From Eukaryota sp. GEM-RC1 (taxonomy: Eukaryota): 64,000 nt of DNA. Of the stretch, positions 1-64,000 are shown piece after piece. The notes below the pieces were generated by a model. The model ran no database searches. It was not told the origin of the DNA and saw only the letters and a program-made list of their open reading frames with translations. Within the stretch, counting starts at the first letter, position 1. The number at the start of each line of letters is the position of its first letter. The stretch spans positions 1,674,001 through 1,738,000 of the forward strand of contig JAUFOQ010000003.1 in the NCBI GenBank assembly GCA_040285855.1. The letters run 5' to 3'. Position numbers and translations under genes: made by a program.

Positions 1-135
1 TTGGTGGAATCAGCTTGGTGCTGTAGATAATGAAGATAGTGACTCAGAATAGTACTTGTATTTATTTAAGTGATATAAAGAATATGATATTGGTGTTCTC
101 ATATAGTCAAGAAAGGGCTAAGAAGATTCTGCTTG

Positions 136-302
136 TTCGGATTTCAGATCGGATTCAGATTAGAGTAGTTCGGATCGGATCGGATTCAGATTAGAGTAGT
201 TCGGATCGGATCAGATTCGGATCAAGGTAGTTCAGATCGGATCAGATTCGGATACAAGAAATTCAGATCAGATCGGATCGGATATCTGAACGCCCAGTGC
301 TG
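136..302. repeat. Cluster of TCGGAT/TCAGAT repeats, probably the subterminal region and right end of a hAT-type element that begins before the window
   Basis: More than 15 copies of (T)CGGAT/CAGAT, ending in GCCCAGTGCTG. Same architecture as the complete elements downstream. Confidence 0.5.
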
Positions 303-332
303 CAGATCCTACTTCTGTAGTATATATCATAT

Positions 333-3300
333 ATGCTCTCGCCTCTTCACAGCCTTCAACAGTCTTTATTGGTGTTGCTCAGTTCTAATCTTCTTCGAAA
401 ACTCTTTAAGTCCCATCTTTCAATTGATTATGATGATCCACGCTGCTCTCTTCGTTGTCTTTTAAGACACTTTCCCTCATGCTTTGAGAAAGTTGGATAT
501 GTGAGCAAAAGATTCTTTGAATCTACGTTCCTTGCAGCTCATCTCTTCTTTGAATCAAACACATTCCCTGTTGTATCAAGAGATATCCCTCTTCTGTCTT
601 CCATTGCTGCCCTCTTTGCAGCAAACATACGATCTATATTCTTAATTGATGGCAGGAAGTTCAAAGTAGAAGACCTTTCCTATTCTTTTTCGTCCATATC
701 TGGATTAAGCCTAAGACTGCATCACGATTGTACCATTCAGTTCGACTTTATGATCCACTCATGTCCTCTTCATTTACTTCATCTTAAGAAAGTTGACGTC
801 TTGGTTTATCCCATGGCTTCTCTTTCTTTCTTTAGTAAAGCCCTCAGTCTTAATCACACAATTCGAGAATTAAATGTTTATTTCTACTACTTCTCATTTG
901 CTGATTCCACTGCTTTTGAAGAAGTTTTCTCCTCAAACACCACATTGACCAACGTCACTATATCCTATAGCCCTTTGTTCCCCAGTGATCGTCTTGTTGA
1001 TGACGAGTTTCGACTTCTTTGCATTGCCCTTGAAAAAAGTACAGTGATTGAACTGGTAGACTTTTCTGGTTTCTCTGTGGCTGATTCAAATAATTTAATT
1101 TCTCTACTAAAGAGTCGTAGTATTAGAAGGTTTAAGTGTCCTATAGCTCCTTTTGTTCATTCTACCGTGTTTACTGCTCTTAATGCGTCGTTTATTAGGG
1201 AATTGTCTTTCAGGAATACAAATTTTAGTGTTGAAGATCTTTGTGATTATTTAAAGTTTAATCTCTATTTGAAAAAGCTGGAGATATCGGAATGTGCTGT
1301 ATCATTTCAATCATTTTTCAAATTTCTCGAATCTAATTCTTCTTTATCAGAATTAATACTCAATAAGTGTAAGAAGTCGCTCAATGAATCTCATTCATTT
1401 GTTCAAATGTTGCAATATAACCAGGGTTTACTTGTTTTAAATCTTGATGAGTCACTCTTTAAGTCTATTAATTTCCAAAAGTTATACGTGGTTTTTCAAA
1501 GAATTCTACTTTAAAGTCTGTCACTTTCTCAGCACTAGATTTTAGATCTTTACTTGTATTGTTTGAAGGATTAGTTGAATTCAGGTTTAAAACTAGTATC
1601 GATGTTTCCCCCAATTCTATTGACATTTCTACTGGATGTATTGTTTATGAAAATAAGATCAAAAACTCTGATCTGGTTTCACTTTTTTAATTCTTTGAAA
1701 TCAATGACTCCAATAACACGTGTTGAAAGTCGAGGGTCAGATTCTCTAAGTCTTGAAGGAATATTGGCCTTATTTGAAATTCTTTCTATCAACAGGTCAG
1801 TGATTGTTCTGGATATTTCTCCTCATTTAATTGATTTTGCTTCTGGTACTATTAAGTTTAGAAGTAATGTTTGTGCTAACGATTTGCACTGTTTGTTAAA
1901 TGCTTTAAAATCAAATGTTCCTATCAAACGTGTTGATTGTCTTGGATTGAAAAGTCCAAATCTTCTCGAAGTTGTGTATATATTTAAAATTCGCTTAATT
2001 GAAGATTTCCTGTTGGATTCGACGAGTTCTTCATACTCTGTTGATGTTGAAACTGGCGCATTAAGCTTTTCTCCCAGTGATTTTACTAGAATAACTCTTT
2101 CAGAAGTTTTGTCGTTACAATCATTGTGTGATCATTCTCACGTCAAAAGTCTTACTCTTCACAACTGTTTTGTTGCTGACGAAGCCTACACTCTTTTGTG
2201 TGATTTGATCAGGGAAAGTGATTCGTTGACTTCTATTGACTTCAGTCACTGTGGGTTAACTGATGATTGTGTTTTGAAGTTAATTGCTGCAGTTCAATCG
2301 AATCATTCAATAAGAAACGTTAATCTGAATAATAACTCTTTTGGTATCAAAAGTCTTTCCACTGTTTTTGAATTGACCACTACTCAGCAAATCACTTCAA
2401 ATTTTGAAATTTCTCCTCACTCAATTGACATTTCTAGTGGTACTATTATCTATGAAAGTAAAGTTGACCACACAGATCTGATTTCTCTTTTAAATTCCTT
2501 GAAGTGTAACTCTTCTATAACACGTGTTCAAAGTTTAGGAGTAGATTCTCTAAATCTTGAAGGACTCCTGACTCTATTTGAAATTCTTTCTATTAATAGC
2601 CGTGTGATTGATCTTGATATTTCTCCTCATTTAATTGATATTTCAAAAGAAAGCTTCTGTTTTTCACCGTCACGGTTTTTATCTATTTCTACTGAACTGA
2701 TTTCATTACGTTTTCTTCTTACAAAAGTCCAAATATCAAAGATCTTACACTTAAACGATGTTGTTTTACTTCTGAAGCAATCCCTATTTTGTGTGATTTG
2801 ATTAGCGTATGTGATTCGTTGACTTCTATTGACTTCAGTCACTGTGGATTAACTGATGATTGTGTTTTGAAGTTATTTACTGCAGTTCAATCTAATCATT
2901 CAATAAGAAAACTTAATCTAAATAGTAATTGTCTTGGTTTGGGGAGCCTTCTAATGATTTTTGAATTTGTCGTGATTCAAAAATTTCCTTCAAATGTTCA
3001 AATTTCTCCTCACTTTTTGATATTTCTACTTCTTCTATTTACTATGAATCCAAAGTTAAACAATCTGACTTGCGTTCACTTTTAAAAGCTTTAAAATCCA
3101 AGTTTTCTTTCAAGAATGTTTACTGTACGACACTTAAATCTCCTTGTTTACCATCAATTTTAACTTTGTTTGAAATTCTCACCATTAACAATTCGGTCCT
3201 AGTGATTGATATTTCGCCCCATTTTATTGATGTTAGGGCTGGAATCCTTAGGTTTTCTCCTAGTTTTAATGACGTGATTACTCCTACAGACGTTTTATCG

Positions 3301-3477
3301 CTACTGTCTTTGTTAGAGACCAATAATTTCAAACAGATTACTTTCGAAAACAGTAGTATTTCTGATAGTGCTATCAGTGTTTTACGTGATTTAATCAAGG
3401 TCAATTCAAGCAAGACTTCGTTTGACTTCCGTAATTGTACACCTTCTGCTGACGTTCTTCTTGGAGCAGTTAGTTAA
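333..3477 (+). CDS. Large RI-like leucine-rich-repeat protein, split into 4 ORFs by frameshifts
   Basis: Repeated LxxLxLxxNxI motifs (e.g. SLTSIDFSHCGLTDD). Internal duplication 2195-2330 vs 2788-2925. Recurring DISPHxID modules. Confidence 0.75.
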
Positions 3478-3534
3478 TTATTTTTTAATAATGCATTTGA
3501 TTTGTATTTGACTACTACAAACGAATGTCACTGA

Positions 3535-3893
3535 TAGAGATGGGAAAATACTCTACTCAAGTACTACTTAACTTACCATATTTGATTAGTCGAAACTAAC
3601 GTGTGAATCGATAGTAGTCCTAAACTGTAGCTATAAATAAAAGTGGTTTACTTACCGTCTAGGTGTTATTAACAGACGTTGTTCATTTTTGTTCGAATGG
3701 CTAATCAATCGGAGTGTGTTCAAGCAATTTGAGTTTAGAATGGTGGAGGTGTAATTCATTATAAATACATCTTTTTACTACAAATAGAACAATGTAATGG
3801 TGTGTTCATCTGCTTGAAAGTCTATTACAAATGTTTGTTGATAAGTACTACTCAATGAGTCTACTCAGATACTCGAGTATTTTCCCATCTCTA
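3535..3893. mobile_element. Non-autonomous hAT-type MITE
   Basis: Perfect 19-bp terminal inverted repeat (TIR) TAGAGATGGGAAAATACTC. Perfect 8-bp TSD GTCACTGA (3527-3534, 3894-3901). Subterminal TACTC/GAGTA repeats. Confidence 0.92.
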
Positions 3894-4380
3894 GTCACTG
3901 AGCCCTTTTAATCGTCTAAAAAGGACCTTGAAACGTATACTAGAATCGATCAATAATTTGTGATTAGCGAATGTTGATGTGATCGTTTGAAGAGCAGCTT
4001 ATGTTTCTCTGGTAGATTCTCGAAAGGATTTGGACTTTTAGTGTTTTAAATTTATAAACAATTTAATTTTTGAGCAATAATGAATCGAAACCGTTTGCAG
4101 ATAAATTGTTTAGCTTGGTCCTCTGATAAAAATAAATTTAGAGTTTCTTCATTTTGAATATATTATTTTGTTTAACATCATTTGAGTATGTTTTTGGCCC
4201 AACATTCTGTGGTAAAGTCCAGATTGATTCTACTACAAAGTAGTATTATAACGATGAACATGTAATGAATCACCATTGCCTACTAAACAACCCATAAATT
4301 TTGTTCTCATTTTAAGTAGTATGAAGGTCTTAGATTAATACAGTTGTCAGATGCGCCTGTATATATTTGTTTACTATATC

Positions 4381-5108
4381 GTGCTCTTGTGGAGCTAATG
4401 GTGTTTTTCGTCATTTAATTAATTGTCGTTATTTTATTCATCTCCGTGCAGTAATTCATGATGGTGTACGTGATTCTTGTTATTCCATGTTTAAAGCACA
4501 TGGTTTTCACTCTAAAGTTGAACCAGTTTTGAATCATCTTTCAGAAAATGAATTTACTGATCAAAAACGAGGGGATCTACATACTCCGTGGCTTAAATCG
4601 AGTCAAGCATTAATGGATTTTACTACAGTAGATGTATGTAACAAATCTTGTGTTAGTAGGATATTAGATTCTTCTTTTAATCCATTAACAGCAGCTGAAA
4701 AGCTCAAACACACCAAGTATGACTCTCAAGTAGAAGAATTAAATAGAAACTCATATTCCAAATTTGTGTTTCAACCTTTTGCTGTTTCTCTTTTTGGATC
4801 TATTAGTCCTGCTGGTGATCAATTTTTCAAGGATTTCGAAGAATTGTGTAAAGAAAAGAAGCGTAAGTTTAGAATGGCTGAATGGAAAAACCGTATAGTG
4901 TTTTCCATATATCGGAATATGCCTTTCTATTTCTCTAGATTAATTGAGAAATTGTACAAGTTTGGTGTGAAGGTTCATGTAGATAAACGTAATCTTTTAC
5001 CGGGTGGTGATGAAGTCGTTTGGATTTAATCTTAGTATTATTTGTTTGTTTTTACAATTTCATAGTTTGTAGAAAGGTTACCTTATTGGGTGCCGAATAA
5101 ACATCTCT
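4381..5108 (+). mobile_element. 5'-truncated RLE-type (CRE/R2-like) non-LTR retrotransposon, family A
   Basis: CSC...HLINC zinc knuckle, IHDGVRD, RGDL...DFTTVD, AEKLKHTKY and FQPFAVSLFG RLE motifs. Near-identical to 11891-12380 and 32196-33127. Possible CTATATC TSD. Confidence 0.85.
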
Positions 5109-5169
5109 CTATATCTAGACTGTTTCTTTGTACTTCACACACAAGTTCACAATGGACTATAATTTATAA

Positions 5170-5430
5170 AGAAATGTGATATTATTTATGTAGAGAAAGT
5201 TGTCAAAAAAAGAATGAACAAGAAATTTTATTTTGAGTTTTGGTTGAATCGTGTTGTCTTTACAATATTTAAAACAATTCCTATTATGATTTCAAAAGCT
5301 CTATTAGGTCTCAGTATTGTTTGTGAAGAAAAAGCTGATGTGAGTTTTAATGACAATGGATGTTGCTTTAATGATATTGAGTTCTAGTTTTTGTGTTTAT
5401 CTTCCTGTTTTTGTTCCATAAAATATTTTT
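5170..5430 (+). mobile_element. 3' tail fragment of RLE non-LTR retrotransposon, family C
   Basis: Encodes FWLNRVVFTIFKTIP. Homologous to 19640-19925, 20540-20825, 30970-31440 and 56970-57320. Confidence 0.7.
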
Positions 5431-6289
5431 TAACTGTGACATTTTTTTTGCCATGTAATTTTTGAAAATGTATGTTTTGCTTCAGAGCACAAACATATTT
5501 TGGTGATTTTATGTAGAAATAGGAAACACACCAAATGTTTTTCAAATACGGTAACAAAGAATACAGAATGTAAATGCAGGGTTTCTAACTAACCGTATGA
5601 ATAGTAATGACCATTCTGGTTCTTTCTTCTTCTTTGGGTCGAATGTATGAATCTCCTATAACCTAATGCCAAATATCGACAGTCCTTTCGCCATCTCTGT
5701 ACGGAAGCAACTATTAGAGGATCAAAAAATTCTCGCAGATTTTCACGATGATGTGGAAAAACTTACAGCAAAGTTGAAGTTGCTACACATGCCACCTGAA
5801 CTCGATCCGATTGATAACCCAGATGCGGTGATTGCTTTTCTGAGAAAAGAAATCTTTGCACGGAGGTAGCTATCAGAACAAAAACAACAACCAAGGAAAC
5901 TGCCAGAGCCTGGAAGAAAATTTGGCAAAAAGGGCACAGCAAGGAAACGTAGCAATTATAAAGTTTCATAAAAATAAATTTTAAACCACAAAATTAGCAG
6001 TGTGTCGAAATTTGGAAAAACTGACAAAACTTCTGATGTTTCACATTGATGCAATCATTTCCATTTCAGATATTATGTCCTCAATTTCTTTTCGGAACAC
6101 AATTCCGATATCATGTTTGGCATCTCTTTGGTTTAAAACAGCGCGTTAAATGCACATGTTCAGATTTTCATCAGAGTAAGATGTTCGGACTGCTTCAACA
6201 TCCGTCAGAATATAAAGTATAAAAGGCTTTTGTAAATGTAAGTGTCTATACATGTCAGACAAAAACCCCTAGATTCGATTGACCGTTGA

Positions 6290-6395
6290 TTAGCCGTAGT
6301 TGTTTTCTGACAGGCCGGACAGTGCTTAACATGTTGTACCATGTCAGCTTTCATCTTAGGCCAAAAGTAGCCACCATTCAAGATTGCGTTGTCCT
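6290..6395 (-). pseudogene. Ty3/Gypsy-like integrase zinc-binding domain remnant
   Basis: Manual translation NAILNGGYFWPKMKADMVQHVKHCPACQKT matches the integrase H2C2 signature YxWPxMxxDVxxxVxxCxxCQ. Confidence 0.7.
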
Positions 6396-7239
6396 ATCAA
6401 AGAAAGGCTTGCTTAGCTTTTGAAAAGAACATCATCTTAAGACCAGTAGAGTTCTGGTGAAGTCTTATAATAAGAACATCAATACACCATGAATTATATC
6501 ATTGATGATATTCTAGTTTGTTTAATGTTCTTTGACAGTTGGCCTATGTACTCACCTGCTCCTGATTACACCGTTCGATTTGATGATGTCACTCATTGAT
6601 TCCATTGTTGACACTATGTTTCACTTTTACTTTGCTGAGTCAAGTTTTCAATTTGGATGGATTGTATGTAAATGTAACAAATCTCTGAAACAGAACCTAA
6701 TCTAGTAAGCAAAGAGACTCAGATCGATTTCTTACGTACCATTCAATCATGAGATATGATGACGTTCATCATCTCATATACATACACGTCATCAAAAAAG
6801 TGATGACGTCATTCAAGAAAACAGATTGATTTTCAGAAGAAAAAATGGACAATTCGAACAACTTGATGAAGAAAATTGCTTTCGTCATCATTGATGTCTG
6901 AAAATGAGAAATCAATTAATCACAAGAATCAAATGACTGTCGAAGATAATTGCAGGAGTTTTTAATAACAATTTTAAATTAATCAATGAAGCCGACAGTC
7001 ATCCTATAAGTTTGAGACCAACTTAACATTGAACACTTTCTTGTTATCGAAAAGAAGTTCAACAGAGACATTCTCTGACAGGAGGAATAATAATAATCAT
7101 AATAGTCTCGACGAGCAGAAGTGCAGAGATTGCTGACAATCCAAAGGAACTTTATCTGGCTGTTGGCTCAGCAAACTTTTATTTCCATTGTCAGGAAAGT
7201 AAAAGACATGGATCAGATAGATGCTTTCGAATCACCAAA

Positions 7240-8107
7240 AGGAGTAAAGCACTTTCCCACCAGTGAATTCACCGTTAGCAAACAGCCAAGTTGCTGTATG
7301 TCCTTAAACGAAGCAATCAATAATTCGAGTTTGGTGGCAAACTCAAAGGTTTGGTAACCCAGATGAAGTCGTTGTTGGGTATGGAGACTGGAACGACACT
7401 GCTTTTCGTCGAAGAAGAAGTAAAGCATCGACTGTGAAAGGTGCTTAGATTCGGAAATTATTGAGAAAATTTGGATGTAGAGTTTTCTTAGTTGATGAAT
7501 TTAGGACCAGCAAATGTTGCTCTGCTTGTGTTTCCAGAAACGACGAAGGTATCTGTTCCAATCCTGAAAGGATAAAAGTCACTGATCCTCATTGGAAGAA
7601 GAAGTTACAGAAGGAAGAGAAAGCATTAAAAAGGAAATTATGGAACACAATCAATTAGACAATATTGTGGAGCGTAACTTTGATGAAGAATGGACATACC
7701 AGTTGCCAATCCTGAAAGAAAGATTGAAGAACAACAAAGTCTCACCATGGGGCTTAGTTGAATGTGCTAAATGTCATGTCCTCTGGAATAGAGACTTCAA
7801 CTCAGCTATCAATATTTATAATATTGTACACGGAACCATTCAAGGTCAAGGTAGACCTGCTGTCCTCGAGAGACCAAAATCTCAAACAACACCTGTTGTG
7901 GATGGCGGGAATACAGATCAGATTCCTAAGAAAAAGACTGTGAGTAAGGGTAAGCATAAGGCAAAGCGTCCTCTAACAACTGTCAGAGGTCCTAACAAGT
8001 GTGGTATATGTTTTCGGCCTGGGCATAACAAAACAACTTGTCCAAATAGGCCTAAGAAAGATGTACCCAAGGACTCACACGTAAACCAGAAAGATCAGGA
8101 ATCTTGA
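7240..8107 (+). pseudogene. Fanzor (eukaryotic TnpB-like RNA-guided endonuclease), C-terminal half, disrupted
   Basis: RFGNPDEVVVGYGDW...KGA*IRKLLRKFGCRVFLVDEFRTSKCCSAC (RuvC-II plus first CxxC). WGLVECAKCHVLWNRDFNSAINI...GQGRPAVL (second CxxC plus RuvC-III). TAG at 7446-7448 and a frameshift near 7630. No RuvC-I motif found upstream; the start coordinate is approximate. Confidence 0.85.
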
Positions 8108-8200
8108 ATCTATGAAGTTAGCTCGTCTTAAAAGACTTTGCGAATAAGGACATTCATTTGTTCAAACTGTGTCTTATCTCATGAAAATGAGTGAAGGGTG
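8108..8200 (+). ncRNA. Candidate Fanzor omegaRNA scaffold 3' region / element right end
   Basis: Directly downstream of the Fanzor stop. Serial hairpins GTCTT-AA-AAGAC, ATAAGGACA...TGTCTTAT and CTCAT-GAAA-ATGAG. Boundaries are inferred. Confidence 0.4.
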
Positions 8201-8280
8201 ATACCTTTATCAAAATCAAATGTTTAGGAAAATCTCTCACACTTCATTGCGTTGTGTTCTCTACTCTCCAGTTTCCACCT

Positions 8281-8916
8281 ATGCACTTCCAAAATGTTCA
8301 TCAAGAAAGTCGTCTCTTAGAATCTCGAATCAGAGAAAAACTGAAAGAACTCTCATCCCTATTACAAAACCTTTCTCCTTCTGATAGGAGTGTAGATGAT
8401 AGCCAGACCCTCTTCAATAGCTTAAGTGCCGAGATACAACACAGTCTGGAAGAACTACACTCTAGAACAACAATTCTTCAATCACTATCTTCAACCAACG
8501 TTGCACAATACCAAATGGCAACAAGAATATCTGACAACTATGAGCTACTACAACGAGAATTCACAGCTGTCCGAAGTAACATTCTACGACAACGTCAAAA
8601 ACTTCAGTTATTCTCTGGTATGTCTCAAGACGACCTTCTTCACATCGACGATAACACCAGAACAAGAGCTTCAATAGCCAACTCACATTCCATTGCTGAT
8701 GAACTTATGGAACAAGTGGATGTGGCTCGCTCTAGTCTGCTTGAACAGGGATCAACGTTGACAGGAGCTAGTGGGAAGTTGGCTGTTCTCGTGTCGAAGT
8801 TTCCCTCCTTGGATAGTATAATGAGAATGACTAGGATTAGAAGGGTGAGGAATACTATAGTAATGGCGTTTATTCTTGCATTGCTGTTTTTTCTGGTGTA
8901 TATTGTCAAAAAATAA
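8281..8916 (+). CDS. GOSR1: Golgi Qb-SNARE, GOS1/GOS28-like
   Basis: N-terminal helical bundle (RLLESRIREKL), SNARE motif, KFPSLDSIMRMTRIRRVRNTIV and a C-terminal TM anchor. Confidence 0.75.
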   Translation: MHFQNVHQESRLLESRIREKLKELSSLLQNLSPSDRSVDDSQTLFNSLSAEIQHSLEELHSRTTILQSLSSTNVAQYQMATRISDNYELLQREFTAVRSNILRQRQKLQLFSGMSQDDLLHIDDNTRTRASIANSHSIADELMEQVDVARSSLLEQGSTLTGASGKLAVLVSKFPSLDSIMRMTRIRRVRNTIVMAFILALLFFLVYIVKK

Positions 8917-9053
8917 ATCTGTATATAAAAAAAGATGATGATGAAAGTTCAAATGACTAGGGATGAATTGATCAAAAAAAAGAAATATTGTACAAAAAAA
9001 AGAATGAAAACCGGTAAAATTTGAAAACTCGTTGTGAAGTCCAAAAATAGTCA

Positions 9054-10460
9054 TTATCCAAATCTTTTTGAATCTTTTGATTGACACCGATTACACAACA
9101 TACCTCTATTGAAATGTTTTCCCATAGAATACAACGTTGACAATAATATTTCTTGCTCTCGTTGCGTTGACTTCCCAGCAATTCCTGCTCGTTGTCTAAG
9201 CTCTGCGCACTCGGTTTCAAGGCCTATAGCATAGTCTTGTAACATCTGGTAATCGTCTGAAACAAGAGATTTTGAAGTGGAAGAAGTGGCAAGTTGAGAA
9301 AGTGTTTCTTGTGCTTCTTCAAGTTGTTGTCTGTTTAAAAGATACGCTTTTTTTAATTTTTCACGTTCACTTGATAATTTTTTAATTTTTTCCGAAAGAG
9401 ATGCACAAGTTGAACACGATTTTAGTTGTTCAATGTCATGCCGAAGACCCATATTTTCATTAGAAAGTTCTAAATTCTGTTGTTTGGTATCAGAATTCTC
9501 CCTAATTAAATTTGAATTTTTTAAATCAAGGTCATAATTAGCCTCTTCCAACTCCGAAACACGTGTATTCAGTTCTTCAATAGTTAACTTCCACGAATCA
9601 GCAATCAATTGTGATTGCTCGTCATCAGATTCACTTTCCCGTGGTGACGTAACTTGATTAGCTTTAAGTCTGGTGACTTCCAACAACAATGAGCTATTCT
9701 CTTCTGATAGAATTGATAGCTTCTCTTTTAACTTTTCATTTTCAAACAAAACTGTTTGCTCAGAATCCAAACTCTTAAGTCGTGTGAGTTCCTGTTGAAG
9801 ATCGTTGACTTTCTTCCTCAATGACGTGTTTGTTGACGTCATCCGAAAGAGCTGATCCTTAATTGATTTGAGCTCACTATTTTTGGTTTTATTCGATTCA
9901 AGAGAGCTTTCTAAATGTTGAAGTTGTTTCAGTTTAGAAGTGGCTAAAAGATACTCATCCTGAAGAGATGCATAACTTTTCTTTATGGATGAAAGTTCAA
10001 CAACTTGGCTCTCAGCCTGGATTCTTGCTTCACTTTCCTGTTTAAGTTTTCGTCTCAGGTCATCAATTATACTAGACTCGTTGCGTACATTAAATGAACT
10101 AAGGAGATCAGGCTGAGGGAATGCAGGACTGTCCGGACATGAAGGAGAGCTAAGTTCGATTTGGTAAGAGATTGGTGAGGATATATCCTGGAGGATGTCT
10201 TTGAGAAAGAGTTGTGTGTGGTGAGGCATGTTTAAGATGTTTTGAATGATGCTATGTCGTTGGGGACCATTGACTGCAGCTCGGAAGATGGATTTGGCTA
10301 GTTCAAATGAGGACGAAGATTGTAAATGTCTGATAGAAGAAAAGTCTATTGACAAAGTGGAACATAGGTTCTGCAGGAGCTCCGAGCTTGACTTGAGATC
10401 ATCAAGAGATGATAGTTTTAATGTGGATACTGAGTTTATCCAGAAGAGAAGAGAGTTCAT
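9054..10460 (-). CDS. HOOK-family-like coiled-coil dynein adaptor
   Basis: N-terminal LLFWINS..LSSLDDL resembles the Hook domain. Long coiled coil. C-terminal REQEILLSTLYSMG resembles the Hook EEKLIxSAWYxxG motif. Confidence 0.6.
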   Translation of the reverse strand: MNSLLFWINSVSTLKLSSLDDLKSSSELLQNLCSTLSIDFSSIRHLQSSSSFELAKSIFRAAVNGPQRHSIIQNILNMPHHTQLFLKDILQDISSPISYQIELSSPSCPDSPAFPQPDLLSSFNVRNESSIIDDLRRKLKQESEARIQAESQVVELSSIKKSYASLQDEYLLATSKLKQLQHLESSLESNKTKNSELKSIKDQLFRMTSTNTSLRKKVNDLQQELTRLKSLDSEQTVLFENEKLKEKLSILSEENSSLLLEVTRLKANQVTSPRESESDDEQSQLIADSWKLTIEELNTRVSELEEANYDLDLKNSNLIRENSDTKQQNLELSNENMGLRHDIEQLKSCSTCASLSEKIKKLSSEREKLKKAYLLNRQQLEEAQETLSQLATSSTSKSLVSDDYQMLQDYAIGLETECAELRQRAGIAGKSTQREQEILLSTLYSMGKHFNRGMLCNRCQSKDSKRFG

Positions 10461-10653
10461 CGTCGCATTGCAATTAAACAAATGTGTTGATGAAAAAGGT
10501 TACGAATCGGTTACTTACGACAGTTACCTGTACCCTTTTATATACACTATACAGCCTACGATTGTTCTGCAGTGCCAATAATGCTATCTATAGATTCAAT
10601 AATCGTCATTGGTAATCCAATTCAATTGCATTTTCTATCACACACTTAAAATA

Positions 10654-11343
10654 ATGGACTTCAACTCTGTCGTTATTAGCGATGCTTTTCTATGCCTAAC
10701 CATTGCTATAATTGTGTTCAAACTGTTCAAGAAGTTTTACAAAATCACCAAAGACACAGAACTTCGATCGTACTTGTGGATCTCTGTTCTCTTCTTCATC
10801 TTCTCTGCCTTAGGAGCTTCTGCTGGATCAGTCTACCACGCTTTTGAAGAAGATGTCTCCGATAAAGTCAGGTTCCTACTATGGTGTCCTGTCAAGTACT
10901 TCCTCGCTCTAACCACGTACTTCACTGCCAGGATCGTTATAGATGCTCTCTTTCAAGGCAAAACTAGACACGTTCTTAGTCAACTTGCTCTCATTAAAAC
11001 CGCCTTCTACATTGGATTGGTTACCACTGTTTCTTCTTTCCTCACGACTGCTGTTGACTTTGGTTTTACTACCCTATTTGCCATCATCGTGTGTCTAACC
11101 TTCGCCATCAAATACTCCTTGGTATACGCTTGCTGGTTCACCTTTGGGTGGGTGATTGGTCTTCTTGGAGTTATACTACAGGTGCTCCATGTTACTGTTG
11201 ACCCAACTTATTTCAATAACAATGATTTGTTCCATTTGTGTGCAGCGATCTCATCTGTTTTTGTGTATGTAGGAATAAGTGCGTTCTTTCAAATTCGTGA
11301 TAAGATGGATTTCTTAATTATTAACGAGAATGACTCTGTTTAA
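10654..11343 (+). CDS. Multi-pass (~7 TM) membrane protein, DUF6962-like
   Basis: Seven hydrophobic segments. Motifs SD (TM1), GSVYHAF and YFNNNDLFHL. Confidence 0.55.
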   Translation: MDFNSVVISDAFLCLTIAIIVFKLFKKFYKITKDTELRSYLWISVLFFIFSALGASAGSVYHAFEEDVSDKVRFLLWCPVKYFLALTTYFTARIVIDALFQGKTRHVLSQLALIKTAFYIGLVTTVSSFLTTAVDFGFTTLFAIIVCLTFAIKYSLVYACWFTFGWVIGLLGVILQVLHVTVDPTYFNNNDLFHLCAAISSVFVYVGISAFFQIRDKMDFLIINENDSV

Positions 11344-11593
11344 TGTTTATTTGTAATGAAAATGCTACTTTTTTAAAAACATTCAGTTTGACTGTTTGGT
11401 ATATAAATTAGTTCTTAGTTACATGTCCATTACAATCAGTCTTTATCACATCAAACTTAAACATCTAAACATCAAATCTAAGGAACAATTACCACCATGT
11501 GCAAATAGAAGAGTGAACGAACAGACTAAAATATAGGAAAAACTCAGCCGAAAAGGCAGATGATTGCTGAAGATGATAAACACACCCTTCGAT

Positions 11594-12870
11594 CAGTGGT
11601 TGGAAAAAATATTTCTATTTAAATATTGAAATATTATTGCATAAAAATATTTATTTCTTTCCATCACATATTGAAATATCTATTTCTCAACATGACTGAT
11701 TGCAATATTTATTGTTCCTCATGATATTTATTGCAATATTTTTCTTGTTTCTATCAAATTGAAAAAAGTGCGAAACCATGTTCTCTACAATTACAGAAAA
11801 TACATTTTCTTGTATCTGGTGCTGCTTCTTACGGTCACTGAAGGTTTTTGTTTCTTCTCCTTGGTTATAGTAATGTTTCCATTATTAATCTTTATTCGGC
11901 ACCCAATAAGGTAACCTTCCTACCAAACTATGAAACTGTAAAAACAAACATATAATACAAAGATTAAATCCAAACGACTTCATCACCACCCGGTAAATGA
12001 TTACGTTTATCAACATTAACCTTCACACCAAACTTGTACAATTTCTCAATTAATCTAGATAAATAGAAGGGCATATTCCGATATATGGAAAACATTATAC
12101 GGTTTTTCCATTCAGCCATACTACACTTACGCTTCTTTTCTTTACACAATTCTTCGAAATCCTTGAAAAATTGATCACCAGCAGAACTAGTAGATCCAAA
12201 AGAGAAACAGCAAAAGGTTGAAACACAAATTTGGAATATGAGTTTCTGTTTAATTCTTCTACTTGAGAGTCATACTTGGAGTGTTTGAGCTTTTCAGCAG
12301 CTGTTGGCGGATTAAAAGAAGAATCTAATATCCTACTAACACAAGATTTGTTACAAACATCTACTGTAGTAAAATCCAATATTTTATAGTAATGTGAACA
12401 ATTTCTGAACTTTTTTCTGTTCCCTTTCGCATGACTTGAAACCACACCACGTGGCAGTGTTCTACTTCAAGCCCATGGATCCGCAGCCTGAATCAGTTCC
12501 AGCTGGCAAGGTTGCATGGCAATGTAAACACTGCACTTACAGCAACCCTTTCATCCTGTTCGTGAAGAAGCATTCCATCGACACCAACTTCCGCCCCCGT
12601 TGTTTCGGTTTTTAATACGATGTGATTCCATAAAATATATTATGATAAGTACAAAAGTATAGGTAACGTACATGTATTTACTAAATAAAGACTCTTTAGT
12701 CATACAATTCAAAGAAGAGTTGTGTCACAGAAATATTTATGGAATATTGCAATAATTGCAATATTTATTTATTAGTCAACTGTATTGCAATATTTATTGT
12801 TTGAACTGAACCTATTGAAATATTTATTGTTAGCCATGATATTTATTTAAATATTTTTTTCCAACCCCTG
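11594..12870. mobile_element. Non-autonomous hAT-type element carrying a nested LINE fragment
   Basis: TIR CAG(T/G)GGTTGGAAAAAA. Perfect TSD CCTTCGAT (11586-11593, 12871-12878). Subterminal ATTGCAATATT repeats. Confidence 0.9.
11891..12380 (-). mobile_element. RLE non-LTR retrotransposon 3' fragment, family A, nested in the hAT element
   Basis: Close reverse-complement match to 4615-5101. Confidence 0.88.
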
Positions 12871-12966
12871 CCTTCGATACAAAAACAAGACATAAATAAA
12901 GTACAAATAAATATATTAACAAAAGAAAGGGCAAAATGAAACAATAAATTACAAAAAATACTCAAC

Positions 12967-14937
12967 TCAATGCTCCTCGAATTCTTTCATTAACCCAAGC
13001 ACATACGGATCATTAGGAGACAGCACAGACGCCTTCAACAACCACGTATAAGCTTCATCATTATCCCCAACTGCCAGCTCCAATCGACATCCAGTTTTGG
13101 CAACTGCAATCTCACGAGGGTCAATCTTATGAGCCTTACGTATCAAATGACGTGCACGGTCAAACTCTTGCTGTTCTATCATACACTTCGCCAATCCAAT
13201 CAAAGCTGGACCATTCCCAGCATCAAGCGACAATCCCAGCTCATAATACTTTACTGACTCCTGAAGAACACCCGTGTTGGTGACGTCAGCTTCATAAATC
13301 AGAAACATAACATGTCCTAATTCATTTAGAACCACGACGTTCTTTGGAGCAACTTTCAACGCCCTTTTTAAGAAGGTAATTGCGTGCTTTAGACGTCCAG
13401 ACTTAACCTCAGCTGATGACAGTCCAATCAAAGCTGGCAGACAATTAGGATCAACTGCCAATGAGTTTATGAACTCTTCTTTTGATAGGGCGACGTCATC
13501 AGCTTCCACGAGCTCTAATCCCTTTGATGCAAGACAGAGAGCCTTGAAATGAGTATCTAAAGGACAAGCTGATTGTGCAGCTAATGAAAAATACTGTGCA
13601 GCTTGACCAAACTTCTTCTCTAATGAAAAGAGATTAGCTCTGGCAAAGTGAACGACGCTGTGATTGGGATAATAGAGATCAGACTGTGAAACCAATGCTC
13701 GTAATCTGGTGACGTTGTTCATTGCCCAGAAGCAGCAAGCAAGTGGTGGTATTAACTTAGTCCATGGATCTGAATGGAAAGTAACCAGAAGAATGTTGGC
13801 TGCTTCATCATATCGACATTGTTGCATTAGGGCTGTAGACTTGAGCAGAACGACATCAGCCAGTGATTGATTTGATTGAGAAAGAGAACTGATTGATTGA
13901 AGTGATTGACTATGATTATGACACGATATCGACGAGACTATGTCAGAAAACACAGACAGAGAATCTCTTTTCCTTGCATCAACAGGAACACTCCTAGGAA
14001 ACAACAAGGTCTCCCTAGTATCCGATTCAAAAGAGAACCCTGTGGAGGGAAGTCCACTGGGAGGAAGTCCCGTGGAAGGACGTAAAGTAAGGGAAGACGA
14101 CCCCTGGGAGAAGAGAGGAGTCTCCTCAAAGTCAGAGAACTGAGATCGAGCTGTTCTGTGAGTAGAACGTCTGGGGGGAGGTTGAGTGATGGGAGTGTGT
14201 GGGAGAGTTGGGGTGTTGAGATCACGGTCAGTGAGAGGATCTGGTTGAGAGGATTGGGAATGTTCAGGAGTGACTTGGTCTAGGTCAGGGGAGGACATTG
14301 GATCCTGTTGGAGGAATTCAGGGGTTTGGTCTGTGGAGGGAGTGGTTTTGATGGAAGAAAAGGCTGATCGTGATGATTTTGCAACTGGTGGTGTGAAGAG
14401 ATGACTACGAACCGTAGAAGGGCGTGATGAGGGAGGTGGAGAATTAAAAGAAGGAGGTGGTGGGATGGATCGAATGCTAGTTGTGTGTGAGGTTGAGGAA
14501 TGCGTAAGGGCACCATAATGATCAGGATTACGAACTAAAAGGTGACCAAAGATCCTATCTGCTTGATCGCCACGGCCAGTAGCTTTATAGGCTAATCCTA
14601 GAAGATATAATCCAGATTCACCATGTGGAATTCGGTCATTTATAAGACAGTTATCAAGTGATAAGGAACTTTGTAAGATAGAGATTGTTTCAGAAGGTTT
14701 GTTGGAATGGAACATACAGAGAGCGTGAAGATACCGTCCTTGTGGTGTATTTAGCTGTGCAGCCCAGTGAGATCCACGGTGGTATTCTTTGTTCATAATG
14801 AGAATATTTACTATAGAAAGAATTGAAGAGCCATCTGGATTGCAAGAATGTATTCTGAATGCATAGAAAAGAGCCAGATCATAGAAATGGTCAGCAAGGG
14901 AAGAATCCAGTGCTGATTGAAGAAAGGAGAGGTCCAT
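12967..14937 (-). CDS. CDC27: Anaphase-promoting complex subunit 3 (CDC27)-like TPR protein
   Basis: N-terminal APC3 TPR (LDSSLADHFYDLALFYAFRI, RYLHALCMF), a Ser/Pro-rich linker and a C-terminal TPR array. Confidence 0.7.
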   Translation of the reverse strand: MDLSFLQSALDSSLADHFYDLALFYAFRIHSCNPDGSSILSIVNILIMNKEYHRGSHWAAQLNTPQGRYLHALCMFHSNKPSETISILQSSLSLDNCLINDRIPHGESGLYLLGLAYKATGRGDQADRIFGHLLVRNPDHYGALTHSSTSHTTSIRSIPPPPSFNSPPPSSRPSTVRSHLFTPPVAKSSRSAFSSIKTTPSTDQTPEFLQQDPMSSPDLDQVTPEHSQSSQPDPLTDRDLNTPTLPHTPITQPPPRRSTHRTARSQFSDFEETPLFSQGSSSLTLRPSTGLPPSGLPSTGFSFESDTRETLLFPRSVPVDARKRDSLSVFSDIVSSISCHNHSQSLQSISSLSQSNQSLADVVLLKSTALMQQCRYDEAANILLVTFHSDPWTKLIPPLACCFWAMNNVTRLRALVSQSDLYYPNHSVVHFARANLFSLEKKFGQAAQYFSLAAQSACPLDTHFKALCLASKGLELVEADDVALSKEEFINSLAVDPNCLPALIGLSSAEVKSGRLKHAITFLKRALKVAPKNVVVLNELGHVMFLIYEADVTNTGVLQESVKYYELGLSLDAGNGPALIGLAKCMIEQQEFDRARHLIRKAHKIDPREIAVAKTGCRLELAVGDNDEAYTWLLKASVLSPNDPYVLGLMKEFEEH

Positions 14938-15139
14938 TTTTACTTGTAAAAAACCCCGCTTTTTTTTCAACTACTAGTACATTGTACTAGTAGTGATCAT
15001 GAGTAATGAATTCTCAAATTCAATAAACAAGAGTTAGTTCGTGGAGTTAGTTTCTACAGTGAATTCGAACGAAGAAACAACATTTATGTACCTACACTAC
15101 ACCAGGACATTCCATTTAATTTGGTCAATCAGAAAACAA

Positions 15140-15595
15140 ATGAACGCCTCGTTCATTGGTCCATGGCTATCTTGCCGAGAAGTTGTTGTGGACTTTACCA
15201 CTGTTGATCCATGTAACTCTTCGACTATTGGTAATATTTTGAATCCTTTGTTTGACCCTTTTACAGAAATAACCACTCTTAATTCAAAAAGACATCTTTC
15301 AAAATTGCATTCCAACCCTTTGCTATTTGTATGTATGGGAATTTTGGTTCTCATACCAAGGTTTTTTTGAATAATGTGTAAAAATTGTGACTAGAATTTG
15401 GGAAGAAATAGTACAGATCGTTTTAGCAGAATAGACTTGCGTTCTCGTTATTCGCTATTTTGACGGGATTTTGGCCAAGTTATACGGGAATAACTAATTA
15501 GTAGATTTGGGGAGTCCTTGTAGTACTTCTATTTAGTTTGCGTTTTTGTTAATGTTTTAGATGTGCTTTTGACCATAAAACCCCCCTTTTAATAA
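15140..15595 (+). mobile_element. Degenerate RLE non-LTR 3' fragment, family B
   Basis: FIGPWLSCREVVVDFTTVDPC matches the 36879-37982 ORF. Confidence 0.75.
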
Positions 15596-15649
15596 ACGCA
15601 TTTTATATACAATTACAAATAAAGAATATCACATAAACACTAGCACATG

Positions 15650-16400
15650 AGATACCAAAACCTCTACATCATCTCAAATTCATGTTTCAATTCAAAGAGA
15701 CTGTTTAAAGTTGAATCAAAATACCAAATCAATGATTTAAAGAGGAAAATGACAACCTCGCTCTCCAATAACATTTTTTACTGTTTTTTCCATACTGCTT
15801 ACACAATTTGCCGAAAGGCGTGAGAAAATACTATCCTTTGTTTTAATAGTGTTTATATATTTGTTGTTCTCTTATTATATGTTTTTCTCCGCAGATAAAT
15901 CCGTTTGTTTTTAATACTGTCCGAAAAAGCCAAACGTTCCGTAAAGAGAAATAGCAAAAGGATGGAAACCGGACGGATTGTGTCGACAAGACTTTGTTTT
16001 GGTAACTGAGTGACCAGAACTATGTAATTTTTTCCTTTTGCAGTTTCAAGAGTTGTATAAGTTCCGTCTAAATTTCTCTTAACAGAAGTTGAATTACAAG
16101 GATCAACCTTAGTAAAGTCCAAAATCATTTCTTATAAATGACAACCAGAAATCAATCAAATCTCATCTGCTATTATCTCCCATAATTGAGTCAGACAAAG
16201 TATTTAAATCTGGATCGATTTTTCCTTGAAAACCATTGATTTTTAACAATTCCAAACATTGATCAAGTAAACTTTTCTGAATGAGTGATCTTAAATGAAT
16301 GAACGTATGACAGTTGACCACATGATGGAAAGAGGCTAAAAATAATATCTCTTGGCAGACATTATGAAGATAAGGTAGGTGAAAATTTCCAGTTAGGCAA
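15650..16400 (-). mobile_element. Degenerate RLE non-LTR fragment, with a short family-B tail at ~15845-15912 on the + strand
   Basis: FHHVVNC..FIHLRSLI, GFQGKIDP and ILDFTKVDPC motifs. Confidence 0.65.
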
Positions 16401-16535
16401 TCTGGACTTTGAGGATATTGACTATTAGATGTATGTACATTGTAGTGTTGTTGTCTATTACTTTTAGAATAAATAAATATTTTTTAAAAGAAAGCTAAAA
16501 ATAAAAAAATTAGAGAACATTTTTGCAGTTATCAA

Positions 16536-17522
16536 CAGGGATGCCGAAAAATATATTGTATTGCAATACATATTGTGTCGGTTTCACAAGTACAATATAT
16601 TTATTGCAAGACTTCAGTTATTGCAATATATTGCAATATATTGTACAATATATTGCAATATTTCGACTCGTGTTCAGAGAACAAAGTTGTTTGCTGTGCT
16701 CTTATACTCTGTGAAACATTAGAGTACAAGTATAACAGAACTTGTGAAGAAAAACAAAAGTGTCACTTCATGTCAGAACCCACTCCAAAAACATTCGCTG
16801 GTCACTTTTGTACTTAGATCGTTAAAGAGGAATGCTACACGTTGGTCTTCTGCTGTGGCCATGATACAAAAGACAGCTACAGTACATTGAATTAAGCGTC
16901 TATGAACATTTTGGTTCTGATGTGGGAGAATGTGTTCTGTCCTTTAATCAAAATGCAACAGTGAAGGAACTATCAAAAGCTTACGAGGACTTTGAAAGCA
17001 TTACAAAGTTTTTACAGAATGAAGACACTTCCATCTTGTCTGCCAAAGCTGCTTTTACGGTTCTTCATGAAGGATATCCTTTCATGAACAACTATACCAA
17101 TTATTCACCAAACTGACTGTAGGATGTCTCAGAACAAAACTTACTTCAGAATCTTTGGAAAAACAACTCTTCCTGCTTTACAATAGATCATATTGGGATG
17201 AGAGCACCATCGAATCCATCATTTGCCATTGTCCATTTGTCCAAATTGTGGAACAATGATTCGTAGTTTTCTTTAACTGTTTTGGCTGAATAAATATTTT
17301 ACAAACACTCCCAATTTTCTTACATGAACAAATATTGGAAAAACTGAACTGGCAGCACATGATCACTGTGAAGAATTGAAAATATTGCAATATATTGCAA
17401 TATATTTATTGCGACAGGTGACAATATCAGTATATTTATTGCAATATTCGCAAACCACAAAATATTTATTGCAATGTTTAAAACGTACAATATATATTGT
17501 AATATATTTTTCGGCATCCCTG
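16536..17522 (+). mobile_element. Internally deleted hAT transposon
   Basis: TIR CAGGGATGCCGAAAAATATATT. TSD GTTATCAA/GTAATCAA. Transposase remnants RNATRWSSAVAMI and FESITKFLQNED. ATATTGCAATAT subterminal arrays. Confidence 0.9.
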
Positions 17523-18050
17523 GTAATCAAACAGATTATTAATCAGCCGATAGATCGTTTTAATAATAATTAATTACTATTATTTTGAATGGTGAAGAAG
17601 ACTTTTTCATCTGGAGCTATTCCTAAACCAAGAAACTGATGGACAATAAACAAACGCTTTAGCTCTACAGAATTTGATCACTGAACATCAGTTCGATGTC
17701 TGACAAGTATTCAACAATGTTCAAAAGGGCATTGACAAATCGTCGTTAGAAAACGATGTTGTTTCTGCAATTCAGAAGAAACATTCGTCTTTCAGATCAC
17801 CTCCCATTACTTCACTGCGTGGTAAAATTGTGATACAATTGAGGTATCTTTAGACCAGGTTATAAACACTACATTAACAGCGTATTCAACATTTATTGCA
17901 ACAAATCCGTAGTTGACAATATCAACTTAACTTAACTAAGTGAACCATAGAAGCGACGGTAGTTCCATTAATGTCTCTCTACTAACATCACTAGGTCCTC
18001 GGAAGAAAGAGGCACATTATCATATCCTTGTAATAGTACCAATCGACAAC

Positions 18051-19470
18051 TCAAAAGAAAAAATCAAACAATGTAGAATTTTCATCCAAAGCATCTTCCA
18101 GCACTGTGGCACCTTCATCCCCAACAGAATTTAGCTCAAAAGAAATATTGGTCAAAGTACAATTCACTTTTAAAGCTTCTGCCAATGCTCGAGCACCTTC
18201 ATCTCCAACAGAGTTTTCACTTAGATCAAAACGCGTAACTGTAGCGTTAACTTTCAATGAATCTGATAATGCTATGGCACCTTCATTTTCAATAGAATTT
18301 CCCCTCAGATCAACACTTGCAACTGTGGGATTAACAGTTAACATCTCTGCAAATGCTCTTGCACCATCATCTCCAATAGAGTTTTGACTCAGATCAATTG
18401 TTGTAACAGTATAATTGACTTTCAACGCTTCTGCCAACGCTCTGGCACCTTCAGCTCCGATAGAGTTGCTTCCCAATTCAACACTTGTAATTGTTTCATT
18501 AACTTTCAACGCATCTGCCAATTGTCGTGTACCTTCATCTCCAATTGAGTTTATCCGCAGATCAATATGTGTAATTGTATCATTGACTTTCAACGCATCT
18601 GCCAAATATCTAGCACCTTCAGCTCCAATGGAATTGTTCCAAAGATCAACACGTGTAACTGTATCATTAACTTTAAACACCTCTGCCAATGCCCTGGTAC
18701 CGTCAGCTCCAATAAAGTTAATCATAAGAAGAATTTCCGTTAACGTAACATTTACTTTCAATGCTTCTGCCAAAGCTCGAGCACCTTCAGCTCCAATATG
18801 GTTGTCCCTCAAATAAATAATGGTAACTTTCTTATTGACTTTCAACGCTTCTGCTAAAGCTCGAGCACCTTCAGCTCCAATATGGATGCCCAGCAGAATA
18901 ACATTTGTAACTGTAGTATTTACCTTCAACAGTTCGATCAATTTTAAAATTCTATTTTAAAAAGAAACAGAAGCACCAGCTCGAACATAAAGCTGCCTAA
19001 GTTTGGGAAAGAAAACAGAAGAATTGTTCAGAAATTCCAAGTCATTGTAATCCTCAAATTCTATTTCCAATCCAGTAATTAAGTGAGAATAACCAAGGTA
19101 TTCTTCAAGAATAAATGTATTAAGTTGATAAAGATCGTCAGGGACAAAATGAAACGTGTTTCTTTGGAAAAACACCTGTACTGCTATTAAAGAAGTCTCC
19201 AAGAAATGGTGACTTACAAAAGCGACTTTCTTAAGAAAAACAGGCAATTCTTCAAATTGTGGAAATCATGGTGGGGTATATGATAATTAATTTCCAAGGA
19301 AGGCTTTAAAACACGATTCAGCATCTGGAGATGTATCAAAACCAACACGGACTGCTGAAGACGGATACATCTGGAAGGAAGATGAGTGGATAGTGATGAG
19401 GGACAGAGTTGGACTGTGGAGAGGAGAGCATCTGTTCATCAGTGGAAGATGGGGAGACAGCAGAAGAAAC
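18051..19470 (-). CDS. RI-like LRR protein with ~10 28-aa repeats; N-terminus frameshifted, start uncertain
   Basis: Tandem repeats of the form IDLxxNSIGAEGARALAEALKVNxTVTx. Confidence 0.85.
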
Positions 19471-19639
19471 AATGTCAGTAGGGTGAGACATGTAAACAGG
19501 GAAGTTTGCTTCTTAAGTGTCTGTAAAATATGTGATTGCTATGGATGTTTGCCAAAAAAAGTGCATTTAGAGATTAACATGAAGGGAAATTAGAACAATA
19601 AAAGAGAAACAAATACGATGTTCCCTTGCCTGCTCTCCA

Positions 19640-19950
19640 ACGTACTAGACATGTTGAGTACAAATTATGTCATCTTGCAATTTGAATCTATGATCGATTT
19701 GGTAAAGATGTTCTTGGTTTTCTCTCTGATTGTGAGAAAGCTGTCAAAAAAAGCATGGTCATAAAAATTCATTTTAAGTTTTGGTTGAATCGTGTTGTCT
19801 TTACAATATTTGAAACCATTCCGATTATGATTTCGAAACCTCTATTAGCTCTTATTTTCTATGTAGAAAAATCTGATTTGAGTTTTGATGGCAATGAATG
19901 TTGCTGTAATGTTATTGAGTTCTAGTTTTGGTACTTGTCTTACTGTTTTT
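19640..19950 (+). mobile_element. RLE non-LTR 3' fragment, family C; tail interrupted by a MITE and resuming at ~20385
   Basis: HVEYKLCHLAI and FWLNRVVFTIFETIP. Colinear with 5200-5425. Confidence 0.7.
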
Positions 19951-20384
19951 TAAGGCCGTTAAAAGACACCAGGTCACAGGTCAGGTCAAAGTCTTGACCC
20001 TATCTTGATCTGACCTGTGACCCCAGTGGATGAACTGTTGTGTTATATAACTGAACTAGTGGCTGTTAAATTGTTTTTAATACTGTCAATTCAAAAGCGG
20101 ATTGTAACCACGCATTCAGACAGACAAGAACTTGGCCATCGTAAACTTGTAAAGCGTGTCATTATCACCACTGGAAGATTGTATAATCCACACATCCCAG
20201 AATAATTTGCTAGTGTATGACATTTTGATACATATTAATAGATTGGTAATATCACTCCTTGATGAGGTTAAACTAAACAACATACAGTGAGCAGAGAAGA
20301 CCTAATCTGAGGTATCTTGACCTGATCCGACACCTGACCTGACCCGAGTTCCGATGATCTTATCTTAACTTTTTAACACCCTTA
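19951..20384. mobile_element. hAT-type MITE with TGACC repeats
   Basis: Imperfect TIR TAAGG(CC/GT)GTTAAAA. GACCTGACC arrays. Degenerate TSD CTGTTTTT/CTTTTTT. An uninterrupted paralogous site is at ~5400. Confidence 0.7.
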
Positions 20385-20539
20385 CTTTTTTGTTCTATAA
20401 AATTTCTTTCGTAAAATACAGTTTTCTGTATTTATTTCAAGGTTAGCGAATGACGAATTTGTGCTCGTACTCGGTTTGTGTGCACTGAGTGCGATTTGAG
20501 TGCAATGTAACAGATTTATACTATTTTACCAATAGGTAC

Positions 20540-20825
20540 AAAAAACCATTGATGGCTCTAAAACATGTAAAATATGTTGAATACGAATTTCTGCATTTTG
20601 CTGTTGCTATTTACGGTCGCTAAGGAAAAAGTACATTGAATTTTACAAACTATGTCGGCAAAATCGTAAAACTTAGCATGAACAAACGCTTTGATCATAT
20701 GTTATGGTTGAATCGTATCACTTTTACTGTTTTTGAAACAATTCCACTGATCATCTCGAAAGCATTATTAGCTGTGAGTTCCTGTTATAAGGACGGGCGT
20801 TGTTTTAATGAAATCAAATCTTAGT
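20540..20825 (+). mobile_element. RLE non-LTR 3' fragment (family C-related)
   Basis: KPLMALKHVKYVEYE and FDHMLWLNRITFTVF. Closely similar to 57020-57310. Confidence 0.7.
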
Positions 20826-21399
20826 TGATTAGTTTATTACATTTACAATAAAGTAAATACAGTGCATGAAAAGACTCTGGGTAAATGCACCACGTTATGT
20901 ACCACTTATTCCATTTATTTTGTAAAACCACATGAATAAAACCACACCACACATCACCAGTCAACAGTAGGCACCCCTGGTCAACGCTAATGTTGATCAT
21001 TGCACCATTGTGTCACTTAAGACCCTTGGATGACAGATTTTCTTTAAGCAATCAGATTGTAGCTACTAATTGTAGTTTTATAGTAGATAAGTTGTTATAC
21101 CAAATGCAGTATGTCGTTGTGCTTCATGTTTCCTCAATTTAATGCTGAAACACTCATTGAGTCATATTGAATAGGCAGACATAATACTAATACAAGTATA
21201 CTTTAAGTTTACGTTTTATAAAGTCAAAATCAAGTTGCATTATCAGCATGAAAATGGTGGCTGGAATAAGGTTCCAAAATTGGCAAAAAAAACATTGAAC
21301 ACAAATTGAGTACGGTAACATACGGTAGTACATCTTGCAAACATGAAGCACCATTTGTAAGCTCACTAACTTTACATAACCCACACGTTTTTTGACCTG

Positions 21400-21785
21400 A
21401 TCTGTTTCAAAACTGGTTGAACTTTTAGAGTGTAAGTCATGGGCTTTGAACATGTAATAATAAGAATCACGTACACCAACAAGAATAACTGAACGCAATT
21501 GAATAAAATAACTATAATTATTTCATTTTTTTTAATTCGAAAAACACCACTAGCTCCACAAGAGCTAGTTGAACAGTTTCAGAAATTTGAATTTGCAACC
21601 CAAATAGCCAAACGAAGATACATCTTAACTATTCAGGCTTCATCATATAAATGTAATCCAAACACCTTTGGAATTTGAGAAATAAATCCAGAAGGTCCAC
21701 TATTACAACGGTCAATTAAAAAAGCAACGAACTCGGGACTATTAGTTTTAGCCAAGCTAATACGATTATTAAAGTCCAAGATTGT
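21400..21785 (-). mobile_element. Internal fragment of RLE non-LTR family A
   Basis: Matches 32770-33127. Confidence 0.8.
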
Positions 21786-21812
21786 AAACTCCTTAGTCTA
21801 TACACTTAATAG

Positions 21813-22285
21813 TATTGTTGCATGAAACGTTTCGACGTTTCCCAAGTTTCGGTTTCCGAAACGTTAATGGCTCCAAGAAAACGCATCCGAAACGTCACTA
21901 AATGTTTCCAAAACTTGATGATTACCGGTAATTTCCTGAGTATGTTCCGTTTGTTGTACATTATTGGTAATTATATGACTATTATCAATGAAATTGGATA
22001 CAGAGCAGCAAACCGCTAAAACGAAAACACTTGCTGGCATAACTGTAGTTTGTGATCCAGTTTTCTCTCTAAAGTTCATAACATTGGGAAGTACAATTCA
22101 TAACAACATGTATGACACCTGCACATACAACAAAGAACTGGTAAAATATATTATACCAAGTCAACCGGAATTTTTTCGAAGAGAGAATGTTGGTGGAGAA
22201 AAATGGAGATCTAGAACCATAAAATGACGTTTCGGAAACGTAAACGCGTTTCCACAAGAATTTTCACACGTTTCGTGCAACACTA
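21813..22285. mobile_element. hAT-type MITE with GAAACGTTTC repeats
   Basis: TIR TA(T/G)TGTTGCA(T/C)GAAACGT. TSD CTTAATAG/CTTAATAC. Confidence 0.85.
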
Positions 22286-22478
22286 CTTAATACTTAACAG
22301 TGCAAAATCGAATCCACCAACAATTATACTGGAGTACAATTAATTAACATAATCCTGACACTAGAAAACGATCTAAAGATTTGAACAGAAAAATCTTGAC
22401 ACATCTAAAAGATGAGATTTTCTCTCGATTTTTGCATGAGAGAAACCAACCCCAGCAATTTTAAAACGAATAAAAAAC

Positions 22479-22735
22479 ATGATCAGGAATCTTTGTTTTG
22501 ATCAAGAAGGAAAAGATTTCCAAGAAAAAAATAAAAAAGTAAATATACCATCAATTTGGCGTAACCGTTTGATTTTTTCTTTGTTCCATCTGGTGCCTAA
22601 GTTCTTTAAATCAATTTTCACAAAGTTGTATAAAACCTGCGGTCCTGTTGACCAGGTATTTTCTGTGTCTAGTGTTTCATAGCCTTTATTTTGATGTGTG
22701 TTTTTGTTCCCTTCATCTATAAACTGTTTTCCATG
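22479..22735 (+). mobile_element. Short RLE non-LTR 3' tail
   Basis: IWRNRLIFSLF...IFTKLYK resembles the C-termini of the other RLE copies. Confidence 0.55.
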
Positions 22736-22917
22736 TACAATACTAAATACTAAATTAAACGATCTTTATCAGAACAATTTGCTCACAAAACTACCCAAGA
22801 CTTAACTTCCCTAGTGTTACATTTCAAAAACAGTTTTAAATCCAGAGTCACGTCGGTCAACTAACCGAAATTTGAATCTAGGCACATTGCCATACTCTTC
22901 ATGTTCATGATCTATCA

Positions 22918-24439
22918 ATGTCCTCTCCTATTAATCTGATCTGTCATCTACTTCTATGTGCTCTGCTCTTTATTCAGATTATCAGTCCTGTTCAAACAAT
23001 GGTCAAGTACATATCTGATGTTACTTCCACTTTCAATGAATTCTTTCTACCAGAGGATATGCTAAACGACGAGGAACCTGACAAAGAGTTAGTGTTCTAT
23101 TTCTCATCAATTGATGAAACTGTATCAGTTATAACCACCACAGTTCACTCTTTTTATGAGTTGAACACCACTTCCTTGTCTATGTTTTATATATGTACTG
23201 AGGAACAACCACAGCTAGTATTCAATCCTTTTAGCTTTGGCTGGACAATCCCTGACGACTCCAAAACTCCGTCTGATGTTGTCCTACATCATCTTACTTC
23301 CTCCCACAACCTTTCTGTTGATGCACCTCTGGCAGACTTAACCCCTGATCTTCTTCATTTGTGTTTATTGTCCGCAAAATCAATGACAATATCATTCCGA
23401 CTGAATAACACTGAGATTACAAGCAGTGGTCCAGTTGTTAACCAGTGGCAAGTCACCCACCAGTTCTCTCTTCCCAAAGGCAGTGCTTCAGTTCGATATT
23501 CCTACGAGTATGAACGACTAGTCCTTGGATTCTTCTCTTTAGAGTCCCTCCGTATGCGACTATTCCTAGACATCTCTGTACTTCTCACCTCCCTTACTTC
23601 TCTCTTCCTCCTTGTGATTGGAAGCCAACTTCCTTTAAAAACTCTCTTTAGAGAAAGACGAACAGGGCGCCGTATTCAAGCTCTTGGCTCCACCCCTGAC
23701 TTCCTTCAACTTCTTCATCAACAACGACCTCTTCTAGGACAGATCAAAACCACTGCTCCACTCCCCCCTCCTCTCTTCTCTCTATGGTCCGTAGTCATGA
23801 TTGTGTGCTGTTGTTCAGCTGGACTAGGCTCCTTCTACGATCTAGTTGCTTGTGCTTTCAACCAAGTCTACACCGCTTCCTCTACCGTCCGTTTCCTTCA
23901 AGGTCTAGGTGCAATGACGTGCACCTGGGCACTGTGTAGTCATTACGAGACTCAAGCCAAGTTTTACCTTTTAATCACTACACTAAAACGCTCCTTTGTC
24001 CAAGCTTTCAATTGGTTCTTCTCCATCCTTCCTGTGTTCATGGGATACTCTTTCCTTGGATTTGCTCTCTTTGGGAACTACGCCCCTTGGCTTTTTTGGT
24101 ACTGTGGGTCAGTCCTCAGTTACTCTCTTTGCTGCTCTCAATGGTGATGCTGTAGCTGAGTATTATGAGGCTATCTATAAGGGGTTTCCTGTTATTAGTA
24201 GAATTTACTTTTATACTTTTATTTCGCTTTCCACGTATTGTGTTTTGAACGTGTTTAGAGTCATCATTGAACATGCTTACCATTCCACTGAATTAGCTGA
24301 AGAAAACTCTTTATACGAGGTCCCAATACCTCAACACGTGGACATGTCTAATGTTCGAAGGGTGTTGGACAAGGGGTTCGATAGAGTAAATAAGCAATGT
24401 ATGGAGAAAGTGAATAGAGGCAGACTGAAGGACGATTAG
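22918..24439 (+). CDS. Mucolipin (TRPML)/polycystin-like cation channel; one extra T at ~24092
   Basis: S1, large luminal loop, S4-S5 YLLITTLKRS..PVFMGYSFLGFALFG, pore SSVTLFAALNGD, S6 SRIYFYTFISLSTYCVLNVF. Confidence 0.8.
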
Positions 24440-25527
24440 CTTTTAGATATAGCTTTTGAATTAATTTATTGTGTGTATACACTTTTTGTATTTGTTTGTT
24501 GCATTGTTCAATTTTGAGGATTTCAATTTGATTTCTATTTGAAATCCTTATGTGTGTTTCCCTCTTCATGATTCTTAGGATTGTCACGGTTCTGTTTGTT
24601 ATCGGAGCCCTTTCAGGATGCATTGACTTGTCTTTGCCTTGCGATGGGGACAATGTATGCTCTACTAAGCTAATTGTAGTTATGTCAAGTCATTGACTCA
24701 GCGTCTTACTGTAAATTTTGGTTGGATATACCTGTGTGTCAAGGAAACGATGTGGTGTGTGGGATTAAACAGGAGACCTATCACATTGATTGAAATGGAC
24801 GTTAAGCGTTGGTTCTGTTCTGTAACTACATAATCAAATTTCAGCTTCAATATTGTAGATCGAAAAAGTGGTTAATCTGTTTACATTTTTGTAACTGAAG
24901 CACATTTAAAAAAAATGCAAATATAAAATAGAGTTAGATTGACTCGAAATGAAACATTTCTTGTGACTTAATGGTTAAGGTATTGTTTTTCCTCCGTGAA
25001 AGTGTTGTTTCAGACAATATCAAAAAAATTGTATTAGTTTCATTACATTATCAAAGCACTCTAACTTGAATCTTGGAACTGTTTTAGATCACTAAACTCG
25101 ACTAAATCAGTTGGAAGAACCAAACAATAATGATCAACAGAAATCTACTGGTAGAGTATTAGATGAAACTAAAAAAACTGCTTTTAAAAACATGAGATAT
25201 GCATAGGTGACAATCAGTCAAACAAACGTCCATATTACCCTGAATAAAATGACAATCCAGTACTCCAACTCAAGTAAAGACTACTGCCAACACTTTGATA
25301 AGTCCACATTAATGATTTAACCGCCATGCGATGAATCTCTTCTAGATTGGAAACAACAGAAACTTCACAGTCAACTTAAAAAAAGAAACTCACAGGAAAA
25401 CATTGCAAGTCAACGACAATGAATGAGCCAGAAACGTGCGGTAGTAGAACAGTAAACTTACTCGATTTCCCGATACTTGGAGTGAAGAACAAACAATCAT
25501 ATAACACTATTTTTAAATAAGTATTAT

Positions 25528-27195
25528 TTAAAAAAGTTCGTAAAGGTTAGATACCAATTCATAAAGTAAGAACTTATAATCGTCAACTTTGTGAACAATT
25601 TGAAATATTTCTGAATCATCAAGAGTAAAGTCAAACTGACTAAGTACATTCTGCAAAATTTTCCAATTATTTGGAATATTATACGAAAACCACCTCACAT
25701 CAATCAAATGTTTCGGCAATTTCACTGCCAATATCTTTCCAATAACCTTTCCATCAATAAGAGCGTTATAGAACTCATTTGATGACGAAGTTTTAACAGT
25801 GCAAAACCCATTCAAAAACTCTTTCAGATCCTTAGAAAGTTCAATTACAGACTCTATATCACCAGCATTAAACAAAACAGATTGTTCCATTGAATTCACA
25901 ACAGGAGAAGTCTCTGGTAGATTTCGAACTAGTTCAATATCCTTTTCGTCCTTGACTGGTTCAACTGAGGTTTTCAGCTTAGATTGTGGTTTAGAGCGTG
26001 TCTTGGTTTGCTTTAACTGTGATTTCTTAGTTGGAGTTGGAAGTATGGTCTCATTTGCAGGAGTCTGATTGAACAGGTGATCTTCTAGAGAATCGTCGGG
26101 AGAATCAGAATCAATAATGATCGGAGCATCATCAAAGAGATCATCCTGGGGTCGATTGTGAGCCCTACTTTGAGCTTTGGAGACTATTCGGAAAGGAACC
26201 TTAAAACGTTCAATTCTATCAGTAACTTGTTTTTCATTGAAGTTCTGACAGTTTTGGACTTTAGGAATCACTTCAGGTTTTGTATCTGAAGGTGTATGTG
26301 AAGGAGTATGGTCATTGAATACATGATTATTCAAAACATTTGAGAAATTTTTAACAGTCGGTCTCTTCAACAACGTGTCCAACTTAGAAGGGGCCATGAT
26401 TTTGACTCCTGGGATTGGATTAACGACTTTCCTAGAAGTCCGATCACGTTGCCTTGACACGTCACTCACTGCTGACTTCAATGGACGTCGTGGTTTACTT
26501 TCATTACAATTCTTAGTAAATGAAGTTCTCCTCTCATTCCTTACACTTACTCCTTCTCTTGGTTCCTTCGAGTCGGTACTAACCGGTTCTTTCAAGGTCT
26601 TCACAGGAGGACGATCACTTTGAACCTTTTGTTTTTTCAACTTTTCATCGAGCTGGGCAATGCTAGCAAGGAGTCTGCGTTCTTCCATAGAGAGGTTGCG
26701 GTCCATGTGAGAAGAGAGACTAGGCAACATAGAGTAAGGATTTGAAGGAAGGGAAGCAAGAGAGGCAAGAGGAACGTTGCTGATTGATTGATTGACTGGC
26801 TGGATGATGTCATCATCAGGATGGGAATGTTGTCTATATTCAGCAGTGATCAGACGTTCAAACTTAGTTGTATGAATATTGGAAGCTGGAGGAGCAGAAC
26901 AATAACGCCGAGAACCTCTAGAAGAAAGTGAAAGGATGGGCGTTTTGTTGGTGGCTGAGCGTGTAGATGCAGGACATTGAGGGGTAAACTTAAGCGGAGG
27001 TTTGGTGCTTCTAATTGCAGATGCATTAGAGCGCATTTGGTTACGCCGTTGTTCCAATATATGTTGTCTTCGATCTTCTTCAGTTTTCCGACGTTCACAA
27101 GAGAGCTGAGAGATTTTTTTGCGACGAAGGATGGTTTTTCGACGTAATTCTCGTTCTCGCTCAAGAGTGAGGGGGTCTAGAGGGGATAAGCCCAT
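25528..27195 (-). CDS. Hypothetical protein: charged N-terminal helix, disordered middle, globular (possibly CH-like) C-terminus
   Basis: Uninterrupted 555-aa ORF with ATG start. Confidence 0.65.
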   Translation of the reverse strand: MGLSPLDPLTLERERELRRKTILRRKKISQLSCERRKTEEDRRQHILEQRRNQMRSNASAIRSTKPPLKFTPQCPASTRSATNKTPILSLSSRGSRRYCSAPPASNIHTTKFERLITAEYRQHSHPDDDIIQPVNQSISNVPLASLASLPSNPYSMLPSLSSHMDRNLSMEERRLLASIAQLDEKLKKQKVQSDRPPVKTLKEPVSTDSKEPREGVSVRNERRTSFTKNCNESKPRRPLKSAVSDVSRQRDRTSRKVVNPIPGVKIMAPSKLDTLLKRPTVKNFSNVLNNHVFNDHTPSHTPSDTKPEVIPKVQNCQNFNEKQVTDRIERFKVPFRIVSKAQSRAHNRPQDDLFDDAPIIIDSDSPDDSLEDHLFNQTPANETILPTPTKKSQLKQTKTRSKPQSKLKTSVEPVKDEKDIELVRNLPETSPVVNSMEQSVLFNAGDIESVIELSKDLKEFLNGFCTVKTSSSNEFYNALIDGKVIGKILAVKLPKHLIDVRWFSYNIPNNWKILQNVLSQFDFTLDDSEIFQIVHKVDDYKFLLYELVSNLYELF

Positions 27196-27278
27196 AAATC
27201 AGGCAAAGCACTGGGAAAATAGACAATCAGAGTCCAATGAAGTAAAGAGATTTTAGTTTTTGGATTAAGAACTGGAAG

Positions 27279-27842
27279 ATGAATCAAATGTCTCACCCTC
27301 TAAACGATCCTTGGACTATTTTTGTAGCTAAAAAGTCCCCAGTTGGTACTTATTCTGATAATCTTGTTAGTCTTAGTACTGTCACTACTGTGGAACAATT
27401 CTGTGATGTATTCACCCAGCTACAAAACCCACAATATTTCCCAACAGGTTATGGCGTTTTCGTTTGCCGTTCTGGGTACAAACCGTTGTGGGAAAAGAAT
27501 CCTGCTGGAGGTACTCTATCGGTTAGACTTCACCGAAGCTGTGCCTTTGTGGATTTTGTTTGGACCAAATTTGTTTTTTCCCTCATCGGGGAGCAATTTG
27601 ATGATCCTAATGTAGTTTGTTGTGGATTTTCATGTCGTTCAGACTATAATCTTTCAATTTGGATCAACAACGCCAAAAGTGTCACACTTAAAAACCGTGC
27701 CAACCAAAAATTCATCTCCATATTGCATAGTACATATACAGGAAGCAAGTTTCCACTGCCAGTAGTTGAGTTTGTTTCTCATACTGAAGCACTGGAGCTC
27801 CGCCAACAATTAGAATCACGACCTGCAGAGGAAAGCACGTGA
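27279..27842 (+). CDS. eIF4E-family cap-binding protein (divergent)
   Basis: HPLNDPWT, TVEQF, KPLWE, GG, LIGEQF and LSIW motifs. Confidence 0.85.
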   Translation: MNQMSHPLNDPWTIFVAKKSPVGTYSDNLVSLSTVTTVEQFCDVFTQLQNPQYFPTGYGVFVCRSGYKPLWEKNPAGGTLSVRLHRSCAFVDFVWTKFVFSLIGEQFDDPNVVCCGFSCRSDYNLSIWINNAKSVTLKNRANQKFISILHSTYTGSKFPLPVVEFVSHTEALELRQQLESRPAEEST

Positions 27843-28023
27843 AAAATATCTGTTTAATTTAGTCATCTTTCATACAATAGAATATTTATTTTAAAACTGT
27901 ATTGTGATAAGATTGGAGAACAATTGTACTCATAATGGTTGGTATTCTAGTTTGATGGATGAATGGAGAAAGGGATTTCAGTGGAGGAGAGGACATTGAG
28001 AGGAAATTCCCTTTTTCTCTCCA

Positions 28024-28542
28024 ATGGTTTGTTCTCTGTGTGTATTGACCTCAGTCAGCTCTAGTTGCACCTGAGAACTTCCAGCACATTCTACGTGTTC
28101 TCAATACCAATATCGACGGTAGACGTAAGGTTGTCGCCGGTATCACCGCTATCAAGGGTATTGGTCGCCGTTTTGCCACTCTTGCCTGTAAAGCTGCTGA
28201 TGTCGATATGGACAAACGTGCCGGTGAACTTAGTCCTGAAGAAATCGAACGTCTAATTGCTGTCTTCCAGGCACCTGAAGATCACAAAATTCCAAGATGG
28301 TTCCTTAACAGAAAGAAGGATCCAGTTGATGGTACCTACTCCCAAATTGTGTCCAATGTTGTCGATTCCAAGAAGCGTGAAGATTTGGAACGATTAAAGA
28401 AAATCAGATCCCATCGTGGTCTTAGACATTTCTGGGGACTCAGGTTTGTTTCAAGTATTTTTCTAATCATAGAGTTAGAGGTCAACACACCAAAACCACA
28501 GGCCGCAGAGGTAGAACTGTTGGTGTTTCTAAGAAGAAATAA
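28024..28542 (+). CDS. RPS18: 40S ribosomal protein S18 (uS13); introns 28027-28054 and 28444-28472
   Basis: Spliced translation [23 protein letters not shown]...[33 protein letters not shown]. Confidence 0.96.
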
Positions 28543-28981
28543 ACTGCCCTTCTTCATCGGCATATTGGTAAGTTTTTCTATGGTCTGAATCATATATTGT
28601 ATTGGACAGTTTGTCGCATAGTACATTTTTAGTAAACTCGTATTTCAGTTGCTTATCTTTTTGGATTGCAAAATCGTTTAGTATTCAAATTGATTGTATT
28701 CGAAGTCTACATCATTATTGTACTTTGCCGATAATTGAGGGTGTGGCAATGCATCTTGAGTATAGTGACCCTTGTAAAATCAAGCTTTTGAGAAGTCAAA
28801 CAATAGTTGTACATTTACATCATAGAACAAACAGAAACAAGCGTTTCGATAATACTAAGCAATATTGAAGAAGTAGATAACCACATACACGTATACTACA
28901 TGTAGATTATATGCCATGAGTGCTACTGTCTCGTTTCAACAAAAATATTGGCCCAAAAAGGTGAGAATTTCCAGTACAAAG

Positions 28982-29642
28982 CAGTGATCGTCAAATATAA
29001 TACCGTAAATACGGTAACATTTCAGACAACTCCGTAAATAGTTTACGTATTTTACGGAACGGTATATTTTCGGCAACAATATTATTTTCCGGAAATAATT
29101 GCAATAGGGAACCGTATTTCACCGTAAATTGACTTTTGGATTTCCACGTATCTAAAACAAGAGTTGCTATCAAACTGTTTGTTTGTTGGAAGTGAAAACC
29201 ATATAATAGTAAAATTCATAATTATTTCTAATACCCCAATCCTCTTATTTTCGTTTTGGCAAGAATTAGAACATCATATCGAACAATATATTGTTGATGT
29301 TTTGAAGATTCAAAACTTCGATAGTCATCAAAATGATCAGTTTTGGCATGAGACAGAAGATCAGTGTATCCCTTACCCTTCTTAATCCAAGTGACAAATA
29401 TGGGTTGACAGTACATTGTAGCAGTCAGAAGAGTACCTGGGAGGTTGTAGCGGGTCTTCCAGCTTCGTGAAGAAGTTGTTGATACGTATAATCTTGGCAT
29501 TGTTTACGGAAATGTTTTACCGTAAATAATTTCCGTATTTAACGGGACTCTCTATATAACGGAAAGAAATAGTAGGTACCGTACCGTATTTACGGTAATT
29601 CCGTAAATACGGTATTTCTATTTTACGGTTTGACGATCACTG
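28982..29642 (-). mobile_element. Non-autonomous hAT element with a BED-finger-like remnant
   Basis: 14-bp TIR CAGTGATCGTCAAA. TSD GTACAAAG/CTACAAAG. CCGTAAAT/TTTACGG arrays. Remnant KGKGYTDLLSHAKTDH. Confidence 0.88.
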
Positions 29643-30178
29643 CTACAAAGACCAAAAGTTCGCCTGTATTAATAGTCCCCTAATTGTTGTGGGAAAAGAG
29701 TGATTTTCGCCCTCATTTTTTGGAACTGTTTAAAAAGTCAAGTTCAGGTTCTCTTTTGATTAGAAGAAAAATAGACAGTAAAAGTTATAGATGCTATTTT
29801 TACATTCTTGAAGAAAATCGGCATCATTTGTTGTCACAAACTGTTTGCGAGATATCAAAGTGGAAGTTTTTTTTTAAAAAAAGACATTAAACAAGTCGAG
29901 AATACGTAGATGTTTTGATCCCAGATGGAAGACGGAACTATCGGTGCGCTCTATTTTTAAAGGTGTCAATATTGAGTAGTGACTTGTCTCTTGAAAGGCA
30001 TTATTTTCTTAGACTTTATGTATCTTTAAGAGATAGATTTGTTTTGTACATGTATGTGGAATTTCCAAATAGAATACTTGTACCTTGAAGATATTGATTA
30101 TCAGTGTCTTTTAGTTCTTATGTTAATTTCTACAAAAATAACATAATTTTATGTTATAAATTAACGAAATACAAACAA

Positions 30179-30925
30179 CTAGTACCTAAAAGATATTAGA
30201 TGATCCACATCTACTCTTGAACTACCACGATACAATTTGTCCAGAATACGATTCATACACTTTGGGAAACTTCTATATAAGGAAAAAACAATGCGATTGC
30301 GCCAAAGAGACTGATTAAAATTTTTCCTATGGTCACGGCGCAACTTTGAAAAGGCATCAAAGAAATTTTCAGCAGCAAATCCAATATTACCAAGAATTGA
30401 AATAGCAAAAGGAATAAACTTAAAAGATATTAACTTCTGCAAATGCATTTATTTCACTGATTGATCATAAACCCCGTTTTTTTTACTTAAAAGAAGAATA
30501 CAAATTGGAATTCAGTTTGATCATTGTGTCAGAATATGTACTAATCTTTCTTTTTCAGCTTTTGATAAATGATTTTCAGTGCCACTCGAAACTGAAGTCA
30601 AGTATACTTTAGCACATGGATCAACAGTAGTTAAATCTATCACAGCTTGACAAGAATCAAGATATGGAACAATGAGATCACCTCGTCGAGAATTGGTAAT
30701 ATTATCATCACTATAATGCTTAAGAAGAGGTTCGATTTTCCCATTAAACCCATGACATTTAAACATTTCATACGTACACAGCAAATGTAATAATGTAGAA
30801 CAGCATTGTGTAAAATCGACCTAAACTGAAGAAATTTTTTGCAACTAACAATGTGTCTGAAGTCAACTTTTTGTCTCTTTTCACAACAACACATAGTATT
30901 ATCTAACAATTCAGATGGAAACAGA
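30179..30925 (-). mobile_element. Degenerate RLE non-LTR 3' region, a further family
   Basis: CCC..FRHIVSC, LHNAV, RRGDLIVP, IDLTTVDPC and FIPFAISILG. Confidence 0.8.
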
Positions 30926-30969
30926 TTTTAAATTTCTACAATGTTTTATAAAACAAAAATTGTAAACAA

Positions 30970-31440
30970 ACACTGGAACTCAATACCATTAAAGCAATAT
31001 TCATTACCAATGAATCTCACAGAAGCTATGTCTTCATAGAAAACACTAAGAACTGAAAAAGCTTTCGAGATGATAACAGGTATTGTTATAAAGATTGAAG
31101 AGGTTATACGATTCAACCAAAACTTAAAATAAAATATTATTTAATTCTTTTTTTCTTAACAACTTTCTCAAAATCATTGAGAAAACAAAGAGCATCTTTA
31201 TCAAACTGACCATAAATTGAAATTGCAAAAGAACATAATTTGTACTCAACGTGCTTTGTCTGTTTGAAAGCAGTCAAGAAAGTATCGTATTTTTTCTCTC
31301 TTAAATTGTTTTGAAAAAATCAAGGGGTGACACTTCATTTTTGACATATAGTAATCACATCAAAAACCGTCAGTTCTTCACTGACTGATGGAACGATGAC
31401 ATCACTTCTCTTTTTACCAAAAGTCTTATCGAAATCATTT
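30970..31440 (-). mobile_element. Degenerate RLE non-LTR 3' region, family C
   Basis: DKTFGKKRSDVIVPSV, as in the 51812 ORF, and FWLNRITSSIF. Confidence 0.75.
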
Positions 31441-32195
31441 TGTTAGGGATGTTAACTGGTTCACTTCAAGTGTGTGTGAACCGGTTCTGAATCGATTGAA
31501 TCGATCCTGTTTTTTGGATGTTTGAACTAATTCAAAAAATTACAAATATCCTCGAAAATGATCTTTTACTAATGAATTAGAGATGTAAATCGGTCAAGAA
31601 TCTATACACATCTATGTAAAGATGTATGTATATGTATATCGTCTTGACATCAATGTATTTTTCTACATCGACAATACTTTAATTCGCTTCCATATCTTCT
31701 CATAATATAAATGCTTCAATGCAACCCAATAGTGTTACCTCGGAACATTTACTTTCACTTGCTTACTTATTGCCAATAACAAGAGGGTCAAATTGAGTGA
31801 AAAGTCTCTCCAATCTTTTTTATGTTTGGACTCATGGCTTAAGACAAATCTAGATTAGGAGAGAACTTCATTTTCAAGCTAATAACTGAATGTTATCGTC
31901 CAAATTAATGACAAATTTGGGTAGTCTTTAATTGAGTATATTTATTAAACTGAAGGTGAAGCTGAAAATGGGAGCATCCATCAGTGTAACAACGGCCCGA
32001 AGAGAAACAGAAGAGGAGAGCTACCTTTACATGTGAATTCTTCTAAATAGTATGTTGTAAAAGAGTCCATATTTTGAAGTAGCAAATGTACCAGTAAGAA
32101 GTTTGCTTTTCAACTTTTAGTCTCCAATACTTCCAACATTGCTAGATATGTCTAAATCGTATTACTAAAAGATGGATTTGTACACACCGTAATCA

Positions 32196-33127
32196 ATGTT
32201 TATTCGGCACCCAATAAGGTCACCTTCCTACAAACTATGAAATTGTAAAAACAAACAAATAATACTAAGATTAAATCCAAACGACTTCATCACCACCCGG
32301 TAAAAGATTACGTTTATCAACATTAACCTTCACACCAAACTTGTACAACTTCTCAATTAATCTAGAGAAATAGAAAGGCATATTCCGATATATGGAAAAC
32401 ACTATACGGTTTTTCCATTCAGCCATTCTAAACTTACGCTTCTTTTCTTTACACAATTCTTCGAAATCCTTGAAAAATTGATCACCAGCAGGACTAATAG
32501 ATCCAAAAAGAGAAACAGCAAAAGGTTGAAACACAAATTTGGAATATGAGTTTCTATTTAATTCTTCTACTTGAGAGTCATACTTGGAGTGTTTGAGCTT
32601 TTCAGCTGCTGTTAATGGATTAAAAGAAGAATCTAATATCCTACTAACACAAGATTTGTTACATACATCTACTGTAGTAAAATCCATTAATGATTGACTC
32701 GATTTAAGCCACGGAGTATGTAGATCCCCTCTTTTTGATCAGTAAATTCATTTTCTGAAAGATGATTCAAAACTGGTTCAACTTTAGAGTGAAAACCATG
32801 TGCTTTAAACATGGAATAACAAAAATCACGTACACCATCATGAATTACTGCACGTAGATGAATAAAATAACGACAATTAATTAAATGACGAAAAACACCA
32901 TTAGCTCCACAAGAGCAAGTTGAATAGTTTAATAAATTTGCAGGCCAAATAGCCAAACGAAGACGCATATTGATCATCCAAGCTTCATCAGATAGATGTA
33001 ATCCATACACCTTAGGAATTTGAGAAATAAATCCAGAAGGTCCACTATTACAAAGATCGATTAAAAAAGCAGCGAACTCGGGACTATTAGTTTTAGCCAA
33101 GCTAATACGATTATTAAAGTCCAAGAG
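32196..33127 (-). mobile_element. RLE non-LTR retrotransposon, longest family A copy (5'-truncated)
   Basis: MRLRLAIWP, zinc knuckle and RLE motifs. Near-identical to 4381-5104. Confidence 0.88.
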
Positions 33128-33339
33128 TTCAAATATTATGCAATATTGGACACTTCCTGTATTGCTCCAAATATACAGAAATATACACATTGGTATACAA
33201 ATGAGGGGTCTTGTATAAACATTGTATATACAATCGTATACAGTGTATATGTATTAGTATATCTTAGGTATGATTGATTATACTACATTCGGCAAGTTCT
33301 TCTGTTTCCAGTAATGAAAAAACTAAGAAATAGCCATGG

Positions 33340-33442
33340 CTGAAGAAGGACCATCCATGATCCATGTGGATGAGCGAAAACTTTATTTACAATGGATGCA
33401 TGATGGATTTCGTGGATGGATGGTCATCCATGAACAACCCTA
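33340..33442. mobile_element. One end of a hAT-type element with CATCCAT/ATGGATG repeats
   Basis: Reverse complement TAGGGTTGTTCATGGATGACCATCCATCCAC matches the end at 38302. Confidence 0.65.
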
Positions 33443-36042
33443 GAATTTTCTGATATTACTTCATATGTGGGCAGGAAGAGTCAGTGACATTGAAGTTAAA
33501 TGGACGGTGTAGTTGTTGGTGAAGAAATACTTGTATAATAAAGAGTACTGTATGTAAATTATTATCGTTTATTTAACACGCCTATGCTACAAGTGTCCAC
33601 ATTAAATCAGCTCCTCTAGTGTAAGAACCTGCTCCAGTATTACCATATACATCAGCAAAATTAGAAGGGAAAGCCTCAGCATGAACCTCAGCACCATTTA
33701 CATCAATTTGAATAGATGTAAACTGATCATCAGGAGTACAAGAAAAGGCATTTTCAGAAATGGTTTCAACAGAGCTACTGATAACAACAGATTCAAGAAG
33801 ATTGTTTAAAAATGCAGAAGCATCAATCAAAGTGACTCCTTGCGGAATAGTCACGGATTTCAGCAGGTTTGAAGAGAAAGTTGAAGCTGAAACAGTAACG
33901 AGTGAGGTTCCTTCAAAAGTTAAAGTGGTCAACGTATTTGAAGCAAATGCAAAATCTCCAATGGTAGTGACAGATGCAGGAATAGAGAGTGTGGGTATTT
34001 GATTACTTTCAAAAGCAGCAGTTCCGATATGTTCAAGACCAACTCCGAATGACAGAATAGTCAAACCGTTGTTACGGAAGGCAGAATCTCCAATAGCAAC
34101 AACAGAAGAAGGAAAAGTAAGCGCGGATATGTGATTACTTTCAAATGCAGAATTTCCAATAGAGGTGATGTGATTAACAAAATTAAGAGTACCGGTTGGA
34201 TTTCCCTTGAAAGCTGAGTCTCCAATAGTGATTACAGTGTAAGGAATATTGAGTGTGGTAAACATGTTATTTTCAAAGACAGAAGGTCCAATGTGATTAA
34301 AAGCAGTTCCGAATAAAATGGCGGTCAACTTATTGTTACGGAATGCAGCGTATCCCATAGTTTCGACAGAGTTGGGAATGTTGAGCGTGTGTAAGAGATT
34401 GTTTTCAAAAGCAGTACTTCCAACATGTCTAACAGAAGTTCCCATTGTAAGCGATGCCACCTTATTATTACGGAATGCAGAATCTCCAATAGTTTCAACA
34501 GTGTGAGGGATACTTTGAGTGTCAATTATATTGTCTTCAAAAGCAGAATTTCCAATGGATGTAGTTCCTTCATACATAGTCACACTCGATATAATATTCT
34601 TTTGAAAGACAAGTCTCCAATAGAAATAATGTATGCAGGAATATCGATTGCTCCCATTCGATTAATTTCAAAAGTAGAAGTTGCAATATGATCAAGACCA
34701 GTTCCGAATGTAATACCAGCAATCAGATTGTTACGGAAAGCAGCATCTCCCATACTTGTGACACTATGAGGAATGTTGACTGCTGCTATTTTGTTGTTTT
34801 CAAAAGCAGCACTTCCAATATCTTGAAGAGGAGTACCCAGTGTAATAGTAATTAACTGATTGTTACGGAAGGCGAAATCTCCAACGGTTGTTACACCGAC
34901 AGGTGACATGTGCTATTTTGTTATTTTCAAAAGCAGATTCTCCTAAGGAGATGGCAGTGTTAGGAAGAGTAAGTGTATCGAGAAGGTTGTTCTTGAAAGA
35001 TGAATCTCCAATGGTAATAACACTGTTGGGAATGACGAGCGCTGTCAAATTACTGGCTTGGAAAGCACCGTCTCCAATAGTAGTGACACCATCGAGAAGT
35101 GTGGGAAATGATGATAGAACGTTCTTCAAATTGTTACCTGTGGTTTCCAATAAAAAGGGACGATCGAGAGTAGTCAATTGATTGAAAGCGAAGGCATTCG
35201 TACCAATAGAAGTGACACCACTTCCGTATGAAACAGACTCCAAAAGATTATTAGCAAATGCCGACGGCGAGATAATCGTAACATCATTTGGAATGAATAC
35301 TGACTGTAGACTATTAGACTCGAAAGCAGATTGTCGGATCTCCAAGACAGTGTCAGGAATAACAACCGAAACTATACCTTTAGATTTGAAAGCATTTTCA
35401 TCAATGACAGTAATGTTGACATTATTGAGCATAGAAGGAATTTCTACATCAAGACCGAATGAAGCATCATAGCCAGTAATAGTTCCACTAGCAAAAGAAG
35501 ACGTAAAACCATGACCTTTCAAGGATATAGTATCTTCAAAAGAATCTTTAAGAGTAAATGTAAGTTGACGATCAAAGAAATTGGTATGCATAACCAATAT
35601 TTCAGATTCCACTGATGCTTCCATAGGAATAGTAACGACTCCTTTGTTATTACTTTTTGCTTCAAAATTTTGATACAAAGATTGTACAACTACATTTTGA
35701 ATAGGTGTTTGGTCTTTTCATTGACAAAAGTCAGTTTGAGAGAATGATCATTGTCCTTACCCATATACATCATGGAAAATACTATTGCAAGAAGTACAAC
35801 AGCAAGTAGGGCAAGCCCACCAATGACCATTCTAGTACGTCCCTTAGTGAAAAAGTTCATACCTTTTCTTAAAGAACTAACATTAGCTGCATAGTCAGGA
35901 AGAGGTTCCAATTGGACTGCACATTCAGGACCATCGTTATCAACAAATGGATATTTGGCAACTTCATAATTGCCGGCAGAAGTTGCGCTCAAAATAATAG
36001 GTTCATGAGTTCCCACACAGGCTACAGAAACAACATCTATTC

Positions 36043-36507
36043 TAGGGTTGTTAAGACACGAGTCACAGGTCAGGTCAATTCATTTGATGACCTTGACCTG
36101 ACCCGTGACCTGTTACTGTGGACCTTGACCTGACCTTTGACCCGATTTATGTGATCTTGACCTGACCTTTGACCTGAATCAGTTGACCTTGACCTGACTT
36201 TTGACCTGAAATCTACAATTTACTTTATTCTTTAACTATCGAAAATCCGTATAAACAAAGTCAAATCTAATGATTTCTTGAATATTAGTGTATACTAAGA
36301 GTAAATGGCGTAAGTTAATGTAATTTTGATCATTTAAAACAAGAAACTAACACATAAACTGCCAAATGTTTGACCTTGACCTGACCTTTGACCTGAATGG
36401 TAAGACCTTGACCTGACCTTTGACCTGATGTTCGTTAGCTTGACCTGACCTTTGACCTGACCTGACCTGTGATTTTCAGGTCTTGACCTGAACTTTTAAC
36501 AACCCTA
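36043..36507. mobile_element. hAT-type MITE with TGACCTGACCTT arrays
   Basis: TIR TAGGGTTGTTAA. Perfect TSD ATCTATTC (36035-36042, 36508-36515). Confidence 0.93.
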
Positions 36508-36813
36508 ATCTATTCTTACTTGTTCATTAGTTTGCAACAAACATTTAATAACCATGCAAAGCTGTTCGTGACAATTCTGAGGGAAAGAGGTACCAGAGTC
36601 AAGGATCAGCTGTAGGTACTTGTCAACTACGCTCTTCATTTGAATAACACTAATATCGGAGTTGAATCCACGGGAAATGTTACCAAAATCTTGGTCGGGG
36701 ATTCCTAGAACTGTGGTTGCAAAGGATTTAATACAACGACGGTAGCGGTCATAAGTTAGGGAAGGAGAACTACCTGAAGCGAGCTCGCTTGCAACAATTT
36801 CGTCATTCAGCCC

Positions 36814-37900
36814 AAAAAAAACGGATTTATGTGCGGAGAAAAACACATAATAAGTTAAGTACAAATAGATAAACACTATTAAAACAAATTATCAAACGAA
36901 CTACCTAATTCCGAAAAGTAGTTGCCTCCAAACAACTTGGACAAAATGGAATCAACATATCTATACATAGACCTAAAAATCGAAAAAGCAAATTTACTCT
37001 TCCAGTACGATCTGTTAAACTTCTTGCCAAGTTCTGAACACAAATTTTCAAATAAACTTAAAAACTCCTTGGTAGAAGAACCGAAATTTCCGTACAATGA
37101 AACTGCAAAAGGCTGAAAGACGATATTATTGTGTCTTCGTGAATTCAATGCAGCAACTTGATGTCCATACTTAGACACTTTGGCGTTCTCAGCGTCTTTC
37201 AGCGGATCATTTGAGGGATTCAAAATGTTGGCAATAGCTGAAGCTTTGCAAGGATCAACGGTCGTAAAATCAACAACAATTTCTTGGCATGACAACCAAG
37301 GGCCAATAAAATCACCACGTTTCTGAGTAGAATCAGGGTGATCTGAAAGATGAGAAAGTAATGGTTCGACTTTGCCATGGAAACCATTTGCCTTAAACAT
37401 TTCCAAACATGTATCTCGAAGACTGTTGTGCAAAATTGAACGACAATGTATGAACTTTGAACAATTGACCAAATGATGAAAGCTAGCCTTATGTTTGTTT
37501 TTACAGATACACGTGCTGTTCTGTATCAAACCAAATGGCCAAAAACCTAAACGAAGTCTCATGTTAACAAGCCATTCATGATCTTTTAGATTAAAAATAA
37601 ATCTCCCTGGCAATTGAGTAATGAAAGTAGATGCTGAATCACTACTCATGTCTTGTAAAAATGCACAGAAAGCGGGACTTTTAACTTTAGCCAAGCTAAT
37701 GCAGTTAGTATAGTCCAAGCTCTCATGGAAAGATACAAATTTCTTCTGAAATTTTCTAACACCAAGAGGAAGGGAAAAAAGCGTACGTTGAGGTGTTTCC
37801 GTCACAGATGCAGGGAACAAGGATTCCCAAACATCAGGGTTCATACCATCTACAGCCCAATGTTGTAAACTAGTATGAAATGTCAAGAGATTGAACAAAC
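36814..37900 (-). mobile_element. 5'-truncated RLE non-LTR retrotransposon, family B, with open reading frame
   Basis: MRLRLG, CIC..HHLVNC, LHNSLRD, RGDF..DFTTVD, AENAKVSKY and FQPFAVSLYG. Confidence 0.88.
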
Positions 37901-38301
37901 TAATGCTGAAGGTACTTGCTGGAGTGGAGCTTACGGGAGCTACAGCAAGGATTAGAGGAGCGGAGGGACTGCCGAGTTCCATTTTGGCAGAACGTTCAAC
38001 ATCTTCGAGCTTGGATGCTATTTCTGCCGGAAGATTGTTTCCATCATCAAAAGTTACATTCTGACATTAGACCGAGTGTGTATACAACATACAGTAGACA
38101 CGGAAAACCCAAAAGGTTAGTGTCAGAGGACAATAAGGATTGCATCAAAGTTGAAAGGAAACAAGAGAGAGAAATGATGAGACTGATCCCAAGTTGCCGT
38201 AGTTTTGATGAAGATTCTATTAATAGATCAAAAGAATAGGGAACGCCTCTAGTTTTGCTCTTAATCTTAGTTCTGGAGTCGCGACTGAGGTCCAAGTTTA
38301 G

Positions 38302-39031
38302 TAGGGTTGCATATGGATGACCATCCATCCACAATATCCATCCATCCATCATCCATCCATTATGGTCTTTCTTCATTCATGGATAGTCCATGGATGTTCT
38401 AACCTTATTTCTCTCGGCAATAGCAATACAGTGGATAAATTGGCTATAAGTTTATCAACAGACTTTTTCAATTATGATGTATAACTCTACAACATTTTTA
38501 TTCAATTTGATGCAAATACAACTTCTACAAAGTGTATAACATATACCGGTATTTGATTACCCATGTCTTCTCATTTCTAGGGCTTACTCAAAAGTCTTGT
38601 CTATATTGACATTGCTGGGCTCTGGCGTTTGTGTAAGACCGTGGCATTGTAGGAGCGTTTCGTCCTTCTTTGTCCTGTATTGATTTGCAAATTTTCAGAA
38701 ATTTTGCTTCTGGTAGTTTGTTTGAAATGAATAGGACTGTTTTTACCATAAAAACATCTATATTTAAACTAAACAAAAACCAATGAACAAAAACTATAAT
38801 TACACACTAATGTGTTTACCAACCAACTTAGAGTTCTATATATATAGTGATGAATAAATAATAGTTCTAGTTCAAAAAACACTTAGAGTTCTTTTGAGTT
38901 GTTAGAGTTGTGAATAGGACTTGTTATTTTAAATAGGAATTTGTAAGTGTATACTTCGTGAATGTATCAACCAAACTCTTCAGTCATCCATGGATCATTA
39001 GCGATGGATGATGGATGGATCGTGGACCCTG
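38302..39031. mobile_element. Probable hAT-type MITE with CATCCAT repeats
   Basis: TAGGGT...ACCCTG ends. CATCC arrays on the left and GGATG arrays on the right. No TSD seen. Confidence 0.6.
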
Positions 39032-39049
39032 GATCTATAAGGAAGTACT

Positions 39050-39400
39050 GGTAGGCAAGACCTTTTATATACATTGTAAATCATTTCTATTATTTTAGAA
39101 TGAAATTTCATTAAGACTGAATTCAATTAATTCGAAAACTAATTCAATCAAGTACTACTGCGAAATGTTCAATTCAGGAGGAGAGGAAGAAATACGGGAA
39201 CCATTTCAGTGAGTGATAAGGAGGAACATTTAAGAATTGACAGCTCATAAGACGGTGAATTAGCTACATCTTCATTAGGAAATCTTAATGTAAACTCAAA
39301 GAGAAAGTTTCGAATACCACCAAGAAAAGCACTTCGAGACAAAATACATGGACGATGAAACCCAACACCCCCTAAATTAATTGATTGAAAACATACTTGT
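39050..39400 (-). mobile_element. Non-LTR retrotransposon fragment from the post-RT (thumb) region
   Basis: SINLGGVGF..CILSRSAFLGGIRNFLFEF resembles the GGLG..AFLGS motif and the FVFEF stretch of the 51812 ORF. Confidence 0.5.
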
Positions 39401-39899
39401 TGATAACAACCAACTACAATTTGTGATCACACGTTATCACATAATCACAATAACAAAATGTGATAACTTACTATCACGTGTTATAACAAAGAGGATTTGT
39501 GATAACCGTTTATGAAATACCTACACTGCTATCAAGCACTTTTTTGAAATTCACCAAAAACTACACACAAAAACAAAACTACTGTACCTTTAGCAAATCA
39601 TCAGAGGGTGGTCACTGAAGACCGTACTCTGTTATCCTCACGTGTTCTGCGCACACGGTCTACTTGTGATCAATTGTCTATTCAACATCAATCTCTTCAA
39701 ATAGTCCCAACTGCTGCGTCAGATTCAATTTTTTGGGATTTTTTGAGGAATGTCCTTCAAGACGGATTTCAAAGGATTATTTTGATCATTAGGCAATATT
39801 GTTTGTGTTGTTTGGTGGCCAGTCTTCTTCAGTTGTGGAAGATGATTTTGAGTTAACTTAAAACTACAGTTTCGATACTAAACAAGTGATCCTACACGA

Positions 39900-40675
39900 A
39901 TACTTTTAAGTCACGTCATCGTCATCGTTACATGACTTTTGAAGTAGATATAGACATACTTTATTCCAAAAATTCTAATGGCAACAAATCTTCCCATGAG
40001 TTCAAACAGAGCTGTGATTGTACAGAATTGGAACTCAAACTAGTTCTTTTATCAGTAACTGTGAGATCTGCTTGTGTAAACAACCGTTCACATGGTACGG
40101 ATGTTGCTTGGATGCACAAAAAGTCACAAGCCATGATCTCAAGCACACGGAATGTGCTTCCCAATCAGACATAAACGTTTATACTTCTCAAATGTTTTAA
40201 TCATTGTTTTGACTGCGATCATTAAAAATGTGGAATTCCATCTTGTAAACATCTGATCTCTATCAACTATCCGTACTGATTCGACGTTCAATTCTTCGGC
40301 CACATTCTTCAACTGTTGCTGCAAATAATAAGACCTCTTCATTACGAATATGAACTCCCAATATATGAGTTGCAAACACTGAGAAGCTTGATAAACGCAT
40401 TTATGTATTAATTTGAAGTAAGACTGATTTTATTATCTTCTAGTGATTAAAATATGAGTCACACAATGATACCTATCTTTTTTATAAATGAGAAGGAGAA
40501 AAGTAGCACCCAGGTGTAGCAAATAACCCATAATCAAACACCAAAAGAGTATACATACACAGATTCAAAAGTCACGACGACGTCATGACGTCGTTACCAA
40601 AACCCAAGTCGACGTGACTTCAAGTCGCGTCACGTCATGAAAAGTCATGACTCGTCACGTCGTTTGCCAACTCTA
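39900..40675 (-). mobile_element. hAT transposon remnant
   Basis: TRWNSTFLMI. C-terminal dimerisation domain DFLCIQATSVPCERLFTQA...RTSLS. End TAGAGTTGGCAAAC with GTCACGTC/GTCATGAC arrays. Confidence 0.88.
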
Positions 40676-41655
40676 ATCTCAACAGTGTCTCAACGAAAAA
40701 TTAATATTTTTTGTGACTTACACATATCATGAATTTGATCTCTGACAGCTTCAGAGTTAAAGCTTCTTGTTAATTGTCTAAGAGCACTACACTAAGCCTA
40801 AACAGTACAAAAAATAAAACTCAACTGCATTTTGAAAAACATCATGAGTTCTGATGAAGATGAACGTGATTGGGAGAAAATTTAATAACGGATCTTTGAC
40901 ATTCGTTAAGTACATCGTCGGAAGTTTTTTCCTGGTACATGATTTGGGGCCACTATTTTGCGAATGAGATTAAAATGATAAGAAACAAAACTGTACTTCT
41001 TTTTAGAATTTGTAATCAACTTTTCCTAGAAGTATTATCCGGTTTGCGAAAAATAGATGTAGTTTATCAGAAGTCATCCACATGTCCATCACACGATGTC
41101 TGTCATGTGCTTTTCGTGTATCCATTCAAAGAGACCAATCCTTAAATTGACTCGTTTTGCATGAAAATCAAAGGTCACTAAAATCAAAGCATTACAACAA
41201 CTACACTTAATTATGAAAAACGTTTACTTAGTTCTTCTTCTGTTGCTGTTGCATAAATTGGCCGTCATTAACTGTGCTTACTGACAACTGTGTTACAATT
41301 TAGCAAGGACTTAGACGTATTGCTCAAACAACAATGTACCAACATTTTTGAAAGTGTAAGAATGAAGCATTCTTATGTAAGAAACCATAAACTCTATCCA
41401 AATACCGGTGGTACTTGGGTACTCATATATAACATCAACCATTAATAATTTGCAAAGGGGGAAGTGTTGTTCCGACAATCGATCTGTGTCTGATTGTTGA
41501 ACCACTATATCACATCACTCATTTACTAGTAATTGTACTTTCCATGTGCAACCTTGTTCATTAAGAGACCTAGATACTTGATCGTGTCACTCTTGCCTGA
41601 TTAGAGATATCTGGTTTTAAATCTAAAGATCCACATTTGAACTACTAACTCAAAC

Positions 41656-41964
41656 ATGTCATCATCACTACCGCTGCACTTTCGAAGACCAAGCAGGAAA
41701 ACCCGTCTGAAACGTGAAACCGAAGAAAACCGCCTCAAAGAGAATCGACGTCTTCGCTGCCGATTATTACAGTTGTCACCTGAAATTCCGAAACCAGACG
41801 CTCAAATGGTTTATGTGAGTCACTTCAATCATAACAGGACAAAAAGCCAACAAGCAATTTCTCAAGAAAACAGAAGAATCCAAAAGTCGTTGCAGTCAAT
41901 ACAATCAAAATACAGCCAACACAATCTATCATTAAGCTGTACTAGAACGACCTGCTTGAGATGA
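41656..41964 (+). CDS. Small basic protein, CFAP97/KIAA1430-domain-like
   Basis: Two xxENxxLxxxL helices (KENRRLRCRL and ISQENRRIQKSLQSIQSKYS). Confidence 0.5.
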   Translation: MSSSLPLHFRRPSRKTRLKRETEENRLKENRRLRCRLLQLSPEIPKPDAQMVYVSHFNHNRTKSQQAISQENRRIQKSLQSIQSKYSQHNLSLSCTRTTCLR

Positions 41965-42065
41965 TGTGTGGAAGGTCGGTGTGTGACGTGAACATAGGTA
42001 GATCTAGATATTATTAACATAAAGAGTTGAATTCGTACGAATTTGATTTATAAAGAACATACAAG

Positions 42066-43940
42066 CTATTTTCCATCCAAAGCTAATTGAACATCATCAA
42101 CTGCAGAATTTGAAATTTGACGAAGAGAAAACTTCTCATTTAAAATCTTCAGTGCGTCAGGAGAAAGAAAAGCTGGGAGCCTTGGTCCTAATCTAATGTT
42201 CTGAACTCCCAAATGTAGTAAAGTAAGCAAAATAGCAACAGCTTTCTGCTCAAACCAAGAGACAAAATACGAAATAGGAAGGTCATTGAGCCCTACTCCA
42301 AGTTGATTGGCAAGATGAGCAACAAGAGTAATGGCAGAGAACGTATCATTACACTGACCGGCAATCAGCAATCTAGGAAAATCAGTTCCAGGAAGAGTGC
42401 CAAAGTCCTGGTGACAAACGTACCTGTAGATGCCACACCTAAGGTTAGGTTAGATTAGTATGTCATACGCGCTGCCAATGACAATACAGTCAGGAAGATT
42501 CTTATTAACGTATTCAGCAACCTCTGAGAAGTAATTTCGACCTGGAAAAGAGCCGTCACAGCCACCAACAAAGAAGACTCGTCTTAGTTTACCAGCTTTA
42601 ACCAACTCGATAATGGCATCAGATAAAGCGGTTGTAGTTCTCCAATTAGCTCCAATAATTTGATCAGGAAGGAAACCCTCGAACAGTGGAGGTCCATCTG
42701 AGGCAAACCCAGGCATGTCCTGAGCTTTCTTAATAACTGGAGTCCAATCTTTCTCAGGATAGTTATCAGGCAAGTAATCAATATGGGGGACACCTTCCAC
42801 TCCAACCAAGTTACAGGTAAACATTCGATCCTTGTAAGTCTCTCTGGGAGGCATTATACAATTAGTGTTCAAAACAATGGAACCTGGGAACAAGCTGAAC
42901 TCTTTCCGTTGGTTTTGCCAAGCACTACCAAAGTTTCCAACAAGGTGAGAGAACTTTCTTAATTCGGGATAGGCGTTTGAAATCAACATCTCTCCGTGAG
43001 TGTAAACGTTTACACCAGATCCTTCTGTAGCTTTAAGAATAGAGTGAAGATCATGAAGGTCGTGGCCAGACATCAATAAGCACTTTCCATTACGAACACC
43101 AAAGTTTACACGGGTTAGGGTAGGAGTTCCGTAAGCAGACGTATTAGCCGGATCGAGACGTTCCATTGTATCAAGGTTCATTCGGCCAACCTCCATAGCA
43201 AGAGCAAGCAGATCTGCATTGGGTTTTAGCATTTCGGTTAAGACTGTTACGATAGCTTTTCCATCGTTGGAGATATCACCTCCCAGAATATCAACATGGG
43301 AAGCATAAGCAGAAAGACCTTTGAGACCATAAATGGAGATTTCCTGAAGACCCGTTACAGTTGCTCCTTGAGTTTTGAGACGTTGAAAAATTCCAAACTG
43401 ACGACCTTGTTGTTCTAATTCTCCAGTTGTTTTAGCTGGGACCCATGACTTCAAACTGAGCTTGTTTGCAATGCCAAACTCTGCAGGATATTCGAAGGGT
43501 TCAAGATTTAACTGTTTCAACATTTGCTTGGCTTCTTCTGAACACACGTAAATGTCATTGATATGTTTAGCAACACGAGAGTGATCGAAATTGACATTAG
43601 TGAGGGTTAGAAAGAAAGCATTAACAAGCGCAAGGGTCCAAGATTTTGGTATTGCTCCTTGAAGATCCAGGATTGGTCGGGCGTGGATAGCCCTAAGATT
43701 AGGTTCAGTAACTAGTAAACATACAAGTGAAACGCCCCAGCATGAATGTTGTCGAACAAAGCACTTTGAACATCGTCTTTAGAACAAACACCTCTCTTGG
43801 TAAAGCAACCCTTTTCAGCGTTTTTCCCAGACCCTAGTGTTAGTTCACAATCATTATAACGTACCAGATTGTTCGCATTGGTAGCAGAACATGGGGGGTT
43901 CAACATTGATGGTTTCCAAGTCTTCCTGAGATAGAACCAT
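42066..43940 (-). CDS. hcp: Hybrid-cluster protein (hydroxylamine/NO reductase, prismane); introns 43834-43864, 43693-43724, 42439-42468
   Basis: Spliced protein has MFCYQCEQ..GC..GVCSK, TLTNVNFD, YGLKG, SGHDL, YTHGEM, AWQNQ, TNC, GGCDG, CG, GQCND and SWFEQKA. Confidence 0.95.
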
Positions 43941-45204
43941 GTATGGTTATGAGTTTTAGTGGAAATGCTGATCAGTGTTCACTACTTACAGAGATGTCTA
44001 CAGTGTCTTGTCAGTATGACGTTTTTCTACTCCCTTCTGATTTGGTGTTTTAACTAGTATCAGTCCCTGTAAACAGAATATGTACTTTGCACTGCTTGCA
44101 ACACAGTGTTCGGTAGTTGTGTGAAGTGTAAGTCATGCCAATGTTCATTACAGAGCAATGTTTGTAGATGGTTGGTACGTACAATACAGATTGGTAGAAA
44201 GTTTCAGGACGTTCCGAAAGAATCTAAAGGAGATGACTTTGTATACTGCAATTAATTAATCAACTCATACTAATTTGGATTACAACGTGATTTTTTTTTA
44301 GTAGACACTTCTGTTTCCAACGCATCTCACTTGGGAGCATAGCTGAAAAATACAAATTAGTGTATTTTTGTATTTTCACTTAATTTTTGTATTTTTGTTT
44401 TTTTGGACTGAAATGGGTGGGCTATCGTTCTTTGTCACTCTGAAGGTGATAGCCAAACATACGGATGTTCTTTGTAACATTAAAACAAACAATGGTGCGT
44501 ACTTTGTCCTGAATTTGGTTTTCAATGGTTTCCTACATGCATTAGAATGACCACTATTTATAGAGATTGTACTTTTTTCAATTTTTTCAGTTTTGTTGTC
44601 AAGTTATACGGTCTTTTTCGGTACTTAGACTGAGGCAGACATCGATACATGTTTTTTTTGGGGAGTACTTGACACCTGTGATTGATTTGTTGTGACTATC
44701 GATGAGATTATCAAATATTTACAATCATTCATCTACTTCTACACCCCTGATCTACTTGTTCTTCTATCAGGACGAATAAATGAGACCCAGTGTATCTTTG
44801 GATATTGCACTGGTAACAATGTATAGACTCAGTGGAAAATACATTTCACTGGGACGGATTTATGTGGTACTTCATTTTCAACCTTTTGGAGGCTGATTTC
44901 GTCAGAAATAGATTAGTGCCAGTTAGACGAAGTGCTGTGGGCAATGCACAATGTACAACATGGAAATGTAGTGTTCCAAGATGAGGAAGAATCACTTCTT
45001 AATGTGGTAACAGCATCATCAATAGTCCCACATTTCAAAATAGCTAATTGGGATAAATTCTACTACAGTACATGTGTTGAAGTTTTACTGTGTTCTGATA
45101 ATTGATTGTTGACTACTTGTATTTTTGCATTTTCGTGTGTATTTTTCAATTATTTTATTATATTATTTTTGTTTTCTTAGAACACCTGTTGCTTGTACTG
45201 TAAT

Positions 45205-45290
45205 AAGTGCAACATTCGATTACTCGAATCTCCCGATAGCTCGTACAAAATGTTGGGTCCCTAGTCGTACGAGTTATCGAGAGTTGACTG
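45205..45290. mobile_element. Tiny degenerate pogo/Tc1-like MITE
   Basis: Right TIR (reverse complement) CAGTCAACTCTCGATAACTCG, followed by TA. Decayed left copy AGTGCAACATTCGATTACTCG. Confidence 0.55.
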
Positions 45291-45365
45291 TATTTGACAG
45301 TTATGCATGGGAGACATTATGAAGGTATGTATTTAGGTTCTAGTTACAACAATTTGCAACATGCA

Positions 45366-48300
45366 ATGGCCACACTAACTGTTGCCTTCCTAATCATCGT
45401 CCTTAGTCTTTCATGTACAGCTACTGACTTCAGTGTCTCCTTCTTCACTGAACATTCAGTTGATGATGTCTACTCACATACTGAGTTTATCCTCTCAATC
45501 TACCCCAAATCTTCAGATTCATTTTTCCAAGTCTGTTGGGGTGATGACTCTGCTTCGAAATGTTCCTCTGAAACAACATATACCCATAACTACTTAAATT
45601 CTGGGACTTTCACCATCACTATCTACTCCTCCAACGACCAGTCTTCTTGTCGTCTCAATCTAGACCAAAGCCTTGGTTCTTTCAAAACTCGTACCATTAC
45701 CGTTCTTGATTCCTTCTCCTGCTACGACTTCACTCTCTTACAGGACGGTTCTACTACACCTCCCTTCCTTAACCTCTCATCAGAATCCTCTCTCTTTGAA
45801 CTCAAGGTCTTTTCTGAGTCTACTGATCTCTCCTCCGTCTACGCTCACCTAGGAGAATCTCTTCAAGTCACATCCTCTTTGAACATTGTCACTTCCATTT
45901 CCCCTTACAATGCATCCACCAACAGCTGGTGGCTCTCCATTGATCCTATTCCTTACCCCACCATGAACCACTTCACAAATGACCAGAGACTTAATGCCAA
46001 TATTCCTAGAGTAATTGATTTAATTCGATATTTCTCAATAACTGTGTCTTCTACTGGTATTAAGTATCATAAATGTGTCGTTAGGGATCTTTTGATTGAG
46101 GGTCTGATTGATGATGATTATGTTGATTACGATTTTGATTTTCTTGGTGATGTTGTTGATTCTGAACAGTCTTTTGGAACAAAATTGGAAACAATCTGTT
46201 CTGATTGCAATCCACTTGTTTGCTTGAGCTACTTTGTTGATGATGATAGCAGCTCTAAATTCCACGTATTTCCAACTTTTTCTGGCTACAGAGGTCAAAA
46301 ATCACCAGTTATTGATATTTCGAGGTCAAAATCAGTATTAACCGGTCAAAATTCTGATGTGATTGATGACGTCACTTCACTGTGCAATACGTTTACCCAA
46401 CAACAATGTAAAAATATGAAAATTTTCAAATATTCTATCATGAACGGTCTCAACAGATTCTTCATTAATACTAACTACGGACCAATCGTTGCGTCCAGAT
46501 CTAACGTCACCAGGTCAAAAATCAATTTTAATCCTATCAAAGACCTATCAGATGAAAGAATTCAAGAGGGACTTGTGTTTTCTTTCTCTGAATACCATGT
46601 TGTTAATGGTTTTGGTTGTTCACCGAGTGGTTTTGTTGATTTCCAACGTTATACTTTCTATACTTCATATAACAATCCTGAATCAGGTGACGTTCTTTCC
46701 TATACCACAAGTGATCTCTTCTCTGATTGGTCTGTGATGTCGATCCCCTTTGGTATCAGAGTCGGACCTTTTGATACGAGTGCTAGAATCGTGATTGATG
46801 TGTTAAGAATTCCTACCATTGGTTATACTTTGATTGTTCTTGGAGATCAATATCATCAGAAAGTCGACATTGTTTATAATTTTGATGACTTTAGAGAAGG
46901 TGAGCCCGATTACGAGTTTCGACCGTCATCAAAGTCTCAATTTGATCCCTCTTCTGGGTGGTTCACGTCAGTCTTTCAGTTTCCTCAATCAGAAGTGATT
47001 GATTGGATAAAAGTCGATAAGAAGGGATCAGTGATTTATGCTGTCGGTCAATCACTTTGGGTTGCTGTCATTAATTCTGATAGTCTGTTGTTTTCAAAGG
47101 TTGTTGCCTTTCAAGGCAATGAGTCGGTCGTTGATTTTGAGCTGTGTGGTTCTTACTTCCTGATTCGAACCAATCAATTACGATTGTATTATGGAAACAT
47201 TGGAGGTGAACATGCTTCGTCCATCGATGTTCCTCCTTTTATATCAATTCTGGTGGTAATTTAGAATTTTTCAATTTTATCTTTGATGAACAGTGTGAAA
47301 TCAGTGTCGTTTCTTTTCTTTTTCAAATTCTACCTCATTTACTGCAAATTCTGTTAAATATTTAAAATCTCATTTATTGTCCTCTTTCTTTCTTCCGCCC
47401 TCTAATTCTTTTACGCCTACTACAATGTCAAGTCAATCATGGCTGACTCTCAATCATCAATCAATCAGTAATGGTTGGTTTCTATCACGTTTACAATCAG
47501 GAATGGTGTTTTCACTTGGTCAAGCAATAAATGGTCGGGTTATTGATATCAATTTACAATCAGTTTTGATTGAATGGCCCATGCAAATTCCCGAGTTTCC
47601 TTTATTCCCATGTGCAATCAAAATTGATTTTAATGGTAACGTCTACACTAATTCCAGAGGATCGCTTGCTTCAGATCAAGGATCTGAAATCTTCTTTGAA
47701 GTTGATGCTACCTGTGATCCTTTTACTTTGAGTGATTTAGATAAATCAGTCATTTTTCAAGATTCAACTGGGAAGCTTCCAAAACTGTTCTTTTCTGGTT
47801 CTTTTTGATTACGGAAGTTGTCAATTCGAGAAAATTAAAAGTTTTGGTTGTTTCTGACCTGGTGACGTCATCAGATGAGATTCCTGCGTATTCCAGCTTA
47901 ATCATGGATTTAAGACCTGTTGACGTTTACAGACCAGGAGTTGGTCAATCACTTTCATGTTCGGAACTTTCATCATTTTTGATTGATTGTTCTATGAATG
48001 GTGGAGACTTTCTTTTTCTGATAATTTTGTGGGAATGTTTTTCTTTATTAATGAAAAGATTGTTGGAAGTATTGAATCAGTGACGAATTCACTTTCCTTT
48101 ACAGTTCGATTGATTAAGCAACAATCAATTACGACTGTAGATTTCCAAGATTGGTCGCTTTCTCAGTTGTTTTCGTCTGCACAAAGTCATTTTGAACCTT
48201 CCTACGTCAACAGATTCATTCTGTCACCATGTGTTTTCTCAGATTTGAAGGTTTGTCCGATTCCCATGGTTTTTGATCGGAAAGAATCCATCTCTATCAG

Positions 48301-49306
48301 TTATCAACTGTCATCACGACAGATTGATTACGTTGCCGAAACCAATTTAGGAAGGTTGCCCTCGATGATTTACATCACTTTGTCCTCTCAAAACAGAGTT
48401 TTTGTAGATTATTCGAAAGTAATCGATGAACAATCTTATCCCTCAAAATTTTCCAAAGAAATTCAAATTTCTGATAATGACATTGGTGGTCCTTTTTCAC
48501 TTATACTTTTCCCTCAAGTACCATCACTTTCCTGTAAATTCTCTCCAATTGTTCCAGCTTCACTGATTGTCGGCTGCTCCCCATTTAGGAAAGTAGTCAT
48601 CAATCACGACATTGATTTGATCTCTTCTATCGACGATGAGTTCATCATGGAGCCTCTCCCAATCAATTACAGACCTCCCAGTCGTTTTGGAAAAGGAATT
48701 CCAATCAGTGACAACATCTACAATGCAGATCCTTCTCAAGACATGTATTTCAACATTGATGGTCGTTCAAAGTCTACTGGAAGCTACAAACAGTGTGAGG
48801 AGTCGCCAGAATTGGAAAGATGTGGATGTTCTGAGAAATCAAGAGTATCACAGTATGAGATTGAAACTGATTGCATTACGCACGTTTACAGGGTTTTCTA
48901 TTCTGATGGGTTCTCACTTTCTTTTTCTGTTTTGGAAGGTGATGATGAATTGAGATCAATCGACGACAAGTTTTATCTTCATGAACTTAACGATCGCCGG
49001 GATTACTGTTTCGCCAGTGACACGTCATCAATTGATTGTACAAATTTCGACGAAGTTTCCGATTTCCTAATGTCCACCAACGACACAATCATCTTTGCTG
49101 GTGATGAGCTCTACCATTTCAGAGCTACGTTTGTTTCTGAATCTCTTTGTAATTACCAAACTGACTTTGTTTTCTGGGTGTTCGAACCTCCTGCACAACA
49201 GACAATAGTGTGGGCAACTATTAGTATAACCTCAATTACTTTAGGAATTGTACTGTTTGTATTGTACTTTGTGTTTTTCAAAGTGTCTGGGCGTCGTTTT
49301 GAATAA
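45366..49306 (+). CDS. CATSPERB: CatSper auxiliary subunit beta-like protein with an N-terminal PKD-like domain; frameshifts near 47240-47380, 47800 and 47990
   Basis: Signal peptide. WGDD..HNY..SGTFTITI (PKD-like). VGCSP, LPINYRPPS..GIPISDNIYNADPS, SKSTGSYKQC..CGC, GDELYHFR and a C-terminal TM. Confidence 0.8.
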
Positions 49307-49437
49307 TTTACAAAATACTAATTTTAGAATTATTTACAATTTTATGCTATTTACAGAATTTAAAAACACCAAAAAAGGTGTTCACTTACTGATCAATATT
49401 TCCAAAATATTTGAATAATCCCATGGCAATACTCTAA

Positions 49438-50239
49438 CTATTGAATACAACAACAACCCGCTTCTGCAGAATTTTCTTGACCATAATTGTACGGTGGACG
49501 CTGTGCCACGTGGCGTTCTGAATTAAAGTGTTTGTCTGTGACGAAAGAATTATCTCCAGAAGCAAAATCTAATTTTTCCCATTTAAAAGATGAATCTATA
49601 AATCCCTCATCTGACAATAAATTATATACATTGTTTTTGTAATTAAAAATAACCGAAAAATGATTATTCCGAAATAGAATCGCTAAAGACTTGTCATTTA
49701 GCTGCGAGGACAATTGTAAAAGTCCATATGACGTCAATTGAGACGAGGTCTCAGTTAAAAACTCCTCCAAGAACAACGTCACTGTCGGAAATGGACTTTT
49801 CAACAGCTACATTGTAAGTTAAAGATCTGTAGTTGTTCAGAACCTCATCTTCTGGATCGATTAACCATCCATGTACCAGAGGAATCTTCAAAACGTCGAA
49901 GACAGTAAGTTCTTGACAGAACTCAAAGGAAAAGATGGAGTGAAAGCCTGGATTTACATCGAGTCCAACGCTAAGGGAAGGAAGTAGGTTAAGAGCTTCT
50001 TCAAGTTGATGGGCTTCATTTTCATCATTTGGTTTGACACGATCAATGCGGGAGGCTATGAGTTCAATAAGATATGTGTGAGTTACTGTCTTGAAGTTAT
50101 CTGGAACAATGTTGATTTTGGACGTTAGAGATAGATAATTGCACAGAGCCAGCAGAGGACATGGCCCGTTTTCATTCTGAAACACAATTGTGCGAGATTT
50201 GTCACAAAACGAGATAGTTTTTGTCCGGTAAGTTGACAT
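49438..50239 (-). CDS. MINDY-1/2-family deubiquitinase; one frameshift at ~49770
   Basis: QNENGPCPLLALCN, GLDVNP, LVHGWLIDP, SQLTSYGL, FRNNHFS, and a C-terminal CaaX-like CCIQ. Confidence 0.9.
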
Positions 50240-50319
50240 TTGTTTCAACAAATTGGATATCCTATTTTCAACATTGGTATGTTGTCAGATATCTCCTTTG
50301 AAGATTCTTCCAAGATCGT

Positions 50320-51108
50320 ATGCGTTTTGGTCTAAACAAGAACAAACAACCGGAACCTTCTGCGCCATCACTGCATGATATTCGATTGGAAACATTATCA
50401 TTAGACAGTCCAAATGCTTTAGACGAATTATACACTGAATTTCCATCTATAGACCAACAATTAATCTCCGAGATGTATGAAAGCAATGGTCAGAATATCG
50501 AAATAACGCGGGCAGAAATCAAAGTAAATTTGGAATATCAACAACCACAAGAGCAACATTTAATAGCAGAACAGGATCCTGACACAACTCCTGGGCCTCC
50601 GAAGCATATTCCCTTCGAGCATGAAACAAATGCAGATGATCCTCCTCCTATTTCTGATAATCCAGCTTCTCTAGAACAGCAGGACTTTGCTCTAAACCTG
50701 GCAGAGGATGTCAATGATGACAGTGATTTAATTGAACGTTCCAGTTCCTGTAGTTATTTTTCTGGCCTTTCACCTGTCCAGTTTCTGTATCTACTACCAC
50801 GATTACGATCCTTATCCTCATCACTTCCACGTGATACTAGAGGATATATGACCTTTGTCTCTATGATTGATGAAGTGTCTGCTAGAATTTCATCTTTAGT
50901 AGTCGCTGAAGTTGTCGTCACTTCAATTGACTTGTCTGAGATTTCTAATCTTGTCACTATGTACAAGGATTATAAGGGTAAGTTGATAAGGATTTATGTT
51001 GAAGGTGTTGATACTTTAGACCAGGTTCGTGGAGCATTGTGTTGTGCAAAAGGTGATAGTAGATTAGTTTCATTCTGTGGAGATAGCGAACTCTTCATCG
51101 TAATATAA
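50320..51108 (+). CDS. CUE (ubiquitin-binding) domain protein
   Basis: LDELYTEFPSIDQQLISEMYESNGQNIEIT fits the CUE consensus. The C-terminal alpha/beta domain is unassigned. Confidence 0.6.
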   Translation: MRFGLNKNKQPEPSAPSLHDIRLETLSLDSPNALDELYTEFPSIDQQLISEMYESNGQNIEITRAEIKVNLEYQQPQEQHLIAEQDPDTTPGPPKHIPFEHETNADDPPPISDNPASLEQQDFALNLAEDVNDDSDLIERSSSCSYFSGLSPVQFLYLLPRLRSLSSSLPRDTRGYMTFVSMIDEVSARISSLVVAEVVVTSIDLSEISNLVTMYKDYKGKLIRIYVEGVDTLDQVRGALCCAKGDSRLVSFCGDSELFIVI

Positions 51109-51879
51109 TGTTAATTGAAAAGATGAATTGTACAACTCAACAGTTAAATACTAAAATTTTGGATATATACAGTCTCGATTAAAATGACATACCCAAAATG
51201 GCTTTGGACACTTTTTGTGTCGTACATTATTTGTAAATCGTCTTAGTATAACGCTTTTAAGTTCAAAGTTTACACTCGAAATCTTAGTCTCCAAAGACTA
51301 CCCTTCTTTGCAACAGGATCAATCTGAGTGTGGTGTAGCTCGTCTCATCAAGGTTTTGAATCTGACTGACTAGAGTGCACAACTTCACATGGTTTGGTAT
51401 TTCAGCAAATAGTTTGCAATTTTTTATAATGAACATTATTAAGCGTTTCTTAATTTTTGTCACTTAACTGATCGAAGTTAAGTGACAAAAAGTCTCACAT
51501 TTTAGTCATTTAGGATACACCGTTGACGTACTGTAATGGAACGTTTAGAAAATTCAGTAGCAAATTGTATGCTCTGCAAGGTGTTAAGGAATACATGACC
51601 TAATTGTACCAAGCAATGGTTTATTTGATCAGAAAGATCTGCTGTCGTGTGTTGCTCTCATGTATTTCTGTCATTTTCATCAATTAAAGGGATTTTAGGG
51701 CTGATAAAAAACACAAAAAATACAAAAAAACACAATGCCCTGGATGTAGTGCGTACCGACGTGAGCGCACTATAGCCAGGGTCGACTCGAACTTTTCCAG
51801 AAAAAAATACAATGCAAATTACAGAAAAAAGACTGTATTTTGTATTTTACAACTATGACTCAGGCTACAGTAATCAACT

Positions 51880-52750
51880 ATGCACTTTTGTCTTTGAGTT
51901 CTGTAGACGGTACCCAAGTCAAGAAAATCTTCTTGTTTCGACAAGTAGTTTTTTCTTGGTAAATTTGAGATCAGAATTGTCGCTAATTTCACCTGACCTC
52001 TGGCAAACTTGTTTTCCAGCAGATATTGGTATTTGTGAAAAACCAGAACGATGTGTCACCTCGTTAAAATTTGGTCTTAAGAAGCTCCAAAAACACCTTT
52101 TAAAACATTTTGAATGTTTGGATTTTAAAATTCGACTTGGCTCGGCCAAAGAAAAAAATCAAGCTTTCGCAAATTATTTAATCGATTTGAAGGGCAGTTC
52201 TTCAGTTGCTTTGATTAACCAAATTTCACAGATTTATGGTTTGTTGTTGAATGATCATCAATGGACTACAACATTCAGACTTCGATGTTTCTTATGGCCC
52301 TCTAATTTACCCAATGATCTTCAATGTAAATGTGGTAAATTAGTTACTTTTTCTCACCTTTTGATTTGTAATCGGTTCATTACTTATAGAACTTGTATTC
52401 ATGATGCTGTCAGAGATCAAATTCATGCCATGTGTAAGTCCTACAAAATCGAATCTTTCGTTGAGCCACTGTTGAGATCACTTGAAATCAATAATTCAAA
52501 AAATAGTGATTCTGATAAGACTTTTGGTAAAAGAAGAGCTAATGTCATAGTTCCATCAGTCAACGATGAACTAACCGTTGTTGATGTGATTACTGTGGAT
52601 GTTTGCAAAAAAAGTGCATTCAAGGATGCTAAAAATGAAGTTTCTCCACTGAATTCTTCAGAACAATACAAGAGAAACAAATATGATGAACCACTGACTG
52701 CTCTCAAACACAGTAGACATGTTGAGTACAAATTATGTCCCTTTGCAGTG
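51880..52750 (+). mobile_element. RLE non-LTR retrotransposon fragment, family C, with open reading frame
   Basis: FRLRC, CKC..HLLIC, IHDAVRD, RRANVIVP..DVITVD and SEQYKRNKY. Confidence 0.85.
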
Positions 52751-52899
52751 ACTGAATTATATTTAAATCAGATACTTTCAACTAGAAATATATAACCGTC
52801 AAAGAATTTTGTTTGTCCACGTATATTCGAGACAATGTTGGAACAACTTCTAGTAGAGGGCTAAATCCAATCGTAATTGTTGTTCAGATCTCAAACAAA

Positions 52900-53140
52900 A
52901 ATTTGACCGACTCTACACTGAAACGCGGTGATTGTTATAGCCCTCGTCTGTCATACCAGGAAATTGTAGTTCATTTTTCGATTGTTGACCCTTGCAAATC
53001 TTCAGATATTACTAGTATTTTGAATACTTCAATTGGTCCAAAGAAAGAAAGTGCGTACATCAACTTGCTGCTTTCAATTCACGATAACACAATAGTAATG
53101 TCTTTCAGCCTCATGCGGTTCCCTCATATGAATATATGGG
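52900..53140 (+). mobile_element. Degenerate family B RLE fragment
   Basis: DSTLKRGDC..QEIVVHFSIVDPCK. Confidence 0.6.
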
Positions 53141-53459
53141 TTCTTCTAGATTGTTTGGTTTAATAGTCCTTATTAATATCTAGTGTCTTGTTGCGTGTTT
53201 ATCTCAGTACATAAATCTGCTTTAGTAACTCCAAAAGAGAATTAAACTCAGATAACGACATTCATTTCGGAGGCAATGAATCATTTATATGGTTCATCAT
53301 GACACAAATCACATTAGTAAACAATATTTAGCAGCGTTTACACACATAACTGATTTAAGAGCCGAAAAACCAAGGTTTAATTGCTTTCATAAAAAAACTC
53401 CAACCAGATACAACAAACAAAAAAGTTAAATAAATTAAATAATCTAAAACATTTAAAAA

Positions 53460-54496
53460 CCTTATCCCAATATAGGAGCCAACACTTCATTTTTAACCAA
53501 CATCTTAATCGAGTCCAATCCTAACTCAGATCTCGTTTTTTGATTAATAGAGCTCAACCCCTCAGTCATCCACTCAACTTCCTTAAACTCAGCCCCAATC
53601 AGCACCAGACCATGAGGAGATGATGGGGAGAAGAAAAGAGGGTTTACTTGGATACTTAGTTACATCCAACAAATCTCTGGCAAAGAAGGAGGTTCAGCTC
53701 CAGATCCTACTAACTCAAGCATTGACATAATGTATCTGATTTGATTGTGTAGAAAACCATTACCAACAATAACAACTGCATGTACTTGAAGAGGAGAAAT
53801 TAGAAGACTGTCGATTTTTTTTAAATGTGATTGATCTAATCTCACGTGTGTAATGATCTAGTGATGGGTCTTTCTTACAGTAATTGCTGAAATCGTGATT
53901 ACCAATTAGAGAATGTGCTGCTTCTTGAACTTTCTCCATATTTAAATCAGTGGTATCTAAAAAGTACTTGTAGGTTCTTTCTGTACATTCATAACGAGGA
54001 GAGAAGTCGTTAGGAACGTACGCATAGGCCAGAACTCGTATATCAGGGGGGCAATCGTGCGTTTAACATGGGAATATACGCAAACTCAGTAGAACTTCGT
54101 CGCTTTTTACCAACAGTGGCTGAATCACCTTCAAAGTTCAATCTAGATCGAATGTTGACAGCAAATACTTGAGCACTAGCGGATACAGAACTGTCTGTCC
54201 GCCCGCAACAAGTGAATTTGACAGAGTTAGACAAAGCTGATGAAATTAGGCCACAGTTTTGTAGAGTTTCTAAAAAGATTTGTTGGATAGTTCGGCTAAT
54301 GGTTGTTTGGATCTGAACTCCGTGGTAACTATATCCTAAGTAGGATATTTTGAAAGCAATTCGTTTAATGGGGAAGGCTTCGTACTTTGGAAGTAGAAAC
54401 GGGAGGGTATGAAGTAGTTAGAGGTCCATAGATGTCTTGATATGTTTCAACTAGTTCAACAAGTCTTTCTTTGGAATAATTGGTGAATTTAGACAT
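53460..54496 (-). CDS. TruA-family tRNA pseudouridine synthase (Pus3/Deg1-like); ~5 frameshifts, 3' end approximate
   Basis: RIAFKISYLGYSYHG, CGRTDSSVSA, LNARLPPDIRV, RTYKYF, GNHDFSNYCK and GFLHNQIR. Confidence 0.85.
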
Positions 54497-54669
54497 TTGT
54501 TGTTGGCTTAATCTGTCAAAGGATGAAGTGGAAAGAATTCCGAAGTTGGTCTGGTGAACAAAATCCAAACTAGGAAATTCCTACAACAAAAGCTTACATT
54601 GTGGAACAAACAATCCGTTATGCACTTTATGTTGATTAATGAAACAAGGATAATACACTATAGAAACAA

Positions 54670-54810
54670 TGGTTAATGTGGACAAACGTAATCTTTTATC
54701 TGGTAGGGATGAAGTCATTTGGTTTTAGTCTCAGTAATATTTGTATGTTTTCACAAGTTCATATTCTTGTAGTAAGGTTGCCTTCTTGGAAATTAATTGT
54801 TGACAAGGAG
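54670..54810 (+). mobile_element. Degenerate family A 3' tail
   Basis: Similar to 4970-5095. Confidence 0.6.
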
Positions 54811-55136
54811 GAAGTATTCCTCTCAGATAACTTTCTTGCTTTTGGAAGTCTCCATCACGGTGTATATCCAAAGGTCTTAGTCTTCTGACCGTTTGAGTTA
54901 TAGTGATATATGAAATAATACGCATTTTTATTCACAAATGTTACAATCAGTGATTTCAAATAAAACAAAGAATGAAATCAACACCTGCAATAACAAATAA
55001 TCTCGTCTTTTTTTAAAGACGATACTTGAATGAATTTGAGTCAATCAACCAAATCAATTAATAAAATAATAATAATACATTACAAAATACAGAATTACAT
55101 CAAAAGAACGCCAACACGTCACCAAAAAAACGCACG

Positions 55137-55766
55137 TCAACTCACATCATTAAGACAATGCCTCACCTCCCATCTTAGCTTATCTCTTCTCTTCTCAGTA
55201 GGTACTTGATAAGAAGAAGGCCTCGTAGGTTGAGACTGGATTCTGTAGGTGGGGGCAGAGGTTCGTAGTACCGGAGGGTGAGCGTTCTTAGGACGGCCAG
55301 ACTTCCGTTTAAGGAAAGGATCTTGAGCCCAGCTTTGATTGAGTTCGTGAAAGCGAGAAACTGGATCGTTTTTGTGAGGTTTTTGGGGATTTTGAGGGTA
55401 GATGACCGACTTTGTAGCAGACTTTGGACGAGAAGAAACACGAGAGGATGGTAGGGGGGAAGATCTCGAGGTACGAGGACGGGAGGAGGGTTGACGGGAA
55501 GATTTGGGAGGAGAGACTCTTTGAGGAGGAGATGCTAGTCCTTTCAGTCTGCTGAAAGGAGACCTAGCTGAAGAAGGAGAGGAAACAGAAGATGACACAG
55601 AGTGAACATGAACTTCTGGAACATATGGAGGAGATATGTATGATGTGTCAGGTGAAGATAGGGATGAAGTTGAGCGAGAAGAAAAAGAGGGGGACAATAC
55701 TTCTTGATCCTGCCGCAGCTCTAGACATTCTAAGAGGCTCTGAAGGAGGTCATCAGAACGAGGCAT
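55137..55766 (-). CDS. HYLS1: Centriolar/basal-body protein HYLS1-like
   Basis: KNDPVSRFHELNQSW and YQVPTEKRRDKLRWEVR match the HYLS1 C-terminal box. Confidence 0.85.
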   Translation of the reverse strand: MPRSDDLLQSLLECLELRQDQEVLSPSFSSRSTSSLSSPDTSYISPPYVPEVHVHSVSSSVSSPSSARSPFSRLKGLASPPQRVSPPKSSRQPSSRPRTSRSSPLPSSRVSSRPKSATKSVIYPQNPQKPHKNDPVSRFHELNQSWAQDPFLKRKSGRPKNAHPPVLRTSAPTYRIQSQPTRPSSYQVPTEKRRDKLRWEVRHCLNDVS

Positions 55767-55812
55767 TCACCAAAGATATCTCCACAAAATTTGGTCTTTG
55801 AATAACTCTCTT

Positions 55813-56340
55813 ATGTACACTGAAGAGTTTCTACGCTCATCTCAATTGTTTCGGACTTCATCCACTGAGACCCTTCAAAAGGTTCTTGCCAACTGCACTC
55901 GCTTTCATGAATTTCAAGCTGATCAGATCGTTCTAAAACAAGGCGATAAAGCTGGTTTCCTCTACCTCATCCTCTCTGGCGAGGTTTCCGTCTATCGCTT
56001 AATGAGTTTTCCTCCTTCTTCTCACCAACGTCTTATCAGAATCGGGATCCTCCAAACGGGTGCTCATTTTGGTGAAAGTGCAATAAAAGACAGATTTATC
56101 AGAGTCTCCGCTTCTGTCATTGCTTCCAGCCACACAACTCTCTTAGCTATAACCCCTTCTGAGTTCCTAGAGTTCTTCGATGCCCCCGCCAAAGCAGTTG
56201 TGCTGAATCCAAATAGGTTCATTTCAGATGATGAGATAAGATCAGTCATGAAGAAGAAGTTGGATTGGACTACGCATAGAAGTAGGTTGATTAAGAAAGA
56301 GTTTTCGAAACCCAATCACTTCTATAGAGCTCTGCTTTAG
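55813..56340 (+). CDS. Stand-alone cyclic-nucleotide-binding domain protein
   Basis: IVLKQGDKAGFLYLILSGEVSV...GAHFGESAI...VSASVIA. Confidence 0.8.
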   Translation: MYTEEFLRSSQLFRTSSTETLQKVLANCTRFHEFQADQIVLKQGDKAGFLYLILSGEVSVYRLMSFPPSSHQRLIRIGILQTGAHFGESAIKDRFIRVSASVIASSHTTLLAITPSEFLEFFDAPAKAVVLNPNRFISDDEIRSVMKKKLDWTTHRSRLIKKEFSKPNHFYRALL

Positions 56341-56969
56341 CCAATCTTTTCTGATTGATTCAATACTCGTAATGGGAAAGCCATTGGTATTTCTTCTTTC
56401 TTTTGATTGATTGATTTTTTGGAGATCACATAATTGTCTTTCATCGTTATATTGGATGATGTTGTACAGTTTTATTGACTTATAATTTGATTTTTCAAAA
56501 GCAAGAACTGTTGGTGACTGTTGAAGAAAACAGAACCCAAAATTATTACGTTTTCAATTACATTTGCCAGTGTCTCTCTAATTATTGAAATTTATTGATG
56601 ACGAGTATATACTCAAGGATTTTCTTTTGTGACATCTTTTTTGCTCTCAAGAAGAAGTGTCTTGTCCACACGTGTAACATTGGCAAGTTCTCTTGTTCTG
56701 TGACATTAAATCGTCTTCGCAATCACGACTATATTCTCTTTCCCTTTCAGTTGCTAATTTTAAATGTTTGTTTTTATTGTTGTCATATATGACTGTACAA
56801 ATAAGCAGTTGCTAATTTTGAAACACAAGTTGATGTGGATTATGATACTAAGTCTTAGTCTATTACTAGATATGTTTTAAATCAACTAAACAAGTGAGAA
56901 ACGAAAACCTTAATTCAGGCAAAAAATCATACATGTATTTCGAACTTCTTCAAATTACGTTTTTAAAGA

Positions 56970-57320
56970 ATGGTTATTCTGAAATTTCCCCTTTAGATAA
57001 TTCTGAACAAGCCAAACAGGATAAGTACAAGAAACCATTGCTGGCTTTAAAACATGTCAAACATGTTGAATACGAATAATGCTCTTTTGCTGTTTCCAAT
57101 TTACGGACGTTTAGGGAACAGTGCATTGAATTTTTCAAACGATTTCGGAAAAATCGTAAAAAATAGGATGAGCAAACATTTTGATCATATGTTATGGTTG
57201 AATCGGAACGTTTTTACTGTTTTTAAAACAATTTAATCATCTCCATGGCTTTATTAGCAGTGAGTTCCTTTTTTAGGACAAAGCTGTTTGTTTTAATGAT
57301 ATCAAATTTTAGTTGTTTGA
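56970..57320 (+). mobile_element. RLE non-LTR 3' fragment (family C-related)
   Basis: EISPLDNSEQAKQDKYKKPL and FDHMLWLNRNVF. Confidence 0.7.
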
Positions 57321-57493
57321 TCTATTACATTTAGAATAAATCAAATTCAGCAAAAAAAATAAGTTAGAAAATAATTAATTATAATTATCTTAAATTGACT
57401 GAACAAGTAGGAGACCTTCAAATGTTAAACTTTCTAGTAGAAAGTTTCTACATCTACCTCTTGAGACAATGGTCCAAAGTAGTTTAGTAAATG

Positions 57494-57753
57494 TATGGTT
57501 GTTAAAAGGTCACAGGTTAGAGGTCAATTCATTTGATGATTTTGACCTGACCTTTGACCTGAAATCTACAATTTAATTAATTCTTAAACTATCAAAAATC
57601 CGTATAAACACAGTCACATCTAATCATTTCTTGAATATTAATGTATACTAACAGTAAATTGCGTTTGATAATCTAATTTTGATCACTTAAAACAAGAAAC
57701 TCACACATCAGCTGCCAAATGTTTGACCGTGACCTGACCTTTTAACAACCCTA
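57494..57753. mobile_element. Shorter copy of the 36043 MITE family
   Basis: TIR TA(T/G)GGTTGTTAAAAGGTCA. The interior matches 36190-36390. No TSD seen. Confidence 0.8.
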
Positions 57754-57845
57754 TATTTTACAGAACATTAACAAACAAACAAATTCCTGATCATCCCAAG
57801 GAACGTGGAGCTAACGATTTTAATGAAAGGTTGGTTTTGCAAACG

Positions 57846-57895
57846 CAAGTGTTGTAGCGCATTTCGTTGATCAACGAAATGCGCTACAACACTTG
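57846..57895. repeat. Perfect 50-bp palindrome
   Basis: CAAGTGTTGTAGCGCATTTCGTTGA is immediately followed by its exact reverse complement. Confidence 0.95.
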
Positions 57896-59331
57896 GACTT
57901 AGATTGCTTCTTTGTGTCTGATTAAATCAATAATAAATCTTTCATATTTGGCTGTGATCAAATCGTTTTCAGTATCATTTGAAACAGAATTGACAGACAC
58001 ACTTGTCTACAAGGATCAGCAGAAGTACAGCGTGTATTAGTAAACTTATCACTGGTTGGCACGAATCAAGAAAGTGCACATGAAGACTGCACATTTTCAA
58101 GTTGACAATTGTAAAAGCACTATTTGCACACATGGTGATGATTCTTCTCTACTAGTAATTGCTCCAGTTGAGTTTCTGAAAGATTGTTTTTCTGAATTTA
58201 TTGAACTCTTAGAAAGTAATGGCATTGCTGCGAAGTAACGTATGTTGGATAATAACTGATTTCCTCTCAGTTAGTATCCAGCCTAAAAAGATCCACTCAA
58301 AAATTACTTTGGATACTAGTAAGTGTTATCTTATTGTTAAGTCATCTTATGCGAAAAATTTGTGTTTTTTGGAATATTCCTATCATAGATTATTCCACTC
58401 AATGTTTCTCTCTCTCTTGGTACGTTATCTAAGAACTACAAGCCTCTGGTAATTAATGTCCCCAGTGCCCAATTTCCAATTTGGATACTTTCCCTCATTT
58501 TCACCATGCCTTCCAAGATATAATAAAGCCTTAGATACAGAAGCCACCATACCTTCAAAAAACGATAAACACAATTCGATTTTCCTAAAATTGGAGAAAA
58601 CAAAATTGAAATTGTTGTTGCTCTTACATTCTTCACAAAGCTCTCAAGTACGAATGTTACTGAATCCAGTACATAACCTGTTGTATCTATATTATTAACC
58701 TTCGATTTTTTCTGTACGACTTATCCATTTGTATTAGACTATCCTGGATATTGCATTGACTCAAATTAGTTCATGCAGTGTGGACGGAGTTACTGCACCG
58801 TTTGAGGTTATTCCTGAACCCGTGAAGATAAATTGACGATATAATCAGTAAGGATGATCAAATGTTTTTAGACGCATTTCATGATATTTAAAAGTAACAC
58901 AGTTTTTTTGTCACTTAATTAATCCTTAACCACGTATTGTCAGGTTGAGAATATACGATTAGATCTCCTGTGGTGATCTACAACAGATTAGATCAGAACA
59001 CAAACAAATCAGAAGCAAACGCAAATACAGTACGTATATAGTGTTTTAATGCTAAGTTTGTTTATAAGCTACAATGCTAGTGTATCTACTCAAAGCAGTT
59101 CATTGAAATCATTGAAAAGTGTTCTTCAGCACCAAAACGTCAATGTAGAGTGGAAAAACAATTAGGAACATTCCCAAGCCAACATCGTAGAATACGAAAA
59201 GCTTCTTCAAACGTTGTCTGAGTTAGTGTGTATTAATTGATTGTTGAAAAGAACACATTATATAATTTTAACAGATAAAACCAGAGATACACGCTTTTAT
59301 AAAAGACAATAAAACCCCAAACAATGACAAC

Positions 59332-60015
59332 TTAGTCTTCTTTGCTGAGGCGTTCCTCATAACTCTTCATATCTAAAGCGAACAAGCCTAAATATAAACA
59401 AAAACTGATGTACAGAAAATACTCATTCAAAGCGACTTCTATAAAGACATAATCACCAATGGCAAAATCACACTGTTCAAAGGCAACGGGATAGAGATAA
59501 GTAGCTTTGAGAACAGCGTACACCGCATAAATAAGAGAAAACATTGTGCTTGTGGCAATGGCATAGCGGATTAAGAGAAGTTTGGAGCAAACTGTATGAA
59601 GCGAAAGAAAGGACCAACTGAGGAACAATGCACCGGAACTCACAGTGAGAATTCCATGAAGAATGACATTTTCACATTTGTTAAAGAAAAAACGGACCAA
59701 AAAGCAGGTGGTCGATCCTGAGAATAGAACAAAACAGACTGTTTTAAACAATGAGTTGTTCCTATGGGTGTGAAATTGTAGTGTGTTCGAAAAATACATG
59801 AGAAACCCAGATAGAATGTCAAGACCATACGCGATGAGAAGTAAAACAAACATAGTTCCACGTTCTGTAGTATTCTTTGTCAAGTTAATCTCAGATATAA
59901 GTGGAAGCCAAGTTCGTGCTCGTCCTGATAAAACATGGACCAAATACGGAATAAAGATCGCTAAGAAGCTCACAAAGGCCGCAAAGGCAGGAATCAGATA
60001 CGAGGGGAGCAACAT
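59332..60015 (-). CDS. Frag1/DRAM/Sfk1-like multi-pass membrane protein
   Basis: WLPLISE after TM1, a conserved His (ILHGILT) and a late EY motif. About 6 TM. Confidence 0.55.
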   Translation of the reverse strand: MLLPSYLIPAFAAFVSFLAIFIPYLVHVLSGRARTWLPLISEINLTKNTTERGTMFVLLLIAYGLDILSGFLMYFSNTLQFHTHRNNSLFKTVCFVLFSGSTTCFLVRFFFNKCENVILHGILTVSSGALFLSWSFLSLHTVCSKLLLIRYAIATSTMFSLIYAVYAVLKATYLYPVAFEQCDFAIGDYVFIEVALNEYFLYISFCLYLGLFALDMKSYEERLSKED

Positions 60016-60142
60016 TGGGGTTGACGACAAGGATATCAAATCTATCAGCGTCGCATGTCTACAGCATTGCTCGTTGTTGAATTAATTCAAATTTAATTTA
60101 CACTCAGCCTACACTTCCTCTTTCTTGATCAAGAGAGACTTA

Positions 60143-60970
60143 ATGAAGACTCCTTTTCGCAAAACTCTGAACCGTGCAGTCTTCCTTCTGCGGAAACTTT
60201 TTGAACCTGTTCTTCTCCTTGCTGTGATTCTCTTCCTTTCAACACTACTATATACTAACGCTTACCTTCTTCGAATTCATTATATCCGTAAAATGGTTGT
60301 TTATACGATACTCGGCGTTTGTACTTGTATCTTTGGTGTTTCTGCCTTGTTGAATCTATTCCTGACATTCTTTCGAGGACCTGGAGATATCAACAAACTA
60401 CTAAAGAAACACCAAAAGGATTTTGACTGTTTAAACGACAATTATGCCCCCGAACTTTTCTTTGAATGTGAGAAATGCGAGTGTTTACGGCTTTTCAGAT
60501 GTCACCACTGCTCATTATGTGGTAAATGTCAACCTTCGTTTGACCACCATTGTCCTGTCATAGCTTGTTGTGTGGGATTCAACAATAGGCGTAATTTCTT
60601 TCTTTTCCTACTCCACTGTTTCATTGGAGGTTTTTGTAGTTTTGCCAACCATTGGCCTGCGTTCTTTTCCCTTCTACAGAATAAGTACGTCCTTAGGTCA
60701 CTGTTTCCACGTATTCTCTTCATGGCAGGCCCTTTAAGTGCCGCTGGAAGTTTGGCAATGATTGTTTTGTTTGTTAGTCATTTACGTTTTGCATTGAGAA
60801 ATTCCACCACTTATGATAATATGGTGTTAAAGCATATGAGAAAAGAACATCCTACAGTTAAGGATCCCTTTTGCAATGGAACAAGGAAGGAGAATTGGAA
60901 TAAGTTCCATGCCAGAGATCAAGTGAAGATCGCCATTCCTGTGATCTGGTGGATGTTCTTCCCCCTTTAG
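60143..60970 (+). CDS. DHHC palmitoyltransferase
   Basis: CEKC..RCHHCSLCGKC..FDHHCP..CVGFNN and NSTTYD (TTxE-like). Confidence 0.93.
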   Translation: MKTPFRKTLNRAVFLLRKLFEPVLLLAVILFLSTLLYTNAYLLRIHYIRKMVVYTILGVCTCIFGVSALLNLFLTFFRGPGDINKLLKKHQKDFDCLNDNYAPELFFECEKCECLRLFRCHHCSLCGKCQPSFDHHCPVIACCVGFNNRRNFFLFLLHCFIGGFCSFANHWPAFFSLLQNKYVLRSLFPRILFMAGPLSAAGSLAMIVLFVSHLRFALRNSTTYDNMVLKHMRKEHPTVKDPFCNGTRKENWNKFHARDQVKIAIPVIWWMFFPL

Positions 60971-61110
60971 ACAACGACAAGATTATGGCAAGGAAATATC
61001 ACAAGTGTATTATTATGTCAAAAGAGTGATATTGAACAGAGACAACAGCAAAATACATGTACAAACGAAAAGTTAAATTAAAGCTGAAATTTGAGACCAA
61101 TAATTTTAAT

Positions 61111-61820
61111 TCACTTCTTGAATCTCCTCTTCATTATTTTCAGTATTCATTCTTTCCAATATTTGTTTGCGACGCTCTCTTCTGAGTTTCTTTTGCTCAT
61201 CTTGAAATAAAACTGTGTCCCGTTCCACTCTCTCATTGGAGTACAGAATAGTCATCGTTAATTTTCTTAATTATCCAATCAAATGCGTCTGTAAGAAGTG
61301 GGTGAGGCTTACCATCAGTCGGCAGTGATATACATCCATGAATAGAGAAATCAGTTTCAAACACTTGGAGATCAAGTGATCTTGTGATTTTAGCGATGGG
61401 CAGAGCTTCATCTTTATCTGCTTTATTACATAGTATCAGTAGTGGTTTGTTCTTCAAATATTGATTGTCAATAGTATCTAGTAAGCATTTTTGAGCTTCC
61501 TCGAGTCGCTTTGAATCAGCTGAGTCAATAAAGAAGACGACTCCATGCACTTGAGCAAAGTAGTATTGCCAAATATCACGGATTCTAGCACCCCCACCAA
61601 GATCGTAGAGAGATACAGAGTTAGAACCGTAGTTGATAGTAGATGTGTCAAAGCCGACTGTAGGAACTACGATAGCGGTATGATCATCACGTAGAGTGTT
61701 GAAGGCTGTTGTCTTTCCAGCATTATCTATACCAATAAAACAGACTGTTATTTTGCTTCCAGAAAGTGTTTCTGAGTCAGATTTGTGTGTGCAACATGAA
61801 AAACAAGATGAAAAACACAT
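61111..61820 (-). CDS. ARL13B: Ciliary small GTPase ARL13-like; one extra base at ~61238
   Basis: N-terminal Cys cluster, GIDNAGKT, the diagnostic YDLGGG and NKAD. The +1 frame continues with the coiled coil NERVERDT..RRERRKQ. Confidence 0.88.
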
Positions 61821-61849
61821 GGCAACGAAAACTCTATGTCACCATTCTC

Positions 61850-62872
61850 ATGATCATGTTACTTCTATTATTGTGTTTTTCTTTTCAATTACATGGGTTT
61901 AACTTGATTCCCATAAACTCTAAATCAGATCTGCCTTTTCCTATTCCTACTGGTAATTATTTTTGTTGTTCGACATCGTTTTCCACCTGGAACCACCCAA
62001 GAACCTTCCCTTTAACCCATCAATCCAAAGGAATCGAATTTTCTTCTTCTTTGTCACTATCTCATCACAAATTCATTGCCCAGTCCTTCAGTAATCGATT
62101 TGATCTACCTCTGAGCCATCCTTTTGTTCACCACTTCTCTAATCCCATTACTAACAGTACACATTCTTATGTAGAAGCTGATATTTTCCCCTTGTCATTC
62201 CTTGCAAATGTTCTTTCTCTTCTAAACGACTCATCTGCATCCTTAATACGATCTTCAAGTGTATCAGAATTTTTACAAGTTTCATTATGTGTCAATAGTA
62301 GTAGATATTTTGGATCTGTACTTTTAGCGCATTCAAATCCTAAAATTACACACAACCAAAGGACTAAATCGTTTCACCAGAATTCTCTACTTCAAGTGTA
62401 CAAGTTTACTCGACCACACAGTCTTCTAATCAGTATCTACAATCATCTCCCAAGTTCCATCACTGTTCAAGTTTTCGAGTCGGTACCTACAGAGTTGGCA
62501 ATTGTTTGTGCTAACATTAAGTGCAGCAACTGTGTGAATACTTCTTGTGATAGATCTGTGTTTGTAACAACAGTGAGTATTGTTAAAGAGTCTGTTCTTA
62601 TTATTGAGATTCCTGTTTATCATGTACCAAAAATTATGGAGGAAACTTCTCCTAATTATCGTAAGGGAATTTACATACCGGGAACTTTTGTTTATTCTTC
62701 CAAAGGAAATGAAATAGGAAGAAGTAATGTATCTGTGTATCGGACAACCATATTAGACGAATCAATGCTTTATAACGTACCTATAGTTACTCTGTGTCTA
62801 TTGGCATCAGTATTTGGTATAATTCTGAAAAGTTTGAAAGGAACAAAAAGCCGCTCATCCAACAAATCTTGA
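61850..62872 (+). CDS. Divergent GPI transamidase subunit PIG-T/Gpi16-like
   Basis: Signal peptide. EETSPNYRKGIYIP and DESMLYNV plus TM resemble the PIG-T motifs EYPPDxNxG and DFSMPYNV. Confidence 0.6.
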   Translation: MIMLLLLLCFSFQLHGFNLIPINSKSDLPFPIPTGNYFCCSTSFSTWNHPRTFPLTHQSKGIEFSSSLSLSHHKFIAQSFSNRFDLPLSHPFVHHFSNPITNSTHSYVEADIFPLSFLANVLSLLNDSSASLIRSSSVSEFLQVSLCVNSSRYFGSVLLAHSNPKITHNQRTKSFHQNSLLQVYKFTRPHSLLISIYNHLPSSITVQVFESVPTELAIVCANIKCSNCVNTSCDRSVFVTTVSIVKESVLIIEIPVYHVPKIMEETSPNYRKGIYIPGTFVYSSKGNEIGRSNVSVYRTTILDESMLYNVPIVTLCLLASVFGIILKSLKGTKSRSSNKS

Positions 62873-62888
62873 GTCAGTCGTTCTTGAG

Positions 62889-63605
62889 ATGTTTTTCCTA
62901 ACTCTTGTGGGCTTAACTGGCGGTATAGCTTCTGGAAAATCCACAGTATCTTCCTTCTTTGGTCAACGTGGTGCAGCTGTTATAGATTCTGATCAAATTG
63001 CCCGAGATATTGTTAAACCTAACAAACCTGCTTTCAAGAAAATCGTTGCTGACTTTGGAGACCAAGTTCTTTCCCCCCAAGGTGATCTTGATCGCGCTAA
63101 GCTTGGGACCCTCATCTTTCAAGACCCAGAGGCTCGGAAACGACTTAATTCCATAACACATCCTCGTATAATCTTTGAAATGGTTAAACAGACAATTTTC
63201 CATTGGTTAATGTTACGGCTAATTGTCATTTGGGATACCCCTCTTCTTATCGAGACTGGTCTTCATCGCTTCTGTGACAGTGTAGTAGTTGTTTTTGCTG
63301 AACCTGAAACTCAGCTGGAGAGGTTGATGAAAAGGGATGGTCTGGACAAAGACAAGGCTATGAATAGGATATTTGCTCAAATGTTACTCAGAGATAAGTG
63401 TAGGTTGGCAGACTATGTTATCAATAATAACAGTGATTTGTCTACGACATGTTCACAAGTATCTAATGTTTTTTGTCGTGTGTATCCGTCGCATCCTTTA
63501 CTTATTAGAATTTGTCGTATTTTGGTTGTTCTGTCGTTTGTGGTACCCCTTATTTTGGGATTGAAGTGTTTTGTGTTGTTCTTAATCAGAGCTATGTTTA
63601 AATAA
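62889..63605 (+). CDS. Dephospho-CoA kinase (DCAKD-like, C-terminal TM)
   Basis: VGLTGGIASGKSTV, IDSDQIAR, LDRAKLG, LNSITHP and DTPLLIE. Confidence 0.95.
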   Translation: MFFLTLVGLTGGIASGKSTVSSFFGQRGAAVIDSDQIARDIVKPNKPAFKKIVADFGDQVLSPQGDLDRAKLGTLIFQDPEARKRLNSITHPRIIFEMVKQTIFHWLMLRLIVIWDTPLLIETGLHRFCDSVVVVFAEPETQLERLMKRDGLDKDKAMNRIFAQMLLRDKCRLADYVINNNSDLSTTCSQVSNVFCRVYPSHPLLIRICRILVVLSFVVPLILGLKCFVLFLIRAMFK

Positions 63606-63739
63606 CTTCCATCATGATGATAAAACTAAAAATCTACTACACAATTGCTGTAGAAAAGTTCGTGTACAGTGTGAGTAAAGACCGACATGAATACATTTTA
63701 GTTGAATTGCGTTGATATTTTATCGTTTTGTAAAACAAT

Positions 63740-63862
63740 GTTTTTATGTGCGAAGAAAAACACACATCAAGAAAACAACAAATAGATGATGACCATTAAA
63801 TCAAATTATCAAACGAACTACCTAAGTCCGAAAAGGTGTTACCACCAGACAACTTGGACAAA
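63740..63862 (-). mobile_element. Family B RLE 3' tail
   Basis: Matches 36825-36945. Confidence 0.65.
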
Positions 63863-63864
63863 TA

Positions 63865-63939
63865 CAGTCTACCCTCCCAATATGACCACCCTCCCAATAA
63901 GACGGGTCCGACACCTGGTCATATTGAGAGGGTAGACTG
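63865..63939. mobile_element. 75-bp Tc1/mariner(pogo)-type MITE
   Basis: 24-bp TIR CAGTCTACCCTC(C/T)CAATATGACCA with 1 mismatch, flanked by TA on both sides. Confidence 0.88.
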
Positions 63940-64000
63940 TACGATATTTTATCATAAACATCTTAAAACCATACTTGGGTATCACACTTTTTTGCATTTT

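Follow-up and report, generated by a model that had tools for sequence, protein, structure and literature searches.

A 64,000-nucleotide stretch of DNA from Eukaryota sp. GEM-RC1 (hereafter, the window) carries the remains of a Fanzor-type nuclease gene, and the locus raises the questions of which element it derives from, what its complete relatives look like, and how this copy was laid down. A sequence-only reading had proposed a Fanzor locus at 7240..8220, with RuvC-II, zinc-ribbon and RuvC-III motifs in the expected order across two open reading frames and a TAG stop. All of these motifs were located, in that order, on the + strand (Table 1). The Fanzor homology holds, but its start does not: it begins at about 7347–7350, and no fetched Fanzor protein matches window positions 5000–7300. 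The proposed motif list, although correct in what it named, overlooked a C-terminal CCHC knuckle.

That 7350–8107 (+) is a dead Fanzor1 copy is virtually certain. It represents the last ~40% of a Fanzor1 gene, from residue about 392 of 644, and aligns in two frames, well beyond chance, to GEM-RC1 gene models of 644 aa (tblastn E 1e-135, 88–92% identity, window 7347–8104). The first piece is 88–89% identical to aa 392–489 of models P0012, P0019 and P0020, and the second is 90–92% identical to aa 485–644 of the 644-aa relatives. Searched with an X at the stop, the first piece matches three GEM-RC1 models (73–93% identity) and five metagenomic proteins of 528–663 aa (8 of 62 candidates); each piece alone matches Pfam PF07282 weakly (E 5e-4 and 1.4e-3), under the curated cut-off.

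Table 1. Features of the Fanzor1 copy and its surroundings (positions in the window).
Position	Strand	Feature	Remark
4382-5104 (+), 11884-12381 (-), 32192-33126 (-)		Non-LTR-like 3' ends	95-98.6% identical, without poly(A)
7338..7352	+	Candidate target-site duplication, 5' copy	Straddles truncation point
7350..7658	+	Fanzor1 piece 1: RuvC core strand, rearranged RuvC-II glutamate, first zinc-ribbon CxxC	
7350-7391	+	RuvC core strand motif FGNPDEVVVGYGDW	Three-frame translation
7446-7448	+	In-frame TAG stop	Three-frame translation
7482-7529	+	Motif VFLVDEFRTSKCCSAC	Catalytic E codon at 7497
7625..8107	+	Fanzor1 piece 2: charged helical zinc-ribbon insert, second CxxC, RuvC-III, GRP, basic tail, stop	
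about 7626-7635	+	Frame change within A-run	Reading frame gone at about 7630
7763-7774	+	CAKC, second CxxC	Three-frame translation
7784-7816	+	WNRDFNSAINI, RuvC-III	Catalytic D codon at 7793
7850-7858	+	GRP	Three-frame translation
8000..8041	+	C-terminal CCHC zinc knuckle CGICFRPGHNKTTC	Weak match to Pfam zf-CCHC_2 (relatives, E 0.014)
8105-8107	+	Stop codon of copy	
8147..8209	+	Candidate omegaRNA scaffold/right end: three adjacent hairpins (7, 5, 6 bp)	Second hairpin with GAAA loop
8211..8225	+	Candidate target-site duplication, 3' copy	Directly behind last hairpin
8281..8916	+	Host V-SNARE gene, outside element	PF12352 E 1e-5; ATG 70 nt past inferred right end
36879-38066 (-), 51776-52795 (+)		More distant non-LTR-like ORFs	

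Aligned to its relatives, the copy is without RuvC-I, WED and REC; the RuvC-I DP motif (DPG as published) is missing from this truncated sequence. With no RuvC-I, a TAG and a frameshift, it cannot encode a nuclease, as the sequence-only reading had supposed, and the window's own copy is a relic only. It has 13 private residues in 251, against 0–4 in 260 for nine other models. Some of the breaks may nevertheless be artefacts, since the frameshift in the A-run also ends six other models from two subfamilies, a pattern that fits the homopolymer errors of nanopore-based assemblies; the A-run frameshift may be such an error, an explanation that does not extend to the TAG or the truncation. Recoding of the TAG was considered and rejected: relatives have Ser at that position, and the window's long genes need no read-through. 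The upstream ORFs (7033–7266, 7106–7357 and 5651–5869) had no Pfam or NCBIfam match at E <= 0.001 and matched neither the fetched Fanzors nor the transposase of the giant-virus contig L004; 7106–7354 had no atlas match either. A Mariner-like motif seen by eye in ORF 5651–5869 was not borne out by these searches.

Profile and structure searches placed the best matches inside the TnpB/Fanzor/Cas12f group and refine the proposed Fanzor identity to Fanzor1. Among solved structures, the window piece matches best PpFz1 (PDB 9cf0; E 0.001) and SpuFz1 of Spizellomyces punctatus (PDB 8gkh, 9cey; E 0.002), and the 644-aa relative P0020 matches SpuFz1 at 8.5e-15 and PpFz1 at 3.7e-9. An AlphaFold model of P0020 (pLDDT 75, built with 97 sequences) recovers seven Fanzor1 chains at E <= 2e-8, followed by Cas12b, Cas12f and Fanzor2 at E >= 0.004 (Fanzor2 only at 0.018); its viral fold matches are mostly giant-virus proteins. 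The NCBIfam TnpB match reaches only E 0.086. By sequence and fold, the window gene is nearer Fanzor1 than Fanzor2, TnpB or Cas12f.

Individual motifs agree. The Fanzor fingerprint given in excerpts of PMC10711439, a rearranged RuvC-II glutamate about six residues ahead of the zinc finger, is present in the window copy as DEFRTSKCCSAC (E codon 7497), and the corresponding E442 is invariant in 97 of 97 sequences. The Fanzor1 signature [TS][TS]xx-C4 zinc finger-RD (PMC3627910, in part) is represented by CSAC...CAKC...WNRD, with spacings that exceed the published ranges. In relatives, RuvC-I reads DPN (D161 of P0012, P0019 and P0020), a form found also in SpuFz1 and 39 of the 87 other relatives; the DPN, the rearranged glutamate, the W-N-R-D of RuvC-III and the fold are all shared between the clade described below and SpuFz1/PpFz1. 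A eukaryotic host and multiple copies, as in Fanzor1, were likewise found, and no IS607-type serine recombinase, which would speak for grouping with IS607 TnpB and Fanzor2, was matched among the scanned upstream ORFs. By analogy with characterized members, RNA-guided, TAM-dependent DNA cleavage is predicted for intact members of the family.

The host is likely an anaerobic protist. NCBI taxonomy leaves the named relatives unclassified. GEM-RC and TZLM3-RCL are Skoliomonas, free-living anaerobic metamonads with short-read-corrected nanopore assemblies (10.1101/2023.05.03.539051, in part). Genes in the window include those for V-SNARE, eIF4E, S18, DHHC, Arf, ANAPC3-type TPR, prismane and BspA-repeat proteins. 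The prismane/hybrid-cluster gene (42450–43778, −; E 4e-74) is typical of anaerobes; other features are leucine-rich repeat genes of BspA and RI type (33582–35717 and 18051–18956, both −), a DUF6962 membrane protein in a eukaryote (10603–11343, +; E 2e-25), and perfect palindromes of 50 bp (57846–57895) and 34 bp (16628–16661). Because the nearest outside relatives are metagenomic, some of them on giant-virus contigs, we considered whether the locus is a contaminant or endogenous giant-virus DNA instead of a host element. This origin is largely refuted and must be rated extremely unlikely: eukaryotic host genes flank the fragment and are continuous with it, its GC of 0.40 equals that of the next gene, its relatives come from megabase-sized eukaryotic contigs, its clade is common to three species, and searches with the family's peptides confirmed none of 86 candidate stretches on metagenome contigs and none of 599 and 2 candidates on viral contigs. 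The locus is not the first Fanzor in a metamonad, since Carpediemonas KAG9392881.1 is already tabulated (PMC10711439, table S2); in that paper's table S5, the rows for Giardia (two of three), Streblomastix and Anaeramoeba look like unrelated proteins.

The expectation that the fragment belongs to a Fanzor family with possibly intact members is borne out as far as a multicopy family with complete D-E-D triads is concerned, but none of the fetched GEM-RC1 models spans the whole protein and every one is partial. Twenty-six models make up the 90% cluster closest to the window, and the 15 of them that are listed lie on seven contigs; a sister subfamily forms a cluster of 14, and further fragments group into clusters of 8, 5 and 3 (cluster sizes are not copy numbers, as fragments of one locus may count twice). 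Three 644-aa models (P0012, P0019 and P0020) are 95–96% identical and keep D161, E442, D541 and the four zinc cysteines, although their match to the profile begins at position 226 of 659, so that they too lack the front part. In GEM-RC1, models from different Fanzor subfamilies often carry near locus tags (004212/004214, 008483/008486, 012190/012192), which suggests clustering or insertion beside each other.

In a phylogeny of the C-terminal region (107 sequences, 164 columns, midpoint-rooted, with no named Fanzor references included), all 16 skoliomonad sequences, from three species, form one clade with FastTree support of 0.99. TZLM1-RC we take to be S. litria. Compared with 87 full-length relatives that have no known skoliomonad origin, the clade is expanded in two places, corresponding to inserts of ~110 aa in RuvC and ~45 aa in the zinc ribbon: the RuvC-I to II interval is 278–282 aa (against a median of 169 and a maximum of 212 in the 47 relatives with both motifs), and the zinc-ribbon spacer is 69–87 aa (against a median of 39.5 and a maximum of 61, n = 46). 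One or two CCHC knuckles occur in 10 of 18 skoliomonad models checked, several of which are fragments, and in 0 of the 87. Giant-virus Fanzor1 proteins (e.g., of Mariner/IS630-linked loci such as L004) are the nearest outside relatives, at 30–42% identity and about 600–800 aa, and unlike the clade show no knuckle within that comparison set. PpFz1 likewise has a RuvC insertion of ~100 aa (PMC11423790, in part), but relative to SpuFz1 and PpFz1 the clade has a longer zinc-ribbon spacer and RuvC-I to II interval, a CCHC tail and an N-terminal exonuclease domain.

This last feature emerged from TZLM3-RCL, where model P0050 (1473 aa, in a cluster of 4; models of this sister species are 1473/1479 aa) is by far the longest of the best 150 representatives among 1.84 billion proteins, the other 149 all being <=854 aa. 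Excerpts of PMC11423790 put most Fz1 proteins at 600–700 aa. P0050 comprises, in order, a 2A-like DVEANPGP at residue 104, a PF03104 domain and a whole Fanzor1 (profile 11–647); DVEANPGP, which fits the 2A consensus, recurs in P0202 and is degenerate in P0204. The exonuclease assignment is based on PF03104 (E 5e-13), matches to Pol delta and an atlas value of 0.95, and the nearest kin are the proofreading domains of Pol delta and phage PolB. PolB-type DEDDy exonucleases are defined by the motifs Exo I (DxE), Exo II (NxxxFD) and Exo III (YxxxD). P0050 carries these as FDVET, GYNCDKFD and YCVND, its Exo II aligns to that of yeast Pol delta, and the DEDDy residues are all present in both RCL models P0050 (D281/E283, D409, Y546/D550) and P0202.

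When the P0050 exonuclease region was searched among shorter proteins, the single match in 7211 candidates was GEM-RC1 P0207, a member of a cluster of five. In P0207, P0208 and P0211, PF03104 (E 3e-10) is followed by the start of the Fanzor1 profile (E 2e-5 to 2e-8), such that the exonuclease-like domain runs in frame into the Fanzor N terminus (first 50 profile positions) in three of the five models; two end earlier. These three overlap the start of Fanzor model P0048 at 77% identity over 22 aa, roughly the distance between the window's subfamily and the sister subfamily (72–73% identity). In all five models (P0207–P0211), the Exo II aspartate is replaced by T and Exo I and III are not recognisable, yet PF03104 is still matched. 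This loss of acidic residues from the GEM-RC1 form indicates that exonuclease catalysis is dispensable. AlphaFold gave no usable model of P0211 (6 sequences, pLDDT 30).

We are highly confident that the exonuclease-Fanzor1 fusion, known from gene models, is real in the skoliomonad clade; on that footing, the clade is a Fanzor1 variant not known from earlier work, with an exonuclease fusion and a knuckle tail. No natural exonuclease-Fanzor or exonuclease-TnpB fusion is described in titles or abstracts among the matches listed, and no literature linking Fanzor with Skoliomonas was found. The word "exonuclease" is missing from the main text of PMC10711439, PMC10530073 and PMC10432273 and from the supplements of the first two (supplementary figures may mention it). 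Mobile-element accessories of similar activity exist, namely, the DEDD 3'-5' exonucleases of P and piggyBac transposons (PMC3627910, in part) and those of bdelloid LTR elements and Athena ORF3 (PMC5408684, in part), but these go with a DDE transposase or a retroelement, whereas the clade has a PolB-type domain fused to an RNA-guided nuclease. For the role of this domain, kinship with the proofreading domains of Pol delta and phage PolB makes trimming of 3' DNA ends at the Fanzor break the first guess, and we lean slightly toward it; that the domain has no role is doubtful, and guide RNA trimming is less probable again.

It could also be that the whole GEM-RC1 family is decaying, with no intact copy left, and that the exonuclease is a fragment of a B-family polymerase, picked up passively and without a role. 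The partial nature of all fetched GEM-RC1 models and the missing Exo I, II and III acidic residues would fit. We nevertheless hold this to be quite improbable, as models 95–96% identical with intact triads persist, the A-run frameshift recurs in the manner of homopolymer errors, the dead domain stays open for 247–428 aa in five copies, and two RCL models are complete.

Whether the fusion reaches the window's own subfamily bears on a further explanation, in which the copy is an ordinary Fanzor1 remnant of a TIR element (Mariner-like or another DDE type) that lost its 5' part by later deletion, the fusion being confined to other subfamilies. No model ties the exonuclease-like domain directly to the window's subfamily: none of the listed Fanzor models adjoins the five exonuclease-like locus tags (11 of the 26 members being unlisted), and the exonuclease-like cluster has only five members against 26 for the window's cluster, which counts against the extension. 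Contig L004 carries an IS630/Mariner transposase fragment (2662–3324) upstream of its Fanzor1 (3974–5962), internally deleted models exist (P0044), and the 13 private residues imply an older copy with time for deletion. The fusion, however, occurs in each of the two species and is shared by the branch containing RCL and the P0048-like one, neither a TIR nor a transposase was found near the copy, and a direct repeat lies exactly at both inferred ends. On balance, a plain TIR-element remnant is unlikely, and the 77% overlap together with the shared clade suggests that the fusion probably holds for the window's subfamily too. The most likely reading is a 5'-truncated, broken copy of a multicopy Fanzor1 that is predicted to cut DNA under RNA guidance and whose full-length form would bear an N-terminal PolB-type exonuclease or exonuclease-like domain.

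The repeat at the two ends is the best that the 5' junction shares with the 3' flank (13 of 15 positions identical). In two sets of control tiles, 2 of 362 and 9 of 424 attained its score with a mismatch penalty of −1, and 10 of 362 and 18 of 424 with −2 (p about 0.006–0.04), an imperfect repeat of modest significance, although the tiles give no credit for its position at both inferred ends. Bracketing the copy in this way, it hints at 3'-anchored copying. Neither a poly(A) nor a 3' likeness to the window's non-LTR copies was found at the copy. Of the 31 fetched models, 11 cover the start of the 644-aa model, 6 its middle and 15–18 its last 40%; this coverage is only mildly 3'-biased and shaped by the choice of queries, which counts against such copying. 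The hairpins at the right end are not significant (z −1.3 to −1.7 in 80-nt windows; +0.37 for the wider 8105–8240 fold), and their position makes them a candidate omegaRNA; the first has seven pairs, like stem-loop 1 of solved Fz1 omegaRNAs (PMC11423790, in part), but a 15-nt loop. A more structured stretch (7990–8079, z −3.2) lies in knuckle-coding DNA, where an overlapping omegaRNA could possibly start. If an omegaRNA is made, the 3' repeat copy would double as its guide.

If the copy's relatives behave as the family does (RNA-guided cutting with right-end RNA, according to excerpts of PMC10432273), RNA from the element's own right end would load onto an intact Fanzor1, flanking DNA would act as guide, and cuts at empty sites would keep or spread the element. 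The window copy may have been copied from the 3' end, stopping after about 0.86 kb and leaving a 12–15 bp duplication, most likely with a helper enzyme in trans, either the reverse transcriptase of a resident non-LTR element or one that copies from one end in the manner of Helitron2. Truncated non-LTR elements with 95–98.6% identical copies sit in the window, and Helitron-like copying fits equally. The former are presumably of the class with a restriction-like endonuclease; their three 3' ends have no Pfam match, and a 12-bp direct repeat flanks the second. Also in the window are an Integrase H2C2 zinc-binding relic (6208–6393, −; PF17921 E 9e-8), 1 kb upstream of the Fanzor copy on the opposite strand, and a dispersed, possibly MITE-like noncoding repeat, 75–85% identical (5193–5427, 19594–19950, 20651–20779, 30940–31310, 57150–57299).

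The CCHC and 2A motifs are both parts of retroelement type. 5'-truncated, 3'-intact Fanzor1 copies have precedent in CRe-1, 2 and 3 (Helitron2, Chlamydomonas reinhardtii), often with 7–19 bp duplications and a 3' hairpin (PMC3627910, in part), and excerpts of PMC10288648 call the cause of such duplication-flanked copies unknown. In contrast to CRe-1, 2 and 3, no Helitron link emerged here, and in the one copy compared, the sequence preceding the 5' repeat is not rich in T. We tentatively raise the speculative picture that skoliomonads harbor recently expanding, giant (1,300–1,450 aa) exonuclease-Fanzor1 fusions, with 2A StopGo and CCHC, spreading as 3'-anchored non-autonomous retroposons with target-site duplications.

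Exonucleases are fused to RNA-guided nucleases with the aim of altering editing outcomes, and on a Fanzor2 every such fusion lowered activity (PMC12923547). A fusion of exonuclease and Fanzor that arose in nature, and whose exonuclease is live in one species but dead in the sister species, shows how the pairing can work and comes with a built-in control. Because this young family is present in many copies in assemblies close to chromosome level, its ends, TAM and guide could be read from one genome alignment, and the same alignment could address how Fanzor1 elements lacking a transposase move, a question that has long been open.

Follow-up and report, generated by a model that had tools for sequence, protein, structure and literature searches.

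A PKD-bearing orthologue of the CatSper subunit CATSPER-beta in Eukaryota sp. GEM-RC1

Eukaryota sp. GEM-RC1 has a gene at 45366-49306 on the plus strand that is a CATSPER-beta orthologue. Positions throughout are those of the window, the 64,000-nt stretch of contig JAUFOQ010000003.1 that was analysed. We consider it reasonably probable that the whole explanation given here holds: a beta of skoliomonad type, likely intact, that is likely a canopy subunit of a flagellar CatSper channel. It is known already that CatSper is older than animals and is found in metamonads, and the gene adds to a known family; the widespread non-animal PKD domain of beta, and two betas of Tritrichomonas foetus, were not found in print.

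Identity, relatives and host

The last ORF of the gene matches Pfam CATSPERB_C (PF15149) at E 7.6e-37 (127.5 bits; cut-off, 27) and mouse beta in the PDB (7eeb_E/9ubw_E) at E 2e-21. Together with the Foldseek ranking below, this bears out the CATSPERB identity claimed in a preliminary description of the DNA, for which a profile search had been proposed. Among nine window ORFs scanned this one alone had a CatSper-type Pfam match, and gamma or delta/epsilon Pfam domains were matched in none of the nine. The stem holds LPINYRPPS (48656-48682), followed by GIPISDNIYNADPS, SKSTGSYKQC and CGC, and then GDELYHFR (49100-49123); these motifs, quoted in the preliminary description as lying before a C-terminal transmembrane segment (TM), are found where it placed them (48656-49123), and the stop codon is at 49304-49306.

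The four Pfam CATSPERB domains other than the C-terminal one, whose profiles are animal-based, were not detected in the GEM-RC1 pieces, and phmmer of the N-half against the PDB returned nothing under E 0.2. Structures were predicted for aa 1-624 (the N-half; pLDDT 80.7) and for the C-terminal 429 aa (model m092088e2d3ef; pLDDT 91.2), the broken middle 260 aa lying outside both models. Foldseek gave mouse beta as the best match of each, at 5e-16 for the N-half, then epsilon and gamma, and at 3e-25 for the C-part, then delta, epsilon and gamma; the match to mouse is not wholly independent, since animal betas are in both folding alignments (five in or near each). VIA superposed model residues 114-624 on 7eeb_E 26-489 with Z 23.1 (422 residues; rmsd, 4.6; next best Z, 15.8). 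By this structural alignment the ectodomain of NTD and beta-propeller, missed by the animal-based Pfam profiles, is present. Since the alignment starts only at aa 114, which corresponds to mouse residue 26, GEM-RC1 residues 20-113 are without a mouse counterpart.

The domain order is leader, PKD, NTD, propeller, Ig-like domain, stem and TM (Table 1). Because Pfam CATSPERB_head matches only other non-animal orthologues and no GEM-RC1 piece, the head-domain name is putative here. A Kyte-Doolittle scan of the read-through translation marks aa 1-27 (leader) and 1280-1311 (TM) as hydrophobic, and more weakly aa 475-493. Type I topology, with a leader and one C-terminal TM, fits both hydropathy and the model (helix 395-424); the signal peptide is predicted from hydropathy and a modelled helix, and its cleavage site is presumed.

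Table 1. Features of the CATSPER-beta gene and its four frame breaks in the window
Feature	Position	Strand	Basis and remarks
CATSPER-beta gene	45366..49306	+	~1314 aa across four frameshifts; no intron required; colinear with both skoliomonad orthologues
Predicted signal peptide, ~aa 1-19	45366..45422	+	hydrophobic run aa 1-27; model helix 2-16
Extra N-terminal PKD domain, ~aa 20-113	45423..45704	+	weak Pfam PKD; own profile E 6e-6; beta-sandwich, pLDDT ~75-96
CATSPERB NTD beta-sandwich, ~aa 114-250	45705..46115	+	structural alignment to 7eeb_E from residue 26; animal NTD alignment; approximate limits
Beta-propeller, spanning breaks 1 and 2	46158..47340	+	model residues 267-624 match propellers; presumed end
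Frameshift 1 (-1)	T4 run 47237..47240	+	automatic placement 47253; probable placement at run, from TZLM1-RC similarity
Frameshift 2 (-1)	T5 run 47319..47323	+	automatic placement 47336; probable placement at run
Probable head-domain region	47341..48235	+	homology to TZLM1-RC and TZLM3-RCL proteins; putative name
Frameshift 3 (-1)	T5 run 47802..47806	+	automatic placement 47803; flanked by conserved SGS and by I/LITE
Frameshift 4 (-1)	T5 run 48013..48017	+	automatic placement 48006; alignment
Ig-like domain preceding stem	48236..48571	+	modelled strand pattern; Foldseek best is mouse beta; approximate limits
CATSPERB C-terminal stem with LPINYRPPS, conserved cysteines, GDELYHFR	48644..49273	+	PF15149 E 7.6e-37; conserved columns
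Single C-terminal TM helix and very short tail	49199..49288	+	model helix 395-424; hydropathy

Mouse CATSPER-beta (7EEB chain E, 9UBW chain E), which is sperm-specific, has the same NTD, propeller, Ig-like and stem folds, the stem motif and the C-terminal TM, but lacks the ~95-aa N-terminal PKD of GEM-RC1, to which it is 14-20% identical in structural alignments. Its TM is said, in work by Lin et al. of 2021, to pack on the CATSPER4 voltage sensor.

The closest relatives are intact skoliomonad metamonad proteins, P9112_013973 of TZLM1-RC (KAL0226649.1, 1312 aa) and RCL1_005663 of TZLM3-RCL (1338 aa), both annotated 'hypothetical protein'. They are full-length orthologues with the same domain order including PKD, and the top ESM Atlas matches of P9112_013973 are beta clusters (0.91 and 0.90). 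The beta of Carpediemonas membranifera (KAG9397166.1, 1354 aa) also has PKD and CATSPERB_C and falls in the sister group, but is only 21% identical; it is presumably the beta listed as J8273_1075 in PMC8516963. Whereas partner subunits are published for Carpediemonas, GEM-RC1 is known here from its beta gene alone.

In a quick full-length tree (26 rows, SH-aLRT support) GEM-RC1 and the two TZLM betas group at 100 and are joined with Carpediemonas and an environmental sequence, L001, at 94. Animals (99), Chromosphaera plus animals (88) and fungi (91) each group, so that the gene phylogeny is in broad agreement with species relationships; a quick C-terminal tree of 57 rows agrees with weaker support. 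The gene would have been inherited by descent from an ancestor of skoliomonads and fornicates. L001 (PPCM01002062.1, 689-4756), sister to Carpediemonas, is an intact, intron-free gene for a 1352-aa beta on a metagenome contig; it is the one analysed of 11 loci to which 208 pattern matches of a metagenome scan were reduced. Further non-animal homologues occur in Gefionella, Diphylleia, Chromosphaera and eukprot jgi/Chlat1, the last of which we take to be the streptophyte alga Chlorokybus.

The host is a skoliomonad-related metamonad and an anaerobic flagellate, since its closest proteins are skoliomonad and a hybrid cluster protein and HYLS1 encoded in the window fit, as we assume, an anaerobic flagellate; the unicellular flagellate of the preliminary description is thereby supported. 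The hybrid cluster protein (Prismane; 42066-43978, minus strand) is next upstream of the beta gene, has short GT-AG introns and is typical of anaerobes. HYLS1 (55140-55766, minus strand) and an Arf-like GTPase (61236-61838, minus strand), presumably ARL13-like, are cilium-linked families, and a cNMP-binding protein is encoded at 55744-56337 (plus strand). Skoliomonas litria TZLM1-RC and Skoliomonas sp. TZLM3-RCL are described as anaerobic haloalkaliphilic biflagellates (PMC11603281), and skoliomonads are placed in the BaSk clade, sister to Fornicata (PMC11316075).

Four frame breaks in the assembled gene

The one continuous ORF envisaged in the preliminary description is not found in the assembly: the gene lies in five in-frame segments separated by four frameshifts, each -1, while both TZLM orthologues are intact ORFs. 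These orthologues nevertheless align colinearly along the whole gene, switching between several frames on the way from its start codon (45366) to its stop. The read-through (X at breaks) is 1314 aa long, is free of stops in all five segments, and retains similarity to both orthologues in every segment. Its identity to them is 34.4 and 35.0%, compared with 36.2% between those two, and its branch length of 0.87 shows no lengthening against 0.92 and 0.86 in the quick tree. Because the read-through has neither in-frame stops nor extra divergence, the breaks are likely assembly or sequencing errors, and we hold with considerable confidence that the gene would be intact in the living cell.

Breaks 3 and 4 fit T runs closely; automatic alignment puts breaks 1 and 2 13-16 nt away from theirs. 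Counts of T runs in the gene are 36 for T4 and 14 for T5, with none of six or more, although 5.9 such long runs are expected from 2000 codon shuffles, only one of which had none (P 0.0005). Run length is not limited in general, since T6 runs are present outside the gene: 15 other long ORFs in the window have 29 T5 and seven T6 runs, and 77 A/T runs of six were counted in the window. Frame breaks are seen in four more genes of the window, in three cases at homopolymer runs. The four are a BspA-like LRR gene (33585-36079, minus strand), a TruA-type pseudouridine synthase (53763-54417, minus strand), a MINDY deubiquitinase (49438-50284, minus strand), whose break is not clearly at such a run, and an ion-channel gene (22882-24439, plus strand) with a weak Ion_trans match and a frameshift at a T6 run near 24100, which we take to be mucolipin/TRPML-like.

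The gene could instead be a recent pseudogene, its frameshifts real, in a lineage that is losing CatSper. The four breaks do stand in the assembly, the protein library carries only a 423-aa C-terminal piece, and PMC8516963 reports no CatSper in the metamonads of its sample other than Carpediemonas. Decay of this kind appears improbable to us given 1310 codons without nonsense, breaks that are all -1 and at or near T runs, an unlengthened branch, long T runs scarcer than expected and similar breaks in housekeeping genes. Still less credible is a reading in which tiny introns or programmed slips account for the breaks. Genuine GT-AG introns of 29-30 nt are present in the window genes for RPS18 and the hybrid cluster protein, and frame-restoring GT-AG stretches lie near breaks 1, 3 and 4; but break 2 has no candidate, and the others either delete residues conserved in TZLM1-RC and TZLM3-RCL or sit past the break, so tiny introns were rejected as the cause. 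Four programmed slips in one gene are unlikely, and the orthologues need none.

The PKD domain and its distribution

The PKD domain carries a WGDD motif (WGDG-like). In the first ORF Pfam PKD (PF00801/PF18911) reaches 17.1 bits, below the cut-off of 23.5 (E 0.0055), although it passes the cut-off in the TZLM1-RC orthologue P9112_013973. A profile of our own, built from eight non-skoliomonad seeds without GEM-RC1 or skoliomonad sequences, matches GEM-RC1 at E 6e-6 (threshold, E under 1e-3) and so upholds the PKD-like motif noticed earlier. A family profile matches bacterial PKD structures at 2e-8.

Eight of 21 betas scanned have Pfam PKD or PKD_4 above cut-off (TZLM1-RC, Carpediemonas, Diphylleia, Chromosphaera, Cyanophora, Polyrhizophydium, Gefionella and one ENA protein), as does TRFO_06663 of T. 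foetus. The seed profile matches 14 of 23 named non-animal betas, six of the 14 being seeds or a seed isoform (independent count, 8/17), and none of 41 named animal betas; iterated, it matches 18 of the 23 and again none of the 41. The sets were picked from named matches, leaving out fragments under ~950 aa and duplicate isoforms, and the animal set is mostly vertebrates with one cnidarian, three echinoderms and two annelids, and holds no sponge and no full-length ctenophore. Given 8/17 independent non-animal against 0/41 animal betas, the N-terminal PKD is probably ancestral and was probably lost on the animal line. Such a loss would be the simplest reading, as Chromosphaera, sister to the animal clade, and chytrids have PKD.

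PKD was missed in all rounds in Hondaea, Thecamonas, Chytriomyces, Neocallimastix and Phlyctochytrium. The Thecamonas, Chytriomyces and Neocallimastix betas start without an obvious leader, and these models may be truncated. Further PKD losses do occur, since beta P0022 has a leader but no PKD. A degenerate PKD suspected in the animal-clade beta P0158 received an hhalign probability of 0.1%, in a weak test that gave P0066, PKD-like by eye, only 31%. UniRef already labels some of these betas 'PKD domain-containing protein'; no mention of a PKD domain in beta was found among the literature matches listed, which exclude subscription journals, bioRxiv supplements and Cai 2014. The Cyanophora beta model has a C-terminal ureidoglycolate lyase and that of Gonapodya an N-terminal cyclin domain; both are probably fused gene models.

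Two T. foetus proteins, TRFO_03167 and TRFO_06663, pass CATSPERB_C at 6e-19 and 3e-17 and have an N-terminal PKD. They are annotated only as hypothetical or PKD-domain proteins, and their relatives P0150 and P0152 group with them. On long branches, they are set apart from the other metamonads in the free tree; a single metamonad clade that includes them is not rejected by the AU test (p-AU 0.36), which does not show that there is such a clade. The two beta genes were previously unrecognised: among the literature matches listed, in which subscription journals and supplements on bioRxiv are again not covered, none deals with CatSper in Skoliomonas or T. foetus, and the word 'CatSper' is absent from the text of PMC11316075 and from its searchable supplements (one file was unreadable).

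Possible role, significance and other window genes

In the mouse complex the CATSPER1-4 pore lies under a canopy made up of the ectodomains of beta, gamma, delta and epsilon, which link into zigzag rows (PMC9205950); mouse pore assembly needs beta and depends on the contact that its NTD makes with delta (PMC13484710). By homology, GEM-RC1 beta likely belongs to the canopy of a flagellar CatSper Ca2+ channel, as one of its four subunits with a single membrane pass. Its ectodomain would pair with delta/epsilon- and gamma-type partners to form the canopy needed for a four-subunit pore, and the channel would let Ca2+ into the flagellum and so change its beat. PKD may be an ancestral outer canopy module beside the NTD, most likely a contact or adhesion surface.

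It is plausible that GEM-RC1 retains a complete CatSper complex, and there is a good chance that the partners and pore are present, although our profile searches returned only beta-type proteins and no gamma or delta/epsilon, which is weak evidence on partners. The protein may alternatively be an intact beta without a CatSper pore, a lone surface or adhesion protein, which we regard as unlikely. Its PKD, propeller and Ig-like domains are of generic kinds used in extracellular proteins, and the divergence from animal beta is large (~14% identity in the N-half). No pore gene was seen with Pfam on 62 of the 106 window ORFs, where the one weak Ion_trans match is in the presumed TRPML-like gene. 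Against a lone protein, the stem is the best-conserved part (~42% identity to the skoliomonad orthologues versus ~30% in the N-half). The fornicate relative Carpediemonas also keeps the whole subunit set, with CatSper1-4, beta, delta/epsilon and gamma, among sampled metamonads that otherwise lack CatSper (PMC8516963); T. foetus and skoliomonads lie outside the sampling described there. Beta, moreover, co-occurs with the other subunits in print (PMC5362262, PMC13358043): beta, gamma and epsilon have a common pattern of gain and loss (PMC5362262), and nine fungal CATSPERB proteins are given in PMC13358043.

The preliminary description saw a bearing on the ancestry of the channel. That bearing stands but is smaller than implied there, because a pre-animal origin, with CatSper1-4, beta, gamma and epsilon dating back to early eukaryotes (Cai 2014, cited in PMC5362262), and the full metamonad set of Carpediemonas (PMC8516963) are already in print. 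What is widened is the range of CatSper-beta, which was published for Carpediemonas and is now seen also in the fornicates' sister group and in a parabasalid. This range speaks more for an old gene that metamonads inherited and repeatedly lost than for a peculiarity of a single genus. From the PKD module it would seem that the mouse canopy, as solved, has been cut back from its original form. Our broader proposal, that an ancestral beta with PKD lost it on the animal stem and that CatSper was present in the last common ancestor of parabasalids, skoliomonads and fornicates, is tentative, and we would put it slightly short of even. If it is true, anaerobic soda-lake skoliomonads, and perhaps Tritrichomonas, would still use a complete channel of ancestral type to steer their flagella, and the original stimulus of CatSper could be studied in cells that are not sperm and can be cultured. 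Skoliomonads would be an informative test of gating, since the named ones live at ~pH 10 (PMC11603281) and intracellular alkalinisation opens mammalian CatSper (PMC13674862, a text in which none of six protist terms occurs).

Elsewhere in the window is a set of related repeated ORFs (4334-5029, 12098-12466, 32274-33253, 36882-38066 and 51776-53163) with Cys/His and DFTTVD-like motifs. They had no Pfam match at 1e-3, and we presume a resemblance to the endonuclease ends of non-LTR elements. A DUF6962 membrane protein, possibly of bacterial origin, is encoded at 10603-11340 on the plus strand (E 2e-25).
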